Assembly: GCA_021108075.1 (NCBI GenBank)
Contig: JAIORP010000068.1
Span: 10,594-74,593 of the forward strand
From: Candidatus Omnitrophota bacterium
Lineage (GTDB): Bacteria; Omnitrophota; Gorgyraeia; Zapsychrales; Zapsychraceae
DNA length: 64,000 nt
Direction of reading: 5' to 3'
Shown here: one piece after another, positions 1 through 64,000 of the stretch
Numbering within the stretch: the first letter of the stretch is position 1
How the letters are laid out: every line of letters starts with the position of its first letter
The notes under the pieces: model-generated
What the model saw: the letters and a program-made list of their open reading frames with translations, nothing else
Databases searched by the model: none
Told to the model about the DNA's origin: nothing
Program-made: the position numbers and the translations under genes

Positions 1-1
1 A

Positions 2-847
2 TGGGCCCAGGAAGGGTATCATTTTCTGGATACCTTTTTTGATCTGAATAAAAAGTACTATGGTGCTGGTTTGAATTTTGTTGATTTCGCGACAAAAACC
101 GAAGACGCACGGAAAACCATAAATATCTGGGTGGAGAATAAAACACAGCAGAAAATTAAAGAATTAATCAAACCACCCATGATTGATTCACTTACATCAT
201 TGGTCCTCTGTAACGCGATTTATTTCAAGGGCGACTGGTTAAGCCGATTCGATAAAAAAAGAACAATGGATGCTGATTTTTATGTTTCTCCTGATGAAGT
301 CATCAAGGTTCCCATGATGAGTCAGAAATCAAAATTTAAATTTAAAGATTTCGATGGCTTTAGCGCTATAGAGTTGCCGTATGAAGGCAATGATTTGTCT
401 ATGATTGTCTTTTTGCCTAAAGAAATTGGCGGCTTAGTAGAGTTTGAAAGCATCTTAATAAATGACAATGTGGAAAATTGGATAGACAAACTCTCTCATT
501 CACCCGGGTCAGAAATATTCGTAAGTTTACCTAAATTTAAAACCACATGTGAGTTTGAATTAGCAGATGTACTTGCTGAAATGGGCATGCCGCATGCGTT
601 TGCCGGCGCGGATTTTTCAGGAATGACCGGCCAAAAAGACCTTTTCATCAGTAAGGTTATTCACAAAGCTTTCGTGGATGTCAATGAAGAGGGCACAGAA
701 GCTGCCGCGGCGACAGCGGTTGTTATGACAAGATGCATTAGCCGCCCCCTGACGTTTCGGGCCGATCACCCTTTTGTGTTCTTGATACGTGATAATATGA
801 CGGGGAGTATTTTATTTATTGGAAGGATTGTTGATCCAGTAAAATAA
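2..847 (+). CDS. serpin (serine protease inhibitor) family protein, 5'-truncated by window edge
   Basis: Reading frame is open from nt 2. Serpin signatures are present: NAIYFKGDW, hinge EEGTEAAAATAVV and C-terminal FRADHPFVFLIRD. The protein would be about 400 aa if complete. Confidence 0.85.
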   Translation, partial: WAQEGYHFLDTFFDLNKKYYGAGLNFVDFATKTEDARKTINIWVENKTQQKIKELIKPPMIDSLTSLVLCNAIYFKGDWLSRFDKKRTMDADFYVSPDEVIKVPMMSQKSKFKFKDFDGFSAIELPYEGNDLSMIVFLPKEIGGLVEFESILINDNVENWIDKLSHSPGSEIFVSLPKFKTTCEFELADVLAEMGMPHAFAGADFSGMTGQKDLFISKVIHKAFVDVNEEGTEAAAATAVVMTRCISRPLTFRADHPFVFLIRDNMTGSILFIGRIVDPVK

Positions 848-1082
848 AGAGCGTGCAACACCTGTAATGTCCTCGTTGTCAGGAGAAAAGACTTATCCTT
901 CGAAGATTTTCAATAATTTTTTAGGGTCATAAAGAAATTATTTTATCGTTTTTGTTTTGGCTTTGTTTCAAAAAGTTGGTTAAAAGGTCGGTAAAGCCTT
1001 GAGAGCACCAATTTTCCTTCATGCTTCGGCAGCTTCGCCGTCTGCGCAAGTCCGCTTGTTAGTGTATGTTATGTGTGTAATA

Positions 1083-1171
1083 ATACCGATTCACTGCATT
1101 AAATAATGACCAAAACCGATTCTGTTTTTCAGAATTAAAATAGAACAATTTATTAATGGATTTGGTATAAA
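1083..1171. repeat. MITE/REP-like palindromic intergenic repeat, copy A
   Basis: TACCGATTCACTGCATTAAATAATGACCAAAACC...AATTCTGtttttCAGAATT...ATTAATGGATTTGGTATA. Confidence 0.8.
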
Positions 1172-1339
1172 TGCCAGCGGTTTATTCTTAAATATATGGT
1201 GTGTATATACTTATGCCATATTAAGTCATTGACGGTATTTAAAAAAAAGAGGAACGGGGGGATCGTTCCGTCAAAAATATTTGTGATATAATGATCAACG
1301 AGAAAACGGTTTTAACCGTCCTACTTAAAGGTGAATTTA

Positions 1340-1981
1340 ATGATAGATCAGAACGAAAAAAAAGTTGTCATTTTTTTATTAATAACCATTTTATTGTTGG
1401 GAATGCTATGCTTATTTTTTAACGATCTTTTTTTCTTGATTTTAAGTGAGGATCATATTGTTGAGTCTATGACTTCAATCCTTTATCTTCTTAGTTCATG
1501 TTTTTTCCTTTTGCTGTTCCTGAAGTCGCGCAGAAAAATACATATAATTTTTTCTTTAATATTATTTATTTTTTGTCTTGAAGAGATAAGTTATGGCCAG
1601 AGGTTTTTTGGATATGAGACGCCTTTATTTATGTCTAAGATCAATGTCCAGGATGAAGTGAATATACACAATACAATATTTTTTAATTCTGAGATAATTT
1701 TTCATTTTTCTCTATTGGTATATTTTGTGTTTATTCCTTTGATGAATAGAAGCAGGATGAAGACTTTTTTTAAGAAAATTGGTTTGATTGTCCCGTCTAT
1801 TTATTATTCCCCTTTTATGGGTGTATTTTTTTCTTTATTATGGATTGATTATATGCTTGGTAAAATTAACATAGAGGAAATTTCTGAGCTTATCGTCAGT
1901 TTGTTGTTTTTTTTTACTGCCTATTTTTCTTTTCGCGGATCTCGCTTAGAATATAGCAAAATAAGGAAAAGCGAGGATTAA
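1340..1981 (+). CDS. hypothetical polytopic membrane protein (F/L/I-rich)
   Basis: Long ORF with an RBS-like AAAGGTGA 5 nt upstream of ATG 1340 (alternative GTG at 1331). Several hydrophobic segments. No recognisable family. Confidence 0.45.
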   Translation: MIDQNEKKVVIFLLITILLLGMLCLFFNDLFFLILSEDHIVESMTSILYLLSSCFFLLLFLKSRRKIHIIFSLILFIFCLEEISYGQRFFGYETPLFMSKINVQDEVNIHNTIFFNSEIIFHFSLLVYFVFIPLMNRSRMKTFFKKIGLIVPSIYYSPFMGVFFSLLWIDYMLGKINIEEISELIVSLLFFFTAYFSFRGSRLEYSKIRKSED

Positions 1982-2246
1982 TTGCGGTGTGAAACAGAAA
2001 GCTCAGGAGAAGATTCGTTGTTTAAGTCTGTGGATGACCATAGCCGGAGAAAAGACGAAATAACCAGTGTCTGTCCGTGTATACCCAAAGCGAAGAAAGA
2101 AATATCATTTTAAAAAATATTTAAGTCCCACGTCGAGCATCTTTTCGTGAGTGGTTTTTTGATTGTGGCAATATGTGATGATTAACATCCATAGCAAAGC
2201 GATATGGTGCGCGGATCGGCGTTTTGTTGAAAAATGAGAAATCCTG

Positions 2247-3377
2247 ATGGATAAAACAGTTCATATTTATCAAAATAAAGGATATGATATTGTGGACATT
2301 AAGAAGTCCCTTTATCACTATTTTGACCGCAAATTTCATTTTAATAATAAGAAGGTTTTACTTAAGCCGAATTTGCTGAAAGCCGCTGCTCCTGAGGCGC
2401 ATGTCACAACACATCCCATTCTCATAGAAGCCCTGGTTCAGTATATTCTGGATATGGGGGGCAAATGTGTGATCGGTGACAGCCCCGCCGGGTGGGGGAT
2501 CGCGCATGTGAAACACGTTGCGGATGTCACGGGCATGACGAACATCTGCGATAAATATAACATCGCGTTCAGTTATTTTGATGCCACTGAAATGCGGAAA
2601 ATGATCATTAAGACGGGCGTTGTGTTTAAAGAGATATTTGTCGCTGAGAATTATTTTGACTGTGATTATGTGATCAATGTGCCCAAACTCAAAACGCATT
2701 CGTTAACGGTTTTTACTCTGGGTGTTAAGAATATGCTCGGTGTTGTGCCTGGTTTACACAAGAAACTTTTTCATGAAAAAGGTCAAGACCCGAAACGCTT
2801 CGCGCAGGCCATATGCGACCTTTTTTCTGTTGTTCAGCCTAACGTAACGGTTTTAGATGGTATCATTGGAATGCATCGAAATGGTCCGGCCAATGGCGAC
2901 CCCATTCCTTTAGGGCGGATATTTATAAGTGAACAGACAAACGCCCTGGACGCGGTTGTCTGTCGCATGTGTGGTGTTGATCCGTTGCAGGTTCCGATTA
3001 CCCGGGCTGTTCATGAACGTGGAATAGGAGACATCCATAATATCCCTGTCCAGAAAGAATACAGCGACCATGATGACGCGTTCAAATCGTTTCAGTTGCA
3101 CAAAATATACAAATTGCGGACGAACCTTCCGGTTCAAGTTTTTTGTTGCCTTTTCGCCCTATTTAAATACAAGCCGAAGATCAATACAAGTGCTTGCACG
3201 AAATGCCACAAATGTGTCGTCATCTGCCCCACTGGAGCGTTATCTCGAACTGAATCCTACCCGCAATTGGATCTGGATAAATGTGTGCGTTGTTTTTGTT
3301 GCTGCGAAATCTGTCCGACAGGGGCAATGTCAGTCGATAAGAATTTTTTTGCGAAACTCGTTAATGAATATCAATGA
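2247..3377 (+). CDS. DUF362-like protein with C-terminal 2x[4Fe-4S] ferredoxin domain
   Basis: N-terminal region matches the DUF362 family pattern (KPNLL..., CVIGDSP). Two CxxCxxCxxxCP motifs are present: CTKCHKCVVICP and CVRCFCCCEICP. Confidence 0.7.
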   Translation: MDKTVHIYQNKGYDIVDIKKSLYHYFDRKFHFNNKKVLLKPNLLKAAAPEAHVTTHPILIEALVQYILDMGGKCVIGDSPAGWGIAHVKHVADVTGMTNICDKYNIAFSYFDATEMRKMIIKTGVVFKEIFVAENYFDCDYVINVPKLKTHSLTVFTLGVKNMLGVVPGLHKKLFHEKGQDPKRFAQAICDLFSVVQPNVTVLDGIIGMHRNGPANGDPIPLGRIFISEQTNALDAVVCRMCGVDPLQVPITRAVHERGIGDIHNIPVQKEYSDHDDAFKSFQLHKIYKLRTNLPVQVFCCLFALFKYKPKINTSACTKCHKCVVICPTGALSRTESYPQLDLDKCVRCFCCCEICPTGAMSVDKNFFAKLVNEYQ

Positions 3378-3517
3378 CAGTAAAATCAGATGGGAAAATG
3401 CCATTACCCGAGGCAGTGTTATGTGAACCACTTAGTAAGCTTTTTTAGGTAGCGACGGGGTTGTGTTGTTCATGGGGCACGTAATAGAACTTTTTATAAC
3501 GCTTGACAATTAATTTT

Positions 3518-3907
3518 ATGAGTCCAGGAAAGACAAAACCAAATCTTCTGCTGGTCATTCCTAATGTGCCGGCCAGTTCATGTCTGAATTCTTTAGCCGC
3601 AGGCATTACCCAACCGCTGGGAATGGCCTATGTTGCTAATTTTATTCGACAGAAGGGTTATTCCGTTATGATTCTGGGCAATTGTGTCGATCAATTATCT
3701 ACAGATGAGTTTGCGGAATACCTTCATGTCGTTAATCCTGATATAATTGGCTTCACGGCAACAACGACGACACTCTCATCCGCTGACCGATACGCAAGAA
3801 TATGTAAAGAAGTGGTGGTTAATGATTATCTGTTTTCTGTTTCGGGTAACAAAAATAGATCTTCTTATTCAAAAGGGTGTCATCATCGCCGTCCTGAAGA
3901 AAAATGA
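3518..3907 (+). pseudogene. B12-binding-domain-only fragment of a class-B radical SAM paralog (no radical SAM core follows)
   Basis: Aligns with N-termini of the 13658 and 18527 proteins (PLGMAYVANFIRQKGYSV, IIGFTATTTT). Terminates after about 130 aa. A full-length paralog follows at 4044. Confidence 0.5.
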
Positions 3908-4043
3908 ACAGTAACGGAAAAAATTTTTATGCCAACAAAGACTTGATTTAAAGCGGGATGATTTTGACGCTATCAAAAGAAGATGTTATTAATATTTTAG
4001 AAAGGATCAACACAGCCATACAAGAGCTTAACGAATAAAAGAC

Positions 4044-5468
4044 ATGAAAATTCTTCTCTTACAACCATATGTTCAGCATGAAATTTCACACATGTGCATA
4101 AAATCCATTGATAAGGAGAAAGGCTTCTTCCCTCCTCTGGGTTTACTTTATATCGCAACATATTTGAAAAAACACACGGCGCATGAGGTGCGGGTCCTTG
4201 ATTGCAACACGGAACATATTGACGTGCCCCGTTTAGAAACGGTCTTACTCGAATTTCAACCGGATATCGTCGGTGTTTCGACGATCACGCATCATCTCAT
4301 TGACGCTTACGCGGCAGCGGCCGTCATTAAAAAGATATCAACGGACATCATCACTGTTTTCGGAGGAGCGCACGCCAGCATTTATCCTATAACCACGGTT
4401 GAAAATTCGAACATTGATTATGCGATCCGCGGAGAAGGAGAGATCGTTTTCACGGAATTGGTGCGGGCCATTGAGCAAAATAAAAGTTTAGCTGAGATTT
4501 CAGCCATTCCCGGGATCGCCACTAAATATTTGGCCAAACGCGGCCTGAAAAACGGAGATATCCAGCGGCTTTTTATTGATGATTTAGACAGCCTTCCCTC
4601 GCCTGACCGGACACTTGTTCCGTATAAGAAGTATCATAATATTCTTTCTCCCAACCGGTATATGACAACCATGTTTACCACCCGGGGGTGCCCGTATCAT
4701 TGCGTCTTTTGTAATCGTATGGGACGAAAAGTGCGTTCTTTGTCGCCGGGTAAGGTGTTATCTGAGATAGAAACCCTGCTTAAGCTGGGGATCAATGAAA
4801 TATTTTTTAAAGATGACACGTTTACTATCGATCAAGACCGCGTCAAATTGATTTGCAAAGGCATTATTGACCGTAATTACGCGTTTACCTGGCAGGTCCG
4901 CACAAGGGCTGACTGTTTTGATTTTGAATTGCTTTCCTTGATGAAAAAAGCCGGTTGCAGCAGGATCAGCTTTGGGATTGAAAGTGGAGATCCTCATATT
5001 TTAAAAATGCTGCGAAAAGAACTTGATTTTGAACTGGCGCGAAATGTTGTTCAATGGTGCCGTCAACTGGGCATCCAGACCTTAGCGAATTATATTATCG
5101 GGTGTCCGGGTGAAACCAAAAAAGAAATTCATAAGACATTGTTGTTTGCTGAAAGATTAGGAACGGACTATGCCTTGTTTTTTATCCTCAGCCTGTACCC
5201 GGACACAGATTTATACCGGCAAGCCATGGCGTCAGGCCTTGTGCCGGGAGATGTTTGGCTGGATTTCGCTAAAAATCCAACCAGGGCGTTCATCGCGCCG
5301 ATATGGAATGAAAATTTTTCCAGAGAGGAACTCGAAGAAATATCAAAGAATATCCACAAAAGATTTTTTATACGGCCGGGTCTCATCCTGCGCGAAATGA
5401 AAAAAATAGAGAGCCCCAATGAATTTATAAAAAAAGTCAGGGCCGCGTGGAATTTATGGCAGGCATAG
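4044..5468 (+). CDS. B12-binding (class B) radical SAM enzyme
   Basis: N-terminal cobalamin-binding-like domain (PPLGLLYIATYLKKH, VFGGAHAS). Radical SAM motif TTRGCPYHCVFCN (CxxxCxxC). Confidence 0.9.
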   Translation: MKILLLQPYVQHEISHMCIKSIDKEKGFFPPLGLLYIATYLKKHTAHEVRVLDCNTEHIDVPRLETVLLEFQPDIVGVSTITHHLIDAYAAAAVIKKISTDIITVFGGAHASIYPITTVENSNIDYAIRGEGEIVFTELVRAIEQNKSLAEISAIPGIATKYLAKRGLKNGDIQRLFIDDLDSLPSPDRTLVPYKKYHNILSPNRYMTTMFTTRGCPYHCVFCNRMGRKVRSLSPGKVLSEIETLLKLGINEIFFKDDTFTIDQDRVKLICKGIIDRNYAFTWQVRTRADCFDFELLSLMKKAGCSRISFGIESGDPHILKMLRKELDFELARNVVQWCRQLGIQTLANYIIGCPGETKKEIHKTLLFAERLGTDYALFFILSLYPDTDLYRQAMASGLVPGDVWLDFAKNPTRAFIAPIWNENFSREELEEISKNIHKRFFIRPGLILREMKKIESPNEFIKKVRAAWNLWQA

Positions 5469-5543
5469 ATGCCAGAACAGTCAGAATGACTTTGATGATT
5501 ATTTAACAAAATTGGTATAAATCAGTAAAAAATATAACTTTTT

Positions 5544-6551
5544 ATGAGAAAATTAATTTTAGTCACAGGTGGAACGGGTTTTATCGGACGGCATTTAGTC
5601 CAAGCCCTGGTTAACGCGGGTAAAAGGATCCGATGCCTTGTCCTGCCTAATAGCGATATAACCGTTTTAAAAAAAATGAGCGTTGAGATTGTTTACGGCG
5701 ATGTTTTAGACCTCCGTTCATTACAAAAAGCTGTTGAGGGGGTCGAGATCGTCTATCACCTTGCAGCGTATGTGCGTCCGTACAGGAATTTTTACCAGTT
5801 GCATAAGTTTTCTGATAGTTTCGATGACGTGAATGTGTTAGGAACACAAAATTTGGCGGATGTGTGCTGTGAAAGTCATGTCCAACGTTTTATTTTTTAT
5901 AGCAGCATTGCTGTCGCCGGGTTAGGTGAAGGGCATACGGAAGCCTCGGTTTGTGAACCGATCACGACATACGGCCAGAGCAAGTTAAAGGCTGAAAAAT
6001 ATTTGATGGCGCTTTATGAATCCAAGAATTTTCCCGTGGTTATTCTTCGTCCAGGGCAGGTTTTCGGCCCTGCGAACATGCCTATGTTAACACTGTTTCG
6101 TTTTGTTAGAAGAGGGGTCCTACCATCTTTTGGCCCTGGAACAAACCGCATACCATTTTGTTTTGTTGATAATTTAATCCATGCGACTTTATCAGCCGAA
6201 AGTAAGGGGTCGATTGGGACACAGTACTACATTTTTGATGAACACCTGACCCTGCGCGGCTTTTCTCTTCTGATTGCTGAAGCGCTGGGTGTTCAATTGT
6301 CGCGCTTTTATATCCCTAAATATTTGGCGGTGCTTGGTATAACCCTGAAGGAACTGATTGAGAAAGTCATTCGGGTTCGCATTTGCCCGTTGAGGATGGA
6401 TATCAGCAGTGAAACGATCAAGATTGCCACGAATAATTGGACATTTTCTAATGAAAAGTCGATCAAAGAACTGGAATATCAATCACAGATTTCATTGAAG
6501 GAAGGAGTTGAGAAAACGGTGCAATGGTATCGTGAACGTGGTTATTTATGA
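5544..6551 (+). CDS. NAD-dependent epimerase/dehydratase (SDR family)
   Basis: Rossmann motif VTGGTGFIGRHL. Catalytic YGQSK (YxxxK). Confidence 0.85.
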   Translation: MRKLILVTGGTGFIGRHLVQALVNAGKRIRCLVLPNSDITVLKKMSVEIVYGDVLDLRSLQKAVEGVEIVYHLAAYVRPYRNFYQLHKFSDSFDDVNVLGTQNLADVCCESHVQRFIFYSSIAVAGLGEGHTEASVCEPITTYGQSKLKAEKYLMALYESKNFPVVILRPGQVFGPANMPMLTLFRFVRRGVLPSFGPGTNRIPFCFVDNLIHATLSAESKGSIGTQYYIFDEHLTLRGFSLLIAEALGVQLSRFYIPKYLAVLGITLKELIEKVIRVRICPLRMDISSETIKIATNNWTFSNEKSIKELEYQSQISLKEGVEKTVQWYRERGYL

Positions 6552-6734
6552 TGTGGAGATAGATTTTTTTAAATAAATTCGGATCAATACCTTTCCCCAC
6601 CCAGTATGATGGTGCTTGAATTCCCCGCAGATGAATTGGAATCAATGTGAAATTTTTTTTTTTTGAATCAGACATTTTAGTGATATATTAATATTTATGT
6701 CTTATAATAATATTTCTATTTATAACAGGTCAAT

Positions 6735-7730
6735 ATGGATAAGTATTTTTTAAATATTCGTCGATTTATTTTGTTGTACAATATTTTTATTCGCAGGGTG
6801 CGCTTAAAGGGGCATACTCAAATGTTGAAGTATGCGTTTAAACGTCTTTTTTTAAGACAGGAAATCCCCATGACGATCATGATCGCGTTAACTTATCGCT
6901 GCCAGTGCCGATGCGTGCATTGCTCGGCTTCGGACCTTTCTGATCAAGCGGGAGAGGAATTGACAACCGCAGAATGTCGGGATGTGATTCGTGAAGCGAG
7001 TGAGCGCGGATTTATTAAAGTCGGCATCACGGGTGGAGAGCCTTTATTACGCGATGATATTGTTGAGATTGTACATTTCGCGTACCGAACAGGGATGAGT
7101 GTCTCTATTGATACGAACGGAATCCTTTTGACGGAACAGATGGTCCGTGAATTAAAAGATGCCGGGATTACGAATATCAATGTCAGTTTAGACCATCCGG
7201 ACGAGAAATATCACAATCGTCTGCGCAGATACAAGAACTGTTTTAAACATGCGCTGGAGGGCATCGATCATTGTGTTCAGCAGAGAATTCCCTGTGTTGT
7301 GTCAACGTATATTACGGATCGGTCTTTTGAAAACAATGAGTTGGATAAAATGATTGCTCTGGCAAAAGAGTTAAAATCGACGGCCGTGCGCTGCCTTTTT
7401 CCTATTCATTCAGGGAAATTCAGTCAGAAAAAAAGGTCATTGCTGTCGCCCGTGAATAAACAGAAGTTTTTTGACACTTACGCGGATGGTTCTTTTGTTT
7501 ATTCGGAGAGTCCGATGTTCGATTTTCAGACGGGACAGTTAGAATGTTCCGCTCTAAAGAAATTGTCTGTTTATTTGACAGCCTATGGAGACCTTAAATA
7601 TTGTCATGTTTCAAATAATGTTTTGGGAAATATTCGATCAGAGTCTTTATCCGAAATACTGAACAGGAATGAATATTCTTCCCCTGAGAACCGGATTAAA
7701 TTAAATTGTCAAACGTTTCACGATCAATAG
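6735..7730 (+). CDS. radical SAM enzyme, SPASM/twitch-type (AslB/PqqE-like fold)
   Basis: CQCRCVHC (CxxxCxxC) and GITGGEPLLRDDI. Cys-rich C-terminus. Paralog of 27510 and of the C-terminal half of 8686. Start ambiguous; in-frame alternative at about 6822. Confidence 0.8.
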   Translation: MDKYFLNIRRFILLYNIFIRRVRLKGHTQMLKYAFKRLFLRQEIPMTIMIALTYRCQCRCVHCSASDLSDQAGEELTTAECRDVIREASERGFIKVGITGGEPLLRDDIVEIVHFAYRTGMSVSIDTNGILLTEQMVRELKDAGITNINVSLDHPDEKYHNRLRRYKNCFKHALEGIDHCVQQRIPCVVSTYITDRSFENNELDKMIALAKELKSTAVRCLFPIHSGKFSQKKRSLLSPVNKQKFFDTYADGSFVYSESPMFDFQTGQLECSALKKLSVYLTAYGDLKYCHVSNNVLGNIRSESLSEILNRNEYSSPENRIKLNCQTFHDQ

Positions 7731-7748
7731 TTCTTTGCTGAGAAAGTT

Positions 7749-8588
7749 ATGGTTTACGATAAAAGCAGATCAGCCTCAAAAAAAATCAGTCTGTTGTATT
7801 CTGGCGGATGCGATTCAACTTTGTCTGCGTCCATCCTGGCTAAAGACTTCGAAGAAATTCATCTGGTAACTTTCAAGCATTATGCGACCTGGAATGTCGG
7901 AAGGTCCAGAATAAATGTTCAGAAGTTAAGGGTTGAAAACAAACAGGTCCGATTCATACATGTTTTTTTGAACACTTCCGGGTTGTTTTATAATATTCAG
8001 AAAGGATTTTTTAACGATCGCGCAATGTTGCCCTATTTTCCGTTATATATTTGTGGAGCCTGTAAGCTAGCCATGCATACGGATTTGATTTGTTATAATT
8101 TGGCCCATGATATCACTTTTGCCTCCAGTGGGGCTTCCCACGAAATGAGTATGTTTCCGGCGCAAACCGAGGGAGGGCTGAGCCATCTTGAGAAGTACTA
8201 TGCTGAATATGGCATGCAATTGATGAGTCCCGTCTACCGGAAGAAGAACGTTGATGTTGAGGCTATTGAAAAGGGTCTTCTCGAGCCCCGGCATCTAAAA
8301 AAAAAACATAAAGCAAGCTGGAATAAGTTATCAGATTTATATGTCCCTATAAAGAATGTTATTGATAATACTCAGGGATTTTGTTTTTGGATCGCGGCTG
8401 TTGATATTTATATCGCCCGGGAACAAAAGAAGAGCCGTCTTAGCCGGACACAACAAGTAAGTCGTGTATCAAAATTTTCACAGCAATATTATCAAAAAAA
8501 AATTGATGATATTTGTAGAAAATATATTGAATTAAGTCAAAAGAAGCAGAAGCGCAAACAAATTAATCATACCAAATTCATTGTTTAA
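7749..8588 (+). CDS. PP-loop ATP pyrophosphatase family protein (QueC/LarE-like)
   Basis: N-terminal SGGCDS PP-loop motif. Lys-rich C-terminal tail. Confidence 0.6.
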   Translation: MVYDKSRSASKKISLLYSGGCDSTLSASILAKDFEEIHLVTFKHYATWNVGRSRINVQKLRVENKQVRFIHVFLNTSGLFYNIQKGFFNDRAMLPYFPLYICGACKLAMHTDLICYNLAHDITFASSGASHEMSMFPAQTEGGLSHLEKYYAEYGMQLMSPVYRKKNVDVEAIEKGLLEPRHLKKKHKASWNKLSDLYVPIKNVIDNTQGFCFWIAAVDIYIAREQKKSRLSRTQQVSRVSKFSQQYYQKKIDDICRKYIELSQKKQKRKQINHTKFIV

Positions 8589-8597
8589 TGTTCTATT

Positions 8598-8673
8598 TCA
8601 ATTCTGATATTCTTGCTAAAGCGTCGAGAAAAGCAGAATTGATTTTGGTAATTATTTAATGGAATTGGTATCA
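8598..8673. repeat. MITE/REP-like repeat, copy D (variant with GCGTCGAGAAAAGCAGAATT core)
   Basis: ...GCGTCGAGAAAAGCAGAATTGATTTTGGTAATTATTTAATGGAATTGGTAT. Confidence 0.75.
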
Positions 8674-8685
8674 ACAGGAAAATAG

Positions 8686-11259
8686 ATGCATATTGTATTT
8701 GTTCATACCGGACAGGAAAGTCTCGGTCTGGAATATTTATCTGCCGTTTTGAAAATTCATGGACACAAAGTGTCATTGGTCTATGAGCCTCTCATTTTTC
8801 GCTCATTTCGGTTTTATTTCCCTTCTTTGGACCGTCATCCACCACAAACGATCGCACAGCGAGCGTTGGCCGCTGAACCGGACCTGATCTGTTTTTCCAT
8901 TGAATCTGATTATTTCGGTTGGGCATGTCAGGTTGTAAGGGAACTTAAACAATTAAAAGATATCCCCATTCTTCTGGGAGGAATTCATCCAACGTCTGTT
9001 CCGGAAAACGTTATTTCAGAAACATCGGTTGATTATATCTGTCTTGGTGAGGGTGAGGATGCCCTGGTCGAATTGGTTGCCAGTCTTGAAAGAAAAGATG
9101 GCCGAATGGATATTTTAAATATATGGTATTGTCGGCAAGACCGTATTATCCGCAATCCTTTGCGCCCATTAAATGAAAATCTTGACGATTTCCCTTTCCC
9201 GGATAAAGAATTGTTTTACCGGGAATACCCTGGTTTTATCAATGATGTCTATACAATCATCACCGGGAGGGGGTGTTGTAACGCGTGCAGTTATTGTTAC
9301 AATAGCATGCTACAAAAACGTTATGAGGGTCGGGGTCGTTATTTAAGGCGTCGGAGCGTGGAGAATGTTATTGCTGAATTGAAGCACGCTCACCGTGTAT
9401 ATCATTTTAAGCGGGTAACTTTTTGTGATGATGTTTTTACCACCGATCTTTCATGGTTGGAGAGTTTTGTCTCTTTATACAAAAAAGAAATCGGTCTTCC
9501 TTTTTATTGCCAGGTTCACCCATCTTTTGTTGATAAAACCAGGATACAGTTGTTAGCCGACGGAGGGTGTACGGTGGTCAATTATGGTATCCAGACTATT
9601 GATGAAAATTTACGCAAACGCTATTTGCATCGCCAGGGATCCAATCGGGAGATTGTTCAGCACCTTAATGATTTTTATGAAACTAAAATTTTTTTGTTCA
9701 CTAATTTTATTGTCGGATTGCCCCGTCAGGACGAGGAAGAATTAATACGCATTGTTGAATTTTGTTGTTCGCATCCGGCCGGATTTCATGATGTGAATTG
9801 GCTGCGGTATTATCCGGGCACTGATATTGTTTCTATTGCTCAAAGGGAAGGCCTTTTGACTGAACAGGACGTCGAAAGGATTAATGCGTCTCGGGATTAT
9901 CAGCCATATGCCCATGGCGGACATGCCCGCACAAAGCAAAGATCGCAGTTAAGAAATTTGATATTTTTGACCCATATTCTCCCGAAGGGTTTGATCCGCT
10001 GGCTGCTGGAGCGTCAACGGTATCGTTTCTTACCAACATTTAATATGCGAAACATGATTGTTATTCCACGATTATTGTTTATGAAATGGGTTAAGGGCAG
10101 GAAATATCCGTATCCAAATCTTTCTTTATTCGGAAATTTGAAGTATTACTGGCATTGCCTTGTCTCCAGGGTTCGTAAAAAAAATACTCGCAAGAAATTT
10201 CATAGATTAACCGGTTTTAAGGCCCTGGTGCGTCGATTTATGAATATGTTTTATTTGTATAAAATGTTAAACAGGAAGGTATGGGTTCAATCATGCCGGT
10301 ATTTTATTTTTCGTTTTATTTTGCGCAAGAAGATACCGGGAACAGCGATACTGGCTTCAACTTTTCATTGTCAGCTGGATTGTGAATGCTGTTCAGCCGG
10401 GATTTTCAGGCGATATTATCAAGGAGTTGAAGAAATGTCCTTGAAAGAAACGGAAGATAAAATTCGAGAGATAGCTAAGATCGGTATTCCACGGCTCCAT
10501 CTTGCGGGCGGGGAACCGTTGCTAAGAAAAGATATTGTAGATATCGTTAAGGTCAGCTCGGACTGTGGGCTGATTGTTTTTCTGGAAACAAACGGTTTGC
10601 TGCTCACAGAAGAAATGATCCTCCGCCTGAAGTCCTCCGGGATTTCCAGTGTTAATGTGAGCCTGGATAGTGCGGATGCGTTTAAACATAACCGTTTAAG
10701 GACACGCGCGGGAGTCTTTGAACATGTCTGTCAGGTGATTACGCTTTGTGTGAAACACAAGGTGAATTGTATCGTGTCGACCTATGCGACAAAAGAGAAT
10801 ATCTATAATGGTGATCTGAATGCTTTAATTCAGTTATCAAAACGTATGAAATGTTATGGGATTCGGGTGATTGCGCCTCAACCGGCAGGGAATTGGATCC
10901 TGTGTGATGATGTGATTTTAAGCCGGGAAGATAATGCTGCAGTTGAGGCGATGATGCCGATTTTTTTTATGGCCCTTAATCGAACAAAGTTGATCCGCTG
11001 TCCGTTACGGACTGCCTATAAATTGTTCATTTTACCTGACGGTCAGATCGCTCCGTGCGAACATTTGCCGTATATTTTTAAGGATTCAAACGGTATGTCT
11101 CTTGAACGGCTTCCTGAGCTCATTAACCGTTTTGATATGTTTTCAAAAAATTATTATTGTCTTCCTCGGGATAGAGATTTTCGTCAACGATATTATAAAA
11201 AAGGAGTGTCCAGGGATATGTCACCCATATTTTTAGATGCTGACGTTCAAAATGATTAA
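8686..11259 (+). CDS. fusion protein: N-terminal B12-binding radical SAM plus C-terminal SPASM-type radical SAM
   Basis: N-half resembles the 29283 protein (LGLEYLSA, ITGRGCCNACSYCYN). C-half resembles 6735 and 27510 (FHCQLDCECCSAG, LAGGEPLLRKDIVDIV). Confidence 0.85.
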   Translation: MHIVFVHTGQESLGLEYLSAVLKIHGHKVSLVYEPLIFRSFRFYFPSLDRHPPQTIAQRALAAEPDLICFSIESDYFGWACQVVRELKQLKDIPILLGGIHPTSVPENVISETSVDYICLGEGEDALVELVASLERKDGRMDILNIWYCRQDRIIRNPLRPLNENLDDFPFPDKELFYREYPGFINDVYTIITGRGCCNACSYCYNSMLQKRYEGRGRYLRRRSVENVIAELKHAHRVYHFKRVTFCDDVFTTDLSWLESFVSLYKKEIGLPFYCQVHPSFVDKTRIQLLADGGCTVVNYGIQTIDENLRKRYLHRQGSNREIVQHLNDFYETKIFLFTNFIVGLPRQDEEELIRIVEFCCSHPAGFHDVNWLRYYPGTDIVSIAQREGLLTEQDVERINASRDYQPYAHGGHARTKQRSQLRNLIFLTHILPKGLIRWLLERQRYRFLPTFNMRNMIVIPRLLFMKWVKGRKYPYPNLSLFGNLKYYWHCLVSRVRKKNTRKKFHRLTGFKALVRRFMNMFYLYKMLNRKVWVQSCRYFIFRFILRKKIPGTAILASTFHCQLDCECCSAGIFRRYYQGVEEMSLKETEDKIREIAKIGIPRLHLAGGEPLLRKDIVDIVKVSSDCGLIVFLETNGLLLTEEMILRLKSSGISSVNVSLDSADAFKHNRLRTRAGVFEHVCQVITLCVKHKVNCIVSTYATKENIYNGDLNALIQLSKRMKCYGIRVIAPQPAGNWILCDDVILSREDNAAVEAMMPIFFMALNRTKLIRCPLRTAYKLFILPDGQIAPCEHLPYIFKDSNGMSLERLPELINRFDMFSKNYYCLPRDRDFRQRYYKKGVSRDMSPIFLDADVQND

Positions 11260-12313
11260 CATCATTGAAATCAACCGATCAGATTTTGAGACCTCATGTC
11301 CGAAGGACGTTCCTTATTGTTATTCCCCGGTCTGGCTGGATGTATATGCAAATGTGTTTTGTTATCGCCCCAAATATTACCATATTATGAATGACCGTAG
11401 CGTGATAGGTGTTTTTTCTTTTGTGTGCATCAAATCGATGCTTTTTGGCAACCGGATTGTCTCAATGCCTTTATCCGATGAGGGGGGGGTCGTATTATTT
11501 GACCCGTCATCGATATCACTTGAGTTTAAACAGGAGATTGTGGGGCAAGTGAGTCGCCTCTTGAAACAAGAAGCCCGATTACAGAATGTAGCAATCATAG
11601 AAATACGCGGATACAATCCACTTGTGCACGAATATGATGCGGATAAACTTTTTTTGAAAAAGAAGGTATATGTCCGATTTGTTTTAGATACAGGGCGTGA
11701 TTATAATTCGCTTCAGGCAAATTATCAGACTAATATTCATAAGAATTTGAAAAAAGCTCAACAGCACATTGCCGTTGATGAGTGTGTCTCAGTTGCCGCT
11801 ATTCCTGAGATCTATAACATTTATTTGCTTCAGATGAGGCAATTTGGTTCACCACCATTATCGATTGATTATTTTAGTTGTCTGCTCGAATCTCTAGTTG
11901 CTAAAATTTTTTTAGCAAAGAAAACAGGATCAGGGATCGTTGGTTTTTTACTGGTATTTATCTATAATAACCGTATGTATGCTGATATCAACGCGAGTCT
12001 TTTATCCTATAATTCCTGTTTTCCGAAAGTCTTTTTGTTTGATGAAAGCATAAAATGGGCCTGTATGAATGGTATCCGGACATATGATTTCATGCGGACC
12101 AGGACAGGGAGTGGCGTTTATGAACATAAAAAGAAGTGGGGCGGAACGGAAAAGCCGATTTATTATTATTATCTGACGACGAAACAGCAACGCGAGCTCT
12201 TGTTGGATCCTGAACAGTCGCGGTTTGTTTTGCCCAAACGGATTTTACAGCATATGCCGTTAGGCGGCCTTAAGCGGATCGGACCATGGATCCGACGAGA
12301 AGCAGGGAAATAA
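11237..12313 (+). CDS. FemAB-like / GNAT-fold acyl(aminoacyl)transferase family protein
   Basis: Size and motif pattern resemble FemAB-related proteins found in exopolysaccharide loci. Alternative start ATG 11252 overlaps the upstream stop. Confidence 0.5.
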   Translation: MLTFKMINIIEINRSDFETSCPKDVPYCYSPVWLDVYANVFCYRPKYYHIMNDRSVIGVFSFVCIKSMLFGNRIVSMPLSDEGGVVLFDPSSISLEFKQEIVGQVSRLLKQEARLQNVAIIEIRGYNPLVHEYDADKLFLKKKVYVRFVLDTGRDYNSLQANYQTNIHKNLKKAQQHIAVDECVSVAAIPEIYNIYLLQMRQFGSPPLSIDYFSCLLESLVAKIFLAKKTGSGIVGFLLVFIYNNRMYADINASLLSYNSCFPKVFLFDESIKWACMNGIRTYDFMRTRTGSGVYEHKKKWGGTEKPIYYYYLTTKQQRELLLDPEQSRFVLPKRILQHMPLGGLKRIGPWIRREAGK

Positions 12314-12315
12314 AT

Positions 12316-13644
12316 ATGCGAGAAAAATTGTTTTATATGATGGCGAATTTGTGCTCGCGCGGTTTTGAAGATCGCATTCAACAGGGGGAGAGCCGTTATT
12401 CTAAACAAGAAATAGAATGTCTTCAGTTTAAGAAATTTATTAAATTATATCGATATGCCTTTGGGCATATACCGTTTTATAAAAAAAAGTATGAGCGTGC
12501 AGGGTTATCCCTTTCGTCTTTAAGCTGTTATGCGGATATCAAGAGAGTTCCCTGTTTATCAAGGCAAGAATTGATTGAACAACAAGAGCTGCTGCACCGT
12601 CGTCAGGGTGTCACGTTCCTGGAGAGTGGAGGAACAACCGGTGCGCGTGTGCATACGCAATTAAATAAAAGCATAGCAGTCAAACGGTACGAGATGCTTT
12701 TACAGATACTCTATCGGGTTGGGTGGCAAATATCTATGCCCAGCGCGGCCTTCTATTCGAATGAATATCGTTATAGCACAAATTTCTTCCCCTTGTTGCG
12801 ACGGGGCCAGTTGAACAAGTTGATTTTTGATTTTATCCAGCAATATGTGATTTACGGTTTTTTTCATAATCGGAAAAATATTTATTTTGGATCAGAACTG
12901 TTTGTGCAAAACAATGCGGACCGGTATTTGAGGCCTGTATGGAATAAGAAACCGGTCTTGTTGATTGCTCGTCCGGATGTCATAACTGTCTTGATAAAAC
13001 AAGGCAAAATAAAGGGGGTTGATTTTCGTCCGATAAAGAGCATTGTGACGGTCGGAAACATGTTAACAGAATCCACACGGTCATTGATCGAGGAGGTTTT
13101 TTCGGCAACAGTCTATAATATGTATGCTTCAACGGAATTAGGCTATATCGGTGTCAGTTGTCCTGGGTCGGGGGTTTCTGTTCATGTCGATGATGAGAAT
13201 TACATCGTTGAAGTGGCAGATAATGATCAAAATGAAATTGTGGTTACCGATTTTAATAATTATATGCTACCCTTAATAAGGTATAAATCATCAGATGTCG
13301 GCGAGTATGCACCCCGAAAATGTTTCTGTGGACGGTCCGGTCAGGTGTTATGTCTCCGGGGCCGGACGCGCAGATTTATTCTTTCTGATACGGAAAATAA
13401 AATTTATGAATATGATGTCATTGAATTTTTTGAGCAATTTAAGGACATCATTAATTATCAAATAGTAAGAAGGCCGGATCAACAATTATCAATGAACATC
13501 GGGGGGGGGCAATCAAAGGGGGATAAAGATCAGATTCTTGTCGATTTTTGTGACAGTTTCAAGATTGATCCCCGGAGAGTTCTCCTCGAGAGTGATGGGG
13601 AGCTGATACGGAGCCCATCCGGTAAAGTTTGTTGTCTCGTATGA
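12316..13644 (+). CDS. PaaK-like adenylate-forming enzyme (phenylacetate-CoA ligase / F390 synthetase family)
   Basis: ESGGTTGA nucleotide-binding motif, with family-like N- and C-terminal regions. ATG preceded by AGGGAAA. Confidence 0.65.
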   Translation: MREKLFYMMANLCSRGFEDRIQQGESRYSKQEIECLQFKKFIKLYRYAFGHIPFYKKKYERAGLSLSSLSCYADIKRVPCLSRQELIEQQELLHRRQGVTFLESGGTTGARVHTQLNKSIAVKRYEMLLQILYRVGWQISMPSAAFYSNEYRYSTNFFPLLRRGQLNKLIFDFIQQYVIYGFFHNRKNIYFGSELFVQNNADRYLRPVWNKKPVLLIARPDVITVLIKQGKIKGVDFRPIKSIVTVGNMLTESTRSLIEEVFSATVYNMYASTELGYIGVSCPGSGVSVHVDDENYIVEVADNDQNEIVVTDFNNYMLPLIRYKSSDVGEYAPRKCFCGRSGQVLCLRGRTRRFILSDTENKIYEYDVIEFFEQFKDIINYQIVRRPDQQLSMNIGGGQSKGDKDQILVDFCDSFKIDPRRVLLESDGELIRSPSGKVCCLV

Positions 13645-13657
13645 TCATCAAACCAGG

Positions 13658-15118
13658 TTGAATGCGCGTATGTCTTATCTAGATATCATTTTGGTGAATG
13701 CCCATCAGGCCAGAACGTCTAAACTGATTGCTTTAACAACGGGGATGACGGCCCCACTTGGGATCACATATATCGCAAGTTATCTGCGAAAGCATGGTTT
13801 TAATGTCAAGATTTTGGACAATGATATTGAACAATTTGATGGAAATCAGTTCAAGCATTATATCAACTCAAATAAACCTCGATGTGTAGCCATCAGCTCT
13901 TTGACCAATTCCATTAACAATGCGTTTTTACTGGCGGCGGTTGTCAAAACCGTAGATCCCGACATCCCTGTTGTTTTTGGTGGCGCGCATGCAACATCGT
14001 TGCCGGAACAAAGCCTCTTAGATCAGGCCGTAGATGTTGTCGTTAGAGGAGAAGGAGAAGAGACGATGCTGGAGTTGCTGGATGCCCTTATCCATCATCG
14101 ACCGTTAACTCAGATTGTAGGCATTACATACAAAGATCACGGTCAAGCTTGTAAGAATCCTGACCGTGAATATATTAAAGATATCGACCGCATCCCTTTT
14201 CCCGCTTATGATTTGTTGCCGATGAATAGATATTATTTAAACTCAACCCGCCGCCTGACGAACCGCAAGATTGGTGTTATTTTAACCGGACGGGGATGCC
14301 CGTATCGTTGTACGTTTTGTAGTCGGTTGTTTAAGACAAATGTGCGCTTGCGATCCCCTGAAAATGTGATCAAAGAAATAAAGTTTTTGATCAAAGAATA
14401 TGGCGTTGGTGAAATCCATTTTTTAGATGACACATTTACGTTCGATAAGGATCGAGCGATCGCTATTTGCCGACTCATTAGAAGGAACAACCTTGATATT
14501 ATTTGGAATTGTAACAGCCGTGTTGAACATGCCTCAGATGAATTGTATTCCGAACTTTATTCCGCAGGGTGTCGTGAACTGTTCTATGGTGCCGAGTCTG
14601 GTTCACAACATATTCTTGATTCCCTTAAGAAGGGGATAAGTCTTGCGCAAACAGAAAAGGCTGTGCAGTTGTGCAAAAAACACAAGATGCTCGTTTATTG
14701 CAGTTTTGTTTATGGCTCGCCAGAAGAAACAAAAGAAACATTGGCTGAAACTCTAGCCTTTGCCAGGAAATTAAACCCTGACTTTGTCGTTTTTTGTATG
14801 CTTATCCCGTTTCCAGGAACAGCCCTTTTTCAAGAAGCTGTTAAACGGGGTTTTATTGATTTAAGGAATGTTGAATGGGATCAGTATATGAATTTAATGT
14901 CAACGGATCCGCCACCCGTTAATATGTCCGTCTTGTCGAATGAGGAATTGATCGCGTGGTCTAAAAAAGCGTTTCGCGAATTGTATTTTAATCCGAGATA
15001 CGTTATTAAGAGTATCAAACGCATCAGCTCCTTTACTCAGGTTTATGAACTTGCACGAGGATTCATGGCTGTTCTCAGCCATCAAATATGGCAATTTAAA
15101 TCTAAGGTTAAAGGATGA
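13658..15118 (+). CDS. B12-binding (class B) radical SAM enzyme
   Basis: B12-like N-domain and TGRGCPYRCTFCS. The track uses a TTG start; alternative ATG at 13670. Confidence 0.9.
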   Translation: MNARMSYLDIILVNAHQARTSKLIALTTGMTAPLGITYIASYLRKHGFNVKILDNDIEQFDGNQFKHYINSNKPRCVAISSLTNSINNAFLLAAVVKTVDPDIPVVFGGAHATSLPEQSLLDQAVDVVVRGEGEETMLELLDALIHHRPLTQIVGITYKDHGQACKNPDREYIKDIDRIPFPAYDLLPMNRYYLNSTRRLTNRKIGVILTGRGCPYRCTFCSRLFKTNVRLRSPENVIKEIKFLIKEYGVGEIHFLDDTFTFDKDRAIAICRLIRRNNLDIIWNCNSRVEHASDELYSELYSAGCRELFYGAESGSQHILDSLKKGISLAQTEKAVQLCKKHKMLVYCSFVYGSPEETKETLAETLAFARKLNPDFVVFCMLIPFPGTALFQEAVKRGFIDLRNVEWDQYMNLMSTDPPPVNMSVLSNEELIAWSKKAFRELYFNPRYVIKSIKRISSFTQVYELARGFMAVLSHQIWQFKSKVKG

Positions 15119-16035
15119 CAAACATCGTCTGTCCGTTTTGTGCGCACAATGAATTCAATGTTTTTTTATCGGTCGGGTTCTATCGTGTTCTGAAGTGTTT
15201 GCGCTGCCATGGGATGTACCGTGATCCCTATCAAACGAAAGTTTTTGATAAGTGTGAAGAGTGCGAGGATAAGTGTTTGCACCAGGACAGCTGTTTTGAT
15301 GATAGTTATCAAGAGCAGTTTTTGTCATCGAAAACCCAATTAGAACAGACCAGATGGAATAGGATAAAGGCGAATACAAATATTTTTGTTAAGAAGTCAA
15401 AAATTATGGAATTGGGAACAGGGGTTGGGGCATTAGCATCTTTAATGCTTGATGATGGGGCTGATTATCGGGGACTGGAAGGTTCGCCATTTTTTTATCA
15501 GCAATGCTTGCGGTTTTTCCCGACATTAAAAGGTCATGTTGTTAATGCGTTCTATCCTGAAGGACATTTTCATCAGGAGACATTCGATCTCATTGTCGCT
15601 AATGATGTTTTGCAATTTGTACCGTATCCCTTGAAATTTTTGAATCAAATAATAACACGCTTGAAACCTGATGGGCAGTTGTATATTGAGGTTTCTAATG
15701 AGTCTGCGTTTAAGCTCAGGGCTTATGTCAGAAAATTTATGGGCTTATATTCGTCAGCCCCGATCCATCCTGGTCATATTAATTTTTTTACAAGGACATC
15801 ATTAAAAGAACTTTTTGATCAGGCAGGATGCTCGATCAGTCGCTTGTTCCAGATATCATTAGCGTCTGATAGGATGCGAATGAAGATGACGATAAGAAAA
15901 AATCCCTCTGCGTTTATCCAGTGCATGAGCAATGTCTTGTCGTTAACCAGGTTGGATCTGATGTTGCAGTTAGGGAATTATGTCTCTGTTGTAGGTATAA
16001 AAAAAATTGAACTTAAAGGGATTAAAAAGAAATAG
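15115..16035 (+). CDS. class I SAM-dependent methyltransferase with N-terminal Cys4 zinc-ribbon-like motif
   Basis: ELGTGVGALA motif I and LKPDGQLYIE. N-terminal CxxC...CxxC. ATGA overlap with upstream gene. Confidence 0.8.
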   Translation: MTNIVCPFCAHNEFNVFLSVGFYRVLKCLRCHGMYRDPYQTKVFDKCEECEDKCLHQDSCFDDSYQEQFLSSKTQLEQTRWNRIKANTNIFVKKSKIMELGTGVGALASLMLDDGADYRGLEGSPFFYQQCLRFFPTLKGHVVNAFYPEGHFHQETFDLIVANDVLQFVPYPLKFLNQIITRLKPDGQLYIEVSNESAFKLRAYVRKFMGLYSSAPIHPGHINFFTRTSLKELFDQAGCSISRLFQISLASDRMRMKMTIRKNPSAFIQCMSNVLSLTRLDLMLQLGNYVSVVGIKKIELKGIKKK

Positions 16036-16128
16036 GTTAAAAGATGAATACATCGATATTTAAAATTTTATATTTTAGTTTTCTGCTTTATTCGGCATTG
16101 AGCGAGGAAATGAAATTGAGGAACTATT

Positions 16129-17130
16129 ATGTATTTTAAGATGAAATTGCGGGAAAAAATCTTTAAGTTTTTTCGGTTAGTTTTATGTCGATTTGCTTAT
16201 CCGCCCAAGGATATCACGATAGAGATATCCACAAAGTGTGCACTAAAGTGTCGTATTTGCTTTCGGTTTCCATTGTCTATTAATGAAAAAACGATGAAGT
16301 GGGAGTTGTTTAAGACTATATTGAACAAAATTAAGTCAGAGCCTCGCCAGAATATTTCCTATTTAAATTTTGTTGGACTCGGAGAAGTGTTCTGTCATGA
16401 CAGGCTGCTGGATGTTCTAAAATATACTAGAGAGTTGTTCCCTGATATCAGCATCAATTTATCAACGAGTCTTGTTCCGTTCAAAGAAGAGGTATTAAAG
16501 CAGATTATCGAGCATGGCCTTGTTGATCAAATGAATATTTCTTTGGACGATGCGCAACCTTGTTCTGAAGATTTTCATCCATGCACAAATGAGACATTAA
16601 ATAATATTGATCGTCTCCTTGAGATGATTCACGTCAGTCATTCTAAAATGATTGTCCGATTTCAAGGCGTCCTCCTCTCGACGGAGCAGGTTCAGAGGAT
16701 ATTAGATTTTGCAAAAGCCAAAGGGGTTTCTTTTGTCCATTTTATCCGTATGGATTTGCATGCTTTCAAAGGTGAAACGGACTTGTCTCGTATCGGACGA
16801 GCACAGGAAATTCAGTTAATGCGGTGGGTTCGCCGATATGGAAAGCAAAGGGACATCACGGTTACACATAATAATTCCTTTAATATTTTTATGCGAATTG
16901 CTTCTCATTTTGATAAATATTGTTTGATGACCGATGATCATATGTTTATTGATGTTGAGGGCAATGTGCTGCCTTGCTTCTTTTTGAGAAAACATGTTTT
17001 TGGGGATCTCAAGCATGAATCCTTGCAGCAAATATATGCAAGGACCCCAAAATTATCTTTTTACTCTGATCAGGAGGTTGTGTGCAAGGGCTGTGATGAA
17101 TACAAGGAAAATTATCATCATAAGTGTTGA
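16129..17130 (+). CDS. radical SAM enzyme with Cys-rich (SPASM/twitch-like) C-terminus
   Basis: CALKCRIC CxxxCxxC motif. C-terminal PCFF...CKGCDEY. Confidence 0.8.
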   Translation: MYFKMKLREKIFKFFRLVLCRFAYPPKDITIEISTKCALKCRICFRFPLSINEKTMKWELFKTILNKIKSEPRQNISYLNFVGLGEVFCHDRLLDVLKYTRELFPDISINLSTSLVPFKEEVLKQIIEHGLVDQMNISLDDAQPCSEDFHPCTNETLNNIDRLLEMIHVSHSKMIVRFQGVLLSTEQVQRILDFAKAKGVSFVHFIRMDLHAFKGETDLSRIGRAQEIQLMRWVRRYGKQRDITVTHNNSFNIFMRIASHFDKYCLMTDDHMFIDVEGNVLPCFFLRKHVFGDLKHESLQQIYARTPKLSFYSDQEVVCKGCDEYKENYHHKC

Positions 17131-17167
17131 TAAACAGAGAAGTGAAAACATAAAGGGTTAAGTGGTG

Positions 17168-18475
17168 ATGGAATATAATGATAAGAATGTCGTTCCGAAC
17201 CAAAATAATTTAAAAAAAGTATTCTTAGTGTCCTCATCAGCTAAATGCAAGCCGAATTCGGTTATCAGTGCCCGGATACTCAAATTTTTTGAAAGCAATG
17301 AATATCAGCTTGCCAGAGATGTGAGGGACGCGAATTTGGTTTTTGTCAATACCTGCGCCTGCACCCAAATGCTCGAAGATAAGACGATCAATCTTTTTAG
17401 AGATATTTATAAAGAGAAAAATGAACAGGCAAAGGTCATATCTGTCGGATGCTTGAACGCGATTAATCGCAAGGCGCTGGAAGATCGTTTTTCTGACCTT
17501 CATATTCTCCAGAATTTGTCCGAACTCAATTCGATAACGGATACATTGGTATTATTCAATAACAGTAAGACTTGTTATTACGATAAACATTTGATGGATT
17601 ATGCTTCATGTGATAAGCATTTCTCTGTGATGGATCGGGGCGTGATCATAGCCGCAGAGATTTTATGTCGAGCCTTTAAAACAACACGTTATCCAAGCGC
17701 TGAGTCAACTCATCTGCCTCAGATTCTCGATGAAATTTATCAAACCAATAAAGCCTGTGTGCAAATTAGTTCAGGATGCAAAGGTCATTGCAGCTATTGT
17801 ATTATCAAAAAGGCAAAGGGTGATTTGCATTCGCGTAAAATAGATGACATTTTAGATGATATCGATGAGATGCATCAAGAAGGGATGATCAAAGATAACA
17901 CGGCGCTAAATCTCGTCGCTGACGATTGTGCGTGTTATGGGATGGATACAGGCGAATCTCTTTTTAGCCTTGTTGCAGCCATTCATGCGCGCTTCACGCA
18001 TGTACCCCTTGAGTTTTGTTATGTGAACCCGTCTTTCATTGTTGAGAATACTAACGCTTATTTAGAAATGTTTCAAAATGTCCGTATCAACAGTATCAAC
18101 ATTCCTTTACAGTCAGGCTCTGACCGGATTATTCAATTAATGGATCGTGATTATGCGGTAGCTGATGTCTTGGGATTTGTTGATCAGGTTAAGAAGATTT
18201 CGCCACACACAATGATTTGGTCCCATTTTATTGTTGGATTTCCATCTGAAACCTGGAAAGATTTTAGTTTGAGTTTGCGTTCGGCCCGTCGCTTCCATTT
18301 TTATGTGCCATCGACGTTCTCTGTTCGCGCCGGAACTAAGGCATCCGGCATGACGAATGATGTTTCTGCTTTTAACGCGAAAATAAGATATCATTTGTTT
18401 GTTCAGCAATTGATTTTTCAGAAGGCTTGTGGCCTGTTGATTCCAAAGATTAAAAATGACGTATCAAAAAGTTGA
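17168..18475 (+). CDS. radical SAM methylthiotransferase-like (MiaB/RimO family) protein
   Basis: N-terminal MTTase-like Cys triad region (CKP...NTCACT). Radical SAM SSGCKGHCSYC. GTG 17162 is the alternative start. Confidence 0.55.
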   Translation: MEYNDKNVVPNQNNLKKVFLVSSSAKCKPNSVISARILKFFESNEYQLARDVRDANLVFVNTCACTQMLEDKTINLFRDIYKEKNEQAKVISVGCLNAINRKALEDRFSDLHILQNLSELNSITDTLVLFNNSKTCYYDKHLMDYASCDKHFSVMDRGVIIAAEILCRAFKTTRYPSAESTHLPQILDEIYQTNKACVQISSGCKGHCSYCIIKKAKGDLHSRKIDDILDDIDEMHQEGMIKDNTALNLVADDCACYGMDTGESLFSLVAAIHARFTHVPLEFCYVNPSFIVENTNAYLEMFQNVRINSINIPLQSGSDRIIQLMDRDYAVADVLGFVDQVKKISPHTMIWSHFIVGFPSETWKDFSLSLRSARRFHFYVPSTFSVRAGTKASGMTNDVSAFNAKIRYHLFVQQLIFQKACGLLIPKIKNDVSKS

Positions 18476-18526
18476 ATTGTTTCGATACGTGTCAATTTTT
18501 TTTAAACCAGTGGGATTATTTTAACA

Positions 18527-19978
18527 ATGCGAATATTATTGATTTCCCCACCTATCACCCATGGTGATGAACTGCAGGCGAAGGCCAGAGGGTGTATGCC
18601 TCCATTGGACCTGATGTATCTTGCCGCTTATGTGCGTCAGTACAACCATGATGTCAACATGCTCGATCTCTATTCCCGGGGTTTATCTAATAAAAAGCTA
18701 TTCCAATATATTCAAAAAGAACATCCTGTCGTGATTGGATTTTCGACTTATTCTGCAAATATTGATTTGGTCTATAAGTTGTCAGCAATCATCAAATTAA
18801 ATTTTCCGGATATCAAAATTGTTTTAGGTGGGATCCATGCGAGTTATCTGGCTGGCGTCTGTCTGGATAACCCATCCGTTGATTTTATTGTGCGTGGTGA
18901 AGGAGAGCGAACACTGTTAGAACTCCTGTCCGCAATAGAGGATCGGTCTGATTTATCGCAGATAGAAGGGATGTCCTATAAAAGCAAGAGTGGAATTGTT
19001 CACAATCCTGACAGGAAATTAATTGAAGACATTGATGCCTTGCCATGGCCAGCATACGATCTTGTCAATTTTGATAATTATTTTTTAGCTGTCACCCGGG
19101 CCGTTACAAGTGGTCGAGTTGCTTCTGTGCTAACCGCAAGGGGTTGTCCATATGGGTGTTCCTTTTGCAGCCAATCTTATGGATATAATCGAAGAGTGCG
19201 AAACCGTGATGTCCATAACGTCGTTGATGAAATGCTTTATTTGTATGACAAATATGATATCCGTGAATTTCAGATCGAAGATAGCTCTTTGACGGCCGAC
19301 CCTAAACGCGTTATCAAACTTTGTCAGCTGATCGAAGAAAGTCATATGAAAATTATATGGAATTGCAATGTGCGCGCTAATACCGCTTCAGAAGAATTGT
19401 TTGCTGCGATGCGAGATGCAGGTTGCCGTCGGATATTGCTAGGGGTTGAATCTGGTTCACAAAAAATGTTGGATTCGATGAATAAAGGGATAACCCTGGA
19501 ACAGGTTCGTAAAACTGTACGGCTTGCTAAAAAATATAAGATGAGAATCAATTGTGCTTTTGTTGTTGGCCTTCCCGGTGAGACATATGAGAGTGCTATG
19601 CGGAGTTGTGTTTTCTCGAAAGAACTTGATCCTGATTACATCATGTTTTCAGTGCTGGTTCCCAGTGTCGGGTCTGCTTTGTTCGAGCAGGCGGTGAAAG
19701 AAAAGATTATTGATGTAAGGAATGTCAAAGGCGCAGATTATATCAGCGTGTATTCCCAGCGCTTGCCATTGGTTGAAATGAGCTCAGTTAAAAGAGAAGA
19801 TTTGTTTAAATTAATGGAAAAGTGTACAATAAGTTTCTATTTGCGGCCCAAATATATTTTAAAACGGATGATCGGGATAACTTCCTGGGCGGAGTTAAAA
19901 CGTATGATTTATGGCCTGGTTTTAATTTTTAGGCATCAAATGGCTTTATTTTTAGCATTATTTAAACTGAAGAAATAA
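18527..19978 (+). CDS. B12-binding (class B) radical SAM enzyme
   Basis: PPLDLMYLAAYVRQ B12-like domain. TARGCPYGCSFCS. Confidence 0.9.
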   Translation: MRILLISPPITHGDELQAKARGCMPPLDLMYLAAYVRQYNHDVNMLDLYSRGLSNKKLFQYIQKEHPVVIGFSTYSANIDLVYKLSAIIKLNFPDIKIVLGGIHASYLAGVCLDNPSVDFIVRGEGERTLLELLSAIEDRSDLSQIEGMSYKSKSGIVHNPDRKLIEDIDALPWPAYDLVNFDNYFLAVTRAVTSGRVASVLTARGCPYGCSFCSQSYGYNRRVRNRDVHNVVDEMLYLYDKYDIREFQIEDSSLTADPKRVIKLCQLIEESHMKIIWNCNVRANTASEELFAAMRDAGCRRILLGVESGSQKMLDSMNKGITLEQVRKTVRLAKKYKMRINCAFVVGLPGETYESAMRSCVFSKELDPDYIMFSVLVPSVGSALFEQAVKEKIIDVRNVKGADYISVYSQRLPLVEMSSVKREDLFKLMEKCTISFYLRPKYILKRMIGITSWAELKRMIYGLVLIFRHQMALFLALFKLKK

Positions 19979-19985
19979 AAACAAT

Positions 19986-20852
19986 ATGAATCAAATCGAT
20001 AAAACCAATGAAGGGGACCTTAAAGATAAGCAGCCCATCACGAATGTTTTAACGGTTGATGTTGAGGAATGGTATCAAACATTTCTTTTTTATAATACAG
20101 TTTATAATGATCAACATTTTTCCTCCTTACCTCGGTATATGAATGAAATCCTTGACCTTTTTGAAGAATATCAGGCTCAGGCAACATTTTTTGTCTTAGG
20201 TTCTGTCGCAGAAAAATACCCGGAGCTCATTCGGGATATGGTTAGACGGGGGCATGAGGTAGCCAGCCATGGTTACAGTCATCAGTTGGTCAATAGAATG
20301 ACTCAACAGGAATTTATTCATGACGTGTCCGTATCGTTAGACATTTTAAAAAGTATCACGGGTTGTGATATTTTAGGTTATCGAGCATCCACCTGGTCGA
20401 TTACAAAGAATATCACCCGGGCAATGCAGACATTGCGGTCTTTAGGGTTGAAGTATGATTCAAGTTTGTACCCTGTCAGCAGGAATATTTTTCGTTGTTC
20501 TCAACAACAATGTTGCCCGTACGAAATCATAAAAGGCTTTATTGAGTTTTCTCCGTCGACATTTCGGTTTTTAGGTTGCAATTGCCCTTTCGCGGGGGGG
20601 ACCTTTTTACGATTCCTTCCGATTTCATTTATTCGCAATAGAATAAGAAGTATTAATAAAATCGGACAGACTGCGATGATATACTTTCATCCCTGGGAAT
20701 TTTATGCGGTTATTCCTGAGGCAAGGGTGCCCCTCTGGAAGAATGTTATTCAGTGGGGGAACTTGCCAAGCGTAAGACGTAAACTACGGTGTCTTTTGCA
20801 GGAATTTAAGTTTTCTTGCGTTCGGGATGTCATAAATTTAAATGATTCTTGA
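19986..20852 (+). CDS. polysaccharide deacetylase (NodB homology, DVEEWY-type)
   Basis: VDVEEWYQ, ATFFVLG and HGYSHQ motifs. Confidence 0.75.
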   Translation: MNQIDKTNEGDLKDKQPITNVLTVDVEEWYQTFLFYNTVYNDQHFSSLPRYMNEILDLFEEYQAQATFFVLGSVAEKYPELIRDMVRRGHEVASHGYSHQLVNRMTQQEFIHDVSVSLDILKSITGCDILGYRASTWSITKNITRAMQTLRSLGLKYDSSLYPVSRNIFRCSQQQCCPYEIIKGFIEFSPSTFRFLGCNCPFAGGTFLRFLPISFIRNRIRSINKIGQTAMIYFHPWEFYAVIPEARVPLWKNVIQWGNLPSVRRKLRCLLQEFKFSCVRDVINLNDS

Positions 20853-21286
20853 GATAATAGAGCGGTATACTAAGAGGAATTTTAAAAACATGTTTGGAAT
20901 CCTTATGATTAGAATATTATTGAGCCTGATGCTAAAATTTTAAATTCGTCTCATCCAGGAAGTATTGATTCAAATAACAGCATATGTAAATAATGAAATA
21001 AATATTAAATGTTACGCTATTCTCGCCAGAGCAAGTAAGACTGGAAGAGTGTTAGGGGACGATATGCCTCCGTTGAACTTAATGTGTCTGGTCGGAACGC
21101 CTTAAAAGAAAATGTTGATATCGTTGCCCGGGGAGAGGGAAAGGCTAAATTATTGCAATTAGACAAGCATTGCGTTTTTGGTCCAGGATGTGTTTTGTTG
21201 CGCATTTCGATTAAGCAAAATAGATCATGGATCGGGCGTTATTGTCGTTGTAGCGGACATTAAACGCTGTCGGAGGGGTCGTTCCC

Positions 21287-22978
21287 GTGATAAAAAATAA
21301 TTTAACAAAGCATGCCTGGTTTACCAATGGCATTTTGGTAACTGTTCTAATTGCCCTCTGTGCGAACGTTATTATTCACTTCAGAGAGATATTCAATCAA
21401 TACATCATATATCCTGATGCTTTTTTCAAGTATATTGTTTTTTCTTCGGATTTATCGCTATTCAAAAACGATCCGTTTGTTCAAATCGTGAGATGTCCTT
21501 TCTCGTTCAATATTGTAAGTATCGAGACGATACCGCTCGTGCTGTTGCGAAATATTTATACGGTCTGGTTTTTTTTATACACAAGATTATTTTATTTTTT
21601 CACCAAACTGTTTCCACTCGCGCATGTGTTAACAATGGCATCAATATGTTTTAACATTATTGCATCGGTGTTTGTCTATAAAATAGCCCGTTTTTTTACT
21701 GCTTCTAAAGAAAACAAAGAATATGCCTATTTTTTGGTCATGATCTTTTTGATATATACGGCAACCATGGACTCATTTTATGCGGGCATGGAAAGAGGCA
21801 TAGGTTTTGTGCTTACGTGCGCTCTTTATTTTTATGCGTGTAAACGCGATGTCTTTAAAATTATGTGTTGTACCTTTCTTTCTGTCTTTTTGTATACAGC
21901 GATTTTTCCCGCGGCATTTTTACTCGCGCTAATGGTTTTTTTGTTGAATAGGTGTGATAGGCCCACCTTCAGAAAAATATTCGCGATAAGTTGTTACAGC
22001 ATCGCAATCGCATGGTCTGTTTTTTTTATGATCAAGGTTTTCAGCCCATCCGGGCATGGGTTTTTTCAATTATCGTATATGGATTGGAAATATGGCCTGA
22101 AGTTGAGCTCCCCAGACGTGATCGACTTGGAGTATTACAAGTACATTTACGCTTTTGTTCTAAACGGCAATGAGCATGCGCCATTATATATTGCCGTAAC
22201 AATAGGGTTGATTATCATTAATTTATTGTTATTGATAATATTTTTCAAAAATAAACATGGTTGTCCTGGCGAGCAGTGTTTTGTGGCTGCATCTATCAGC
22301 ACGTTTTTTATACTTGTTCCGATCCATTTAGCTCTTGGGTCGCGACAACTTATTTTTTCTATACCCCTGTGTTTAATGCTGTTTTTGTGGAAACATGTGT
22401 TATGGTATCTTCCCTGTAAAAAGTTTGTTTTTCGCTCCATTCTCATCACAATGGCGGCAGTGTCTGTGTTTTTTTATGCGTATGCGTCTGATGTGCAGGA
22501 TTTGACTGGATACAAAAATGTCTACGATTATTTTTTGCAGTCTCCGAAAGATAGCTTGATATGCGGACACCCTGAGGATGTCAAATTCATCCCATTTTAT
22601 GCGCAGCGGAGTGTGTATTTTAATCCTGCGTGGAGCACCTCGACATGTATAGCGAACCAGAAGACGAAGGAGGAATACCGCCGGCGTAGAGAACGCATGG
22701 TTCGCATTATGTACAGCCGTTCGCTCGAAGAATTAAAGACGTACATAAGGCAGGAAGGTATTACGCACTTCTTTGTTAATGAGTATTATTATTCTAATAA
22801 CTATTTGTTATCGGAAAAAGAATGGCATGAAACATTCAAGCTGGATATTGTCAATTATACGGAGGTGACTAAAGTCAACCGGGATGATTTTGTTGTTCTT
22901 TCACTCGCGTATAAATTGGGTAAACAAAAAGGCGATGGTATTTTTGTTTTTGCTTGCGCTGAGATTCTAGCGTTATAG
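21287..22978 (+). CDS. hypothetical polytopic membrane protein with C-terminal soluble domain
   Basis: Long ORF with more than 10 hydrophobic helices and a hydrophilic ~180-aa tail. GTG start. Confidence 0.5.
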   Translation: MIKNNLTKHAWFTNGILVTVLIALCANVIIHFREIFNQYIIYPDAFFKYIVFSSDLSLFKNDPFVQIVRCPFSFNIVSIETIPLVLLRNIYTVWFFLYTRLFYFFTKLFPLAHVLTMASICFNIIASVFVYKIARFFTASKENKEYAYFLVMIFLIYTATMDSFYAGMERGIGFVLTCALYFYACKRDVFKIMCCTFLSVFLYTAIFPAAFLLALMVFLLNRCDRPTFRKIFAISCYSIAIAWSVFFMIKVFSPSGHGFFQLSYMDWKYGLKLSSPDVIDLEYYKYIYAFVLNGNEHAPLYIAVTIGLIIINLLLLIIFFKNKHGCPGEQCFVAASISTFFILVPIHLALGSRQLIFSIPLCLMLFLWKHVLWYLPCKKFVFRSILITMAAVSVFFYAYASDVQDLTGYKNVYDYFLQSPKDSLICGHPEDVKFIPFYAQRSVYFNPAWSTSTCIANQKTKEEYRRRRERMVRIMYSRSLEELKTYIRQEGITHFFVNEYYYSNNYLLSEKEWHETFKLDIVNYTEVTKVNRDDFVVLSLAYKLGKQKGDGIFVFACAEILAL

Positions 22979-23350
22979 GAAAAGTTTCAGCCTTACGGCC
23001 AACAGCCTGTGGATATTTGCTCCGTTAGATCATGATATTGTTATCTTTTACGCTGATGGACCCTCCTCGCGCTGTTTGTTCGTCTTAAGGCATCGCTGCA
23101 AGAACGGTGTTTATTTTCAACAAATCAAACCAGAAGATCGTTTATTGCGGAGATAAACGGGTGTGTTTTTTGAGATGCAATGGCTGACGCCCGTTTATAT
23201 TGGTGTTATAATTAAAAAAGATTATGCGTCACCCCTTTGGGCTGACAGGAATCATAACTTATCAGGTTTTATTTGAATGCAACTTATTGTCAGGTGAAAG
23301 TCAATATAGATTTTAGTGTTAAATGCCTGAAGTTGCCTGGCATTTTTTTG

Positions 23351-23389
23351 GACTTCAGGGCGTGTCGATGATTGATCGGCCCTGAAGTC
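23351..23389. repeat. stem-loop (11-bp stem, 17-nt loop) upstream of lipoprotein gene
   Basis: GACTTCAGGGC...GCCCTGAAGTC. Confidence 0.5.
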
Positions 23390-23446
23390 CAAGATGGATG
23401 ATAAAAATTTTTTATAATGTTTTTTGTGTTTGGGGAGCAGAAAAGA

Positions 23447-25033
23447 ATGAACAATAAATATTTATCAGGACTTGTTCTTGCCGCGTTTATGTTATCAGGT
23501 TGTTTTGAATCTAATCAACATTATACAATTAATCCTGATGGGTCAGGGAAACTTCAGTTTGAAGTTTCATATAATAAAAAGGACTATGTCCATACCAGCT
23601 CTATTGATTTAGAAGGAATTATTCTGAAGCTTAAAGATAAATCCTTGGGGATTACACACTGGCATGACATTTTTTTTGAGGATAAAGGGGAGGGGCCGTC
23701 TCTTTTATCAGGAACAGCTTATTTTGACAATATTAACAATGTGTCATTACCGATTGATGGGCTTTCTTTGGATCCTTATAAGATTCAATTTAGAATAGAG
23801 AAGGGGCAAGGTATTTTGGAGATTTTAGATCCACGCGTGAAAACACTAAAAAAGTTAACCCTGCCCGAAGAACGGACGCAGGAACTTTTAATGGAGGATA
23901 AACAACAATTTGAAGGCATAAAATCTCTTATTGAATCAACCATAGGAAAAGTAAAGATGACAATATTATTTTCTTTGCCAGGCGATGTTGTTGGTGTTTC
24001 GAACATGATAAAGAAAGAAGATAATCAAGTCTTTGTCCAGTTCGACGGGCATGATTTTTTTCAATCTGCTCAAACGGTTCTTCAAGATGATGATTGGTGG
24101 CTACGCCATATAAAAGTAGGGATTGATGTTTATGAGGAAGGCCCGCTTGGTGATGAGGATTTAACCAATGTCATTCTCGGCAGTAAATCAGACATCAGCG
24201 CAAGTATCGAAAATATCTCCGGTCCGCTTCTTGATTGTCAAAAGGAACTCATGGGGAAAAATGTTTACTGGTCATCTTTTGAGTCAGGTGGTCAGGTTAT
24301 GGAGATCACAGAGGAAGACATCCCTTTACGGGATATTAATATTATCAGGCAATCGGTAACATACGACTTCAACTTGCCGGTGGATATTTATCCGATCACA
24401 GACAAGCACGGGTATACTCTGACAGTGGTGGCCACTGTTCCGGATTCAATTTTCTTTATTTCGGGAGGAAAACTGCTTGAAGCGATAACAGACAGAGAAC
24501 AATCTTTGATGTTGATTGAAGATGCTCAAAGGATGGTTGACGATGTGCTTTTATCTGGATCGGGGTTTTATCTCCGCTTTCAGATCAACTTGTTAGAACC
24601 AAATGTCTGGAGTTCCAGAATTGATAAGATTTCAGGTTATTTAACTGGTTTTTCCGGGCGGGAGATTAAAGAGATTGATCTGGGGATTCCCGGCTTTGAG
24701 CCCGGATTAAAAAGTGAAAAGATAGAAGTCCGCATTGAATCATTAAAAAGGGACCCGGAAGATATATCGTGTGAGATATTAACAATGCGGATTCATTTGC
24801 CCCGTGAGGCTGTTTTAGATTTGCGTTTATTCGACGAACAGGATCGGGAGATGAATGTTCAGACAGAGGTCCTTTTTTTCCAGGACGAAGAAGTGTTGAT
24901 CGCTTGCCGGCTCAAGGGTCGGTATCCGTTAAGAGGGCGAATATTAATAAAGACGTATGCTGATATCCAAAAAATTAAAATGCCTTTTAGTCTATCTCAT
25001 ATTGATCTGCTGGGACGTCCGTCAAAAGAATAA
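23447..25033 (+). CDS. hypothetical lipoprotein
   Basis: MNNKYLSGLVLAAFMLSGC gives a signal peptide with lipobox LSGC. RBS GGGGAG 9 nt upstream. Confidence 0.55.
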   Translation: MNNKYLSGLVLAAFMLSGCFESNQHYTINPDGSGKLQFEVSYNKKDYVHTSSIDLEGIILKLKDKSLGITHWHDIFFEDKGEGPSLLSGTAYFDNINNVSLPIDGLSLDPYKIQFRIEKGQGILEILDPRVKTLKKLTLPEERTQELLMEDKQQFEGIKSLIESTIGKVKMTILFSLPGDVVGVSNMIKKEDNQVFVQFDGHDFFQSAQTVLQDDDWWLRHIKVGIDVYEEGPLGDEDLTNVILGSKSDISASIENISGPLLDCQKELMGKNVYWSSFESGGQVMEITEEDIPLRDINIIRQSVTYDFNLPVDIYPITDKHGYTLTVVATVPDSIFFISGGKLLEAITDREQSLMLIEDAQRMVDDVLLSGSGFYLRFQINLLEPNVWSSRIDKISGYLTGFSGREIKEIDLGIPGFEPGLKSEKIEVRIESLKRDPEDISCEILTMRIHLPREAVLDLRLFDEQDREMNVQTEVLFFQDEEVLIACRLKGRYPLRGRILIKTYADIQKIKMPFSLSHIDLLGRPSKE

Positions 25034-25396
25034 GTTTAAGCTATCTGAAAGACCATTTATTTTCGGGAGGTGTAAAATCGTTGTTTTGTGAAATGATATC
25101 GTTAGATTTCGAGCTATAGAAACGTGTATACCTTTGTGTTTCATTTATTTGATCGTATTGTTTCAATGCTGACTGCTGAAGGATAAGAAAGAAGCCCGCC
25201 TCTTTTATCAATGAAAAATAATAAGATAAATTTTAGTCTTCAGGGCCAAATTTTATATTAGACGTAAGTCAGTTTTTATTGACGATTCACGTTGTGACTT
25301 GCCATTGCCAATGTCCACAATGTTTTGAAGGCGATGGCACAACCACCTTCAATAACGCCGGAAAAGAGTGTTTTCGATGTGTTCGATGTTTATATT

Positions 25397-25482
25397 AATA
25401 CCAATTCCATTAAATAATGACCAAAACCAATTCTGCTTTTCAGAATTAAAATAGAACAATTTATTAATGGATTTGGTATAAA
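25397..25482. repeat. MITE/REP-like repeat, copy B
   Basis: ATACCAATTCCATTAAATAATGACCAAAACCAATTCTGCTTTTCAGAATT...TTAATGGATTTGGTATA. Confidence 0.85.
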
Positions 25483-25874
25483 GATGTGCTTGGGATGATT
25501 AAACATGAAGGGGCCGGGTATCAGGTCCCTGAGAAAATAATCTATATTTAACCTTCCGGATATCTTACGGCCCTGTCTGGCGATTCCGGTGTTCTTTTGG
25601 CATGCGCCGGGTGAACCCGAAATTATAAAAGCGGAATTGTGCGTAGAGCAATTTGACGCATATTGCAGGTGGATTTTTTTTGTGACAGTTTAGAAATATT
25701 TTTTAGCCGCGTCTGCCATGTTAAAGTGAAAAATATGTTGATTTTTTGAATCAATTAGTGAATACTATGGATGTATTTTTTTCCATGGCGCATTCCCACC
25801 TGTAAACGGTAATTTTTCAGAAGGATCATTTGAATCCTGGCACGTGATAACACTTTATTAAAGCGAACCACGAG

Positions 25875-27230
25875 ATGTCTAAGAAAATAAAAACAAAATT
25901 TCTAATATTAGGTGGCGGATTAAGCGGATTATTTATCGCTTTATTTCTTAAACGTCAGGGATATGAACCGGTTATCCTCGAAAAATCTGATGATGTTGGA
26001 GGTTTAGCCCGAACGTATTCTTTTCAGGGGCATTCTTTTGATGTCGGTGGCCATCGGATTTCTTTCCATGAGCATGAGAATATTCAACTCGTTCAATCGC
26101 TCATTCCTGATTTATCAACATTAACACGCAGGAGTAAGATCTATTATAGTGACCGGTTTATTGATTATCCCATCACCTTATCGTCGTTTATGTCGTTTAG
26201 CAAAAAAAAATTATTGAAAATTGTTTTTGAGATGGCCTTTAGCAATCGTTTTGTAAAACCCGGTAATTTTGAAGAATGGATCAGGCGTTACTACGGGCAA
26301 ACGATTTATGAAATTGTTTTTGAACACTATTCCCGCAAAGTTTGGGGGCAGGATTGTAAAAATTTGAGCGCCGAATGGGCGAAGAGACGGATTGGGTATT
26401 ATTCCTTTTCGAACCTGTTCCATAACATTAAAGCCAAAGAGAACATGAAACAATTTTATTACCCGGGGCGTGGTATCGGGGTTTTGGCGCAAAATCTATA
26501 TCAGGAATTGGTACCGCAAACAACCGTGCTAAAGAACGTCCATGTTCAAAACATACAAATAGAAGACTCATCGGTTAAGGGGGTGACGTGTTCGGCCCCG
26601 GAGGGCTCTTATGATATTCAATGCGAGCATTTAATGTCGACGATTCCGTTGAAAGAATTATTAAAGATCGCCCCGTTTGCGGCGGACCATCAATTGCAAT
26701 CGTACGGAAAAGATATTCGGTACCGCAGTCTGCTTCAAGTGAATATTGTTTTAAACCGGGAGCATGTCTCTGATTGGCATTGGTGTTATTTCCCGGATGA
26801 AGATCTGATTTTTTCGCGCTGTTATGAGCCTAAATATTGGCATGGCCATATGGGCTCGGGCAAGCAGAGTACTCTGTTGTGTGTTGAGATTTTTTGTCAA
26901 TACAATGATGATATCTGGAATATGCGTGAAGAAGATTTGACGCGGCGGACCGGCGCGCAGTTGATAAAGATTGGAATCATTCGTGATCAGGCCGAATGTC
27001 AGGACGCGTATATCCTGCGGGAACGTTACGCCTATCCATTGTTGTATCTTCATTATGAGACGGAATTAAAACGCCTGACAGATGCCGTATCATCGGTTCG
27101 TAATCTCCACATGAGCGGGCGCAACGGCACACATGCCTATTATGATATTGAGGAATGCATCATAAACGCACGGTCGCTAAGTGAGAAAATGGTAAGCCGG
27201 GATGGGATATCCGCGTGCGCGTCGTCCTGA
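25875..27230 (+). CDS. FAD/NAD(P)-binding oxidoreductase (amine-oxidase/UGM-like fold)
   Basis: ILGGGLSGL...EKSDDVGG dinucleotide-binding motif. Confidence 0.7.
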   Translation: MSKKIKTKFLILGGGLSGLFIALFLKRQGYEPVILEKSDDVGGLARTYSFQGHSFDVGGHRISFHEHENIQLVQSLIPDLSTLTRRSKIYYSDRFIDYPITLSSFMSFSKKKLLKIVFEMAFSNRFVKPGNFEEWIRRYYGQTIYEIVFEHYSRKVWGQDCKNLSAEWAKRRIGYYSFSNLFHNIKAKENMKQFYYPGRGIGVLAQNLYQELVPQTTVLKNVHVQNIQIEDSSVKGVTCSAPEGSYDIQCEHLMSTIPLKELLKIAPFAADHQLQSYGKDIRYRSLLQVNIVLNREHVSDWHWCYFPDEDLIFSRCYEPKYWHGHMGSGKQSTLLCVEIFCQYNDDIWNMREEDLTRRTGAQLIKIGIIRDQAECQDAYILRERYAYPLLYLHYETELKRLTDAVSSVRNLHMSGRNGTHAYYDIEECIINARSLSEKMVSRDGISACASS

Positions 27231-27378
27231 CCGGCTAAAGCTCATTCCTCCCGCCGCAATATCAGACATTTCAGAATAAGAGTAAGACGGTCCGGTCCCC
27301 CAACCGCCCTTTCGGGATTCATACAATATATTTGACATCAATGAGATAAGAAATGTATAATGTTTCGTTGCTCTTTGT

Positions 27379-27452
27379 TTAACCCGGAAAATGTAATTGC
27401 GACGAGTTTTGCCTTCTCGTTACGATTCCAATTGCGTTTTCCGGGTTAATGA
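27379..27452. repeat. 13-bp perfect inverted repeat (TTAACCCGGAAAA / TTTTCCGGGTTAA) about 60 nt upstream of radical SAM gene 27510
   Basis: Seen directly. Arms are separated by about 47 nt containing a second small dyad (CGACGAG/CTCGT). Confidence 0.6.
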
Positions 27453-27509
27453 ATGGCAGACTTTTAAAAAAAGTCATATTTTCGATAGATAAGAAGGAGA
27501 GTTAACCGA

Positions 27510-28550
27510 TTGAAGTTGAAGAGTTTGCAGGGTTTTTGTGGAAGAACGTATTTGACGGCTAAAATATTTTCTAAACTCGTTTTACCTCATTTGTATGGGA
27601 AAGTCATCAGTAACACAGTATCCCGCTGTTTAATAATTTATAAACCATCGTCTGCTGTCTTAGGCCTGACTTATCGCTGCCAGTGCCATTGCGTGCATTG
27701 TTCGGCTGGTTCCTATCGGTATGAAGTGAGTCAAGATCTGTCAACAACAGAATGGATGGGTTTACTGGATGCTATCCATCAGTTAGGTGTTCCCCGGATT
27801 AATCTGACCGGGGGTGAAGCCCTATTAAGAGAAGACATTTTTGATATTATTGCCTATGCGGCAAAAAAAATTGTCGTGATTCTGGAAAGCAACGGCCTGT
27901 TGATTTCTGACGAGGTGGCCTTAAAACTCAAAAAAGCGAAGGTATCTTGCGTGGCCGTCAGTATCGATAGCGTTGACGGGCCGGGGCATGATTCCTTCAG
28001 AGGCGTCCAAGGCTGCGTTGATAACGCCATCAAGGGGATAGAGCATCTGAATAAGGCGAGGATCCCCTTCATGGCGACATATATCCGTGCTGAGAACGCG
28101 CGTGTTGATTATATTCAAGGGTTCATGGATTTAGCGAAAAAGATGAACGTTATGGCCGTAAGGATTTTGCCCCCGCGCCCTGCCGGAAATTTTTCCTGTC
28201 ATGTGGATGCGTTGCTGAGCAAGGAAAATGAAACGCTCATCCGGGAAAACACGGATCTCTTTATGTTTTATTTTAATGGCATGCCGGCGCCACGTATGTG
28301 CGGAACTTTTTCTAAAGCAACGTTTTACATCTCTCCTTATGGGGACATTCAGCTCTGCCCCTACCTGTCCATTTCTTTCGGTCATATCAAGGACGGATCC
28401 TTGCGTTCTTTATTGGAGAAAATGTGGTCGCACGCCATTTTTCAAGACGATGGAACAGACTGCTTTGTCCTGAACGCGTCTTTTCGCAAGCGATATTTGG
28501 ATGGTTGTGTCAGTTATCCCTGTGATGACACAATATTGATGAATGAGTAA
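27510..28550 (+). CDS. radical SAM enzyme, SPASM/twitch-type
   Basis: CQCHCVHC and LTGGEALLREDIFDI. Cys-rich C-terminus. Paralog of 6735. TTG start 11 nt after AAGGAG. Confidence 0.8.
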   Translation: MKLKSLQGFCGRTYLTAKIFSKLVLPHLYGKVISNTVSRCLIIYKPSSAVLGLTYRCQCHCVHCSAGSYRYEVSQDLSTTEWMGLLDAIHQLGVPRINLTGGEALLREDIFDIIAYAAKKIVVILESNGLLISDEVALKLKKAKVSCVAVSIDSVDGPGHDSFRGVQGCVDNAIKGIEHLNKARIPFMATYIRAENARVDYIQGFMDLAKKMNVMAVRILPPRPAGNFSCHVDALLSKENETLIRENTDLFMFYFNGMPAPRMCGTFSKATFYISPYGDIQLCPYLSISFGHIKDGSLRSLLEKMWSHAIFQDDGTDCFVLNASFRKRYLDGCVSYPCDDTILMNE

Positions 28551-28589
28551 AAGGGCCCTTTTTTACGTTTAAGACGGAAGAGAATGGAT

Positions 28590-29261
28590 GCGTATGGATC
28601 AATTTAATATAAATACAAATTCATCTGAAAAATATCCTGGTCTCGTCCAATCAGTGATGAAACGGGGGCATGAAATTGCCAGCTACGGCATGGACATCAG
28701 TTGGTGTCTAAAATGACTCAAAAAGAATTTATTTCGGATGTCACACCGTCCTTAGGTATTTTACGGAACATGACAGGAAAAAAGATATGGGGGTATCGGG
28801 CACCAACCTGGTCGATCGCAAAGGATGTCGATTGGACCATGCGGACCCTGAAATCCATCGGGCTGAAATATGACTCCAGTATTTACCCGATCAGTAAAAA
28901 TATTTTTACCGGGCATAAAAAACAACGGTTTGCGCATGATATTATTAAAGATTTCAAGGAGTTTCCTCCTGCAACGTTTCAATTCGGGGGGGGCAGTTTT
29001 CCTTTGTCTGGAGGCACGTTCTTGCGCTATTGGCCCGTTTCTTTTGTTCGCCGTAACATTGAGAAGATGAATCATGCCCGGCAGGCGGCCATGATATATT
29101 TTTATCCCTGGGAATTTTATAAAGATATACCGCAGAAGAAGATTCCCGCGTGGAAATACGCCGTCCAGTGGGGGAATGTGCGATGTGTGAGGCCTAAAGT
29201 CGAGTGCCTGCTACAGAATTTTAAGTTTTTATCGATAAGGGATGTGTTAAATTTGGTTTAA
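28590..29261 (+). pseudogene. polysaccharide deacetylase pseudogene (N-terminally deleted, frameshifted at about 28690)
   Basis: KYPGLVQSVMKRGHEIASYG in one frame stops after a few codons. Homology to the 19986 protein resumes in another frame (MTQKEFISDV...GLKYDSS). Confidence 0.65.
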
Positions 29262-29282
29262 CTTCTTTGATATCGGATTATC

Positions 29283-30782
29283 ATGCGTGTAGGATTTCTA
29301 AACCCGGGGTATGAACATTTAGGCCTGGAATATTTGTCGGCGTCATTGCGCCGGGCAGGCCATACCACACAGTTGTTTTTAGACCCGATCTTATTCAATG
29401 AAAGCGGATTTATCCAGCGCCCCTTACTGGCCAAATGGTTTTCCTTTGAAAAACACATCATCCGTTCCATTCAAGAATATCAGCCCGACCTGTTGTGCCT
29501 GTCTGTGCTCTCGGATAATTATCAATGGGCCTGCTCGTGGGCGGAAACGATTAATTCGGTTTATTCCGTTCCTATTGTCATCGGAGGTATTCATCCCAGT
29601 TCTGTTCCTGATCATGTCATTCAAAATCAATGGATTGATTATCTTTGCGTGGGCGAGGGGGAGGAGGCCCTGGTTGATCTGGTCCGGTGTTTAGAGGCAA
29701 AACAGAACCCTTCCCGGATAAAAAATATTTGGACCGTCCAGGCGGGTCAGGTTCACCGCAATGAGGTGCGTCCGTTGATATCGGATATCAACACCCTTCC
29801 CTATCCGGACAAAGCCCTGTTTTATTCCCAACTGCCGGCCTTGAAACGTATTTATTCCATCAGCACGTCTCGTGGTTGTCCCTTCACATGCAGTTATTGT
29901 TGCAATAATGTCTGGAAATCCATCTATCGCGCCCGGAAAAGTCTGTTGCGCCGCCGTTCGGTTGCCAACGTGATCGATGAGTTGTCAGACGCCAAAAGAA
30001 GGTACGTTCCAAAGTCGATCGCTTTTTTGGACGAAGTCTTTAACATGGAAAAGGAATGGCTGTTAGATTTTTTTAAAGAGTACCGGGCTAAAATTGATTT
30101 GCCTTTTTCCTGTTTTGTTTTTCCTGATTATTTGGATGAGGAAATTATTCTGGAATTAAAGAAAAGCGGTTGCATCAAGGTTCAGATGGGTGTGCAGTTG
30201 ATCGATGAAGAAAAACGCAACCGTTTGTTAAACCGCAGGTCCTCGAACGCGAAGATTCAGACGGCCATCGCGTTGTGCAAGCAGACCGGTATTTTTGTGG
30301 CCTGTGATGTCATCTGGGGGCTGCCGGACACAACCGAAGCGGATCTGTTCCAGGCCGTTGACTTTTTTTGTCAGACGACGCCTGACCATATTGAAATTTT
30401 TTGGCTGCGTTATTATCCGAAGACCAGCCTGACGGAATGGGCCAGAAAGAATGGCTATCTTACAGCGGCGGATTATCAGGCCATCAATGAAGGTGTGGTG
30501 TCGACCGGGATTGTGCGCGGGAAAAACAAGGCCACAAAGCTGGAAAAGAAAATTTTTGTTCTGTTGTATTTATGGCCGTTATTGCCAGAGAAACTCCGGA
30601 TGTATTTGGCTAAAAAATCTTTCTACCGGTTTCTCCCGGCAGGGGTGTCTATTTTAGCGCTTTATATATTGAAAAGGCTTGTGAAAAGGTCTCGGTATGA
30701 TATAAATACGGAGCAGACAATGTCCAGATATGTGTACTTTATGTTTTTGAAATTTAAATTAAAGGTAAAATTGCAAAGATAA
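29283..30782 (+). CDS. B12-binding (class B) radical SAM enzyme
   Basis: LGLEYLSASL and STSRGCPFTCSYCCN. Homologous to the N-half of 8686. Confidence 0.9.
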   Translation: MRVGFLNPGYEHLGLEYLSASLRRAGHTTQLFLDPILFNESGFIQRPLLAKWFSFEKHIIRSIQEYQPDLLCLSVLSDNYQWACSWAETINSVYSVPIVIGGIHPSSVPDHVIQNQWIDYLCVGEGEEALVDLVRCLEAKQNPSRIKNIWTVQAGQVHRNEVRPLISDINTLPYPDKALFYSQLPALKRIYSISTSRGCPFTCSYCCNNVWKSIYRARKSLLRRRSVANVIDELSDAKRRYVPKSIAFLDEVFNMEKEWLLDFFKEYRAKIDLPFSCFVFPDYLDEEIILELKKSGCIKVQMGVQLIDEEKRNRLLNRRSSNAKIQTAIALCKQTGIFVACDVIWGLPDTTEADLFQAVDFFCQTTPDHIEIFWLRYYPKTSLTEWARKNGYLTAADYQAINEGVVSTGIVRGKNKATKLEKKIFVLLYLWPLLPEKLRMYLAKKSFYRFLPAGVSILALYILKRLVKRSRYDINTEQTMSRYVYFMFLKFKLKVKLQR

Positions 30783-30924
30783 TTTTCATTTTGTGTGACA
30801 GGGGCAACCAGATTCATTTTTTGCTGAATATCAATAGCGTTAAAATGGAAACACGTTAACGGAAGATAAGAGCTGTTTGAGACCGGGTATTTTGAACCGG
30901 AAAATAGGCGTCATTTGAATTGTC

Positions 30925-32088
30925 ATGAATAAATATCGAAAAGAAATCGTTTTGTTTTTTCTGGTGCTTTCTTTTTGTTTGAGGTTTGCCGTTGCCTCTG
31001 AAGCTGAGTTGACCTTTGATGAAAATTACTGGATCGGTTATGTTAAGCATTGTTCCGTCGAAGATGGGAAGATCAATTTTGTCTGGCATGGCTCAGGCCA
31101 TCCGGCCTTAGCCGTTTATCTGATCAAACTCAGCACGGTCATTTTTGGAGAAAGCGTGCTCGGCCATCGCTTGATGAACCTGTACGCGGGTGTTTTAACG
31201 GTTTGGATGTTGTATCTCATATCCATGCGGTGGTTTGGTTTCGGCGCGGCGGTGTGGACGCTTATTTTAGCGACCTTTAATGAATACCTGATCGGTATTT
31301 CAGCGATTGCCACGGCAAAAAGTTATTATTTTTTATTCGCTTCGGCGGGAATCTATTTGTTTTATCGGGGATTAGAAGAGAAGAGTAAACAAAAAATCTA
31401 TGGGAGCGGTTTTTTTGTCGGGCTGGCCTTTTTGAGCAGTGAAATATCCGCTTTATTGATCGTGGCCTTTGCTCTGTTCTTGTTGTGTTCGAAATACCGG
31501 TTCTGGTTTAAGCGCAAAGAGATTTATTTTGCCGCGTTGATTTTTTTCGTCGTGATATCGCCGGACATTTGCTTTAACATTACCAATCAAACGCCGGACC
31601 ATGATGGTTTGGTGAATTATTTGGATCACTTCAAACGCATCGGGCGGATTGGTTTCAGCATTCATCCCTTTGCCTTTTATTTTAGCGATTTCTATAATGG
31701 CCTTTTAACCCCCAGGGGGCTATGGGAAAACATGTCTCCGGAATATCCGGCGCCCAATGGCTTTTGGGGTTTTCTTTGCTTCGCGGGGACAATTTTCGCG
31801 TTATTTGTTAAGAAACAACCGCTGGAAAAGATTTTGCTGATCATTTTTTTTCTTGTGTTCGGTATTCTGCTGTTTTTAACATGGGTTCCGGATGATCCTG
31901 TTTGGGAAGCAGGTTTGGTTAAAGTTGAATGGGTTTGGTGCGCGATTACCCTGATCCCGGCGCTTTTGCTGACAGCCCATAAGATCGCTCAGATAAAGGA
32001 GCGCCATTCATGGTTGTATTTCTTTATCATTTTATTTGTGATGACTGCTGTCTATAAAACTTTCATGAGTGTGAGCGCCTGGCAATAA
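30925..32088 (+). CDS. polytopic membrane protein, GT-C (ArnT/PMT-like) glycosyltransferase-like
   Basis: Multi-TM protein with N-terminal pattern reminiscent of GT39/GT83 enzymes. Weak call. Confidence 0.4.
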   Translation: MNKYRKEIVLFFLVLSFCLRFAVASEAELTFDENYWIGYVKHCSVEDGKINFVWHGSGHPALAVYLIKLSTVIFGESVLGHRLMNLYAGVLTVWMLYLISMRWFGFGAAVWTLILATFNEYLIGISAIATAKSYYFLFASAGIYLFYRGLEEKSKQKIYGSGFFVGLAFLSSEISALLIVAFALFLLCSKYRFWFKRKEIYFAALIFFVVISPDICFNITNQTPDHDGLVNYLDHFKRIGRIGFSIHPFAFYFSDFYNGLLTPRGLWENMSPEYPAPNGFWGFLCFAGTIFALFVKKQPLEKILLIIFFLVFGILLFLTWVPDDPVWEAGLVKVEWVWCAITLIPALLLTAHKIAQIKERHSWLYFFIILFVMTAVYKTFMSVSAWQ

Positions 32089-32089
32089 T

Positions 32090-32192
32090 GCCAATCACAT
32101 TAAATAATTCTTCTGATTTCTCATCGCTATTTGCGTAAAAGCGTTCGCAAAAAACGACGGAATAAAACAATTCATTAATGGATTTGGTATCA
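32090..32192. repeat. MITE/REP-like repeat, degenerate copy G
   Basis: CACATTAAATAATTC...GCGTAAAAGCGTTCGC...CATTAATGGATTTGGTAT. Confidence 0.55.
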
Positions 32193-32520
32193 TATCGCGT
32201 TTATCGACCGGATCGTTTGTTGAGCGGGAAGACATGCGAAATTTTTTAATTTGTCATTTTTATTGGAGTTGATCACAGCAGAACATGATTGCCGAAATTA
32301 GCCATATCCTCTATAATTACGTGTTAATGCGATGATTGTCCCGGGATGTCAGGAAAAGGGAATGGGCGTTTGTTGCTGATTTATTCTTGGATGCTCCAGA
32401 CGGGGAGCGGCGCGGAAAGAGTCAATAGGATATTTTTTTGATCGGGTCTCAGACGCACGAACATTCATTCTTCACTCGCATGGTTATCAGTTTAAACTAT
32501 TTGTACGGTTCAAAAATCAG

Positions 32521-33963
32521 ATGAAAAAAGTCAGTGTAACATTGTTAAAAAAATTTTGTGTTTTTTTGATCGGCCTTTTTGTGGGACTCTGTCTGCTCGA
32601 GGCCGGCCTGCGTGTCGTAGGATATATTGTTCTGCATCAGAGATCACAGGTGCGGAAAATAGCTCAGGTGCGGAAAAACAGGAACGCGCAGACGATCCTG
32701 TTTTTAGGTGATTCGTATACCTTCGGAGGCAATGTCTCTGTTCATCAAAATTTTCCCAGTCAGTTTGAAGAGATATTGAAAACAAAGCGGCTGGCCCAGG
32801 ATATTCGGGTTGTCAACGGTGGGTGGTGTGAACAAACGACCCGTGACCTTCTTCCGCGTTTAAAAAAAATATTGTCCACGCATCAACCGGATGTGATTGT
32901 CCTTTTGATCGGCGCGGCCAACCGTTACAACCTGGATGATTATGATTTCTCCCGGAATCAATTATTTTATTTTTTAACGAATTTACGCGTTTACAAGATG
33001 GCGCGTATTATCGCGGTGAATTTAAAGGCGAACCGTCTGGCCCATGACGCGCGGCATTTCGGTCTGAACGCGGATTTATACAAAAAAAGAGTGCGACAAT
33101 TACGTCATTTTCAGTCCATCGATCAATACTCCGAGGATTTGACCCTGGACCAAAAAGCTTTTTATTATTTTAATAAGGGAGATCATGATAAAGCGTGGGA
33201 GCTTATTCATGTTTTTCTCAAGAGTCATCCGGAATCCCTTGAGGCGCTTATGGCCGCAGGCTTTTTTCATTATAAAAAATATGAGTATGCGCAGTGTGAT
33301 GTGGTCCTTCAGAGAATAATTAAAATTTGTGAGACCCGGATAGCCAACAATCAGACCTCTGAGCGGGTTCGCTCTCATCTCGCGTTTGCCGCCGTCTCAC
33401 GCGCGAATTTTCTTTTGGTTTTCCGCCGGCATGCCGACGCGATTGATTATATTTTTAAAACATTATTGATTGAACCGAATGGAACGCTGCTTCAATATTT
33501 GATCCGTTCGTATTCCCTGCAAAGCAAGTACTCGGCAGCCGATATGGTCGGTTTTTATGACGAGTTGTTTCGAAAAAAACCGGAGCTGCGGGATTTCAAA
33601 TTGTTCTTAAATAATTACCGGTATTTTTCTGATGAAAAAGTTTGGGAGAAAAGGCTGGAGTCCTGGCTGCGCGACGATCTGGACGAAATTGTGAGGATAT
33701 GTCGTCAGAGCGGGGTAACGCTCATTCTGCAAAATTATCCTTTTCCCTATGCTGTCGCTAATACCGCGATTGAGGATGTTGCCAGAAAATATTCATTGCC
33801 TGTGATCGATCAGTTGTCTTATTTTGAAGAGTTGATAGGTCAGGGTTTTGAGAACGATTATTTAGAAGATGACGCCCATTGCACAGTCAAAGGCTATCAA
33901 CATATGGCCCGTCATATTTATGACTATTTATCATCCATTAATATGTTAGAAGTTAGAAAGTGA
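32521..33963 (+). CDS. membrane-anchored SGNH/GDSL hydrolase family protein
   Basis: N-terminal TM helix. FLGDSYTFGG block I. C-terminal DDAHCT (DxxH block V). Confidence 0.6.
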   Translation: MKKVSVTLLKKFCVFLIGLFVGLCLLEAGLRVVGYIVLHQRSQVRKIAQVRKNRNAQTILFLGDSYTFGGNVSVHQNFPSQFEEILKTKRLAQDIRVVNGGWCEQTTRDLLPRLKKILSTHQPDVIVLLIGAANRYNLDDYDFSRNQLFYFLTNLRVYKMARIIAVNLKANRLAHDARHFGLNADLYKKRVRQLRHFQSIDQYSEDLTLDQKAFYYFNKGDHDKAWELIHVFLKSHPESLEALMAAGFFHYKKYEYAQCDVVLQRIIKICETRIANNQTSERVRSHLAFAAVSRANFLLVFRRHADAIDYIFKTLLIEPNGTLLQYLIRSYSLQSKYSAADMVGFYDELFRKKPELRDFKLFLNNYRYFSDEKVWEKRLESWLRDDLDEIVRICRQSGVTLILQNYPFPYAVANTAIEDVARKYSLPVIDQLSYFEELIGQGFENDYLEDDAHCTVKGYQHMARHIYDYLSSINMLEVRK

Positions 33964-34285
33964 CAGGCCTGGTCTTCCGGGGCGGGAGGAATGTTTGTGC
34001 CTCTCCAATCAAGCCGGATGATGTTGTTGAAGAAGATTCCATCGGGTAAAAATTTTGAGATGTCCCTTCTGGGAATATGTTTCAACTGGGTGTTGTATTG
34101 AAAAAGATTCCACGCCATGACTTTTTGGCCGGATAGTGGGCGTAACCTGTTAAAAAAGTATAATATTATTTTAGGCTCTTTCTCAGAATCTGTGGGTAAA
34201 ATAATAAAAAAATAAGCATTGTTGCTTCAGTTTGATAGAATGCGGTTTGCGAAAACCTAGCATTCAGAACTGGAGATGACCAACA

Positions 34286-34790
34286 ATGCTCGCAAAAATA
34301 ATACTAAACAAAACATATCCTGTCAAAGGATTCGTTTATGGCAAAGTCAGCCTTGAAAATGAAACAATTTGTATTGAAATTCATGAACGAAAAAACTCAA
34401 AAGCAAAGTGTTCATGTTGTCATCAACACATGCCCACGTATGATCATATGAAAGAACGTCGATTTAAATTTGTTCCCCTTTGGGGAATTAATGTTACATT
34501 CATTTATCGGCCGAGATGAGTTGATTGTCTCAAAGACGGAATAAAAATTGAATTCATTCCTTGAACCGATGGTAAAAGTCCAGTATGCCAGCCATTTAAA
34601 TTATTTCTGGCACACTGGGCAAAACTGTTATCCTGGAAAGAAGTCGCTGTTCAGTTCAAAGTTTCTTGGCACAATGTATTTGAATCTGTTCAACACGTTG
34701 TTCAATACGGCTTAAAACATTGAGATCTGGATAACGTCAAAGCAATAGGCATAGATGAAATTCAATTAACGAGGCTAATTGTTATATAAA
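34286..34790 (+). mobile_element. degraded ISL3-family transposase N-terminal remnant (frameshifted and nonsense-interrupted)
   Basis: Frame a gives CSCCHQHMPTYDH..RFKFVPLWGINVTFIYRPR. Frame b gives WAKLLSWKEVAVQFKVSWHNVFESVQHVVQYGLKH*DLDNVKAIGIDEIQL, as in the N-terminus of ISL3 transposases. No DDE domain follows. Confidence 0.65.
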
Positions 34791-34925
34791 TTTTGTTGAA
34801 ATAAACGAACAATTTAATGAAGTATGGAAACGATGTCAGGTCGCTTTAGCGGGTCCAAATGACGTCGGGTAGATTTTCTATGCTGTCATGCTGACTGTGT
34901 TGTGTCCGGTTAAGAGGAAAACAGG

Positions 34926-35936
34926 ATGAGTCAAGTTTTTAAACCCAAAATTGCGATTGTAGGGTCCGGGGCAGTGGGGAGTGTTATCGGTGGTTTGCTG
35001 GCACGGGAGGGAGAAAACGCGACTCTCATTGCCCGTAAAGCACACGTCGAGACTATTAATAAAAATGGATTATTTATTGATGGAATATTGGGTTCGTTCT
35101 CTGTTCATGTCCAGGCAAAAGAAGAGCTCACATTCAGACCGGACCTGGTGCTTCTCACAGTAAAGGCGCAGGATGTGGAATCTGTGTGTAGGCAAATAAA
35201 GCCATATATCACTGATGTGCCGGTTGTAACCCTGCAGAACGGGATCAGAAGTGAAGAAATGGCGGCTTCTTTGCTGGGGGAAAAGAATATCATCCGTGGT
35301 GTTGTTCTCTTCAACGCGCAGTTCCTAAAATCCGGGTGCGTGACATATGGCGAGAAGGGTTCTTTGCTATTGGGGGAGGCGTTTCGACAGAATGGAAGAC
35401 GTGTTGCTGATATTGCGGGTATTCTCAGGCGAGCCATCAAGACAGAAGTCAGTGACAATATTTACGGGGTACGTTGGACAAAATTGCTTGTAAGGGTTAT
35501 GGTAAATAGCCTGGAAGCAATGACGGGATTGAGCTTCAAAGAGTGTATGAGATATCCCGGAATGAGGCGGATTGGTATGTTTATCCTGAGGGAGGCATTT
35601 GAGGTCGTCGAAAAGGCAGGTGTCAAACTAGAGCCGCTACCCGGCTTGCCTCTAACCGTTTTCAAACTTATCATCAAATCACCGTTGGTCATAGCCTCAC
35701 TGGCGTTGAGACTGAGGATGAGCTCCACAGACACAATTACATCCACTCTGCAGAGTATGCGCAGAGGCCGGCCTACCGAAATCAATTATCTCAACGGTGA
35801 AATAGTGATACAGGGGAGGGCGGTGAACATTTCAACCCCGTATAACTTGAAGGCAGTAGAATTGGTTCATGCCGTAGAGCGAACAGGCCGATTTTGTTCG
35901 CCATTACATTTAGAAAGTCAGTTTTTGAGCGGGTGA
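34926..35936 (+). CDS. panE: 2-dehydropantoate 2-reductase (ketopantoate reductase, PanE/ApbA family)
   Basis: IAIVGSGAVGS N-terminus. KLLVRVMVNSLEA and EINYLNGEIV family blocks. Confidence 0.7.
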   Translation: MSQVFKPKIAIVGSGAVGSVIGGLLAREGENATLIARKAHVETINKNGLFIDGILGSFSVHVQAKEELTFRPDLVLLTVKAQDVESVCRQIKPYITDVPVVTLQNGIRSEEMAASLLGEKNIIRGVVLFNAQFLKSGCVTYGEKGSLLLGEAFRQNGRRVADIAGILRRAIKTEVSDNIYGVRWTKLLVRVMVNSLEAMTGLSFKECMRYPGMRRIGMFILREAFEVVEKAGVKLEPLPGLPLTVFKLIIKSPLVIASLALRLRMSSTDTITSTLQSMRRGRPTEINYLNGEIVIQGRAVNISTPYNLKAVELVHAVERTGRFCSPLHLESQFLSG

Positions 35937-36011
35937 ACAAGTTGCGGGAACGGAGTAGACGTCGATGAGGACGCGTTCCATATCAAATCCACTTATGAAT
36001 TGTTTTATCTT

Positions 36012-36062
36012 AATTCTGAAAAGCAGAATGGGGTTTGGTCATTATTTAATGGAATTGGTATA
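36012..36062. repeat. MITE/REP-like repeat, half copy F
   Basis: AATTCTGAAAAGCAGAATGGGGTTTGGTCATTATTTAATGGAATTGGTATA. Confidence 0.7.
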
Positions 36063-36147
36063 AGCGGAGGGTTTAGCTTTCCGGTCGGCGATCATTGTCA
36101 GGATATGCTATAATTAAAAAAAGCCCTATAAATCATTCAACTGAGAT

Positions 36148-36468
36148 ATGACGCGAATGCTGATACTGACATTGTTTCTTATTTATTTTTTATCATTGAT
36201 TGTAACGACCAGCTTGATGACCCTGGTGTATAAACCATCGTTTGTGCCTGCGGTAGAATTTATTGAAGTGTCCGGCATACAGTTTTGGAGCGCCATTTTG
36301 GCCTTCCTGTTGACGCTCATTGTTTGCAAAATTTTTGTAATATTGAAATTTAAGCTGTTTCGTTCTCCTGTCGATAAGCCCCCTGATTTTTACGAATCAA
36401 TTTATGTGCGCAGAGTGCGCAAAGAAATGGAGAGTCTGACCAAAGGGTTGGACAATAATAAAAAATAG
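36148..36468 (+). CDS. small hypothetical membrane protein
   Basis: Two hydrophobic helices. Weak. Confidence 0.35.
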   Translation: MTRMLILTLFLIYFLSLIVTTSLMTLVYKPSFVPAVEFIEVSGIQFWSAILAFLLTLIVCKIFVILKFKLFRSPVDKPPDFYESIYVRRVRKEMESLTKGLDNNKK

Positions 36469-36671
36469 TCCGTCCCCGGACTTTTAATCTGCTCCGGTCA
36501 ATTTTTCGGATGTGTTGGCTATTTTCAAGGCCACCTTTAATATTAATAGACATACTAATCTATTTTTTAATAGCTCAGCAGGGTTCCGGGTTAATAATTA
36601 AATTTGTTAATATTAAATAAATGTTTTATACTAAAAAAGCGTTTTCTTATTAATATATAAATACTTTTAAT

Positions 36672-39600
36672 ATGTGGAATTTTATTCAAAATAAGAAATA
36701 TTATGTTTATAAGCAAATCACTGCGTTATGCATTGCTGTATCCTTTTTTGGATCAACAATATTCCCGGTTCCTTTAGCTCAAGCTCAGAGTGTGCCTGCA
36801 ACGGTTGGTCTGGATCTTCCAACCCCTGGGACAATGGTAACATTAAGCCCTGGATTTATACCCGCCGTTATTAAAGGCGTAAAAATTTTTCCTAATCAAC
36901 CTCTAAGATTTGATTTTATCGTTGACCCGGGAGACTCCGGGTTAAAAGGGACTGGTTTAAAAAGTGAAGCCAACAAACTCATTAAATATTTTCTCGCGGC
37001 AATAACTGTTCCCGAAGATGATATGTGGGTTAATCTTTCCCCATACGAGAAAGACAGAATAATTGCGGAAGGTTTTGGGAAGACTGAGATGGGGCGAGAT
37101 CTACTCGCGCAGGACTATATCTTAAAACAAATCACAGCATCCCTTATGTTTCCTGAAGAAGAAATTGGAAATGAATTCTGGGATAAGGTCTATCAAAAGG
37201 CGGTTGATTTATATGGCACGTCAGAGATCCCGGTTAATACATTTAATAAGGTGTGGATTATTCCAGAAAAAGCTATTGTTTATGAAAATGGCGATACTGT
37301 CTTTGTCTCAGAAAGTCATTTAAAGGTAATGCTCGAGGAGGATTATCTCGCGCTTGAGTATAATTCATTGAATAGTGAAAATGGTACTGACCAGATTAAT
37401 AAAAATGACGTGGAGCAACCGGATGATGTTTCCTCCTCTATCATAAGAGAAATTATTATTCCCGAATTAGAAAAAGAAGTGAATACAGGAAAGAATTTCG
37501 CGAATTTAAGACAGATTTTTAATTCTGTGATTTTGGCTACCTGGTTCAAACGGAATCTTAAAGAAAGTTTGTTAGGCAAAGTTTACATGGATCAAAACAA
37601 GGTCGAGGGTGTTAACACAGAAGATCGTCAGGTTAACGAAAAAATTTATCAGCAATATTTAGAGGCTTTCAAAGTTGGTGTATATGATTTTATTAAGGAA
37701 GATTATGACACAACAACACAAGAAGTTATTCCTCGAAAATATTTTTCAGGAGGAGCTCTTTTAGCTTTAAAAAATGCCTATAGGAAAAGGGACACGTCGG
37801 AAGGGGTTGCTGTAAGTGAAGACAGTATTGTTGCAGGTGTCCAGTTGGTTGCCGCCCCTCATAGTTATGCTAATAGAGCGGTTAGAGAGACAGGTGAGCT
37901 TCCGGATGTTTCTAATTTAGACGATTATAGGAACAATTTACCACAGGAAGTAATGGATGGCGTAAGACGATTTTTGCGTAGTGAGAAAGGATTAGAAGTA
38001 GACGAGAAGTTTATGCGTAATATTCCCATAATTTCAAGACCTGGATATTTATCAAAGTACGGTGAATTTGGACATGTTGGTCTGGGGGAGATGTATGGTG
38101 AAATAGTGATTTATCTGGATTCGGAATCTTTTGAAAATATAACGAGATTAGCCCATGAAATTGCTGAGGCCTTTAATTTCGAATCAGGTAGAAGGGACCT
38201 TTATGTGTCCAGTGAATTTATTACACAGCTCAGAGAATTTGTGGGAGAGTATGCTACAGAGTTAGAGAGCATTGGCCGCAATGGTCAGGACGCTATACAG
38301 AAATTTGAAGCTCATCTTAAAAATACTCCCGGAAAATCATTCGAGCCATGGATGATGCGTTGGTGGATCTGGGCTACTTCAGAAGGAAAAGAATTTGCTG
38401 ATCGTTCACATGATCTATCTCCCTCACTTGCTGAGGAATACGAAATAGCCGCTCAGGCGGGAAAGCTTCCAACGGGATTAAGGTTCACACCAACCCAATT
38501 AGATCAAGTCGATCGTAATGTAGCGGCAGGTAATAAAAGCCGCCAATTTTTAACACTGGATGATGTAAAAATCAGGGACAAACGGGTTCTAATTAGACTT
38601 GATATAAACGCGCCTGTTAGTGATGGAAAAATCAAACCAACGGAAAGGATTACAGCTTCATCAGAAACGATTAGAGAGGCGGCTGAAAGTGGAGCTAAAG
38701 TCGCTATTATCGCTCATCAAGGACGGCCGGGAGATGATGATTACATGGAATCGTTGGATCAGCACGCACAATTACTTTCAGAAAAGATAGGTCGCCCCGT
38801 TAGAGCAATAAATGATTTATACGGAGAAGAAGCACAGGAAGCGATCCGATCATTACAAAGTGGTGAAGTAATCATTCTGGGCAATGTTAGGCCAAAAGAA
38901 AAAGATCCAGAATTTGTGGCAAATCTTGAACCTTTATTTGACTTTTTTATATTTGATGGTTTTTCTGTCGCTCACAGGGATACAAATAGTGTTACAGGAT
39001 TTAAAAATATTCCAAACGTTGCCGGACGATTAATGGAAAGAGAGTTAGACGGAAATCAACGGTTTTTGACTGCCCTTGAGCATCCTTACGTGGAGTTATT
39101 GGGGGGGGCTAAGATTAGTGATCACGTAGACGCGTTAGATTATGGTTTAGAGCAGGGACTTATTGATCGTGTGCTTACCGGAGGCATGTTAGGTCAGTTG
39201 TTATTGCTTATTGATGGTTACCAATTAGGTGAGCCTACTATGAAGGTTTTGCGTGAGCAGGATGTGGATGAATCCCGACCGGAAGGTCTTTTAAGTTTAA
39301 TTCCACGAATTAGAGATATTTATGAAAGACACCGGGACAAATTTGAGTCACCCTCTGATCTCGCTTATGAAGATGCTGACGGTGAGAGACAGGAAATCGC
39401 GATTACTGATTTAGGTGAGGATGGCGCACCATTTGTCATTGGTGACAATGGGACAGAAACTGCTAACCGATACGCGGATATTTTAAGAGAAGCGAAGACA
39501 GGATTTGTGAAAGGTCCTCAGGGCAATTACAAGAATGATAATTTCAAAAAAAGTTCAGAGATTACTTTTGGAGCACTCGCGGATTCGGGGGCTTTCTGGA

Positions 39601-40043
39601 TGACAGGTGGTGGTGACACTGATCAATTAATTTCTGATTTAAAGCTTCAACCAAGCCATCGCACACTCGCGGGTGGCGCTTTTTTAAAATTTAAATCGGG
39701 AAAAGAACTTCCGGCGATAAGTCGTTTAGCTGAATCGAGAAAGCAACAAGGCGTTGGAGAAACAGATGGAGGTGACCGCGCGGTTTTAACTTCCGTGGCC
39801 AGTCCCGGTGGTATTGATTTTAATCCTAAAAATTTTGATATTCAATCTGAAGGGAAAGGGATGGATATCGACTTTGCCTTTGATCCGGCAAATTTTGAGA
39901 CAATGCCCGTAAATGGATTTATACCCGTTATTTTTCAAATCTCTCCGATTTCAAATTTCCCTTCATTATTGTTGGGTGTATCAGATCAAGAAGAAAAGCA
40001 GCAACTCACTCAACTCAAAAATTATACCAATTCCATCAAATAA
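36672..40043 (+). CDS. giant signal-peptide protein with paralog-shared N-cap and C-tail and an embedded full-length phosphoglycerate kinase-like domain
   Basis: Signal peptide ...PVPLAQAQS. The N-cap (about aa 40-330) is shared with 40150. About aa 630-1030 align end to end with PGK: KRVLIRLDINAPV..GKI, AHQGRPG, FDGFSVAHR, LLGGAKISD, TGGM, GGGDT, AGGAFL. Confidence 0.85.
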   Translation: MWNFIQNKKYYVYKQITALCIAVSFFGSTIFPVPLAQAQSVPATVGLDLPTPGTMVTLSPGFIPAVIKGVKIFPNQPLRFDFIVDPGDSGLKGTGLKSEANKLIKYFLAAITVPEDDMWVNLSPYEKDRIIAEGFGKTEMGRDLLAQDYILKQITASLMFPEEEIGNEFWDKVYQKAVDLYGTSEIPVNTFNKVWIIPEKAIVYENGDTVFVSESHLKVMLEEDYLALEYNSLNSENGTDQINKNDVEQPDDVSSSIIREIIIPELEKEVNTGKNFANLRQIFNSVILATWFKRNLKESLLGKVYMDQNKVEGVNTEDRQVNEKIYQQYLEAFKVGVYDFIKEDYDTTTQEVIPRKYFSGGALLALKNAYRKRDTSEGVAVSEDSIVAGVQLVAAPHSYANRAVRETGELPDVSNLDDYRNNLPQEVMDGVRRFLRSEKGLEVDEKFMRNIPIISRPGYLSKYGEFGHVGLGEMYGEIVIYLDSESFENITRLAHEIAEAFNFESGRRDLYVSSEFITQLREFVGEYATELESIGRNGQDAIQKFEAHLKNTPGKSFEPWMMRWWIWATSEGKEFADRSHDLSPSLAEEYEIAAQAGKLPTGLRFTPTQLDQVDRNVAAGNKSRQFLTLDDVKIRDKRVLIRLDINAPVSDGKIKPTERITASSETIREAAESGAKVAIIAHQGRPGDDDYMESLDQHAQLLSEKIGRPVRAINDLYGEEAQEAIRSLQSGEVIILGNVRPKEKDPEFVANLEPLFDFFIFDGFSVAHRDTNSVTGFKNIPNVAGRLMERELDGNQRFLTALEHPYVELLGGAKISDHVDALDYGLEQGLIDRVLTGGMLGQLLLLIDGYQLGEPTMKVLREQDVDESRPEGLLSLIPRIRDIYERHRDKFESPSDLAYEDADGERQEIAITDLGEDGAPFVIGDNGTETANRYADILREAKTGFVKGPQGNYKNDNFKKSSEITFGALADSGAFWMTGGGDTDQLISDLKLQPSHRTLAGGAFLKFKSGKELPAISRLAESRKQQGVGETDGGDRAVLTSVASPGGIDFNPKNFDIQSEGKGMDIDFAFDPANFETMPVNGFIPVIFQISPISNFPSLLLGVSDQEEKQQLTQLKNYTNSIK

Positions 40044-40132
40044 TGACCAAAGTCATAATGATATTCTCGCTAAATCGTCGAGAAAAGCAGAATTGGGTTT
40101 GGTCATTATTTGATGGAATTGGTATTAGTATA
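40021..40132. repeat. MITE/REP-like repeat, full palindromic copy E, overlapping the stop of the 36672 gene
   Basis: ATACCAATTCCATCAAATAATGACCAAA...GTCGAGAAAAGCAGAATT...TTTGGTCATTATTTGATGGAATTGGTAT is a perfect 28-bp terminal inverted repeat. Confidence 0.85.
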
Positions 40133-40149
40133 AATTGTGAGGATTTTTT

Positions 40150-43100
40150 GTGCGCGCAAAGAAACCGAACCGTTGTTTTGCTTTTTTAATGATCCTGGCT
40201 TTCGGGGTCAATGGCCTCATGCCGTATGCCTACGCGCGAACACCGCTCAGCTTACCTGAACCCGGGGTGATGGTTTCGACCAGTCCGGCGTTTGTGCCGG
40301 TCTTAATCCGGGGCATGACCCTCCATCCCAAAGACCCGTTCCGCCTGGATTTTATTATGGATAGCGGGAATACCGGCCTAGAAAATGACGCGATGAAAGA
40401 AGAGTCACAAAAACTGATCAAATATTTTCTCGCCTCAATGACAATCCCGCAAAACCATTTATGGGTCAACCTTTCGCCTTATGAAGGCGATAAAATCATT
40501 CCACCCTCTTTGGGCCGGACCATGCTGGGCCGTGACCTGCTGGCTCAGGATTATCTCCTGAAACAATTAACCGCGACGCTGATGTACCCGGAAGAAGGAT
40601 TGGGCCAGGAATTTTGGGAAAGGATTTACCGCCAGGCAAAGGAGAAATTCGGAACAACCGACCTGCCGGTGAACACGTTTAACAAGGTTTGGATTTTGCC
40701 GCAGAGCGCGGATGTCTATGAGCATGGCCGGACGGTTTATATTGTGGACAGCCGACTGAAGGTCATGCTGGACAGCGATTACCAGGCCATGATGACAGGC
40801 CATGAGACAATTAAAAATGACGCGATGATGGAATTAGGGGAAACGATGATCCGTGAGGTTATTCTTCCCGAGATTGAAAGAGAAGTGAATGAAGGCAAGA
40901 ATTTCGCGCCCTTACGGCAGATTTACCATTCCTTGATTTTAGCGAAGTGGTATAAAGAAACGATCAAGGAAAGCATCCTGTCTCTGTCTTACGTGGACCA
41001 GCATAAAGTGAACGGCATTGAATGGAACGACCCGGCGTTTAAGGACCGGATCTATGCCCGATATATGCGGGCGTATCAAAAAGGTGTTTTTAATTATATC
41101 AAAGAAGATTATGACCGCTTAAGCCAGGAATTGATCCCCCGCAAATATTTTTCCGGCGGTTTTCAGGACCGGGCCATCGCCTTCAACCGGCCGCGGATTG
41201 CCAGAGAAGATATCAAACCCGTCGGTGATTATGCCATGTTGTCTGTGTCTTTGGACCAGGTGCCCTTGATTACCGTCAGGCAGGCGGGCTTGACAGGGGG
41301 GTATAAAGTCTCAGGGGCCATAGAACTGGATGAGCAAAAACAAATGCTTTCGTTTGAGGGACTGCGCGATGAGAAGTCTGTTTCTGAAAGGGTCGAACTG
41401 CTCATTCAAAAACGCTTGACAAAAAGAGACGTGCTGGACAAAATCAGCCGTTACGCCGGGCATGAAATGATTGACGCGATGATCGCCTGGTTTATGGATG
41501 AGTCGACCATGAACGATATTGTTATTCTTCAACCGAACGCCCTGGGTGTTCACACGGTTTTTGACGTGCGCGTGCTGGCTGTTTCAGAAAATTTTGAAGA
41601 CGAAGGTCTTGTTTTTCTGCATGAAATCGGCCTGGCCATGGGACAAACCGCGGATTTAAACACGGTCCTGGAGGTCGTTGATGATAAAACCACAACACAT
41701 CCGCTCAAATTATCACCCGATAAAATTGTTCAGGACTATCTCGAGGATAAAGCGTGGTACGACCGGCATGTGCAGGTGACAGACAAGCAGGGCGTGAAAC
41801 TGCACTATGCTTTGCGGGCATTGTTCCGTGAACAGTTTTTTCTGGACGATATGGACCTGACGCACCGGATCAAAGTGGCTTTTGAATTTGCTGATGAGAA
41901 GTTGCGCGCGGATGGCGAAGATGTGGACCAGGAAAAACTTTTACAGGAATTAACGGATAAATACAATCGAATCAGCGCGGCCAAATGGGGAGAGAATCAA
42001 AGACAATCCTCGTGGTTTTTAAGGCTGCGGGATGCTAAAGAACGGGTTCTCGCGGCAAGAGACATTTCCTCCTCGCGGGTCGTTGATGAGATCCTCAGTT
42101 TTTATCTCAAGGCCACAGATCCTCAAGAGCCGGTTGAGCGCTATGAACCTTTTAATGCCTTTATCTCGACGACGTTTCAAGGGCGGAAACGGGAAGTGCT
42201 GGTGCCTGTTGTTAAGGAATTATATGGGATGATCATGTATGACAGCGTCTATGTCGACCAGAGAGTCCTATTAATATCGTTGATGTCAAATATTATGGCG
42301 GGTATATTTGAACTGGACCAGTCCATCGTGTCTGGGTTTGAAGTGCTTCTCTTGCGGGATATCCGGCGGTTTGTTTCCGATGAGGTTTTTGTCGCGCCCC
42401 ATCAAGTTAAGGGTATTGATCATTTAGAACGGTATTTTAAAATTGTGCCCGGAAAAGAGTCGTTTCGGACAGTCGTTCAAAAGGCGGCCTTTAGATTGCT
42501 GGGACGACAGCCGTCTGTATTGAGCGTGCCGCAACCGAGGTTGTATTTCCGTGAAGATTTTTTTAAAAAAGTCAGGGAGCAAAGAGATGTGGCTATAAAA
42601 AAACACTTGATCCGGGCGCATAAACAGGCGCATTTGTTTAGAAACGCTATTCGGTCTTTGAGCAACAGTCTGGTCGCGCGTGAGCGGGTCGGCACCCGGC
42701 GGCGCAAATTTACGCTCAGGGAAAACGCGGGTCTGCACATGGATGGATTGTTGCGTCAATTTCAGGAGACGAAAGACGCGGGGAAAAAGGTGTTTTTGGC
42801 AGAGCTTTTATTCTCGTGGTCGGGTTCAGGGCATGAATTTTGGAACAAAGGTAATGCCGGGACCTATCTGGAAGACCTGATGAAATTATTGCCTCAAACA
42901 AAAACAGTCATGCAGAAAAGATCTCTCTTGCAGCAGGCCTTAGGGTTGCCGGTGATGACGATGGAACGGTCCTTGCGGCAGCGCTTTGTCGACTTTGTGT
43001 CCGGGGAACTGGCCGGATTGTTTTCTAAGGTGACGGAATTGGGCGTCGACATTGACCAGGATTTTCAGGACCTGGACGAACGTTATCCGGATGGTTATGA

Positions 43101-44934
43101 TCCTTTAAAAGATAAAGGGCTGGATGATAAGGTTTATGAGCAGCACAATTTGATGGTTGACATTCATCTGCGGATGTGGATATTGACAAAACTGGCGTTA
43201 GAGGGCATGAAGAGCCCGGACACGTCCTCAATCGGTCATGGCATCATACAAAATTTATGGGAGAGCGTTAATAACAGGCCATGGGACAAGAATATCAAAT
43301 CGATGATGATGACACATTTGGAGCCGTTTATTGTTCAAGGCGGATTTGTTTCCGATCGAAGCTTCGCGTCCGTGGTTCGTCCGTCGGATGAATTTTTTTC
43401 TGAGTTAAAGCGTGCCGGGTATCTGAATTGGAATGGGATGATCACGAATCAATTTGTGCGCTTAAAAAGTTCAGCGGAAATGGACCTGCCCGAAAAATAC
43501 CGGGATTTGAAAGAGAGCATTTATCAGGTATTTCAAGAGGCCTTAGACCGGTCAAATCCCGCTGTTGATTCTGCGTTCGCGGAATTGAAATCCCGGATCG
43601 ACCCGGGGCTGGTGAACACGGTGGAACGCGTTGTTTACGGCCGGGCGGAAGAATTTTCGGACGCCATTGTTTCTATTCTGGAGCAAAATGTCCTCAATGA
43701 TAATGTGACTTTTTTTATTTTAATGCGTCATAGTATGGACGAGCAATTGCTCGAAAGAATCGTTTTTAATGAGAATATCCGGATCGAAACCCGGCTGTAT
43801 GCCGCTTCCTGGCTTTTTCCGTCGATGACAACCGGGCGGGCCGCGCGATTGGTTGAGAGCCTCGCGGATGAAACAGAAGCGTTCATCCGCCGGACGATCA
43901 GAGATAATAACCGGGTCCGGTCTTTATTTGATAATGAGCTTTTACAGGATGAAGAAATCAAGGTTTACATGTTAGGCATGCTGATTGACACGCGGCGGCA
44001 TTTAACCCCGATGTCGATGAAGGCTTTTATCTCCATCTCCCGACGGATCCGTTCGGCCGAGGCCTTCGCGTATTTAAACAACGCGAACGCTTATTTCACG
44101 TTCGGGGGGAAGATTTTAGCCGGAACAACAGAACCGGCGGCATTGTTTTATGAAATTCTGAGCCACGAAATATTGCACGCCATTTTGCAAGAGGAACACG
44201 GTTACCGCGGCCAGACGCTCAAAGATTTCACGTTGGAGGAAATGTTGTCTGACATCCACAGTTATATGTTCGCCGACCGGATGGGCATCGAAGATAGTTA
44301 CCGCATTGACGCGGCCAAAATCGATAATTTTTTCAAGGCCGTTAAAGGGAATGATTATTTTACGGTAGAGAGCCATGAGGGCGCGCGGGCCCAGCTGAAA
44401 ATTTTGATAGAACGCCTGGAGGAACTCGGGATCAGTCTACATTGGCAGACGCTGTTAAGGATCGGTATCGCGATGATCCGGGATCCTCTGGTGCGGGAGC
44501 GGTCTCTGGAAGAGACGGTCTCCATCTGGGTTAAGACCGCGTTTTTCGAGCGGCATGGTTTCGCCCGGGTCAAACACAATGAGTTTTATCAGCGTTTTTT
44601 TGATGCCCCGGCGAGCAGTGACGCCGATAAGGATAGAATAAAGATTCTGGACGGCGAGGGCGTTGATAGGGCATTGGACCAGGACAGGGCGATGCTTCCG
44701 GGCGAGGAAGAGGTCGGAGGGATAGACCTGCAGGGCATTGACGTGAACCGTCAGGGCGAGGGGTTTGAGATTCAATTTGATCCGGCATCATTCCGGCAAA
44801 ACGGGGGTCAGGGCATCAACGGGCTTACGCCTGTCATTATCAATGTCACGCCCATTCAGAATATCCTGCCGCTGCTCGGCCTGGGGTCGGACAATGTGTC
44901 TGGATCGCTGGAGCTTTCGCAAAGCAGGGATTAG
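40150..44934 (+). CDS. giant signal-peptide protein, paralog of 36672 (shared N-cap and C-tail), core contains an HExxH motif
   Basis: GTG start after AGGA. Signal peptide ...AYARTP. N-cap similar to 36672 (LIKYFLA, WVNLSPYE, GRDLLAQDY, PVNTFNKVWI). HEILH near aa 1340. C-tail is similar. Confidence 0.85.
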   Translation: MRAKKPNRCFAFLMILAFGVNGLMPYAYARTPLSLPEPGVMVSTSPAFVPVLIRGMTLHPKDPFRLDFIMDSGNTGLENDAMKEESQKLIKYFLASMTIPQNHLWVNLSPYEGDKIIPPSLGRTMLGRDLLAQDYLLKQLTATLMYPEEGLGQEFWERIYRQAKEKFGTTDLPVNTFNKVWILPQSADVYEHGRTVYIVDSRLKVMLDSDYQAMMTGHETIKNDAMMELGETMIREVILPEIEREVNEGKNFAPLRQIYHSLILAKWYKETIKESILSLSYVDQHKVNGIEWNDPAFKDRIYARYMRAYQKGVFNYIKEDYDRLSQELIPRKYFSGGFQDRAIAFNRPRIAREDIKPVGDYAMLSVSLDQVPLITVRQAGLTGGYKVSGAIELDEQKQMLSFEGLRDEKSVSERVELLIQKRLTKRDVLDKISRYAGHEMIDAMIAWFMDESTMNDIVILQPNALGVHTVFDVRVLAVSENFEDEGLVFLHEIGLAMGQTADLNTVLEVVDDKTTTHPLKLSPDKIVQDYLEDKAWYDRHVQVTDKQGVKLHYALRALFREQFFLDDMDLTHRIKVAFEFADEKLRADGEDVDQEKLLQELTDKYNRISAAKWGENQRQSSWFLRLRDAKERVLAARDISSSRVVDEILSFYLKATDPQEPVERYEPFNAFISTTFQGRKREVLVPVVKELYGMIMYDSVYVDQRVLLISLMSNIMAGIFELDQSIVSGFEVLLLRDIRRFVSDEVFVAPHQVKGIDHLERYFKIVPGKESFRTVVQKAAFRLLGRQPSVLSVPQPRLYFREDFFKKVREQRDVAIKKHLIRAHKQAHLFRNAIRSLSNSLVARERVGTRRRKFTLRENAGLHMDGLLRQFQETKDAGKKVFLAELLFSWSGSGHEFWNKGNAGTYLEDLMKLLPQTKTVMQKRSLLQQALGLPVMTMERSLRQRFVDFVSGELAGLFSKVTELGVDIDQDFQDLDERYPDGYDPLKDKGLDDKVYEQHNLMVDIHLRMWILTKLALEGMKSPDTSSIGHGIIQNLWESVNNRPWDKNIKSMMMTHLEPFIVQGGFVSDRSFASVVRPSDEFFSELKRAGYLNWNGMITNQFVRLKSSAEMDLPEKYRDLKESIYQVFQEALDRSNPAVDSAFAELKSRIDPGLVNTVERVVYGRAEEFSDAIVSILEQNVLNDNVTFFILMRHSMDEQLLERIVFNENIRIETRLYAASWLFPSMTTGRAARLVESLADETEAFIRRTIRDNNRVRSLFDNELLQDEEIKVYMLGMLIDTRRHLTPMSMKAFISISRRIRSAEAFAYLNNANAYFTFGGKILAGTTEPAALFYEILSHEILHAILQEEHGYRGQTLKDFTLEEMLSDIHSYMFADRMGIEDSYRIDAAKIDNFFKAVKGNDYFTVESHEGARAQLKILIERLEELGISLHWQTLLRIGIAMIRDPLVRERSLEETVSIWVKTAFFERHGFARVKHNEFYQRFFDAPASSDADKDRIKILDGEGVDRALDQDRAMLPGEEEVGGIDLQGIDVNRQGEGFEIQFDPASFRQNGGQGINGLTPVIINVTPIQNILPLLGLGSDNVSGSLELSQSRD

Positions 44935-45080
44935 CCTTCCGTTATAGCGTTCATTTTTGTGTTTATACATGTATTGTTGCTAAGTTCTATCCTCTGGTCG
45001 GGAACGGATACACGGACAGGGAAAATTTTTTTGACGGCAGGGAAAAAAGGGTTTACTTGGAGTGTTTTTTATGTATAATA

Positions 45081-45163
45081 ATACCAATTCCATTAAATAA
45101 TGACCAAAATCAATTCTGCTTTTCAGAATTAAGATAGAACAATTTATTAATGGATTTGGTATT
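45081..45163. repeat. MITE/REP-like repeat, copy C
   Basis: ATACCAATTCCATTAAATAATGACCAAAATCAATTCTGCTTTTCAGAATT...TTAATGGATTTGGTAT. Confidence 0.85.
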
Positions 45164-45242
45164 ATACAACCTTGAGCGATAGTAGCGTGCCTGTGATCGC
45201 TTCAGGACATTGTCAGAAAAAATATTGGTAAGAAATAAATTT

Positions 45243-45317
45243 GGGGTTGTAGTTCAGCCTGGTTAGAACGCCTGCCTGTCACGCAGGAGGTCGCGAGTTC
45301 GAATCTCGTCAACCCCG
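45243..45317 (+). tRNA. tRNA-Asp (anticodon GTC)
   Basis: Cloverleaf with acceptor GGGGTTG/CAACCCC. Anticodon loop CTGTCAC. T-loop TTCGAAT. CCA not encoded. Confidence 0.95.
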
Positions 45318-45323
45318 TTTTTT

Positions 45324-45357
45324 TAAAAGCCCAAATTAATAATTTGGGCTTTTTTGT
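45324..45357. terminator. bidirectional intrinsic terminator after tRNA-Asp
   Basis: aaaGCCCAAATTaataAATTTGGGCtttttt flanked by A- and T-runs. Confidence 0.7.
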
Positions 45358-45653
45358 CGACGATAACCCGCTCCTTAATTTTTGCACTTAGGATTACTTT
45401 CAAGCTTTCTGCTGTGCCCTCAATTACCACATTTTGCTACATTTTACCCTTCCAAATGGCACCAAAATGGCACCACTTTTTTCAATCCCTTCTTAGCGCC
45501 TAAAATAAGCATCAAATGTCAAAATATAGATCCCCATTATAATGCTAGCTAGGTTTTGGTTGGTGCTAAATCTTGTCATCTATGCAGATAAACTAATATG
45601 GCTAGATATTCAATAAACTGACTTTTTGGGATACCTTGCGACGAGTCAAGTCA

Positions 45654-45682
45654 TTGACAATAATATGACTGAAGGATAGAAT
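45654..45682 (+). promoter_or_regulatory. consensus sigma70-like promoter (TTGACA-17 nt-TAGAAT) at right end of leader copy 1
   Basis: TTGACA 45654-45659. TAGAAT 45677-45682. 17-nt spacer. Confidence 0.6.
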
Positions 45683-45927
45683 GGTTGTATATTTTTTAGG
45701 GGGGAACCTATTTTATAAATGTCTATTTATGTCGGGAATGATATCCAGCCCCGCAGGATGAACTGCTTCAACGACTGTCCTGCGAATAGCTATTACCGAT
45801 AAAAAGCGACATTTTTTATCGGTTTATGCCATAAAAAATGTAAATTTTAAACGATGGAAATGAAATTAAACCAGCTATGTCCGGTTGATCCAGTAAACCG
45901 GACAGTCGTATATTAAATGTTATCTTC

Positions 45928-45996
45928 AAGTAAATGAAGAATGAGGCGTGAAGAAATTCCCATGTTTTGTTCGAAGCATCGTTGGTTACGGGAGAA
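45928..45996 (+). repeat. about 70-bp direct repeat flanking IS630 (left copy), contains mini-ORF MKNEA
   Basis: AAATGAAGAATGAGGCGTGAAGAAATTCCCATGTTTTGTTCGAAGCATCGTTGGTTACGGGAGAA matches the sequence at 47368-47436. Confidence 0.6.
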
Positions 45997-46108
45997 AATA
46001 TTGGTAGCGGAGGCAGCCTGATTCGGAATGGGGGATTTGTTGCGAGGGTGTTACTAGATCCAACAACAGTAAAATTAAAGAAATTTAGTTATATAGATAG
46101 TTTCATGA

Positions 46109-47260
46109 AATTTGCAATATAGCTTGACGAGAACATAACGAATCTATAAGCTGAATACAATGAACGCTATTAAAAGCTCGACGTATTCAACATATGAGGT
46201 TCGAGAGAGAGCCGTTAAAGCTGTGCTATTGGGGCAACAAAAGGTAGCTGTCGCTAAAGCATATCAGGTTGACTACTCTACACTGTTTCGTTGGTGCCAA
46301 CGTTATGAAGGCACTAAAAAATTTTCAGCATTAGCACGTCAGCCTGGTAGCGGACGTCCTAATCTTTTAGATATTCAAACACGAGAAAATTTTCTTAAAA
46401 TTATTACTCAGCCAGCCTCTGAATTTGGATATGAAACTGACTTCTGGACATGTCGCAGGTTAATGCAAATTACTGAACAACGATTAAAGATTAAGGTTTC
46501 TAAGCCAACAATGTGGCGGATATTACGCGATATAGGTTTAACTTACCAAAAACCTGAACGCCGATATTTTGAAACTAATGATAAACTACGAAAAAAATGG
46601 CTTCGTTATGAAGTCCCAAAGATTAAGCGTTCTGTAAAAAAATATCGAGCCATTCTCTATTTTCAGGATGAGTCACATATTTCTTTGACGACGGTATTAG
46701 GAAAGACATGGGCTCCAAAAGGTCAAACGCCAATGCAACGAGTTACTGGTAATCGCGGTGGTTTTGCGGCTATGTCAGCAATTAGCCAAGTTGGAAAATT
46801 AATTTTTCGACTTCATCAAAAACGCATTACTTCTGTAGAAGTTATTGATTTTCTTAAACAGATGCTTAAGCATCATAAATATCGAAATGTAGTAGTGGTC
46901 ATGGATCAAGCTAGACCACATGTATCAAAGAAAACACAAGCATTTATCAAAGAACAGAAAAGATTGCATGTTTTTTATTTGCCATCTCGTTCTCCGGATT
47001 TGAATCCAGATGAACAGGTTTGGAATCATTTGAAACATCAAGAACTCAAAGGCAATGCATCCAGAACAAAAAAAGAACTTAAAAATTTAACCAATAGGAA
47101 GTCCCGAAATCCAGAATTACTAAATGGTATTTTCTTTAGATCCTGCATGGCAAGCTTCTTAAACTAAGCAACCTGTAAATATTTCTCGTCGGATTCTTAA
47201 TAGCGTTCTCTATTTTCAACGTCTTTTTAATTTCTCCTCCGTCGAGGCATATTGCAGATT
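46109..47260 (+). mobile_element. IS630-family insertion sequence (about 1.15 kb) with imperfect terminal inverted repeats
   Basis: Left TTTGCAATATAGCTTGACGAG. Right, as reverse complement, ATCTGCAATATGCCTCGACGGAG. Encloses the transposase ORF. Confidence 0.75.
46160..47167 (+). CDS. IS630-family (Tc1/mariner-like DDE) transposase
   Basis: N-terminal HTH region and DDE core (QDESHISL, MDQARPH, PSRSPDLNPDEQVW). Confidence 0.9.
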   Translation: MNAIKSSTYSTYEVRERAVKAVLLGQQKVAVAKAYQVDYSTLFRWCQRYEGTKKFSALARQPGSGRPNLLDIQTRENFLKIITQPASEFGYETDFWTCRRLMQITEQRLKIKVSKPTMWRILRDIGLTYQKPERRYFETNDKLRKKWLRYEVPKIKRSVKKYRAILYFQDESHISLTTVLGKTWAPKGQTPMQRVTGNRGGFAAMSAISQVGKLIFRLHQKRITSVEVIDFLKQMLKHHKYRNVVVVMDQARPHVSKKTQAFIKEQKRLHVFYLPSRSPDLNPDEQVWNHLKHQELKGNASRTKKELKNLTNRKSRNPELLNGIFFRSCMASFLN

Positions 47261-47367
47261 TTTTGAAATTATCTATAACACAATAAAAAGATAACAACTC
47301 GCTCCATCGGGCAGTCCTGCGCCACCTTCGTCGGCTTGTTCTGCCGATGAGCTCAAGGCGTTATATT

Positions 47368-47436
47368 CAAATAAATGAAAAATGGTGCGTGAAGAAATTC
47401 CCATATTTCGTTCGAAGCAATGTTGGTGGTGGGAGA
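47368..47436 (+). repeat. about 70-bp direct repeat flanking IS630 (right copy), contains mini-ORF MKNGA
   Basis: AAATGAAAAATGGTGCGTGAAGAAATTCCCATATTTCGTTCGAAGCAATGTTGGTGGTGGGAGAA. Confidence 0.6.
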
Positions 47437-47609
47437 ATGACGTTGTCTCAGAATCCTAACCCACCAAATGGACTAGTTTTGGGGGAAAGGTCATATTATG
47501 GATAGAAAAAGTTCTAAAAATAGAACAGGTTTTTGGGGATTTATTTTTTGCACAGGCATTGAACCAACGAGCGCAATATATAAACTTTTCCTTATAAAAA
47601 GGCATTTAC

Positions 47610-49661
47610 ATGTCGATTAATCCTCTTGGCAATATAAAGGCAGAAAATGATCATATAATGCTAGATGCAGCTTTTTATGATACTCAAGAATATAATTCCC
47701 TTATCGAAGACTCTGCTCATCGCATAGTCATCGGTAGACGTGGGACAGGAAAAAGTGCTTTATTTTATAGGCTTCAGAAGCATTGGGGTCATGAAAAAAA
47801 GTCGAATATAATAATTTTATCTCCAGGTGAAACTTATATTATCGGAATTCGTTTTTTTATTAATTGTTTTGGCGACAATCCTTCATATTTAAGAGCTGCT
47901 TGTAAAATTCTTTGGGAGTATGCAATTTTAAATGAAATTATTATAAATTTAGTGCAGGAATATAAGATAAAAAGTGAAACATTATTAAATGATTTGAACT
48001 CTTTCAGAAGTAACTGGGTTAAAGGAGGAAGCAATATTGCATCAAGATTATATTTTCTTTTACAAAATAAATTGAATATTAAAGAGCCAGCTGAAGTAAA
48101 AATAGCCAACTTAACGCGAACTTTAGAAATTAGTAGGGTAAGAAATTTAGTTGCGGACTCTTTTAAATTTTCAAGATATAAATATCGTATAATATCAGAT
48201 CGCTTAGATGAGGGATATGAACCGGATGATAGGGGTGTTGCAATAATCAGCGGATTACTAAGTGCTTTAGATATAGTAACATCATCAATAGAGAGTGTCT
48301 CGTCTGTTACATTTTTAAGAGATAATATTTTTCGTGCCGTGCAACGTTGTGATCCGGATTATTCGAGAAATATCGAAGGTGACATTTTGCGAATACATTG
48401 GGATGAATATCATTTGTTTAATATGATATGTAACCGTATAAGGAAGTCTTTTAAGATATCTCGTGAGCAGAATCTTGTAACCTGGAATAAGGTTACAGCA
48501 AAAGGTGTTACTGGTAAAGAAGGATTTAGAAAATGTCTTCGACAAACATTATATCGTCCTCGTGATTTGTTAGTGCTATTAAATAATGCATTTAACTCCG
48601 CATTGTCTCATAAAAGGAATGAAATAGTTGACGAGGATATTGAATTATCAGCAAAAGACATATCATGTTCACGACTAGATGATCTCAAAAAAGAATACAA
48701 ATCTGTATTACCAGGTTTGGAAGAAATTATTAAGATATTTTCCGGAGGAAGTCCAAAATTTATAGTTTTAGAAGCTAATAAGTTAATGCAGTCTTTGTTT
48801 GATTTGGATGATGTTAATTCTCTAGCTAGACAAACATTAGCAATTATGCAATCACCTTCAGAAGTCTTGAGGATGCTTTTTAGTATCGGGTTTATTGGAA
48901 TTTTAAATAAGGATTCATCTTGTTACGTCTACTGTCATGACGGAAAAGAACCGGATGTCTCAATAGATGAAAAAGCAAATATATTAATACATCCCTGTTA
49001 TTGGATAGCATTGAATTTGCATAATGTCGATTTAGAAGAAGAAATTCGTGATGAGATCCATGATGAATATGATATTGAAGTATGTTCTGAAACTCCTGAG
49101 ATACGTAGTAAAAAAATAGGTCAATTGATTTCAGAATTGAGTTTAATAGACGAAGGAAAAGAACACGCTTCAATGTTTGAGGATTGGTGTTTAAAGGCCA
49201 TACGGATTATTTTTGCTAAAGGTATTGTTAATGTTGAACTTCATCCTAATAAAAATTTAACGCAAAGAAGGGATGTTGTAGGTCGAAATACTGGTGAAAC
49301 GAATGCGTGGAGAAGGATTCTAAATGATTTTAAAGTAAGGCAGGTTATATTTGAAATTAAGAATTATTCGAAAGACCTAAGCGGAGATGAGTATAGGCAA
49401 ATGCTATCATATCTTACTAATGGTTATGGAAAGCTAGGTTTTATAGTCAAGAGAGGAAGTGATGAAACTTTGAGGAAAGGCAAAGAACTGAGGTGGGCCA
49501 AAGAGATCTATGATAAGCATGACAAACGTATTGTTGTTAAATTAACAGACAGTTTTATAGTGCGTTGTCTTTCAAAATTAAGAAATCCTCAGAAACATGA
49601 TGCTCCAGATAAACAACTAAGTTCTCTTTTAGATAATTATCAACGGAGATATCTTAGCTGA
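47610..49661 (+). CDS. P-loop NTPase fused to C-terminal PD-(D/E)xK (restriction-endonuclease-like) domain; candidate single-gene defense protein
   Basis: Walker A VIGRRGTGKSA near the N-terminus. The C-terminal 150 aa have a D...(E-x-K) pattern (RRDVVG ... IFEIKNYSK). Cargo of cassette 1. Confidence 0.7.
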   Translation: MSINPLGNIKAENDHIMLDAAFYDTQEYNSLIEDSAHRIVIGRRGTGKSALFYRLQKHWGHEKKSNIIILSPGETYIIGIRFFINCFGDNPSYLRAACKILWEYAILNEIIINLVQEYKIKSETLLNDLNSFRSNWVKGGSNIASRLYFLLQNKLNIKEPAEVKIANLTRTLEISRVRNLVADSFKFSRYKYRIISDRLDEGYEPDDRGVAIISGLLSALDIVTSSIESVSSVTFLRDNIFRAVQRCDPDYSRNIEGDILRIHWDEYHLFNMICNRIRKSFKISREQNLVTWNKVTAKGVTGKEGFRKCLRQTLYRPRDLLVLLNNAFNSALSHKRNEIVDEDIELSAKDISCSRLDDLKKEYKSVLPGLEEIIKIFSGGSPKFIVLEANKLMQSLFDLDDVNSLARQTLAIMQSPSEVLRMLFSIGFIGILNKDSSCYVYCHDGKEPDVSIDEKANILIHPCYWIALNLHNVDLEEEIRDEIHDEYDIEVCSETPEIRSKKIGQLISELSLIDEGKEHASMFEDWCLKAIRIIFAKGIVNVELHPNKNLTQRRDVVGRNTGETNAWRRILNDFKVRQVIFEIKNYSKDLSGDEYRQMLSYLTNGYGKLGFIVKRGSDETLRKGKELRWAKEIYDKHDKRIVVKLTDSFIVRCLSKLRNPQKHDAPDKQLSSLLDNYQRRYLS

Positions 49662-49727
49662 AAGTATTTTTAATGAAAAATTAAACCATGCCTCAAATTA
49701 AAGGCATTTTAAATCACTGTCTGTGTA

Positions 49728-49880
49728 GTGACCTGCCCCAACTAGTTGCTCCATTAATTGTGGGAGACCGATGGTTGATGGAACTATCCTAGGTTTCATA
49801 TAGATTTTATTTTAGGACAGGATCATTAAAATCCCCCTAATATGTTAATAAACAGGTTCTAAACTTGTCTAACCATCCCC
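49728..49880 (+). repeat. cassette trailer repeat, copy 1 (about 150 bp) ending in CCATCCCC
   Basis: GTGACCTGCCCCAACTAGTTGCTCC...TTCTAAACTTGTCTAACCATCCCC. Repeated at 51770-51922. Confidence 0.85.
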
Positions 49881-49889
49881 GCCATTTAA

Positions 49890-49924
49890 CCCGAGTTCGT
49901 TTAACGACGAGCTCGGGTTTTTTG
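49890..49924 (+). terminator. intrinsic terminator at start of leader copy 2
   Basis: CCCGAGTTCG-loop-CGAGCTCGGG followed by T7. Confidence 0.7.
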
Positions 49925-50220
49925 TCGACGATAACCCTCTCCTTAAATTTCGCATTTAGGATTACTTTCAAACTTTCTGCTGTGCCCTGAATTACTACAT
50001 CTTGCTACATTTTACCCTTCCAAATGGAACCAAAATGGCACCGCTTTTTTAATCCCTTCTTATCGTCCAAAATCAGCATCAAATATCAAAATATGGATCA
50101 CCATTACAATGCTAGCTAGGTTTTGGTTGGTGGTAAATTTTGTCATCAGTGCGTATAAACTAATATGGCTTGATATTCAATTAACTGACTTTTTGGGGCA
50201 CCTTGCGATGAGTCAAGTCA

Positions 50221-50249
50221 TTGACATAATTTAGGGGGGAGATTAGAAT
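50221..50249 (+). promoter_or_regulatory. consensus sigma70-like promoter (TTGACA-17-TAGAAT), leader copy 2
   Basis: TTGACA 50221-50226. TAGAAT 50244-50249. Confidence 0.6.
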
Positions 50250-50303
50250 GATTGTATGTTTTTTGGCGATAATATCGGATATTGATATCTTCCATTATTC
50301 AAC

Positions 50304-51635
50304 ATGCCGGATGTTGACGGTGTATATCTATACTGTCAGATACCATTTACAGGGGGAAGTATGAGTGAATCGATGACAATGAAGATGCATGACGTTTGTG
50401 AATCCCTTTTTTTACATGATTTGATGCGCCTCTCGACGCATTTCACCAATACCATTGACTGGGCGCGCTTTGGCATCCTCTTGGCGCAGTTCCAAGACCA
50501 GTTTGCCGGTATATCTCAAGCCCTTTACGAGTTCCTGGAGCAGGAAGAGAAAGAAGAGTTCTTGAAATGGTTTCTGCTTAAATGGGGGGAGATCAATATC
50601 TTGCCCCAGAGCGAGATTGATGAATATGACCGTAAATACGCCAGTTATGATCATTATCGCTGGGGCAAACGTAAAATCAATGGCATTGAAACGATCGTGG
50701 TCGATCTTCAGGAACAGTACGGTTTTGACTTCGCCCTTGACCGGGACTATAAAACCGTTGCTGATGGGGCCTGGCTTTTGTGTGATTTCCTGCATGATCA
50801 ATATTCTTTTAAAAAGACACATGTCCGTGAAAAAGATGTCATTATCGATGCCGGGGCTTATTTAGGGGAGTCGGCTTTATTTTTTGCACATCAATTGCGC
50901 GGGCAGTGCACGGTGCATTCCTTTGAAATTTCTCCCCCGAACTATCAAACCTTATTGGATAACCTGGCGATCAACGGACTAAAAAATATTCATCCCAACC
51001 GCCTGGCATTATCCGATAAGAGCGGGGAACAATTCGTGTTCACGCATGACCGGGGTAAATCTTCGGTCGACAGGAAAGTCGGCGGGACCAGCGATATGTG
51101 TACCGTTGAGACGGTTACCCTGGACGATTATGTTGCCCGGCACACATTAGAGCGTGTGGATTTCATTAAAATGGATATCGAGGGGGCTGAGATGGCGACC
51201 TTACGCGGGGCAGTTCAGACCATAAAGCAATTCAAACCACGGCTCGCAATCAGCATCTACCATTTGCCGGAGGACACGGTGTCCATCCCCCGGATTATTA
51301 AAGAACTGGTGCCTGAGTATCATTTCCATTTTAACTGGTATGCCAAAAGAAAGGGATCGGACGCGATCCTCTATGCCTCTATCGACGAGCAGCCGAAAGA
51401 AATGAAGATGAAAAGAGTGCCGGTTTTTGACCATAAGCTTTTTAATGAAGTTATTTACCGCTCCCTGTTTGAGATGGATGATCTGAAAGCCCAGCTGAAA
51501 GAAAAGCATGAAAAAAAGTGCCAGGAACTCGAGCAACGCATCGAGACGATCCATAATTCAAAAGTGTATGGACTGGTCCGGTGGTATTGGCGGACCATCT
51601 CGGCGGCAAAAAAATTGTTCAAGAAAAATTCGTGA
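50304..51635 (+). CDS. FkbM-family SAM-dependent methyltransferase with C-terminal coiled-coil extension
   Basis: VIIDAGAYLGESALFFAH and FIKMDIEGAE blocks. Alternative start ATG 50361 after AGGGGGAAG. Confidence 0.75.
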   Translation: MPDVDGVYLYCQIPFTGGSMSESMTMKMHDVCESLFLHDLMRLSTHFTNTIDWARFGILLAQFQDQFAGISQALYEFLEQEEKEEFLKWFLLKWGEINILPQSEIDEYDRKYASYDHYRWGKRKINGIETIVVDLQEQYGFDFALDRDYKTVADGAWLLCDFLHDQYSFKKTHVREKDVIIDAGAYLGESALFFAHQLRGQCTVHSFEISPPNYQTLLDNLAINGLKNIHPNRLALSDKSGEQFVFTHDRGKSSVDRKVGGTSDMCTVETVTLDDYVARHTLERVDFIKMDIEGAEMATLRGAVQTIKQFKPRLAISIYHLPEDTVSIPRIIKELVPEYHFHFNWYAKRKGSDAILYASIDEQPKEMKMKRVPVFDHKLFNEVIYRSLFEMDDLKAQLKEKHEKKCQELEQRIETIHNSKVYGLVRWYWRTISAAKKLFKKNS

Positions 51636-51769
51636 CAGTCACCTCTGCCCTCGTTTAGCCGCTAAGAGGCCCCTTTATATAAACTACGGAAAAAGTTGTA
51701 GACGCTGTTCCTATATTTGTGTTGCAGATATAGGTGCACATAAGATACGGGGTAGGCAAGGATGATATT

Positions 51770-51922
51770 GTGACCTGCCCCAACTAGTTGCTCCAGAATT
51801 TGTGAGAGACCGATGGTTGATGGAACTATCCTAGGTTTCATATAGATTTTATTTTGGGACAGGATTATTAAAATCCCCCTAATATGTTAATAAACAGGTT
51901 CTAAACTTGTCTAGCCATCCCC
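51770..51922 (+). repeat. cassette trailer repeat, copy 2, ending in CCATCCCC|G
   Basis: Near-identical to 49728-49880. Followed by a tRNA-3'-like remnant and a copy of the post-tRNA terminator (51923-51965). Confidence 0.85.
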
Positions 51923-52034
51923 GTTTTTTTAAAAGCCCAAATTATTCATTTGGGCTTTTTTTTAGGGGGAACCCAAGCAAAATGGCAAAGCCATTCTTGC
52001 CCGGGTGTGTCAAAATATCCTATTTTGACTGCCC

Positions 52035-52464
52035 CGCCATTTAACCCGAGTTCGTTTAACGACGAGCTCGGGCTTTTTGTCGACGACAACCCTCTCCTTT
52101 AAATTCTCATTTAGGATTACTTTCAAACTTTCTGCTGTGCCATCAATGACTACATTTTGCTACATTTTACCCTTCCAAATGGCACCAAAATGGCACCTCT
52201 TTTTTCAATTTCTTCTTATCGCCTAAAATCAGCATCAAATGTCAAAATATAGATCGCCATTACAATGTTAGCCAGGTTTTGGTTAGTGGTAAATCTTGTC
52301 ATCAGTGCGTATAAACTAATATGGCTTGATATTCAATCAACTGACTTTTTGGGACACCCTGCGACGAGTCAAGTCATTGACATAATTTAGATGAGAGACT
52401 AGAATGTTTTTATGTCTTTTTTTGGGGGGGGGGATAACATTGGATATCAATATCCCGTGATATA
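52035..52464 (+). repeat. cassette leader repeat, copy 3
   Basis: Terminator 52045-52078, conserved core, then the promoter. G10 tract at about 52427-52436. Confidence 0.85.
52377..52405 (+). promoter_or_regulatory. consensus sigma70-like promoter (TTGACA-17-TAGAAT), leader copy 3
   Basis: TTGACA 52377-52382. TAGAAT 52400-52405. Confidence 0.6.
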
Positions 52465-52655
52465 CGGAAAACCCTGATATGTGATGTTAGCCAGCAAAAG
52501 CGACCTATCAACGATGTCTCTACGACAAAAACAGCATTATTTTGATATAAAATAAAAAGAGGGACTGGCTTTTTAGTGAGTCCTAAAATATTTAACGGAA
52601 AACCGTACATTATATGTTATGTTTCAAGAATCACTAATCAAATTAAGGAGTAAAA

Positions 52656-53669
52656 ATGGCTGAAGATAAAAATCAAAAGAAAGATGAAGTTGTAAAAACC
52701 GGAAATCCGCTAGTGTTTATAAGTCATGACACTAGAGATGCTAAACTCGCCGAAGCCTTTAGCGGACTTCTAAAAAGTGTTAGTGCTGGTGTTTTGAAAT
52801 CGTTCAGAACATCAGATAGAAAAGGGAATCAAGGAATTGAATACGGAGTCGAATGGTATCCCGAAATCATAAAGAATATTCAAAACGCTTCTGACGTTGT
52901 TTGCCTTCTTACAGAGAGAAGTATAAATAGGCCTTGGATTCTATTTGAAGCAGGAATGGCAAAAGGGAAGCTTGAAACTCCTATTTTAGGTGTAGCGTTA
53001 GGCATATCTTTGAAAGACGCATCATCTGGTCCGTTTGCTCAATTTCAGAATTGTGGAGATGATGAAGAATCTTTAACTAAATTAGTCTTTCAATTGGTAG
53101 ATCGTATCCCCAATTCAGAACCAGACGAAGAAACGATAAAGTTTCAGGTTGGCAAATTCAAAGAATCTATTGCAAAAATATTAAAAGCCAAGAACAAAGA
53201 CGCAAAACCTGAATCTTCAGAATTATCAAGTAGAGATAATTCATCGGCAAAACTCTTTGAAGAAATTAAGGTTATGTTTCAAGATCTACCGTCAAGAATT
53301 GAAAGTAATATGAATCCTGAATTACGTAGCAGAAAAAGACGTCGCTTTCATCCAATGATGATGGAAGAAATGATGCATATGAGTAAAAACAGACATATTG
53401 GAATAATGATGGCGCTTAGTCTTTTCAAAGAACCGATGCCTTGGCTGTATGAAATTGGCATGGAAACCATTAGGACGATTAAAACAGGAAAAACGAAAGC
53501 AGAAAAGAAAAGGGCATTTTCAGAGTTCCAAGAAATAGTTGAAATGTCCACTCGTCATCCAATGATGCGTGAATTTTTTATGGATTCAAAAGATGACTAT
53601 ATGCTTTTTAGAGAATTGCCTGAGGTGCTATCAGAAAGTTTTTATAGATTAATGATTGAAGAAAAATAA
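52656..53669 (+). CDS. TIR-domain protein with Met/His-rich C-terminal domain of unknown function
   Basis: N-terminal VFISHDTRDAKLAEAF...VVCLLTERSINRPWILFEAG fits the bacterial TIR (TIR_2-like) pattern. The C-terminal 200 aa have no recognisable family. Low GC. Confidence 0.65.
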   Translation: MAEDKNQKKDEVVKTGNPLVFISHDTRDAKLAEAFSGLLKSVSAGVLKSFRTSDRKGNQGIEYGVEWYPEIIKNIQNASDVVCLLTERSINRPWILFEAGMAKGKLETPILGVALGISLKDASSGPFAQFQNCGDDEESLTKLVFQLVDRIPNSEPDEETIKFQVGKFKESIAKILKAKNKDAKPESSELSSRDNSSAKLFEEIKVMFQDLPSRIESNMNPELRSRKRRRFHPMMMEEMMHMSKNRHIGIMMALSLFKEPMPWLYEIGMETIRTIKTGKTKAEKKRAFSEFQEIVEMSTRHPMMREFFMDSKDDYMLFRELPEVLSESFYRLMIEEK

Positions 53670-53813
53670 AAAAACATAACAAATCACTACACTGGATTTT
53701 TACTCCGCTGCGCTCCGTAAAAACCAGTGAGTTCAAGCGTTGGGCCTCATTAACGATGGCCTGCATAGAACATCCGAACCACAATCTTGGCACATGATGC
53801 GAGAATGAATTAA

Positions 53814-54641
53814 ATGACAAAAACTAAGACCGATGGCAAGAAGCCCATATTCCCTCTTGGTCCGCACCCACTTCCACCACACCCTTGTGGCATTCACTTA
53901 ACTGCCATGGACCAAAACACTGCGTACGATGTTCCGCATCGAGTGCTCCAGGATGAACATTTGCAACCTGAGGAGTTCACTGTCGCAATGACCCAATGGA
54001 TCGTGACTCACCACCTTAGCCCCGAAGCCATTGAGCGAGATCGAATACGTTGTGAAGCTTTGACGAGACAGGGTCTTGTCGACCCTGTGCAGCGGTTCCC
54101 TATTAACTTGAGCACGCAGAAAGGCAATTGGGCAGAGGTATTGCTCGCTGAGTATATCGCTGCATCGTGTGCTGTCAAAGTGCCAGTGTATCGTCTTCGT
54201 TACAACCCGAACGTGGATCAGTCAATGAAGGGGGACGATGTGCTTGCATTTGATCTCGATTCAAATCCTGTTCGTGTGTTGGTCGGTGAAGCTAAGTTTA
54301 GATCGACTCCTTCAAAAGCAGTAGTGGAGGAGCTTGTTGATGCACTGGTTAGATCACACTCTGGGAATATTCCTGCATCTTTGCAATTCGTTGCGGATCG
54401 CTTGTTTGATTCTGGGAACGACGAGTTGGGAGCGAAGGTCATGGCTTGCAATGGGCTATTTGCTCAGGGACGTCTGCAATTGGATTATGTTGGATTACTC
54501 GTAAGCACAAGGGTTGCTCATCGTCACATGGAGAGGAACGCTAAATCAAATGTTCGCCGTCTTGCCGTAATATCGCTCGGGCTATCGGACCCTGAGGGAA
54601 TTGTGACTGCATCCTATGTCAGGGCTGGTGAATACGTATGA
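53814..54641 (+). CDS. hamA: HamA-like (DUF1837-type, PD-(D/E)xK-like) Hachiman component
   Basis: About 275 aa with GDDVLAFDLD....LVGEAKFRS (D..D..E-x-K). ATGA overlap with a downstream DExH helicase. Abrupt rise in GC. Confidence 0.6.
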   Translation: MTKTKTDGKKPIFPLGPHPLPPHPCGIHLTAMDQNTAYDVPHRVLQDEHLQPEEFTVAMTQWIVTHHLSPEAIERDRIRCEALTRQGLVDPVQRFPINLSTQKGNWAEVLLAEYIAASCAVKVPVYRLRYNPNVDQSMKGDDVLAFDLDSNPVRVLVGEAKFRSTPSKAVVEELVDALVRSHSGNIPASLQFVADRLFDSGNDELGAKVMACNGLFAQGRLQLDYVGLLVSTRVAHRHMERNAKSNVRRLAVISLGLSDPEGIVTASYVRAGEYV

Positions 54642-57600
54642 GTCTCTCAGCCCAGAATGCTCGGATTTTGATGCAGTCAATGCGCACACAGAGAATCCAA
54701 AATCTCGTAGCACAATCTAAGGCCAAGCAGGTGTTGAGAGAGGTGCGTGAAGTCCCCGCAAATTTTCCAAGGTTTGAATCAGACCTTGATGATCGGGTTA
54801 CGTTTATTGCATATGGGCTGTTGGCCGCCGGTTGCAGTCTGATTGAACGGAACGAAACAGCCGAGGGCTATATGGAGTTGTATGCCGCCGCAGATATACT
54901 TGAGTCGGCACACAGAACAGAGATTGCGAACCATCAGGCGAGTGCGCTGCACTGCCTGATCGGTGCTATGGCATTCTATGCTTGCGGCCAATATTCAAGG
55001 GCATTTGTACTGATCAAAAACTTAGAAGCGGTCACACCTTCGGCTGGTATCATTGCTTCATTCTTGCGGAAGGATCGGACACGCCTAATCGACAAACTAA
55101 ATGAGGTGTTACTTGCTCCAGTTCCGGTCTTTAACGAAAAAAGTCAGTTCGACGATTGGGCTCTTACAATTTGTGTGGCTCGCTCATTATCAATAGCGAC
55201 GGAACACGCCATCTCGGGCCAGCCGGAACTTCTCGCGATTGCGGACACGATCCTTCGTGACGCAATGACGATCAGCGTAGGAGCTTCACATCCGGCCTTT
55301 TGGTGGCTTGCTCGCCTGTTGCGGTTGATGCTCAAGGACTATGGAAACGGGGCTTTGTGGTCTGTGCTGCCACCTTTCTTTGGGCCGGAAGGCAAGGCAC
55401 AGGTGGACAGCTATGTGAAGCTCCTTGCCTTCCAAAAGCCACCAGTGATTGAGCTGTGGCAGTCTCAGACGGTCGCTCTACAGCTTGCCCTAAATTCGCA
55501 GAATCGAGGTGGTGTAATCAACCTTCGAACCAGCGCAGGAAAAACCAGAGTCGCGGAACTGGCGATCCTCCACACGCTCTGGGCTGATCCAAACGCAAAG
55601 GTTTTATATCTCGCACCCTTCCGGTCGCTCGCCTTCGAACTGGAGAGAACCTTCAGCAAAACCTTGGCACCATTGGGATACTCCGTTTCGCACCTTTATG
55701 GAGGTTCACGTTTCAGTGGTGTGGATCGTGAGCTGTTTAATGAAGGCCACATCACCATCGCCACACCCGAAAAAACCAAAGCCATGCTGCGGGCTTCGCC
55801 GGAACTTTTCAAGCCAGTGAAACTTGTTGTGATCGATGAAGGCCATCTTCTCGGGGGCAATGAACGGAACGTTCGAAACGAAATGTTCCTCGAATACTTG
55901 CGCCTTCTGGCTCGCGTGCGTGGCGCACGAATACTGTTACTTTCGGCTGTCCTTCCGAACGCTGAGGACTTGGCAGCTTGGGTTGGCGGCGCTCCTGATG
56001 CTTTGGTGAAGTCGAGTTGGAAGCCATCAGCCGAGAGACGAGGAATTATTCAATGGAGAAAGACAGGTGTTACTATCGAATGGTTGGGAGACGAACGCTG
56101 CTTCAATCCTCATTTTATCGAGTTCAAGAAGGTGCCTCATGTAACACCCAAAGGAAAAATTAAATCCCGCGCCTTTCCCAAGAACAAGACGGAGGCCGTA
56201 GCGGCAACAGCCACCCGACTTGCAGCACTTGGTCCTGTCTTGATATTCGCGGGACAAGCTCAGTGGGTGCCGTCCATGGTGCGGGCGGTGCTGCTTTCTC
56301 TCGGTCCTGAAGCACCGGTCCATCGGTGGCCTGATACAGAATGGCGGCTTCTTGATGCAGTTTGCAGAGAGGAACTTGGCGATGATTCGTTGGAAATCAC
56401 AGCAGCACGTTTGGGAGTCGTGTGCCACAGTAACAAACTACCTCCTCATGTTCGGATTGCCTTGGAAAAGCTCATGGCAAAGCATCCTCCAAGGATAATT
56501 GTCGCAACTACGACGCTGGGACAAGGGGTGAACATAAGGATTTCCTCCGTCATCGTAGCTACAACTTTCATCGGTGCTAATTTGCAGATCAGCAAACGTG
56601 ATTTTTGGAATATTTGTGGACGCGCTGGAAGAGCGTTTGTAGATGGCGAAGGCAAGATACTGTTCGCAATTGACGGAACCCGTAGCGCTTGGAACGTCAA
56701 AACCGATGAGGCAACTGCTGCAAACTATTTTGATATCGTTAATATAGACCAGGTGGAGAGCGGCTTACTTCATGTGGTTAAGTATATGCATACTATTGCC
56801 GCTAATGTTGGAATTCCCTTCGCAACCCTGTTGGAGATGGCAGCGAACGACAATTTTGATCGATGCGGTGAAAATAGAGTAAACGTAGAAGGAGTCATGG
56901 ATTGGATTGACGATCAGTTGTTGGCGTTGCATGTCGAATACAAGGGTGATGCCCCCGAGCTAACCGTCGACTGGGTGGATGATGCATTTAGAGATTCACT
57001 TGCGGCCATTCAAGAGAGGGCCAGACGGGAACCTGACCATGATGACCAATTGATAAACTTCTTGAAGGCTCGGGTTGCAGGTGTGCAACGGAAGGTTCCT
57101 TCGCCCGAGGCGCGACGAGCGGTTATTTCATCAGGTCTTCCATTGTCAGTCGGAATTTTAGCATTTAATCAGTTGGATGTGTTTCGCGAGATGGTGGACC
57201 GCTATTTAGCCTCCGAAACTGACGCCGACGCGCTCGGCGAGATGGTCACGGAGTTTGAGACTTGGGCTCGTCAACATGCGAAGATCATTGTCAAAGGGAT
57301 GCCCGAACAGGAGCAGTTGGACAAAATTCGCCCTCAATGGCTTGATGGGGGATCATTGAGAAAGATCGTCGAAACGTGTGGGGATGATGCCACTGGTATT
57401 TGCACCGGTCTCTATGGCTACCAGCTTCCTTGGCTTTTCCACTCGGTTGCCCAGAAACTCGACAAGCTGGCCGAAGAGAACCGTATAGAGGCGTTTGCCA
57501 AGGTGGGCCTTCTCGTGGAACTCGGCTTACCAACGGAAGCCGCTGCCAAAGTCTTCTTGGCGGGAGTGCGATCCCGCGTAGCGGCTGTTGAGTTAAGCAG

Positions 57601-58003
57601 GTTTATAACCAATCCCGCTGCAAGCGTCTCGAGGATTCGAACGGCTTTGCTGGATTCTGCCACTGTGACAGCACTTTCAGCTTCGGTTTCAGCGTCGACT
57701 CTCGAATGGCTTCATCTTCTTTCGGCAGAGCACGGGACTAAAGCCGTTTCACCTCCGCAGTGCGCAAGATTTCGGTTGGAAGCACCCAATGAGGTGAAAA
57801 CTCTTCATGCGCGGCAACTATCGCCGGGTAGTTCCATTGTTCTATGTTCGACCGACACTCGGTTTAAGGTTGAAGTGAAAGCGACCGAACAATTGCCCTT
57901 CGACAATTTTGTAAACGACCCCCGTTTTATCTTCGCCCGAGATGGCGACGTTTGGGTTCAACAGTGCCGAGACCCCCGTATCGATTATTTAAGTATGGGA
58001 TGA
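54638..58003 (+). CDS. hamB: HamB-like SF2 DExH-box helicase (Hachiman component)
   Basis: Motif I TSAGKTR. Motif II VIDEGH. Helicase C-like block TTTLGQGVNI. 1121 aa. Confidence 0.7.
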   Translation: MSLSAQNARILMQSMRTQRIQNLVAQSKAKQVLREVREVPANFPRFESDLDDRVTFIAYGLLAAGCSLIERNETAEGYMELYAAADILESAHRTEIANHQASALHCLIGAMAFYACGQYSRAFVLIKNLEAVTPSAGIIASFLRKDRTRLIDKLNEVLLAPVPVFNEKSQFDDWALTICVARSLSIATEHAISGQPELLAIADTILRDAMTISVGASHPAFWWLARLLRLMLKDYGNGALWSVLPPFFGPEGKAQVDSYVKLLAFQKPPVIELWQSQTVALQLALNSQNRGGVINLRTSAGKTRVAELAILHTLWADPNAKVLYLAPFRSLAFELERTFSKTLAPLGYSVSHLYGGSRFSGVDRELFNEGHITIATPEKTKAMLRASPELFKPVKLVVIDEGHLLGGNERNVRNEMFLEYLRLLARVRGARILLLSAVLPNAEDLAAWVGGAPDALVKSSWKPSAERRGIIQWRKTGVTIEWLGDERCFNPHFIEFKKVPHVTPKGKIKSRAFPKNKTEAVAATATRLAALGPVLIFAGQAQWVPSMVRAVLLSLGPEAPVHRWPDTEWRLLDAVCREELGDDSLEITAARLGVVCHSNKLPPHVRIALEKLMAKHPPRIIVATTTLGQGVNIRISSVIVATTFIGANLQISKRDFWNICGRAGRAFVDGEGKILFAIDGTRSAWNVKTDEATAANYFDIVNIDQVESGLLHVVKYMHTIAANVGIPFATLLEMAANDNFDRCGENRVNVEGVMDWIDDQLLALHVEYKGDAPELTVDWVDDAFRDSLAAIQERARREPDHDDQLINFLKARVAGVQRKVPSPEARRAVISSGLPLSVGILAFNQLDVFREMVDRYLASETDADALGEMVTEFETWARQHAKIIVKGMPEQEQLDKIRPQWLDGGSLRKIVETCGDDATGICTGLYGYQLPWLFHSVAQKLDKLAEENRIEAFAKVGLLVELGLPTEAAAKVFLAGVRSRVAAVELSRFITNPAASVSRIRTALLDSATVTALSASVSASTLEWLHLLSAEHGTKAVSPPQCARFRLEAPNEVKTLHARQLSPGSSIVLCSTDTRFKVEVKATEQLPFDNFVNDPRFIFARDGDVWVQQCRDPRIDYLSMG

Positions 58004-58138
58004 CTATAGGGGAGATTTTAGGGACATGCCTGAATGTTGAAATGTGATGTAGCAAAAATATTACAAACATTGCCCAACAAGACAATCCAGCGGGCGTCTT
58101 ATAGCCGCCGCTGATTTTGGCGTTATGAGATACAAATA

Positions 58139-58546
58139 ATGTTGAAAATTTATAATAGATTTGTCCCCATGGGCATCATCATTTGGTGTGTCCTTTTTGT
58201 AATTATAAATTTGTTCGTAATAATAAATTCAATTTATCAAGCATTTCGAGCAAGTGTGCCCCACTTTCTGTTTGCGCTCATTCCTGTAGTTTATGTAATT
58301 GTTTTGCTGGGATTTATGATTTTACAAGTATTGTTGGGTGGTAATGATTGCAGAAAATACTCTATTTATTGGTGCTTTTTTTGTTTGCTGGGAATTTCTG
58401 GAAGGTTTTGGGCGGGGCCACCATCGGATTTACTGGAATTAAGTATAACGAATGTATTAAAATTCTTGCCTATCATTGTATTTAATGTTAGTTTTATTAT
58501 TTATTTTTTGTTGCCAAGTATAAAAAAGTATTTTAGAAATCATTAA
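58139..58546 (+). CDS. small hypothetical membrane protein (4 predicted TM helices)
   Basis: Hydrophobic ORF in an AT-rich region. Confidence 0.4.
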   Translation: MLKIYNRFVPMGIIIWCVLFVIINLFVIINSIYQAFRASVPHFLFALIPVVYVIVLLGFMILQVLLGGNDCRKYSIYWCFFCLLGISGRFWAGPPSDLLELSITNVLKFLPIIVFNVSFIIYFLLPSIKKYFRNH

Positions 58547-58617
58547 TCTCATAACCAGCAGATTGAGCGGGCGTCAGGACGCCGCTCATCTGCCAGCGTT
58601 ATGAGAAATTAAAAATT

Positions 58618-58956
58618 ATGAATCACCGTATTCAAATACTTCGTGACGTATACAAATTTTACAATGAGAAAGGCCCTGGCAACTATGGGCTTGCACACAC
58701 ATTTCCAAGCTTTACAACGGGAGATGAAAGATATTTGGCAGCTCTCAACCAACTTCTACGAGAAAAACTGATCCTCGGTGTTTCTATGCCGGACAATAGT
58801 CATGAAAAAGATCAAATGGCGATTGGGCTTAACCCAGATCGTCTTAACAATATCAGAAAGGAATTGTCTCCATGGCACATGGATCCTAAGATAGTTATAC
58901 CTATTATTGTTGGAATGCTAGGCCTCATATGGGCAGTTGTCAGCAAGTTGTTTTAA
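58618..58956 (+). CDS. small hypothetical protein with C-terminal TM anchor
   Basis: ORF with a C-terminal hydrophobic helix (IVIPIIVGMLGLIWAVV). Confidence 0.4.
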   Translation: MNHRIQILRDVYKFYNEKGPGNYGLAHTFPSFTTGDERYLAALNQLLREKLILGVSMPDNSHEKDQMAIGLNPDRLNNIRKELSPWHMDPKIVIPIIVGMLGLIWAVVSKLF

Positions 58957-59155
58957 AAGGTCTACCCAGCCGTTCAACATCAAGAGGATAAACGGAGGAT
59001 AGCGGGGTGAGCCTGTTGAATGTTGGAACTAATTGACAAAAAAGATATAGAAATTAAGAGGCGGATTAGCTTTCGGTGGAAAATATGGAAAAATTATATG
59101 TTCCTCGACAAACGAAATAAAAAAGAATAAAATAAAAAGTCATAACGAAGCAATC

Positions 59156-59203
59156 CACCTGACCTTTTCCCGCGCCAAAATCGGTATGGGAAAAGGTCAG
59201 GTG
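59156..59203. repeat. 16-bp perfect inverted repeat overlapping the annotated start of the 59186 ORF
   Basis: CACCTGACCTTTTCCC-16 nt-GGGAAAAGGTCAGGTG followed by ATTTTTA. Confidence 0.6.
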
Positions 59204-59698
59204 ATTTTTATGTTAGAAGGCACCATGGTAAAAATAGAAAACAGGGTTGAGAAATATGCTTTTTTGAGGTTGTATGATCATGACCTTGAAATGGCAATAC
59301 AAACGATAATGGTTCTACGCAGATATCGTAGAAAAGATGTTAGATTTCCATTGTTAAGGGATATCGTTGTTACATATTGCAGGCCATTTACAGAGAGTCG
59401 AGGGGACGGAATACACAAAGATTTTTTTGGAGTAAAAAAATTCGAAAACCCTGAGATGAAATCGTTTCACAAAAAGCTTTTGAATTTAAGAAGTGAACTT
59501 TTTGCGCATACAGATTTTACATTTAAAAAGCCACAAATAGCAAATTGGTCCAACGGCGACAAAAAATGGTTTCCCATGGCATTCAAGGGTTTTAGCTACG
59601 AAAAGCTTGATAGCGAATTACCTAATATAATCAATTTTATAAAATACGTACAAAAAGATTTAACCAAACAAATTAATGAATATGAGAAAAGCTTCTAA
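59186..59698 (+). CDS. hypothetical protein
   Basis: ORF. ATG 59186 lies inside a 16-bp perfect hairpin, so ATG 59210 is the more likely start. Confidence 0.4.
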   Translation: MGKGQVIFMLEGTMVKIENRVEKYAFLRLYDHDLEMAIQTIMVLRRYRRKDVRFPLLRDIVVTYCRPFTESRGDGIHKDFFGVKKFENPEMKSFHKKLLNLRSELFAHTDFTFKKPQIANWSNGDKKWFPMAFKGFSYEKLDSELPNIINFIKYVQKDLTKQINEYEKSF

Positions 59699-59783
59699 CA
59701 AGGCTTTTGCAGCGGAGCGCAAAAAGCCGCGCCCGCTGAAAAGCGACGTTGCAGGAAAATAAACAATTAAAAAGGTTGGATAG

Positions 59784-61673
59784 ATGCCGGGACTGCTTGG
59801 AATTATTGATCATCAGAAAAAGTTGGGCGTCAGCAGGATTGAGGAATTATTAACGCTAATGTCTCGTTCCCTGCAGCATGAAGATTTTTATCACACCGCA
59901 CAGTACGTCCGTGAAGAATTCGGCATAGCCAGAATTAGTAAACAGAAGGCGCGAGACGTTCGCGATAAATTTCCTGCCCCCCAGGATAATAATCTTTTAT
60001 TTTTTTACGGTGATCTCTATGTTTTTAATGGAAAGGATGTATTGGGCGATGCTTATCTGAACGATTTCCATAGGGACCTAACCCGGAATTTCAGCAAAAC
60101 AGTCTCGAATATCGATGGAGACTTCCTTTTTGTCTATTACAATTCTCAAGAGAAGAAATTATGCATCGTGAACGACATTACGTCGTCTATACCTGTTTAT
60201 TATGCTGTTGTAGACGAGGTCCTGTATTTTGCCCCAGAAGTAAAGGCCCTGCTTAAAATTCCTAGTCTTGATAAACAGATCAATTTTACAGGCCTGGCCC
60301 AGTTTCTTTCTTCAGGCATGGTCTATTCAGGCAATACTTATTTCAACAGTATCAAAGCTTTGATGATGTCGACCGTCATGTCTGTGCACTTTCCTTCCCA
60401 TAAAATAGTCCAAGCCCCATACTGGTCTTTTAATTTTGATGAAACGGTTAAAGATAAAGGGATGTCCTGTTACGCAGAGCCCCTCGCTGACCTGATTAAT
60501 AAAGCGATCAAGAGACGCGTTCGGGATAATACGGCTAAGAGAATAGGCGTCTTTCTTAGTGGTGGATATGATTCGAGGACGATCTTAGCTGCCTGCCTTC
60601 AAAATAATGTCCAGGTTGAAACGATCACCCACGGAGTCGAGCAACAGAAGCCTTTTTCAGACGCGCTTATCGCTAAGGAATTGTCAGATAAGCTCGGTAT
60701 AAAAAATCATTTTCATAAATTGATCCCAAACGACATGCAACACCATCTTCAGGATGTGGTCTATCGTACTGACGGATTAACGGATCAAGTGGGCAATTAC
60801 CCCAGCGGCCTGGACAATCAACGCCAGATGAGAGAAAGTTTTGATGTGGTTCTACGCGGTGAGGAATTATTCGGCTGGCAGGGGGGCGTATTCAATGAAG
60901 ACGATGCCTTGGCAAGTTTTAACCTTGTCCCTTTGCCGAACAAGTACCGTTCTATTTTAGGTGAGAAACATTTCCCTGGAATGAGGCAGGCGTCAGAGGC
61001 TGGTCTAAAGAATATTTCAAAAAGATGTGGTTTAAAGGATTTAATGAATCGAAAAGATCTTTATGTCTTTGCGCAAGGCGTTCCACATTTCTGGGGCATT
61101 TTAAATTATTTTAAGAATATGGTCATTGATATCCGAAATCCATTGTGGGATAAAGACCTCTTAACCTTTATAGCTAAATTACCTCCTCAATACAGGATTT
61201 ACAGAAATCTCTTCCGCAGAACTGTCCGGACGGCATATCCCGACATATTCAGCATAGAAGGAGCCAAGAGTTCTAATCTTCCCAATTGGACAGAGAGTTA
61301 TAGGGATCATCCGGATTTGCGTGCGTATATCCGCAGCAATTTAATTGATTCTTCTAATCCCTTTATTGAAGAATTGATAAATAGAGAAGGCCTTAATATT
61401 TTTGTTTCAAAATTTGAAGAGGCAGCTTTAAATTGCGCGCAAAAGTCAACAGGGTTGTCTGTGAAGGCATTTCAATCCTCTTTCAGATGGAAAGACCTTT
61501 TACCCACAGATTTTAAAACCTTTTTGGCCCACCTCATCAAGAGTAACTATATTCCTTATAAGATGGCATTGCCTTTATTTAAAAATAAAAAGATAACCGT
61601 GAGTTGGTTAAGGGACGATGTTGTTATGATGAGGTTATTGGTTTTGAAGCATTGGAGTGATTTGTTTATTTAG
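59784..61673 (+). CDS. asparagine synthetase B-like amidotransferase homolog lacking the N-terminal Cys nucleophile
   Basis: N-terminus is MPGLLGI where AsnB has MCGI. AsnB-like N-domain (DGDFLFVYYN) and PP-loop VFLSGGYDSR. Confidence 0.75.
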   Translation: MPGLLGIIDHQKKLGVSRIEELLTLMSRSLQHEDFYHTAQYVREEFGIARISKQKARDVRDKFPAPQDNNLLFFYGDLYVFNGKDVLGDAYLNDFHRDLTRNFSKTVSNIDGDFLFVYYNSQEKKLCIVNDITSSIPVYYAVVDEVLYFAPEVKALLKIPSLDKQINFTGLAQFLSSGMVYSGNTYFNSIKALMMSTVMSVHFPSHKIVQAPYWSFNFDETVKDKGMSCYAEPLADLINKAIKRRVRDNTAKRIGVFLSGGYDSRTILAACLQNNVQVETITHGVEQQKPFSDALIAKELSDKLGIKNHFHKLIPNDMQHHLQDVVYRTDGLTDQVGNYPSGLDNQRQMRESFDVVLRGEELFGWQGGVFNEDDALASFNLVPLPNKYRSILGEKHFPGMRQASEAGLKNISKRCGLKDLMNRKDLYVFAQGVPHFWGILNYFKNMVIDIRNPLWDKDLLTFIAKLPPQYRIYRNLFRRTVRTAYPDIFSIEGAKSSNLPNWTESYRDHPDLRAYIRSNLIDSSNPFIEELINREGLNIFVSKFEEAALNCAQKSTGLSVKAFQSSFRWKDLLPTDFKTFLAHLIKSNYIPYKMALPLFKNKKITVSWLRDDVVMMRLLVLKHWSDLFI

Positions 61674-61836
61674 GATGCTGGATGCCTGAGGGCTGAATTA
61701 GAAAAATCGTAGACGCTGTATCCATCCCCATGTAGCAGGCAGATGCAAATATAGTACGGGTAAAGCGAGATTGATGTTCAATCTTTATTTACGGGGGCAG
61801 GATTGTATCATTGTTGGAACTGGATAAGGAGGCATT

Positions 61837-62757
61837 ATGAAAGCATGGAAAATATTTGGAATGTTGACAATCTGTCTGTTGCTGAGTGGAACGTGTGACG
61901 CTGAACTGGTCGGATATTGGGATTTTAATGAGAATGCCGGAACGATAGCGCATGATAAATCAGATTATCATAATGATGGAACGATAGATATGCTGGGGAC
62001 TGTATGGACTGAGGGTAAATACGGATCAGCTTTAAAATTTTTAAATAATAGCCATGCCGCCGTCGTGGTTCCAGACGTTAATGATTCGTTGGATTTAGCA
62101 TCAGAGTTTTCAATTATGGCTTGGATTCAGATAAACGGTGTTACTTCCAGTGGTTTTATCATTTTATCTAAACATTATCCATGGTCTTGGTGGAGTTACT
62201 ATTTAAGTGTTAGTGCTTCCAACTTTCTGACTGCTTTTAAATTTGGGGCGGGTTATGGACATGGATTAGAAACCCAAAGCTTGACTGCACCTGAACAAAA
62301 TGTATGGATTCATGTGGCCTGTACGTATGACGGGTATAAAATAAAGCTTTATTATAACGGAGTTATCGACCAGGAACGTTATTTGTATAAAGCCGTTAAT
62401 GAACAAACGGATGGTCCGTTTTCTATCGGAGGAGGTGTTAGTGGATCTGAAATAGAAGGGCACCATTTTAAAGGGGACATAGATGAAGTCAGGGTGTATA
62501 GCCACGCGTTAACTGATGAGGAGGTTGTTATTGCTATGCATAGTCAAGGGATTAACAACGGGCAGTCTCCAGTTATAGTCATCGAAGAAGAATTTGTAGA
62601 AGCAGATGTCAATGAAGAAGTTATCCTAAGCGTAGAAGACTCTTACGACCCGGATGGTGATCTGATCTTCTATCGATGGACAAGATTACCGGAAAATGAA
62701 GTCATTTGTTTTTCCCCCCGCTCCAACATGCTCTGTAAAAGGCACAGGCAAAGTTAA
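61837..62757 (+). CDS. secreted LamG/concanavalin-A-like domain protein with PKD-like repeat; 3' end probably frameshifted
   Basis: Signal peptide. LamG-like pattern (hydrophobic core, WIHVACTYDG, DEVRVY). DPDGDLIFYRW is PKD-like. The ORF continues in the +1 frame after the C6 tract at 62714-62719. Confidence 0.55.
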   Translation: MKAWKIFGMLTICLLLSGTCDAELVGYWDFNENAGTIAHDKSDYHNDGTIDMLGTVWTEGKYGSALKFLNNSHAAVVVPDVNDSLDLASEFSIMAWIQINGVTSSGFIILSKHYPWSWWSYYLSVSASNFLTAFKFGAGYGHGLETQSLTAPEQNVWIHVACTYDGYKIKLYYNGVIDQERYLYKAVNEQTDGPFSIGGGVSGSEIEGHHFKGDIDEVRVYSHALTDEEVVIAMHSQGINNGQSPVIVIEEEFVEADVNEEVILSVEDSYDPDGDLIFYRWTRLPENEVICFSPRSNMLCKRHRQS

Positions 62758-63037
62758 GGATTTAATCAAAGTTGAAGCTTTTGATGCTAATGGTAACTCA
62801 TCCGAGGATCAAGTGACGATTGTCGATCGCTTGGCGGCTTTTTTATACTTTCAAAGTCAGCAGTAGATGAAACGACTTATTAAATCTATGTTTAAGAATA
62901 ATTTATGTATAAAGTAGACGCAGTATTAATCGTATTGTCAAAGAACAAACTCAGTCGACTCTTAAGTCTCAATCGGTACTAATGATGGGGTGAGTTCCAT
63001 GCCGCAAAGGATCAGCCCCGGATGATCACAAAAGCGT

Positions 63038-64000
63038 ATGGGAAAATATAAACCTTACCTAATCCCTTTCTTTATTTTCTTTATCAGCTTCATTATTCGG
63101 TTTTCGTTAATCAGCAAAGGGCCTTTTCATTCAGACAGTCTGCGCCTGCTGATCAGCGCCGAACAATCCCTTCAGGAACACAAAATTATCTATCTCCATG
63201 GCCACGGGTATCCTTTGACTGCGATTATGGGAGCATTTTTTGCCGGATTGGCTCGTATGCTGGGATTTCAGAATCCGCAATTCTTGCTCAATTTCATGAG
63301 TGTCTTATTCGGGGCACTAGTGGTTTTTCCCGGCTATGTCTTCCTTAAGAATTTTTTTGATGAGAAAACGGCCATTTTTACCATATGTTTATTAACATTC
63401 AGTCCCATTTTGTTATCGACATCCATTTACGGCAACAGCCATAACCTCTCCCTGTTCCTTTTCCTCTTATCACTCTGTCTATTCGGCAGATACCTGCAAA
63501 TCCCCTCTCTGAAAATTCTGCTAGGGGGAGCGTTGATTTTTGGATTGTTTGGAGCTTCCCGCGTTCAGGACTTTATGACCATGGTCATTCCGGTCTCCTA
63601 CCTTTATTTTGTTTTCGGGCCATTACCACAAAATGTTCGAGTCAACGGCCGGTGTGGAAAACTTCTGCGCTACGTGACAGCCGCGTTTATCAGTGTCTTA
63701 ACTGTCATTGTCTTTTATATCCCGCTGCTTTTAGAACGGGGTCAGGAATACTTTGGCGCAACATTTAAATACAACATCACAGATTCCTTTCGCTACCTGA
63801 TCTCACCTTACCATATGGGTAGAAGTTTCGGTTATCTCTTCAACAACTTCAATACCATTGGCTTATTGGCCTGTTTTTTCGGATTCCTTTATCTCCTGAT
63901 CAAAGATTACCGGCGCTGCGGTTTCATTGTGCTTTGGTTTTTGATTCCATTTATGTTTTTTGGCAATCATGCCATGACAGCTCCCCGCTGGCATCTGCTT
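63038..64000 (+). CDS. GT-C family (GT39/ArnT-like) membrane glycosyltransferase-like protein, 3'-truncated by window edge
   Basis: ATG 63038. Multi-TM protein. Frame open to the end of the window. Confidence 0.55.
   Translation, partial: MGKYKPYLIPFFIFFISFIIRFSLISKGPFHSDSLRLLISAEQSLQEHKIIYLHGHGYPLTAIMGAFFAGLARMLGFQNPQFLLNFMSVLFGALVVFPGYVFLKNFFDEKTAIFTICLLTFSPILLSTSIYGNSHNLSLFLFLLSLCLFGRYLQIPSLKILLGGALIFGLFGASRVQDFMTMVIPVSYLYFVFGPLPQNVRVNGRCGKLLRYVTAAFISVLTVIVFYIPLLLERGQEYFGATFKYNITDSFRYLISPYHMGRSFGYLFNNFNTIGLLACFFGFLYLLIKDYRRCGFIVLWFLIPFMFFGNHAMTAPRWHLL

What the first reader, a model, noticed from the sequence alone, without database searches (positions are those of the whole stretch)
36672..44934. 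Two giant paralogous signal-peptide proteins with conserved N- and C-caps and swapped cores
The proteins are 1123 and 1594 aa. Both begin with a cleavable-looking signal peptide. They share an about 300-aa N-terminal domain (LIKYFLA..WVNLSPYE..GRDLLAQDY..PVNTFNKVWI) and an about 60-aa C-terminal tail (FDPAxF...G..PVIxxhxPIxNxxxLLGxSD), but have unrelated middles.

This cap, variable-cargo, tail design is reminiscent of polymorphic secreted effector or adhesin families. Neither cap matches a sorting signal I know (not PEP-CTERM, LPXTG, T9SS-CTD or GlyGly-CTERM). A MITE-like repeat sits exactly at the junction between the two genes.
Basis: partly seen in the sequence, partly recalled or inferred. 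Interest (0 to 1): 0.75.

Follow-up and report, generated by a model that had tools for sequence, protein, structure and literature searches.

The report
Omnitrophota cap-and-tail exported protein family
These two adjacent genes belong to a very large, undescribed protein family found only in Omnitrophota bacteria, in which a secretion signal, a novel N-terminal "cap" domain and a short C-terminal "tail" surround interchangeable cargo, here a complete glycolytic enzyme that would normally stay inside the cell.

Summary
ORF A (1123 aa) and ORF B (1594 aa) share a signal peptide, a ~320-aa N-terminal cap (52% identity, E 6e-111) and a ~75-aa C-terminal tail (34%, E 3e-9). Their middles are unrelated.

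B's 1160-aa core has no homologue except a strain variant.

The pair is not a private paralogy:
- The cap hits more than 4600 protein clusters and at least 591 sites in species-representative genomes, essentially all Omnitrophota.
- The tail profile hits 4715 cluster representatives, always at the C-terminus.
- Where DNA context is available, cap and tail occur together (66 of 75 complete genes).

The signal peptide fits the signal peptidase I rule across the family (-1 Ala 94%, +1 Gln 95%). The cap models confidently (pTM 0.82) but has no structural neighbour. No Pfam or NCBIfam model, and no paper searched, covers cap or tail.

About one third of cargos carry cytoplasm-type enzymes (PGK, PFK, PGM, PGI, kinases, signalling domains). 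The rest are orphans.

Best reading: a phylum-specific export and handling cassette with exchangeable cargo. What cap and tail do after export is inferred, not shown.

The parts
36672..40043 (+). ORF A, 1123 aa: signal peptide + cap + orphan module + PGK + tail. It is NCBI MCD4779818.1, annotated there from an internal start as a 930-aa 'phosphoglycerate kinase'.
36672..36785 (+). Signal peptide of A (aa 1-38). Predicted signal peptidase I cleavage is ...LAQA|QS.
   Evidence: family-wide cleavage-site profile
36786..37754 (+). Cap domain of A (aa 39-361), ending in the invariant ...IPRKYFSGG.
   Evidence: AF2 pLDDT 83.5 and pTM 0.82; no structural neighbour
37755..38555 (+). Orphan module of A (aa 362-628). 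No family or PDB match. Among 345 family members only one, P0137, matches, and only over short stretches.
38556..39704 (+). Complete phosphoglycerate kinase domain (aa 629-1011). The closest solved relative is the archaeal PGK 2CUN. The 3-PG-binding motifs are kept. The nucleotide-site motif NGPMGVFE is replaced by KGPQGNYK.
39774..39788 (+). DRAVL (aa 1035-1039), a variant of the family's DxAM[LIV] inter-module motif, 7 residues before the tail GG.
39807..40040 (+). Tail of A (aa 1046-1123): GGIDFNP...NGFIPVIFQISPISNFPSLLLG, then an acidic end.
40020..40135 (.). MITE/REP-like palindromic repeat at the A/B junction. It is a perfect 28-nt inverted repeat with a 46-nt spacer. It belongs to a dispersed repeat family and is not part of the protein system.
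40150..44934 (+). ORF B, 1594 aa: signal peptide + cap + orphan core + tail (NCBI MCD4779819.1, K8S27_04630, hypothetical). The GTG start lies 7 nt after GAGGA.
40150..40236 (+). Signal peptide of B (aa 1-29), with predicted cleavage ...YAYA|RT.
40237..41160 (+). Cap domain of B (aa 30-337), ending ...IPRKYFSGG.
41227..41241 (+). DYAML (aa 360-364), a DxAM[LIV] motif 23 residues after the end of the cap.
41161..44715 (+). Orphan core of B (aa 338-1522). The only hit among 5.8 billion proteins is a 98%-identical strain variant. 22 of the 24 strain differences fall here and none in the cap.
44137..44355 (+). Possible zincin-like metallopeptidase region of B (aa 1330-1402, HEILH). The match is weak and below Pfam's threshold.
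   Evidence: PF18818, E 0.0049, 17.4 bits against a cut-off of 27.5; ArdC, E 0.5
44683..44697 (+). DRAML (aa 1512-1516), a DxAM[LIV] motif 6 residues before the tail GG.
44716..44931 (+). Tail of B (aa 1523-1594): GGIDLQG...NGLTPVIINVTPIQNILPLLGLG.

Best explanation
ORF A and ORF B are two tandem members of a very large, Omnitrophota-restricted family of modular, Sec-exported proteins.

Each member has four parts:
- A cleavable signal peptide (A/V/S-x-A|Q).
- A ~320-aa cap domain with a fold that has no detectable relative.
- A freely exchangeable cargo of about 200 to more than 3400 aa.
- A ~65-80-aa tail: GGIDLNP...GFxPVIINITPxxNLPLLLG, then an acidic end.

In A the cargo is an orphan module plus a complete phosphoglycerate kinase. 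In B it is an orphan 1160-aa region.

Cap and tail are the constant handles. They travel together, evolve far more slowly than the cargo, and are set off from it by conserved punctuation:
- an invariant SGG at the end of the cap;
- an invariant GG at the start of the tail;
- DxAM[LIV] motifs in the linkers.

The most likely mechanism is this. The protein is exported by Sec and cut by signal peptidase I. Cap and tail then act outside the cytoplasm as shared sorting, anchoring or assembly modules, possibly removed by processing at the punctuation sites. They place many different cargos in the same extracytoplasmic location: periplasm, cell surface or the host/prey interface of these host-dependent nanobacteria.

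Shown: the architecture, family size and phylum restriction, the cap-tail pairing, the signal-peptide pattern, the absence of a known fold or family, and the cargo repertoire.

Inferred: actual export, what cap and tail bind, any proteolytic processing, and where the cargo acts.
For: Architecture:
- Cap and tail are shared between A and B and the cores are unrelated.

Family size and range:
- The cap search gives 1336 hits. The full-length A search gives 4609 hits among a capped 8000 candidates. Named hits are almost all Candidatus Omnitrophota.
- Only 3 hits occur in 2.9 million viral contigs.

Position and pairing:
- The cap always starts about 40 aa from the N-terminus, in ORFs of 638 to more than 3700 aa.
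- 20 of 79 loci hold 2-4 cap genes, often 0-130 nt apart, like A and B.
- 66 of 75 complete cap ORFs carry the tail. The exceptions, and the 12 tail-only ORFs, are cut by the locus start, N-runs or frameshifts.
- The tail profile hits 4715 cluster representatives, always at the extreme C-terminus.

Export:
- 100 of 102 cap ORFs have a positively charged n-region and a hydrophobic core.
- The cleavage site is -3 A/V/S, -1 Ala 94%, +1 Gln 95%, with Pro at -5/-6.
- A and B have no other transmembrane segment.

Constraint:
- The cap is 50-68% identical across the phylum and has about 35 invariant residues.
- B's core has no homologue except a strain variant.
- B and that variant differ at 24 residues: 0 in the signal peptide plus cap, 22 in the core, 2 in the tail.

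Novelty of the handles:
- The AF2 cap model has pLDDT 83.5 and pTM 0.82.
- No Pfam or NCBIfam hit covers cap or tail in 20 members.

Punctuation:
- S323-G324-G325 are invariant and are followed by a disordered stretch.
- The GG starting the tail is 99-100% conserved.
- DxAM[LIVM] occurs at 0.77 per 1000 aa, against 0.05 in shuffled sequences and 0.16 in other ORFs. It sits at module borders.
Against: - No experiment or proteomic datum was available, so export is inferred from sequence alone.
- Recognisable cargos are ATP-, SAM- or acetyl-CoA-dependent enzymes that have no obvious use in a periplasm: PGK, PFK, ROK kinase, thymidylate kinase, HATPase_c, response regulator, GGDEF, DnaJ.
- No conserved neighbouring gene for a secretion, sorting or processing machine was found in 79 loci or in the window.
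- A few members have a strong transmembrane helix right after the cap. This would put their cargo back in the cytoplasm, so the location of cargo may not be uniform.
- 21 of 50 tail-bearing database proteins of 600 aa or more lack a cap in the called protein. These may be fragments, or they may be genuine exceptions.
Confidence: 0.5

Rival explanations
1. Head-to-tail self-assembly. The tail of one molecule docks onto the cap of another (or of the same molecule), as in donor-strand complementation. The family would then polymerise into an extracytoplasmic coat or matrix that displays the cargos.
For: - In the AF2 model of a minimal cap-linker-tail member (P0045), the first half of the tail (GGIDFNANNFNLKEQGQKVDINF, residues 563-585) forms strands with pLDDT 81-91 between disordered stretches. 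The hydrophobic second half stays below 50, as if waiting for a partner.
- The N-terminal arm of the cap and the tail share a GFxPxxI...P motif. hhalign aligns 25 columns at 36% identity with P 0.019.
- The same match is visible as an 80%-identical 25-nt DNA repeat inside ORF A, 36851-36875 vs 39914-39938.
- Cap and tail columns covary (MI z up to 9.3).
- Seymour et al. (PMC10066038) relay a proposal that a Velamenicoccus giant protein forms an extracellular coat.
Against: - No contact map or multimer model could be obtained.
- The hhalign probability is only 2.4%.
- The covarying cap columns also covary with one another, as subfamily signatures would.
- The high pLDDT of the hairpin could come from packing on the helical linker rather than on the cap.
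Confidence: 0.15
2. Effector delivery. The proteins are secreted and moved into the host or prey cell, where ATP and other cofactors are available. The cap would act as the translocation or membrane-insertion module and the cargo would rewire prey metabolism or signalling.
For: - Cargo enzymes need cytoplasmic cofactors.
- Omnitrophota are described as host-dependent or predatory, and some encode ATP/ADP translocases (PMC10066038).
- Cores diverge extremely fast while the handles are constrained, as expected for host-interaction proteins.
- The top, non-significant Foldseek hits of the cap are ClyA-family pore formers: NheA, MakB and MakA.
Against: - No injection machinery is linked to the genes.
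- Sending ordinary glycolytic enzymes into prey has no known precedent.
Confidence: 0.12
3. Exported polyprotein precursors. Cap and tail are pro-regions and the DxAM[LIV], SGG and GG motifs are cleavage sites. Processing would release the individual cargo modules.
For: - The DxAM motif is strongly enriched. It lies in hydrophilic linkers exactly between modules, with up to 10 copies per protein.
- The motif is conserved at the peptide level and not the nucleotide level, because third codon positions vary freely.
- Invariant GG motifs bracket the cargo.
- West-Roberts et al. (10.1101/2023.11.21.568195) report C39 (double-glycine) and S8 peptidase domains in Omnitrophota giant proteins and suggest cleavage into several products.
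Against: - No protease is linked by gene neighbourhood.
- Many lineages in the family lack DxAM motifs altogether.
- Pro-regions would not be expected to be the most conserved parts of the protein.
- Known C39 domains act on short N-terminal leader peptides on the cytoplasmic side.
Confidence: 0.12
4. Not exported. Either the N-terminal hydrophobic segment is an uncleaved membrane anchor that tethers enzymes as a membrane-bound metabolon, or the enzymes are made from internal start codons as in the NCBI annotation of A.
For: - NCBI annotates A as a 930-aa PGK starting inside the cap.
- The cargo enzymes are cytoplasm-type.
- P0125 (cap + iPGM + PGK) and P0129 (cap + PFK + iPGM) join glycolytic enzymes in one chain, consecutive steps in P0125, as a metabolon would.
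Against: - The NCBI start removes the signal peptide and half of a domain conserved in thousands of proteins.
- The n-region is positive, so the chain after the hydrophobic segment would be outside the membrane. The -3/-1 site is canonical and about 94% conserved.
- SD-like sequences are not enriched before the Met of the DxAM motif: 7.5% against 9.7% for all internal Met codons.
Confidence: 0.08

Closest known systems
Omnitrophota giant 'multi-enzyme metabolic cluster' proteins (Nielsen & Lui 2026, bioRxiv 10.64898/2026.06.07.730766; West-Roberts et al. 2023, bioRxiv 10.1101/2023.11.21.568195)
   Same: - Same phylum.
- Signal peptide at the N-terminus.
- Same cargo repertoire: HATPase_c, GNAT, HAD, HD, NUDIX, ROK, starch synthase, response regulator, GGDEF, methyltransferase, HEAT.
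- 11 cap genes in the fetched loci run beyond 3600 aa.
   Different: - Those papers treat proteins of 10,000 aa or more, mostly with many transmembrane helices, and state that the N-terminal regions lack identifiable domains.
- Neither describes a conserved cap, tail or linker motif.
- A and B are 1-1.6 kaa and have no transmembrane segment beyond the signal peptide.
Type IX secretion cargo with a conserved C-terminal domain (Bacteroidota)
   Same: A Sec signal peptide, highly diverse cargo and a conserved C-terminal module of about 80 aa, shared by many proteins in one genome.
   Different: - No match to the T9SS C-terminal-domain models in Pfam or NCBIfam.
- This family also has an obligatory 320-aa N-terminal domain.
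- The hydrophobic, proline-rich second half of the tail is predicted to be disordered rather than a beta-sandwich.
LapA/RTX-type giant adhesins (type I secretion, with an N-terminal retention module, a protease-cleavable linker and a C-terminal secretion signal)
   Same: A constant N-terminal module, a short conserved motif just after it, a very variable and often giant middle, and a constant C-terminal signal.
   Different: - Those proteins have no Sec signal peptide and carry RTX nonapeptide repeats. Here the Sec signal is canonical and no RTX repeats are found.
- The cargos here are enzymes or orphan regions, not adhesin repeats.
Polymorphic toxin systems (Rhs, CdiA, LXG and similar)
   Same: Conserved trafficking parts combined with hypervariable parts, tandem gene arrays and rapid turnover of the variable region.
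   Different: - In those systems the variable part is the extreme C-terminus and is paired with an immunity gene. Here both ends are constant and the variable part is internal.
- No small conserved downstream gene is present.
- No toxin or trafficking domain models match.
Cellulosomal dockerin-bearing enzymes
   Same: Many unrelated enzymes share a small docking module that brings them to one extracellular assembly.
   Different: - No dockerin or cohesin signature is present.
- The cargos are not carbohydrate-active exoenzymes.
- Docking is only hypothesised here.

Membership tests
Sec / signal peptidase I signal peptide | A basic n-region, a hydrophobic core of about 12-18 aa, and small uncharged residues at -3 and -1 | tested here: met
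   - 100 of 102 cap ORFs have a net-positive n-region and a hydrophobic 12-mer.
- -3 is A/V/S (80%), -1 is Ala 94%, +1 is Gln 95%, and Pro sits at -5/-6.
- This is a heuristic test. No dedicated signal-peptide predictor was available.
Phosphoglycerate kinase (cargo of ORF A) | A full-length match to the PGK family | tested here: met
   PF00162 E 2e-82, profile positions 1-379 of 379. Best PDB match is 2CUN, E 1.7e-59.
Phosphoglycerate kinase (cargo of ORF A) | An intact catalytic and ligand-binding motif set | tested here: inconclusive
   - The motifs RxDxN, HQGRP, NVR, AHR, GGAK and GGGDT are present.
- The nucleotide-site motif NGPMGVFE is KGPQGNYK in A and its four closest cap-PGK relatives. 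Other cap-PGK fusions keep NGPMGxF[DE].
T9SS C-terminal sorting domain | A match to the Por_Secre_tail / TIGR04183-type models | tested here: not met
   No Pfam or NCBIfam hit in the tails of A or B at E <= 0.1. No Pfam hit in the tails of 18 further members at E <= 1e-5.
PEP-CTERM / GlyGly-CTERM / LPXTG-type sorting signals | A short motif followed directly by a transmembrane helix and a basic cluster at the extreme C-terminus | tested here: not met
   - The GG lies about 45 aa before the hydrophobic stretch.
- That stretch carries three conserved prolines.
- The C-terminal end is acidic rather than basic.
- No NCBIfam hit.
Autotransporter (type V secretion) | A C-terminal beta-barrel translocator domain | tested here: not met
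   The tail is only 65-80 aa and is partly disordered in the model. No Pfam hit.
RTX / type I secretion adhesins | GGxGxD nonapeptide repeats near the C-terminus and no Sec signal peptide | tested here: not met
   No HemolysinCabind hit. A canonical Sec signal is present.
Polymorphic toxin systems | A variable C-terminal toxin domain with an adjacent immunity gene | tested here: not met
   The C-terminus is the conserved part. No conserved small downstream gene exists. B is followed by a repeat and tRNA-Asp.
ClyA-family alpha pore-forming toxins (NheA, MakA/B) | Significant fold similarity: an elongated helical bundle with a beta-tongue | tested here: not met
Zincin metallopeptidase (core of ORF B) | An HEXXH motif within a match above the family threshold | tested here: inconclusive
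   HEILH is present. PF18818 scores 17.4 bits against a cut-off of 27.5. ArdC in the PDB scores E 0.5.
Secretion or sorting machinery dedicated to this family | A gene co-occurring with the family, by neighbourhood or by phyletic pattern | tested here: inconclusive
   - By neighbourhood the result is negative. The best neighbour cluster occurs in 16 of 79 loci, about 2.7 kb away, and nothing is found in the window.
- Genome-wide phyletic co-occurrence could not be tested.

The most novel reading that the evidence does not exclude
Omnitrophota use a previously unknown targeting and assembly code: a mature N-terminus Q[ST]VLNLPxPG on a novel-fold cap, plus a GGIDLNP...PVIINITP...LLLG tail. With it they place whole sets of cytoplasm-type enzymes outside their own cytoplasmic membrane, including glycolytic steps (PGK, PGM, PFK, PGI, sugar kinases), nucleotide enzymes and signalling modules. 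This would mean either extracytoplasmic ('exo-cytoplasmic') metabolism at the host interface or injection of metabolic enzymes into prey. The same code would also be the N- and C-terminal grammar of at least part of the phylum's giant multi-enzyme proteins.
Probability: 0.25. Interest if true: 0.95.

Novelty: new variant of a known kind. Interest (0 to 1): 0.8.

Why it matters
- Omnitrophota are ubiquitous, mostly uncultured, ultra-small and apparently host-dependent bacteria. Their giant, poorly annotated proteins are an open puzzle (PMC10066038; bioRxiv 10.1101/2023.11.21.568195; 10.64898/2026.06.07.730766).
- This finding gives that puzzle a handle. The cap-tail grammar has thousands of members, two conserved modules, defined boundary motifs and a canonical signal peptide. 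It can be searched for, modelled, expressed and looked up in existing metaproteomes.
- It corrects annotation. ORF A is filed at NCBI as an ordinary, N-terminally truncated phosphoglycerate kinase. Metabolic reconstructions that count such genes as cytoplasmic glycolysis may be wrong if the proteins are exported.
- If the cargo enzymes are active outside the cytoplasm or inside prey, that would be a new mode of bacterial host exploitation.
- The cap is also a candidate new fold.

Tried and rejected
1. Known sorting signals, secretion domains and toxin modules. Pfam and NCBIfam scans of A, B and 18 other members found nothing on cap or tail.
2. Known fold for the cap.
   - The afdb50 library was unavailable.
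3. ClyA-like pore former. The hits are faint Foldseek matches only, so this is not supported.
4. Internal translation starts at the Met of DxAM. Rejected: third codon positions vary freely and SD-like motifs are not enriched.
5. Conserved neighbouring machinery. None was found in 79 loci or in the window.
6. Cap-tail coevolution by mutual information. There is a signal, but subfamily structure confounds it.
7. Homology between the cap's N-terminal arm and the tail. hhalign gives P 0.019 and probability 2.4%, which is suggestive only.
8. Identity of B's core and A's first module. There is no homologue beyond a strain variant and no PDB relative.
9. The MITE-like repeat as part of the system. 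Rejected: copies also lie at 8644 and 25398, away from cap genes.
10. A phage or mobile origin. Only 3 hits occur in 2.9 million viral contigs.
11. Literature.
    - No paper contains the motif strings.
    - The three Omnitrophota papers read do not describe the family.
    - Kizina et al. 2022 (AEM) could not be retrieved.
12. Whether the genome has a second, cap-less PGK.
Full report
**1. What is in the window**

The two ORFs are as described. ORF A is 36672..40043 (+, 1123 aa). ORF B is 40150..44934 (+, GTG start 7 nt after GAGGA, 1594 aa).

BLASTP of A against B gives two matches:
- An N-terminal match of 319 aa at 52% identity (E 6e-111; A43-361, B29-337).
- A C-terminal match of 96 aa at 34% identity (E 3e-9).
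- Nothing in between.

tblastn shows no further copy of either end in the 64-kb window. Each protein has one hydrophobic segment, at the N-terminus, followed by a small-x-small site. Neither has any other segment with transmembrane-like hydropathy.

The middle of A is not anonymous. Residues 629-1011 are a complete phosphoglycerate kinase domain (PF00162, E 2e-82, whole profile). B's middle has only a sub-threshold zincin match around an HEILH motif.

The window comes from a 168-kb contig of a Candidatus Omnitrophota MAG. NCBI lists A as a 930-aa 'phosphoglycerate kinase' (MCD4779818.1) starting at an internal codon. That start removes the signal peptide and half of the cap. B is listed as hypothetical protein K8S27_04630.

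**2. The pair belongs to a very large family**

- A search with the cap alone returned 1336 significant clusters.
- A search with full-length A returned 4609 among a capped 8000 candidates.
- Nearly all named hits are Candidatus Omnitrophota/Omnitrophica. The few other labels are on short contigs or on MAGs labelled 'uncultured Planctomycetales'.
- Only 3 of 2.9 million viral contigs carry the cap.

In the 79 fetched loci I called ORFs and searched them with an HMM of the cap.
- The cap always begins about 40 residues from the N-terminus.
- Complete genes range from 638 to 3341 aa (median 1545).
- 11 genes run past the 10-kb flank, so they exceed 3600 aa.
- 20 loci hold 2-4 cap genes, frequently 0-130 nt apart like A and B.

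**3. The tail is the cap's obligatory partner**

- 66 of 75 complete cap ORFs end with the tail. The nine exceptions are fragments created by frameshifts or N-runs.
- The 12 ORFs with a tail but no cap are all cut by the locus start or otherwise interrupted.
- The consensus is DxAML, about 12 residues, then (V/P)GGIDLNPxxLxLQxxG/RDxGxxLPxxxQxxxxxxIxGFxPVIINITPItNLPLLLG, then an acidic stretch, then often LSxLN. G, G, I, G, P, I, P and G are 93-100% conserved.
- A profile of the tail, searched against 1.84 billion cluster representatives, hits 4715 proteins (1674 at E <= 1e-10). In all of the best 150 hits listed the match lies at the extreme C-terminus.
- Among hits of 600 aa or more, 29 have the cap and 21 do not. 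Without DNA context I cannot say whether those 21 are contig-edge or internal-start artefacts or genuine exceptions.

**4. The N-terminus is a canonical cleavable Sec signal**

Across 170 members aligned on the start of the cap:
- The n-region is basic and the hydrophobic core is about 15 aa.
- Pro sits at -5/-6 (64% at one position).
- -3 is A/V/S (80%), -2 is bulky (Y/Q/F) and -1 is Ala in 94%.
- +1 is Gln in 95%.
- The mature N-terminus Q[ST]VLNLPxPG is nearly invariant.

100 of 102 ORFs with a complete 5' end have the hydrophobic core and a net-positive n-region. This is what signal peptidase I substrates look like. The positive n-region would place the rest of the chain outside the membrane. 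Export is therefore the most economical reading, but it remains an inference from sequence.

**5. Cap and tail are unknown to the domain libraries, to the PDB and to the literature I could search**

- The cap, modelled with 104 sequences, gives mean pLDDT 83.5 and pTM 0.82. It is a mixed alpha/beta domain of six long helices and two beta-hairpins.
- Foldseek against the PDB gives nothing with E <= 0.001. Its top entries are ClyA-family toxins with probability <= 0.08 and TM about 0.12, which I treat as noise.
- Pfam and NCBIfam have no model for either end in A, B or 18 other members.
- No paper in the library contains the motif strings.
- The three relevant Omnitrophota papers describe giant proteins whose N-terminal regions 'lack identifiable domains', or with 'few annotated domains'. 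None mentions this cassette.

**6. The cargo**

- Of the 118 newly returned hits to A, about one third have a precomputed Pfam domain. Of 18 further mid-size members, only 3 do. Most cores are therefore orphans, like B.
- B's 1162-aa core finds only a 98%-identical strain variant among 5.8 billion proteins. That variant differs at 24 residues: none in the signal peptide plus cap, 22 in the core and 2 in the tail.
- Where domains are recognisable they are overwhelmingly cytoplasm-type:
  - PGK (seven members).
  - iPGM. P0125 is cap + iPGM + PGK. P0129 is cap + PFK + iPGM.
  - PGI, ROK kinase, His_Phos_1, UDPGP, isocitrate/isopropylmalate dehydrogenase and thymidylate kinase.
  - HATPase_c, response regulator, GGDEF and PP2C.
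  - DnaJ, NUDIX, HAD, GNAT, methyltransferase, Macro and starch synthase.
  - A few peptidases, HEAT repeats and LysM.
- This is the same repertoire reported for the phylum's giant 'multi-enzyme' proteins.
- PGK has been recruited at least twice.
  - A and four relatives carry an archaeal-like PGK (best PDB match 2CUN). The 3-PG site is kept. The nucleotide-site motif NGPMGVFE is changed to KGPQGNYK, and that change is conserved within the subgroup.
  - Other fusions keep the canonical motif but have large insertions.

**7. Punctuation between modules**

- The cap ends in invariant S-G-G, after which the model becomes disordered. The tail begins with an invariant GG.
- A motif DxAM[LIVM] occurs at 0.77 per 1000 aa in cap proteins, against 0.05 after shuffling and 0.16 in other ORFs of the same loci. 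It sits in hydrophilic linkers just after the cap, just before the tail and between internal modules, with up to 10 copies per protein.
- It is a peptide-level signal. Third codon positions are free and SD-like sequences are not enriched, so it is not an internal start site.
- A and B carry it as DRAVL (aa 1035), DYAML (aa 360) and DRAML (aa 1512).
- An SSP[VIL] motif is similarly enriched near the tail.

**8. How it most likely works**

The constant parts behave as handles and the middle as a payload.
- They are inherited together.
- They are far more constrained than the cargo.
- They are separated from the cargo by conserved boundary motifs.

Together with the canonical Sec signal, the best-supported model is a phylum-specific export and handling cassette. 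After export and signal-peptide cleavage, cap and tail would give very different cargos a common fate: retention, sorting, assembly, or removal by processing.

What cap and tail bind is unknown. A model of a minimal member (P0045, 633 aa) gives one hint:
- The first half of the tail forms a confident small hairpin (pLDDT 81-91).
- The hydrophobic, proline-rich half is disordered (pLDDT below 50), as if it needs a partner.

That hydrophobic half weakly resembles the N-terminal arm of the cap. hhalign gives P 0.019, and an 80%-identical 25-nt repeat is present inside ORF A. Head-to-tail docking is therefore a live rival, but I could not obtain contacts. The covariation signal is confounded by subfamily structure.

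The other rivals are delivery into prey, polyprotein processing, and membrane tethering without export. They are laid out with their tests in the rival section.

The main difficulty for every export model is that many cargos need ATP, SAM or acetyl-CoA. The main difficulty for every non-export model is the textbook signal peptide.

**9. Context**

- No secretion, sorting or protease gene is conserved next to cap genes. None lies in the window.
- The 30 kb upstream is a cluster rich in B12-binding radical-SAM enzymes.
- Downstream lie the repeat, tRNA-Asp, a transposase and a defence island.
- The junction repeat is a dispersed palindromic element unrelated to the proteins.

**10. Verdict**

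It is not a member of any known sorting-signal, secretion-domain or toxin family. Each defining feature that I tested was not met.

In kind it resembles modular 'signal + constant handle + variable cargo' systems such as T9SS cargo, LapA-type adhesins, dockerin enzymes and polymorphic toxins. I therefore rate it a new variant of a known kind. There is a substantial chance (about 0.25) that it reflects something categorically new: extracytoplasmic or prey-directed deployment of central-metabolic enzymes.

Noticed in passing
window 40020-40135; also 36000-36064, 45071-45165, 8644-8671, 25398-25425: A dispersed MITE/REP-like palindromic repeat. The junction copy is a perfect 28-nt inverted repeat that folds to -54 kcal/mol (z -11.3). 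Its first arm encodes the last codons and the stop of ORF A. Copies flank both cap genes but also occur elsewhere (6 arms against 0 expected).
   Followed up: partly
window 36672-40043 (NCBI MCD4779818.1): The public annotation starts ORF A at an internal codon (930 aa, 'phosphoglycerate kinase'). This drops the signal peptide and half of the conserved cap. Metabolic reconstructions would count it as an ordinary cytoplasmic PGK.
   Followed up: yes
family-wide; in the window at 39774-39788, 41227-41241 and 44683-44697: DxAM[LIV] is a peptide-level punctuation motif between modules of cap-family proteins. It is about 16-fold enriched over shuffled sequence and occurs up to 10 times per protein. 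SSP[VIL] is a second enriched linker motif. Whether either is a protease site is unknown.
   Followed up: partly
window 38556-39704 and relatives P0122-P0125: The cap-fused PGK subgroup is archaeal-like (best PDB match Pyrococcus 2CUN). It has KGPQGNYK in place of the nucleotide-site motif NGPMGVFE. Other cap-PGK fusions (L034, L008, L026, P0189) keep the canonical motif but carry large insertions. PGK was therefore recruited as cargo more than once.
   Followed up: partly
window 53814-58003, with 52656-53669: A Hachiman-type defence pair, HamA (E 2e-97) and HamB (1121 aa, E 0), sits in a block of GC 0.51 (elsewhere the window's 2-kb GC ranges 0.34-0.48). A TIR-domain protein lies next to it (PADLOC TIR-TM, E 3.5e-14).
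   Followed up: partly
window 45242-51635: tRNA-Asp is followed by a DDE_3 (IS630-like) transposase, a 683-aa ATPase with a weak ORC/Cdc6-like N-terminus, and an FkbM methyltransferase. This looks like an integration hotspot or island starting right after ORF B.
   Followed up: no
window about 2200-34000: A long co-directional cluster with at least 11 radical-SAM genes, six of them with B12-binding domains. It also holds an epimerase, a methyltransferase, a polysaccharide deacetylase, an amine oxidase, a PMT_2 glycosyltransferase and a GDSL lipase. Its product is unknown.
   Followed up: no
window 1-64000: All 36 ORFs of 150 aa or more are on the + strand, and GC skew is positive in every 2-kb bin. 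This is an extreme strand bias over 64 kb.
   Followed up: no
window 71-847: An ORF matching the C-terminal two thirds of a serpin (PF00079, E 2.5e-91, profile positions 116-370). It is either truncated or its start was called too far in.
   Followed up: no
P0019 (432 aa, 2.4-kb contig): A cap followed, after about 40 residues, by what looks like the C-terminal end of ribosomal protein S9 (PF00380). This could be a genuine odd cargo or a chimeric assembly.
   Followed up: no

Follow-up and report, generated by a model that had tools for sequence, protein, structure and literature searches.

Downstream of tRNA-Asp in a Candidatus Omnitrophota MAG, at least five cargo units are stacked in tandem, where an earlier note on this DNA had counted three, and all six junction modules lie within 21.6 kb of the tRNA gene, in one orientation and each at a cargo boundary. 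We propose, with doubt weighing about as much as confidence, that integrase-less units accreted in tandem at an att site formed by tRNA-Asp and its terminator, each with a portable insulator and a promoter. The variable island would extend over 28 kb, from tRNA-Asp to a TrmO-like gene. The analysis covers 92 kb of a single MAG contig together with a sister contig of 7.5 kb; positions are those of the window, the whole stretch of 64,000 nt that was analysed, unless stated otherwise.

Architecture of the array

The array is built from the following elements.

45242-45318 (+): tRNA-Asp (GTC), no encoded CCA, anchor of the array (ARAGORN; Rfam tRNA, 71.3 bits)
45304-45355 (+): 52-nt direct repeat, left copy, consisting of the last 14 nt of the tRNA and terminator A (repeats D4/D9; 90% to 51910-51961)
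45356-45705 (+): leader 1, beta type, starting GTCGACGATAACCC; promoter 45654-45682, promoter scan 11/12; 87-88% to leaders 2 and 3 (blastn)
49728-49881 (+): trailer 1, ending CCATCCCCG; 95% to 51770-51923
49882-49920 (+): CCA and terminator B, first copy (-23.4 kcal/mol, z -6.1; terminator scan)
49921-50296 (+): leader 2; promoter 50221-50249
51770-51923 (+): trailer 2; the 3' half of a GTAGACGCTGT...TGGAAC post-gene element makes up its first ~55 nt
51910-51961 (+): 52-nt direct repeat, right copy, consisting of 14 tRNA-3'-like nt and terminator A'
51962-52035 (+): 74-nt alpha spacer, ending CTGCCCCG; related copies 3' of terminator A at L001 13066-13105 and 14773-14793
52036-52073 (+): CCA and terminator B, second copy (-20.5 kcal/mol, z -5.3)
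52074-52454 (+): leader 3; promoter 52377-52405
52432-52492: imperfect palindrome after leader 3, not a canonical attC, without a match to the attC models R1 and R2

The three leader copies (45319-45708, 49882-50296 and 52036-52454) gave pairwise identities of 87-89% by blastn and alignment; the three stretches of about 400 bp that had been described as near-identical and non-coding are real, but their identity was overstated. Each leader of ~390 bp opens with a strong predicted terminator, runs on for ~330 bp and closes with TTGACA-17-TAGAAT, a layout that had been noticed before and that fold z-scores and the promoter scan returned in all three copies, these promoters being the sole 11/12 matches of the scan in 8 kb. 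Since the alignment contains a 1-nt indel and no common ORF, the leaders fit non-coding DNA. An imperfect palindrome bounded by GATAAC...GATG/TT follows each of them. The predicted terminators, each a hairpin with a T-run, reach -14 to -15 kcal/mol for type A and -20 to -23 kcal/mol for type B, with z-scores of -5 to -6; for terminator A in the left copy of the 52-nt repeat, the predicted fold has -14.8 kcal/mol and z -5.0.

A second conserved block of ~150 bp, said to close cassettes 1 and 2, is likewise borne out, with two copies of 154 bp that are 95% identical and both end in CCATCCCCG. The copies of the 52-nt repeat match at 11 of the 14 tRNA nucleotides and at 36 of the 38 nucleotides of terminator A (90% overall, E 6e-12), so that a direct repeat including the tRNA 3' end flanks the insertion, and the fragment of tRNA 3' end with a copy of the post-tRNA terminator that had been reported after trailer 2 is confirmed at 51910-51961. 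The claimed mimicry of the tRNA-Asp 3' end by the trailers is significant only for this block including the terminator, and beyond 14 nt the resemblance of the trailer to the tRNA is not above chance. Over 52 nt (90%), trailer end and terminator are similar to the 3' end of tRNA-Asp with the terminator that follows it, and trailer/terminator and leader may therefore be regarded as the two arms of an att-like site.

Around the terminators, four combinations of partners occur (tRNA-A-beta, X-B-beta, X-A-alpha and Y-B-beta), and to judge from these sequences the partners have been swapped combinatorially. Two decayed module copies lie past the window end, at L001 12988-13105 and 14660-15081. The three tRNA-proximal leaders are intact, and the distal copies show truncation, an identity of 71% or damage by MITEs; such a gradient of decay with distance is what accretion at the tRNA would produce. 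In the 71%-identical copy, the promoter hexamers are conserved at 12 of 12 positions and the spacer at only 10 of 17, which suggests that the promoter is under selection.

It is very improbable that leader and trailer are an ordinary dispersed repeat, MITE-like or REP-like, which occurs genome-wide and is clustered here by chance, a possibility that the earlier note had itself raised. A MITE is indeed abundant in the genome, at least 11 copies being present in the 92 kb that were inspected. However, the six copies are all found in the 21.6 kb beside the tRNA, downstream of it and at cargo boundaries, and none in the other ~70 kb of the 92-kb contig stretch (56 kb upstream and 15 kb beyond); moreover, the module ends have no terminal inverted repeats, and the module contains a copy of the tRNA 3' end with its terminator.

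Cargo genes and attC sites

The following genes were identified as cargo.

46092-47277 (+): IS630-family insertion sequence; transposase 46160-47167 (Pfam DDE_3, E 1.4e-35), 38-nt terminal inverted repeats
47610-49661 (+): Sll1717-family P-loop ATPase, 683 aa (NCBIfam NF047389, E 4e-77)
50361-51635 (+): FkbM-family methyltransferase (Pfam Methyltransf_21, E 5e-22; TIGR01444, E 3e-28)
52656-53669 (+): TIR-domain protein in its own cassette (Pfam TIR_2; PADLOC TIR-TM, E 3.5e-14)
53814-54641 and 54638-58003 (+): Hachiman pair, HamA (PADLOC, E 2e-97) and HamB (PADLOC, E 0)

Cargo 1 had been read as an IS630 copy with an ATPase-nuclease. Both genes are present, the IS630 copy sitting within a short ORF-less cassette, but the designation nuclease is doubtful, the C-terminal domain of the ATPase being weakly PD-(D/E)XK-like (PADLOC PDC-M36A, E 2e-7, residues 550-618). 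Cargo 2 is the FkbM methyltransferase it had been taken for, with a likely start at 50361 that agrees with the deposited gene call (424 aa). The TIR and Hachiman genes assigned to cargo 3 were confirmed as well, although this cargo is really a ~12-kb string of separate attC-bounded cassettes. The cargo is unrelated from unit to unit and its GC content ranges from 34% to 51%, with the Hachiman pair at 51% against 38-42% in its surroundings, a spread that indicates different sources.

A covariance model (R1) was built from five clinical class-1 attC sites only (aadB, aadA1, cmlA1, blaOXA-10 and dfrA1). It returned eight full-length matches with E<1, all on the plus strand and directly downstream of ORFs, and no match with E<1 on the minus strand. 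Together with the second model, R2, the following sites were found.

47289-47366 (+): canonical attC inside cargo 1 (R1 34.6 bits, E 3e-6, full length; held out of R2, there E 3e-5)
53674-53745 (+): canonical attC separating the TIR gene from HamA (R1 30.5 bits, E 4e-5, full length)
58072-58128 (+): attC after HamB (R1 E 0.021)
58549-58604 (+): attC after a 135-aa ORF (R1 E 0.011; ssDNA fold -21.6 kcal/mol, z -7.1)
59140-59218 (+): attC overlapping the start codon of the next ORF (R2 E 7e-6, outside the R2 training set; fold z -5.3)
59693-59754 (+): attC after a 162/170-aa ORF (R1 E 0.35; member of the R2 training set, R2 score not counted)

The sites show the architecture R''-L''...L'-R' with ssDNA folds at z -5 to -7, textbook R''/R' boxes and two extrahelical bases being present at 58549-58604. 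Five of these plus-strand sites, starting at 53674, 58072, 58549, 59140 and 59693, are clustered within 6 kb, and each closely follows a stop codon; a 78-nt repeat (D7) at 47360, with a twin at 45919, starts exactly at G/TTAT of the R' box of the attC at 47289-47366. The cargo partly consists of canonical integron gene cassettes (TIR, Hachiman, small ORFs and the ORF-less IS630 cassette). Canonical attC sites occur in cargo 1, separate the TIR gene from HamA and follow HamB and the small ORFs downstream of it, so that the description of the array as a non-integron cassette platform was wrong. A second attC cluster is found near the left contig end; the array runs off the contig there, so that an intI may lie beyond it, and no intI or Phage_integrase match was obtained on the genes checked in contig positions 1-92,442. 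None of the leaders or trailers is itself an attC site.

We consider it distinctly unlikely that the region in its entirety is a CALIN or a chromosomal integron array, with leaders that are gene-less promoter cassettes or Pc-attI remnants and an integrase encoded elsewhere. Canonical attC sites do occur on both sides of the leaders, oriented like all genes, the second attC cluster and the palindrome after each leader would fit as well, and Vibrio superintegrons are known to contain gene-less cassettes with sense-strand promoters (Blanco et al. 2024, PMC11014356). However, at E<10 neither attC model has a match in the trailers, the terminators or the palindromes after the leaders, the trailers lack an attC-like fold (z about 0), and the left edges of the modules are not at G/TT. 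In addition, all modules are found downstream of tRNA-Asp and none in the upstream attC cluster, the 6.6-kb indel described below is bounded by the tRNA-3'/terminator repeat and not by attC, and intI is absent within 92 kb. The array thus resembles CALINs in its canonical attC sites with R''/L''/L'/R' boxes and extrahelical bases, in one orientation, each after an ORF and with no intI nearby, and in its defence genes, which have been described as integron cassettes elsewhere (10.1101/2024.07.02.601719), but it differs in the tRNA gene at its head and in its junction modules, which recur every few kb, are not attC sites and contain a copy of the 3' end of tRNA-Asp with its terminator. As in the gene-less cassettes of Vibrio, non-coding units with sense-strand promoters lie within cassette arrays and could switch on downstream promoterless cassettes; unlike those, the leaders have no recognisable attC bounds, carry an upstream terminator, are paralogous and are tied to the tRNA att-like repeat.

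Sister-strain allele and junctions

An empty-site variant, which the earlier reading called for, was found in a contig of a sister strain (ERZ26872896 NODE_2527), which lacks the block of units 1 and 2.

45356-51961 (+): block of units 1 and 2, 6,606 bp, missing in the sister contig; insertion/deletion polymorphism bounded by the 52-nt repeat

The sister contig is identical to window positions 44901-45355 save for a 1-nt indel and then continues as 51962-52043 at 97%, so that tRNA-Asp and terminator A are directly followed by 51962 onward, before the sequence differs again after ...CCCCGCCATTTAA. Because it stands directly 3' of terminator A in the sister strain, the alpha spacer (51962-52035) is probably native DNA downstream of tRNA-Asp. 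From this one indel polymorphism we infer that the units are mobile; the sister allele could, however, be the product of a RecA-mediated deletion between the 52-nt repeats and not a never-occupied site. When J0 is compared with the sister strain, all polymorphic positions of the 52-nt repeat are in the left-copy state, which places the exchange within the last 14 nt of the repeat.

It is scarcely credible that repeats generated a chimeric MAG contig with a false tandem order. The contig does come from a short-read metagenome assembly (14.6x), and other assemblies break within leaders and trailers. On the other hand, the copies differ by 5-13% and are separable by k-mer assemblers; in the independent assembly ERZ26872904, NODE_290 covers J0 and most of J1 and NODE_767 the whole of J2, at 100% identity; and the sister contig carries SNPs of its own and continues differently.

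Not every breakpoint lies at CCCCG: the apparent homology boundary lies after CCCCG, after the T-run or after CCATTTAA, depending on the junction. Of the claimed repeated site-specific integration at the tRNA 3' end, the integrase-less units tied to tRNA-Asp and the empty site stand. The simplest single crossover would lie just 3' of the terminator T-run, at GGGYTTTTT/G, and would cover J0, J1, J2a and the sister allele without extra assumptions. It should be noted that the unequal homology boundaries are equally compatible with one site-specific crossover, with a messier history and with homologous recombination, and that no repeated arm-type motifs were found except a tandem AAATGGCACC.

The main alternative, rather unlikely, is that the units were stacked by homology, the module of tRNA-3'-like end, terminator and leader (~0.4-0.6 kb) serving as homology block for incoming DNA (e.g. 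from transformation) that integrates by a RecA single crossover, with unequal crossing-over duplicating or deleting units, and with no dedicated recombinase or att site. Besides the differing boundaries and the lack of a recombinase within 92 kb, the promoter-proximal ~240 nt over which alpha and beta leaders are homologous argue for it, as does a perfect 26-nt stretch in the 52-nt repeat flanking the 6.6-kb indel, which is sufficient for rare RecA events; in addition, cassettes of chromosomal integrons are reportedly shuffled by natural transformation (PMC12614218). Against it, the leaders diverge by 11-13% in a star-like manner, which makes them a poor RecA substrate and is unlike recent unequal crossing-over, and the cargo of each unit is unrelated. 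That the exchange falls in the last 14 nt of the 52-nt repeat and not in its 26-nt identical stretch is a weak argument, expected by chance with a probability of about 0.3.

In the accretion model that we favour, a unit would open with the ~350-bp leader, at whose far end the predicted strong sigma-70-type promoter lies, continue with the cargo and, in better-preserved copies, be closed by the ~150-bp trailer followed by an intrinsic terminator. A new unit would be added beside the tRNA by recombination with the tRNA 3' end and terminator A as chromosomal site, older units being shifted outward. The terminator would block transcription running in from the tRNA or from the unit before it, and the promoter may drive otherwise promoterless cassettes in a role like that of an integron Pc.

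Recombinase search and comparison with known systems

No Pfam recombinase domain was detected on any gene checked in the units or in contig positions 1-92,442. The absence of an integrase from every cassette, as claimed from the sequence before, is upheld by these domain searches, and an integrase just outside the window was likewise not found within these contig positions. The single mobility gene in the units is the IS630 transposase, which has its own inverted repeats. As none is encoded within 92 kb, the recombinase of the model would have to act in trans, which is pure inference. Neither an excised circle nor an attP junction was seen in the 92 kb of MAG contig and the sister contig. Exact-pattern scans of GTDB representative genomes, IMG/VR and JGI metagenomes gave no match to the leader and thus lend no independent support to movement of units between genomes.

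CIMEs of the ICESt1/ICESt3 family in Streptococcus thermophilus are att-bounded elements without integrase, excisionase or transfer genes, which occur in tandem at one site and whose recombinase is presumed to act in trans. The units of the array are similar in that they have att-like sites on both sides, carry no recombination or transfer genes, are stacked at one site and presumably depend on a recombinase in trans. Unlike CIMEs, they share a terminator-promoter module of ~0.5 kb and carry integron cassettes, their cognate ICE or integrase is not in view within 92 kb, and they belong to the phylum Omnitrophota. With genomic islands and prophages inserted in tRNA genes, the array has in common the insertion at the tRNA 3' end, a direct repeat with that end (52 nt), an empty site in a relative and a heterogeneous GC content of the cargo; it differs in that no integrase lies by the tRNA or within 92 kb, the repeat runs through the post-tRNA terminator, and at least five very small units (2-12 kb) are stacked. 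The pdif modules of Acinetobacter plasmids are small, Xer-dependent cargo modules that encode no recombinase and have short conserved sites at their ends. They resemble the array as recombinase-less small cargo units presumably moved by a host enzyme, whereas in the array no XerC/D-type 28-bp sites were identified, the locus is a chromosomal tRNA and the junction blocks are much longer.

Conclusions

We propose an accretion model in which small units without an integrase are added at tRNA-Asp and its terminator. As an unlikely extension, the module may be a portable, integrase-free 'integron platform', combining the att site for a recombinase that targets tRNA-Asp with an insulating terminator, a Pc-like promoter and an attI-like palindrome (GATAAC...GATG/TT), where IntI supplied in trans would load cassettes and a second enzyme would move the strings. 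If so, two nested systems would be at work, IntI shuffling single cassettes and the second enzyme moving promoter-led strings between genomes, which would account for the origin, spread and expression of integrase-less attC clusters (CALINs).

Results

The window corresponds to positions 10,579-74,578 of ENA ERZ26872899 NODE_2 (168,659 bp), and the MAG carries the NCBI name Candidatus Omnitrophica bacterium with locus tags K8S27_. Together with fetched flanks (L021, L015, L001, L024), the DNA read spans contig positions 1-92,442, i.e. window -10,577 to 81,864, and the view of genome-wide dispersal of the module is restricted to this one contig. The feature described in the earlier note is real and well documented, and its cargo identities were confirmed (IS630, Sll1717-family P-loop ATPase, FkbM, TIR protein, HamA, HamB).

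Elements of the array downstream of tRNA-Asp (window positions; L001 lies beyond the window end)
45242-45318, tRNA-Asp(GTC)
45319-45708, 49882-50296, 52036-52454, three leader copies, pairwise identity 87-89%
45693-45708, 50258-50266, 52414-52432, L001 15013-15024, T-run and G-run tract
46092-47277, IS630, 38-nt inverted repeats
49728-49881, 51770-51923, two trailers (closing blocks) of 154 nt, 95% identical, ending CCATCCCCG
Junction J0, tRNA / terminator A / beta leader (the type at units 1-3)
Junction J1, trailer / CCA-terminator B / beta leader
Junction J2a, trailer / terminator A / 74-nt alpha spacer ending CTGCCCCG
Junction J2b, spacer end / CCA-terminator B / beta leader
Junction J3, L001 12988-13105, trailer end / terminator A / degenerate alpha-type leader reaching a beta-lactamase gene
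Junction J4, L001 14660-15081, trailer end / terminator A / 71%-identical alpha-type leader with perfect TTGACA-17-TAGAAT

The leaders are non-coding, because they show a 1-nt indel and no ORF is common to the copies. Every leader opens with a hairpin and T-run, with predicted folds of -14.8 kcal/mol for terminator A, directly after the tRNA, and -20 to -23 kcal/mol for terminator B, ahead of leaders 2 and 3 (z-scores of -5 to -6 for all leader terminators), and each closes with TTGACA-17-TAGAAT; within the 8 kb covered by the scan, no other promoter match reached 11/12. The hexamers are 12/12 in the J4 leader, a copy only 71% identical, clear evidence that the promoter has been maintained. 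In every leader, the -10 box is closely followed by a T-run and then a G-run (2 to 10 G), a tract which could be slippage-prone and affect expression. Rfam at E<=1 over 44-54 kb returned the tRNA and no other known RNA family, and no arm-type repeat motifs were found beyond the tandem AAATGGCACC. Mosaicism or gene conversion among the three leaders was rejected, the pattern of three sequences being simply star-like.

J3 and J4 are two further junctions past the window end and extend the unit count beyond the three leaders originally reported. The 56 kb preceding the tRNA and the 15 kb past J4 are free of module copies, and the island seems to end at the TrmO_N gene near window 73,030. An abundant MITE of ~85 nt, whose terminal inverted repeats read ATACCAATTCCATTAA...TTAATGGATTTGGTAT, has at least 11 copies within the 92 kb, every one of them intergenic (window 1051-1168, 8565-8686, 25362-25505, 32162-32216, 35980-36061, 40020-40135, 45045-45188; L001 12867-12961, 15054-15135, 17791-17872), with one copy just 5' of tRNA-Asp and two within decayed leader modules.

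As to the proposed mimicry of the tRNA-Asp 3' end by the trailers, 14 tRNA-like nt and a terminator A copy directly 3' of trailer 2 together make up a 52-nt stretch that directly repeats 45304-45355 (90%, E 6e-12); similarity to the tRNA beyond those 14 nt is at chance level. We rejected the trailer as a decayed whole tRNA (local alignment not significant against shuffles, no ARAGORN or Rfam match) and as a structured RNA (z only -1.5 to -1.9). The resident tRNA-Asp gene is without an encoded CCA. CCA following CCCCG at module junctions is as expected of a tRNA gene with encoded CCA, and a search for the tRNA 3' end pattern matched only in an unrelated Nitrospirae MAG, where an almost identical tRNA-Asp with encoded CCA reads exactly CAACCCCGCCA.

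An empty-site variant at tRNA-Asp, whose existence the earlier note had left to be looked for, was found in a sister strain. Its contig, ERZ26872896 NODE_2527, carries a 98%-identical copy of the 1594-aa gene that precedes the tRNA and, a 1-nt indel aside, equals the window from 44901 through tRNA-Asp and terminator A and then reads ...GGGCTTTTTTTTAGGGGGAACCCAAGC..., i.e. the alpha spacer of 51962-52035 (71/74 identical), the empty-site junction being terminator A followed by TTAGGGGG. Consequently, 45356-51961 (6,606 bp, units 1 and 2) constitutes an insertion/deletion polymorphism bounded by the 52-nt repeat. Past ...TGCCCCGCCATTTAA, NODE_2527 diverges into sequence absent elsewhere in the 92 kb, and a second polymorphism relative to the window is located at this next junction. 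An assembly collapse was rejected, because NODE_2527 has SNPs of its own and a repeat-induced jump would require a 14-nt overlap; both filled and empty alleles are present in sibling samples. In a further, 99.2%-identical strain, SRR32473238, a truncated IS630 is joined to different upstream DNA (L012 1-120 vs window 46675-46794), which is more structural variation inside unit 1. This upstream DNA has an attC-like start (CAATAACAAATTG...).

The description of the cassettes as 'non-integron' proved wrong, since canonical attC sites lie inside the cargo. A resemblance to attC was first noted in short spacers 3' of the TIR gene, of HamB and of the small ORFs that come next. To avoid circularity, a covariance model (R1, with R-box and L-box pairs, search filters off) was built from an alignment of five outside reference attC (aadB, cmlA1, blaOXA-10, aadA1, dfrA1) taken from two Salmonella plasmids, the aadA1 sequence having first been confirmed in plasmids. 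A second model, R2, was trained on seven local matches and recovered held-out sites, including three more near the contig left end.

attC sites (L015 lies toward the contig left end)
47289-47366, plus, full-length, R1, E 3e-6
53674-53745, plus, full-length, R1, E 4e-5
58072-58128, plus, full-length, R1, E 0.021
58549-58604, plus, full-length, R1, E 0.011
59693-59754, plus, full-length, R1, E 0.35
L001 16833-16890, plus, full-length, R1, E 0.003
L015 379-447, plus, full-length, R1, E 0.5
L015 2163-2246, plus, full-length, R1, E 0.03
59140-59218, held out of R2 training, E 7e-6
L001 15805-15875, held out of R2 training, E 0.004

On the minus strand, R1 gave no match below E 1. The sites are close to the class-1 consensus, e.g. 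GCCCAACAAGAC...TTTCAAGTGTTGGAG, and when folded show the two extrahelical bases typical of attC. An energy-only scan was discarded as unspecific, with many matches in coding regions, and an architecture scan (10 plus and 3 minus, vs about 0.9 in shuffles) was later replaced by the independent covariance model. As attC, the trailers, terminators and post-leader palindromes gave unconvincing folds and no match at E<10 to R1 or R2, and the leaders likewise had no match to either model at E<10.

A 78-nt repeat at 45919/47360 begins exactly at G|TTAT of the R' box, a placement that is the signature of paralogous cassettes. Together with the attC evidence, it indicates that cargo 1 includes an ORF-less cassette into which IS630 inserted, and also the ATPase gene; this gene starts with that 78-nt repeat just 3' of attC and has no confirmed attC downstream. 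From the attC sites, cargo 3 likewise resolves into separate cassettes in a row, namely TIR, HamAB and the ORFs of 135, 112 and 162 aa, after which come further genes of unconfirmed boundaries, so that the cargo limits drawn earlier had to be revised. The ATG of the 162-aa gene call (59210) straddles the crossover point (G|TT) predicted for the attC before it, 59140-59218 (ATG|TTAGAA), so that insertion of the cassette would create this start codon.

A second canonical attC cluster lies at the contig left end (contig ~2,700-8,000; L015 379-447, 1101-1170, 2163-2246, 3009-3084; L021 2687-2747) among small same-strand ORFs (AbiEii, AIM24, DUF2314, GNAT), with no integrase before the contig end. 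Directly 3' of stop codons, a family of ~120-150-nt elements was observed (51696-51825, 61707-61836; L001 17674-17790, 18561-18720, 20034-20100), starting (T)CGTAGACGCTGT; three of them end ...TG(T/A)TGGAAC, and one copy has the perfect inverse ACAGCGTCTGC at its close. This family has no match to the attC models and may represent another, long type of recombination site. The trailers begin with ~55 nt that correspond to the 3' half of such an element.

The absence of integrase and relaxase from the cassettes was confirmed and extends to just outside the window: on the genes checked over contig positions 1-92,442, including the contig left end and the region downstream of the island, we found no integrase, resolvase or relaxase domain, and the IS630 transposase is the sole mobility gene. 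The leaders, which the earlier note had suggested seeking in other genomes, gave 0 matches when three patterns, exact or degenerate, were run against GTDB representatives, IMG/VR and JGI metagenomes. The context of an Omnitrophota homologue (P0004), a core-genome locus with a Xer-like recombinase, was set aside as not informative.

In the neighbourhood, the 1594-aa protein (40150-44934) contains a ~330-aa segment common to >4,000 proteins, mostly from Omnitrophota (about 60% identity), in which it is joined to a wide variety of enzymes; next to it, the 1123-aa protein (36672-40043) is a fusion of this segment with phosphoglycerate kinase. A ~30-kb same-strand cluster (2247-32088), rich in B12-binding radical-SAM enzymes (at least 8), probably encodes a pathway that modifies a glycan or natural product; its other genes include methyltransferases, polysaccharide deacetylases, an epimerase and a PMT_2 glycosyltransferase. 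One of the intergenic gaps of this cluster holds a near-perfect 75-nt hairpin (27377-27451, -21 kcal/mol as ssDNA, bounded by GTTTAAC...GTTAATG), which has no unpaired spacer and is negative with the attC models.

Discussion

The data are consistent with tandem accretion at a tRNA-Asp/terminator att site, a reading based on how the copies are oriented, their restriction to DNA downstream of the tRNA and the direct repeat containing the tRNA 3' end, as well as on the empty-site allele, the swapped junction partners and the gradient from intact proximal to decayed distal modules. We propose a model in which unit 2 would have entered first and unit 1 second, each by exchange just 3' of the terminator T-run. 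This order and exchange point would account for J0, J1 and J2a as well as for the sister allele, down to the distribution of loop polymorphisms among the copies. Trailer and terminator would form one arm of attP and the leader the other. Recombination between modules by RecA could produce this architecture as well, and the homology boundaries, which are not identical at all junctions, speak in its favour. The accretion proposed in the earlier note, strengthened by the empty-site allele, is upheld in part. That IntI gave rise to the leaders is less likely, as they are not bounded by attC. In the accreted units, promoter and upstream terminator would insulate and drive promoterless cassettes, much as the integron Pc does (cf. 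PMC11014356).

The locus combines two known kinds of element, CIME-like islets stacked in tandem at a tRNA and clusters of integron cassettes that lack an integrase. Clusters of attC without integrase (CALIN) are common, and their formation, movement and expression are poorly understood. With regard to their origin, integron cassettes, including Hachiman and a TIR protein, are here housed in small repeat-bounded units at a tRNA gene, every unit with its own terminator and a conserved, predicted strong promoter, and one two-unit block is present or absent between strains. With this locus, canonical integron attC sites are also found in Candidatus Omnitrophota, a phylum of ultra-small bacteria that has received little study. 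Should the units prove mobile, they would constitute a vehicle for integron cassette strings with a built-in expression signal, wholly dependent on host or helper enzymes.

Follow-up and report, generated by a model that had tools for sequence, protein, structure and literature searches.

An Omnitrophota gene joining a Cdc6/Orc1-like ATPase to a FokI-like nuclease domain: a plausible single-gene immune nuclease

The mosaic region beside tRNA-Asp in the stretch of Omnitrophota DNA analysed here (the window, 64,000 nucleotides in full) holds an ORF of 683 aa that raises a simple question: is an ATPase-nuclease encoded by a single gene, in the vicinity of known defence genes, itself part of the immune repertoire of its carrier, and if so, is it new? 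The original prediction, made from the sequence before any search, had proposed it as a candidate new defence gene. The ORF exists exactly within the boundaries that had been given, its start agrees with homolog alignments, which begin at the same N-terminus, and its product is identical to NCBI entry MCD4779821.1 ('ATP-binding protein', from a Candidatus Omnitrophica MAG). Its GC content is 0.326, versus 0.413 for the window. Coordinates of the gene, its domains and the surrounding elements are collected in Table 1.

Table 1. Features of the gene, its product and the surrounding locus, in positions of the window.
Feature	Position	Strand	Basis or remark
tRNA-Asp(GTC)	45242..45318	+	tRNA match; anchors the variable region
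Leader copy 1 (~340-nt element)	45355..45700	+	Repeat comparison; ends in near-consensus promoter
Promoter of leader copy 1, TTGACA-17-TAGAAT	45654-45682	+	Near-consensus
IS630-family insertion between leader copy 1 and the ORF	46152..47218	+	Transposase and inverted repeats
IS630 terminal inverted repeats	46152-46183 and 47187-47218		Imperfect
DDE_3 transposase of the IS630 element	46160-47167	+	Domain match
ORF, complete, 683 aa, ATG start	47610..49661	+	Existence and extent confirmed
AAA+ ATPase core (residues ~36-365), including the helical insertion and the lid	47715..48704	+	Motifs, profiles, structure model, fold matches
Walker A GRRGTGKSA, residues 42-50	47733-47756 (G42-S49)	+	Sequence and homolog alignment
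Winged-helix domain, residues 383-460	48756..48989	+	Model; Cdc6/Orc1 alignments span ATPase and winged helix
Flexible linker, residues 481-495	49050..49094	+	Low confidence, pLDDT <50
FokI-like PD-(D/E)xK nuclease domain, residues 496-683	49095..49658	+	Motifs, profiles, fold matches
Leader copy 2	~49880-50230		Repeat of the ~340-nt element
Terminator-like hairpin and T-run	49888..49919	+	227 nt past the stop codon; 5' edge of leader copy 2
Leader copy 3	~52040-52400		Repeat of the ~340-nt element

A catalogued family of Cdc6/Orc1-like ATPases

The family to which the protein belongs is large, already catalogued and functionally uncharacterised. NCBIfam model NF047389 ('P-loop ATPase, Sll1717 family') matches it with 260.2 bits (E 4e-77, cutoff 75 bits), aligning residues 6-468 to positions 1-454 of 454, and the cutoff is passed by all 44 homologs of the alignment from which our residue conservation figures are taken. 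The RefSeq name of the homologs from E. coli, Klebsiella, Pseudomonas and Vibrio is the name of this family; other labels are phrog_13260 and the Pfam ORC-CDC6-like entry PF24389. The NCBIfam model spans only the ATPase and winged-helix module, leaving the FokI-like nuclease domain of the subfamily outside, and its name carries no function (as of June 2026, the description is still 'P-loop ATPase' only). More than 1,100 homologs were found, with at least 66% of the protein covered in the best 120 of these, and the ATPase module alone is represented by approximately 4,300 clusters at 50% identity. The original prediction had recognised no named defence family, and it is the case that PADLOC-DB v2.0 yields no full-length match to any system protein; however, a curated member of NF047389 and phrog_13260 with thousands of relatives is no orphan. 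In the literature on the Sll1717 family and PF24389, and on FokI-like or Cdc6 anti-phage proteins, we found no experiment on any ATPase-nuclease member; the Gifsy-1 HepS paper proved unrelated to this family.

The Walker A motif, which had been recognised as canonical and placed within the first 50 residues, is there indeed, with G42, R43, R44, G45, G47, K48 and S49 invariant in the 44 homologs. Also invariant or nearly so are a Walker B-like D197-x-L-D200-E201 and the motif T313-L-Y-R-P-R-D319, and the invariant R237-D-N239 and Y315-R-P-R-D319 resemble the sensor motifs of such ATPase cores, in which the roles of individual residues as sensors or arginine finger are putative. In the AF2 model (pLDDT 85.6), what had been described as a long helical middle region is instead the remainder of the AAA+ domain with its helical insertion (~74-184), the lid (~300-365) and the winged helix (383-460), the hairpin region of which contains an invariant H443-D444-G445. 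The features expected of an initiator-clade AAA+ ATPase are thus combined in the predicted structure, from the two Walker motifs and the sensor motifs to the lid and the helical insertion that follows strand 2, and the top fold matches of the module are Cdc6, Orc1, MuB, TnsC and DnaA, with STAND structures ranking lower than the initiator AAA+ proteins. A confident assignment to a housekeeping family such as the replication initiators, which would have spoken against a defence gene, was not obtained: the fold is Cdc6/Orc1-like, but model TIGR02928 (orc1/cdc6 initiators, cutoff 181 bits) gives no match to the 683-aa protein at E <=1 and only 15 bits for the E. coli homolog. A PDB profile search with the N-terminal module returned generic P-loop matches only, and an RNase P protein proposed as a PDB relative by the whole-protein search and the C-domain profile was a weak and spurious hit (E ~0.02). 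Because the PDB searches gave only generic P-loop or spurious matches, no family member has a solved structure.

A FokI-like nuclease domain

The C-terminal domain carries the motifs RRD555VVG and FE582IK584NY. Its candidate catalytic residues, E524, D555 and E582-x-K584 (D555 to K584 at 49272-49361), as well as Q597xxxY601, are invariant in the 44 sequences. In the model, D555 opens the strand 554-560, E582 and K584 lie in the strand 578-584, and E524 is on the preceding helix; the alpha-beta-beta-beta-alpha-beta core fold of the PD-(D/E)xK superfamily is present, with the acidic residues and lysine on strands 2 and 3 conserved. The fusion of an ATPase to a PD-(D/E)xK nuclease, as originally proposed from the D...E-x-K arrangement, is therefore borne out in architecture, motifs and fold. 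A lack of nuclease geometry, which was to count against the proposal, is not indicated: the domain keeps its candidate catalytic residues and its fold. Sequence identity to the Type IIS cleavage domains of FokI and BspD6I is only about 10%, and unlike those enzymes the 683-aa protein has no Type IIS recognition domain or cognate methyltransferase, the domain being tethered to an AAA+ ATPase.

Among representative relatives, 86 have the ATPase module complete, and 77 of these keep the nuclease domain; some relatives gain PNP_UDP_1, CHAT, nucleotide cyclase or metallophosphatase domains that match the PADLOC models for CBASS effectors, chat and PycC. An effector swap, in which other effectors replace the nuclease, was considered and rejected because the long variants retain the nuclease and gain a third domain.

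A single-gene locus and its relatives on mobile elements

Cassette boundaries in the region are direct repeats of ~340 nt with promoters, and not imperfect palindromes of the attC type; with regard to an integron, no integrase was found among ten ORFs scanned (40150-62757). The leader element had no matches in public genome contigs (two patterns, exact or degenerate) or metagenome contigs (one pattern), and a reading of it as a structured RNA was discarded because its fold z-score is +1.05 and Rfam finds the tRNA only. A TIR protein and a Hachiman system with both its components (PADLOC: HamA 324 bits, HamB 1386 bits) are encoded downstream of the gene, so that the defence neighbourhood of the original prediction is real, but the adjoining cassette encodes an FkbM-type methyltransferase, which is not a known defence gene (GC 0.462). 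Pairing of the two genes as a restriction-modification or MADS-like system was rejected, because a separate leader and promoter, set off by a terminator, serve the methyltransferase, which differs in GC content from the ORF and is absent beside homologs, and because the mad2 and mad8 matches are domain-level only. No credible hidden partner ORF lies downstream of the gene.

Expression from the leader promoter, as first suggested, is less direct than it appeared. The promoter is conserved, but its -10 element lies 1,928 nt from the ATG, with the IS630 transposase gene in between (the boundaries of the IS are approximate because its terminal inverted repeats are imperfect), and the interval 47220-47610 contains no promoter-like site on the + strand that reaches 9 of 12 matches. 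Transcription from leader 1 is possible, and would have to proceed by read-through across IS630; read-through, or an outward promoter borne by the IS, could operate because the IS is on the same strand and no + strand terminator-like site was found between the promoter and the ORF.

Homologs always stand alone, in agreement with the single-gene cargo proposed for this locus, and in the contexts examined no partner is conserved beside them, whether antitoxin or immunity gene, transposase, TnsB-like gene, origin-associated gene or DNA methyltransferase. Their distribution is sporadic and largely that of mobile elements. The E. coli homolog (689 aa) is a moron of Rac-like prophages, located between the replication and Q/nin modules and present in 41 of 5,426 complete genomes (<1%); Klebsiella homologs reside on phage-plasmids of ~110 kb, and others in IS26-flanked regions of conjugative AMR plasmids. 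Full-length copies occur in 213 plasmid records, and 21 viral loci of IMG/VR contain homologs. The Pseudomonas homolog belongs to an nrdB-adjacent island together with pyocin S and its immunity gene, HNH, Bro-N and PIN TA genes. Several other homologs are chromosomal singleton insertions among metabolic genes, with neither defence neighbours nor recognisable mobile elements around them.

A plausible immune nuclease and its alternatives

A link to validated immunity is provided by DS-41 ('AAA2' of DefensePredictor, WP_033812887.1, 502 aa), a single-gene anti-phage protein of E. coli that Table S6 of PMC13092281 gives as defensive. All 44 family members tested match the DS-41 model (NCBIfam NF053860, an equivalog of 448 positions, cutoff 370 bits), with a best E of 1.5e-15, and a 557-aa member of the Sll1717 family aligns to its positions 11-383. 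The 683-aa protein itself reaches 37.4 bits, with only residues 3-65 aligned, as a homolog and not a member. The two proteins share a homologous P-loop ATPase module and the single-gene format, but DS-41 is ~180 residues shorter. PADLOC matches of the 683-aa protein are domain-level, to PDC-M36A (residues 550-618, E 2e-7) and, more weakly, to RTasPDDEXK; across the family, PDC-M36A matches the nuclease domain in 44 of 44 members and PDC-M28C the ATPase core in 42 of 44, with mad8 also matched, all of these being candidate systems or partial matches.

Taken together, the architecture, the conservation, the defence context, the mobile distribution, the homology to DS-41 and the effector domains added in relatives lead us to favour a reading of the gene product as a self-contained immune nuclease acting against phages or other invading DNA, which we consider plausible and the better part of the probability. 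The N-terminal ATPase of Cdc6/Orc1, MuB or TnsC type, together with the winged helix, would serve as an ATP-dependent switch and form oligomers or filaments, most probably on DNA or upon a phage-derived trigger. Assembly could bring together the flexibly tethered FokI-like domains, which are expected to need pairing in order to cut both strands, as FokI cleavage domains do. Cleavage of DNA would then destroy the invader directly or kill the infected cell by abortive infection. The closest known systems include single-protein sensors that combine an NTPase with a nuclease, such as Hna, Upx, OLD and Avs4, the last of which has an Mrr-like nuclease, but no Avs or NLR model matches the 683-aa protein and its structure model lacks the repeat-type sensor domain expected of an Avs or STAND protein. 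A more specific version, in which the ORC/Cdc6-like ATPase and winged helix mimic an initiator, recognising the replication origins of an incoming phage or plasmid, or its origin-like or initiator-remodelled DNA, polymerising with ATP and having pairs of FokI-like domains cut at or near the origin, is decidedly improbable as it stands, but if true it would represent a new sensing principle (of origins or replication intermediates) in a widespread single-gene system found also on clinical resistance plasmids.

Mobile elements could also keep the gene for their own benefit, its nuclease serving exclusion, competition or addiction, for example by cutting rival replicons or cells from which the element has been lost. 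The strong association with prophages, with phage-plasmids and with plasmid modules bounded by IS26, and the pyocin and toxin-antitoxin conflict genes adjoining the Pseudomonas homolog, agree with such a selfish role, but no antitoxin or immunity partner is conserved in any context examined and chromosomal singletons also occur outside recognisable mobile elements, so that we regard it as unlikely; in practice the line between it and defence is blurred, since a defence gene carried by a prophage serves both purposes. An ATP-dependent restriction-like enzyme, sensing a feature of the DNA (modified base, sequence or structure) directly, as Type IV or Type ISP enzymes do, without infection trigger or cell death, is similarly unlikely: Pfam detects no recognisable reader domain for modified DNA (SRA, YTH or similar), and, with regard to a Type IIS or ISP restriction-modification system, which would include a cognate DNA methyltransferase, the neighbouring FkbM methyltransferase belongs to a separate cassette of different composition and is missing from the homolog contexts.

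The nearest folds are those of replication initiators and of MuB and TnsC, which regulate transposition; together with the IS630 directly upstream, they also recall an accessory of replication, transposition or repair, in which a target selector or an initiator resembling ORC/Cdc6, MuB or TnsC, coupled to a TnsA-like nuclease, would serve the carrier elements. Unlike archaeal Cdc6/Orc1, MuB and TnsC, however, the protein is sporadic, borne by mobile elements, fused to a nuclease and devoid of transposition or replication partners; the IS630 is absent from the other contexts, and the failure of the orc1/cdc6 model, the rarity of the gene in E. coli and the immune-type effector domains of relatives make this the least probable of the readings. 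Only a little less remote is the idea that the gene, irrespective of what its family does in other genomes, is silent cargo in this Omnitrophota genome, uncoupled from its leader promoter by IS630 and without present function. The long interval to the promoter, occupied by the IS, and the lack of a promoter-like site next to the ORF would be compatible with it, but the ORF is intact and retains all family-invariant residues, and the IS shares the strand of the ORF, with no terminator-like site found on that strand on the way.

As a candidate new defence gene, the immune nuclease favoured here is thus a plausible single-gene ATPase-nuclease whose ATPase is homologous to that of DS-41, although its family had already been catalogued and its role in defence is one that we infer. 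If validated, it would extend the known repertoire by a widespread single-gene immune system whose sensor or switch is an initiator-clade AAA+ ATPase, in contrast to the STAND, ABC and SMC-type NTPases of Avs, OLD/Gabija and Lamassu, and whose effector is a FokI-type domain, probably dependent on pairing. Because close homologs are found in Rac-like prophages of E. coli, phage-plasmids of Klebsiella and conjugative resistance plasmids, the immunity hypothesis is directly testable in standard hosts. In clinical Enterobacteriaceae, the gene may influence phage therapy and the traffic of plasmids. The link would also place DS-41, validated but mechanistically undescribed, in a larger family. The two parts of Table S6 of PMC13092281 that cover validated proteins and non-defensive DefensePredictor hits contain no entry of the size of this family. 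Its candidate HJRS (WP_250112039.1, 674 aa), with remote similarity to Upx and Mrr, was not defensive in the assay, and the 698-aa plasmid variant of our family carries accession numbers different from that of HJRS.

Domain architecture of the fusion protein

The open reading frame agrees exactly with the description in the original prediction, a P-loop ATPase fused to a PD-(D/E)xK nuclease, and its product and the MAG protein deposited as MCD4779821.1 ('ATP-binding protein', Candidatus Omnitrophica) are identical. In independent assemblies the gene order of the locus is the same, and short contigs end at the repeated leaders. Across an alignment of 44 homologs, Walker A (G42-R-R-G-T-G-K48-S49), a Walker B-like D197-x-L-D200-E201, R237-D-N239, T313-L-Y-R-P-R-D319 and, towards the C terminus, E524, D555, E582-x-K584 and Q597-x-x-x-Y601 are invariant or nearly so; the RRDVVG and FEIKNY stretches originally singled out as nuclease motifs are the D555 and E582-x-K584 positions. 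The reading frame and this conservation therefore confirm the observation, which is far beyond chance.

Residues 6-468 match the NCBIfam profile NF047389 ('P-loop ATPase, Sll1717 family') end to end (260 bits, cutoff 75) and also phrog_13260, a phage family without assigned function (E 6e-71), and the single Pfam match, N-terminal and sub-threshold, is to ORC-CDC6-like. The AlphaFold2 prediction derived from the family alignment has high confidence (pLDDT 85.6, pTM 0.74). From comparison with solved structures, among which ORC subunits, DnaA and RFC appear as lower-ranked resemblances, the modelled ATPase module is assigned to the AAA+ proteins of the initiator/loader clade, which depend on ATP for their assembly on DNA. 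An invariant C-H-D-G in the winged-helix hairpin is reminiscent of 'MHD', by which STAND/NLR proteins sense nucleotides.

The C-terminal domain most resembles the FokI cleavage domain (score 11.3), N.BspD6I (11.1) and the small subunit of R.BspD6I (10.8), followed by LlaBIII (9.3), EcoT38I (9.1), HindIII (9.0) and AspBHI (8.1); the immune nucleases Hna, Shedu, Cap4, Can2, NucC, Avs4, Upx, LmuA and HamA score 5-7. According to the model and the alignment, E524 falls in the first helix of the core and D555 where strand 2 begins; E582 and K584 belong to strand 3, and Q597 and Y601 to the next helix, so that the invariant residues are predicted to be placed as a PD-(D/E)xK site requires. By sequence the domain is only weakly recognisable, through Pfam PDDEXK_3 in 15 of 21 members (best E 6.5e-4) and through the PADLOC candidate PDC-M36A in 44/44.

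Distribution of the family and its links to immunity

A word-indexed search returned more than 1,100 homologs. The best 120 listed, mostly full length (about 685-700 aa, identity 44-57%), each align to no less than 66% of the query and represent Omnitrophota, Pseudomonas, Vibrio, Klebsiella, E. coli, Salmonella, Pectobacterium, Pantoea and Methylophaga. When the ATPase profile was used for an exhaustive HMM search, it matched 4,272 representative clusters at E ≤1e-3 and 363 at ≤1e-30. Among the 86 top representatives whose ATPase module is complete, 77 also carry the nuclease domain, and the pair is thus the conserved unit of the subfamily. No conserved partner gene was found in the contexts examined, where homologs always stand alone.

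The E. coli homolog is a moron of Rac-like lambdoid prophages, between DnaC-like/DUF1627 replication genes and a DUF1367/Q-antiterminator module, with near-identical copies, always single, in 41 of 5,426 complete genomes. Klebsiella homologs reside on phage-plasmids of about 110 kb, and conjugative resistance plasmids carry a 698-aa variant in IS26-flanked mosaic regions, adjoining a resolvase; full-length copies occur in 213 plasmid records, and relatives are encoded at 21 IMG/VR viral loci. The Pseudomonas homolog lies 3' of nrdB in an island with Bro-N, HNH, pyocin S and immunity, and PIN toxin-antitoxin (TA) genes, that of a second Omnitrophota genome adjoins a PIN/RHH TA pair, a DUF1016 nuclease and an ORF6N gene, and elsewhere the homolog is a singleton insertion amid metabolic genes. 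Numerous large plasmids of Klebsiella and E. coli (matches H17-H27) hold only the last ~145 codons of a family member, mostly unannotated and about 50% identical to query residues 540-684 (e.g., NZ_CP089961.1 84964-85398); these pieces look like nuclease-domain remnants, or possibly free-standing nuclease-domain genes.

No PADLOC system gave a full-length match to the product or to family members. The model of the anti-phage protein DS-41 (NF053860) is matched by 44/44 aligned members (best E 1.5e-15), and a 557-aa Sll1717-family protein from an E. coli IncF plasmid covers its positions 11-383; the two ATPase modules are therefore homologous. DS-41 is listed as a validated 502-aa single-gene system in Table S6 of the DefensePredictor study (PMC13092281). 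The product itself is not a DS-41 member, matching over residues 3-65 only (37 bits, cutoff 370). Longer relatives retain ATPase and nuclease and gain a third domain: PNP_UDP_1 in four representatives, N- or C-terminal, and in others CHAT, nucleotide cyclase or metallophosphatase. These additions, which match the chat and PycC models of PADLOC as well as CBASS-effector and candidate models, come from the immune effector repertoire.

Proposed role and alternatives

In the best supported model, the AAA+/winged-helix module would bind ATP and oligomerise or form filaments, with DNA as the likeliest platform given the behaviour of its structural relatives, or would do so after a phage cue. Assembly would pair the flexibly tethered FokI-like domains, which could then cut DNA, leading to direct restriction or abortive infection. 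The analysis establishes the domain architecture and folds, the conserved motifs, the distribution and the homology to DS-41. We infer ligand, oligomerisation, substrate and phenotype, and hold the model less firmly than a defence function as such, which is moderately probable. The predicted defence neighbourhood is real, with a TIR protein and HamA/HamB in the leader-3 cassette.

A family carried by plasmids and prophages might serve these mobile elements through selfish exclusion or addiction, which we consider unlikely, and an equally modest chance attaches to a restriction-like enzyme that acts independently of any trigger. An accessory role in replication or transposition is very improbable; judged by family membership, the product is not a replication initiator, and TIGR02928 has no match in it (the E. 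coli homolog reaches 15 bits, cutoff 181). Compatible with the other alternatives, and scarcely more probable than the accessory role, is that the gene is silent in this genome because of an IS insertion. The leader promoter from which it was proposed to be expressed exists as leader 1, but lies 1,928 nt from the ATG with an IS630 element between. Transcription could run from leader 1 through IS630 into the gene, because the element shares the strand of the gene and a plus-strand terminator-like site was not found between promoter and gene.

The defence reading is plausible rather than surprising to a specialist, the candidate being a variation on the familiar NTPase-plus-nuclease theme, distinguished by its initiator-clade AAA+ switch and FokI-type effector. 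The family is already catalogued in NCBIfam and PHROGs, without an attached function, and we found no experimental study of it in the literature; its value lies in how broad it is, in its occurrence in E. coli prophages and on clinical plasmids, and in the ease with which it can be tested.

The leader array and other features of the window

Features of the window and of the 683-aa protein
Feature	Position	Details
Gene under study	47610-49661 (+)	683 aa
Helical insertion, long	residues about 74-184	in P-loop alpha/beta core; AlphaFold2 model
Lid	residues about 300-365	AlphaFold2 model
Winged helix	residues 383-460	AlphaFold2 model
C-H-D-G	residues 442-445 (48933-48944)	
Disordered linker	residues 481-495	AlphaFold2 model
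C-terminal compact domain		helix, three strands, helix, strand; AlphaFold2 model
1,594-aa ORF	40150-44934	directly upstream of tRNA-Asp
tRNA-Asp	45242-45318	leader array starts downstream
Leader 1	about 45355-45700 (array unit 45304-45700)	cargo: IS630, gene under study
78-nt direct repeat	45919-45996; 47360-47437	about 160-190 nt either side of IS630
Leader 2	about 49880-50230 (array unit 49728-50230)	cargo: FkbM-type methyltransferase
Methyltransferase	50304-51635	443 aa; cassette 2
Leader 3	about 52040-52400 (array unit 51770-52400)	cargo: TIR protein, HamA/HamB
Insert in leader copy 3	51910-51961	
TIR protein	52656-53669	directly upstream of Hachiman
Similar ~70-nt segments	58076-58146; 58553-58622	downstream of HamB; spacing 477 nt
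Small ORF	58139-58546	135 aa

The tRNA-anchored array comprises three ~340-nt leaders of about 90% identity, each ending with a near-consensus sigma-70 promoter (TTGACA-17-TAGAAT) and followed by different cargo. Sharp differences in GC among the cargoes (gene under study 0.326, methyltransferase 0.462, TIR gene 0.356, HamA/B about 0.50) indicate independent acquisition. Upstream of copies 2 and 3 lie a common ~150-nt segment (95% identical) and a terminator-like hairpin; the segment can be aligned, weakly, to the tRNA-Asp gene together with its 3' end (TCTAGCCATCCCCG vs TCTCGTCAACCCCG). The extra insert of copy 3 contains a second tRNA-Asp 3' end and terminator hairpin (original 45304-45355), 90% identical, which suggests repeated recombination at the tRNA locus. 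Within the leader, an invariant direct repeat (AAATGGCACC, twice) could be a regulator site. A structured RNA was not borne out (z +1.05), and exact and degenerate pattern scans did not find the leader in GTDB genomes or JGI metagenomes.

The 78-nt repeats flanking IS630 are 85% identical, too long and too diverged for a target-site duplication, and a short minus-strand ORF (MGISSR...) begins in each. The FkbM-family methyltransferase (Pfam Methyltransf_21, E 5e-22; weak, local PADLOC mad2 match, E 2.6e-6) is an unusual cargo for a slot with defence genes on both sides. The TIR protein matches PADLOC 'TIR-TM' (residues 60-308, E 3.5e-14) and ThsB-like TIR models. Directly 3' of each ~70-nt segment is a small ORF, the second called as a 112-aa gene in the matching assembly; the two have no Pfam or PADLOC match and may be tandem paralogous genes. 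Neither Pfam nor PADLOC gives a match at E ≤1e-3 for the 1,594-aa ORF, whose GC of 0.49 exceeds the window average. Over window positions 1-64000, 38 of the 40 ORFs of at least 120 aa are on the plus strand, the remaining two overlapping plus-strand genes, and GC skew is positive almost throughout, which fits a long co-oriented leading-strand stretch.
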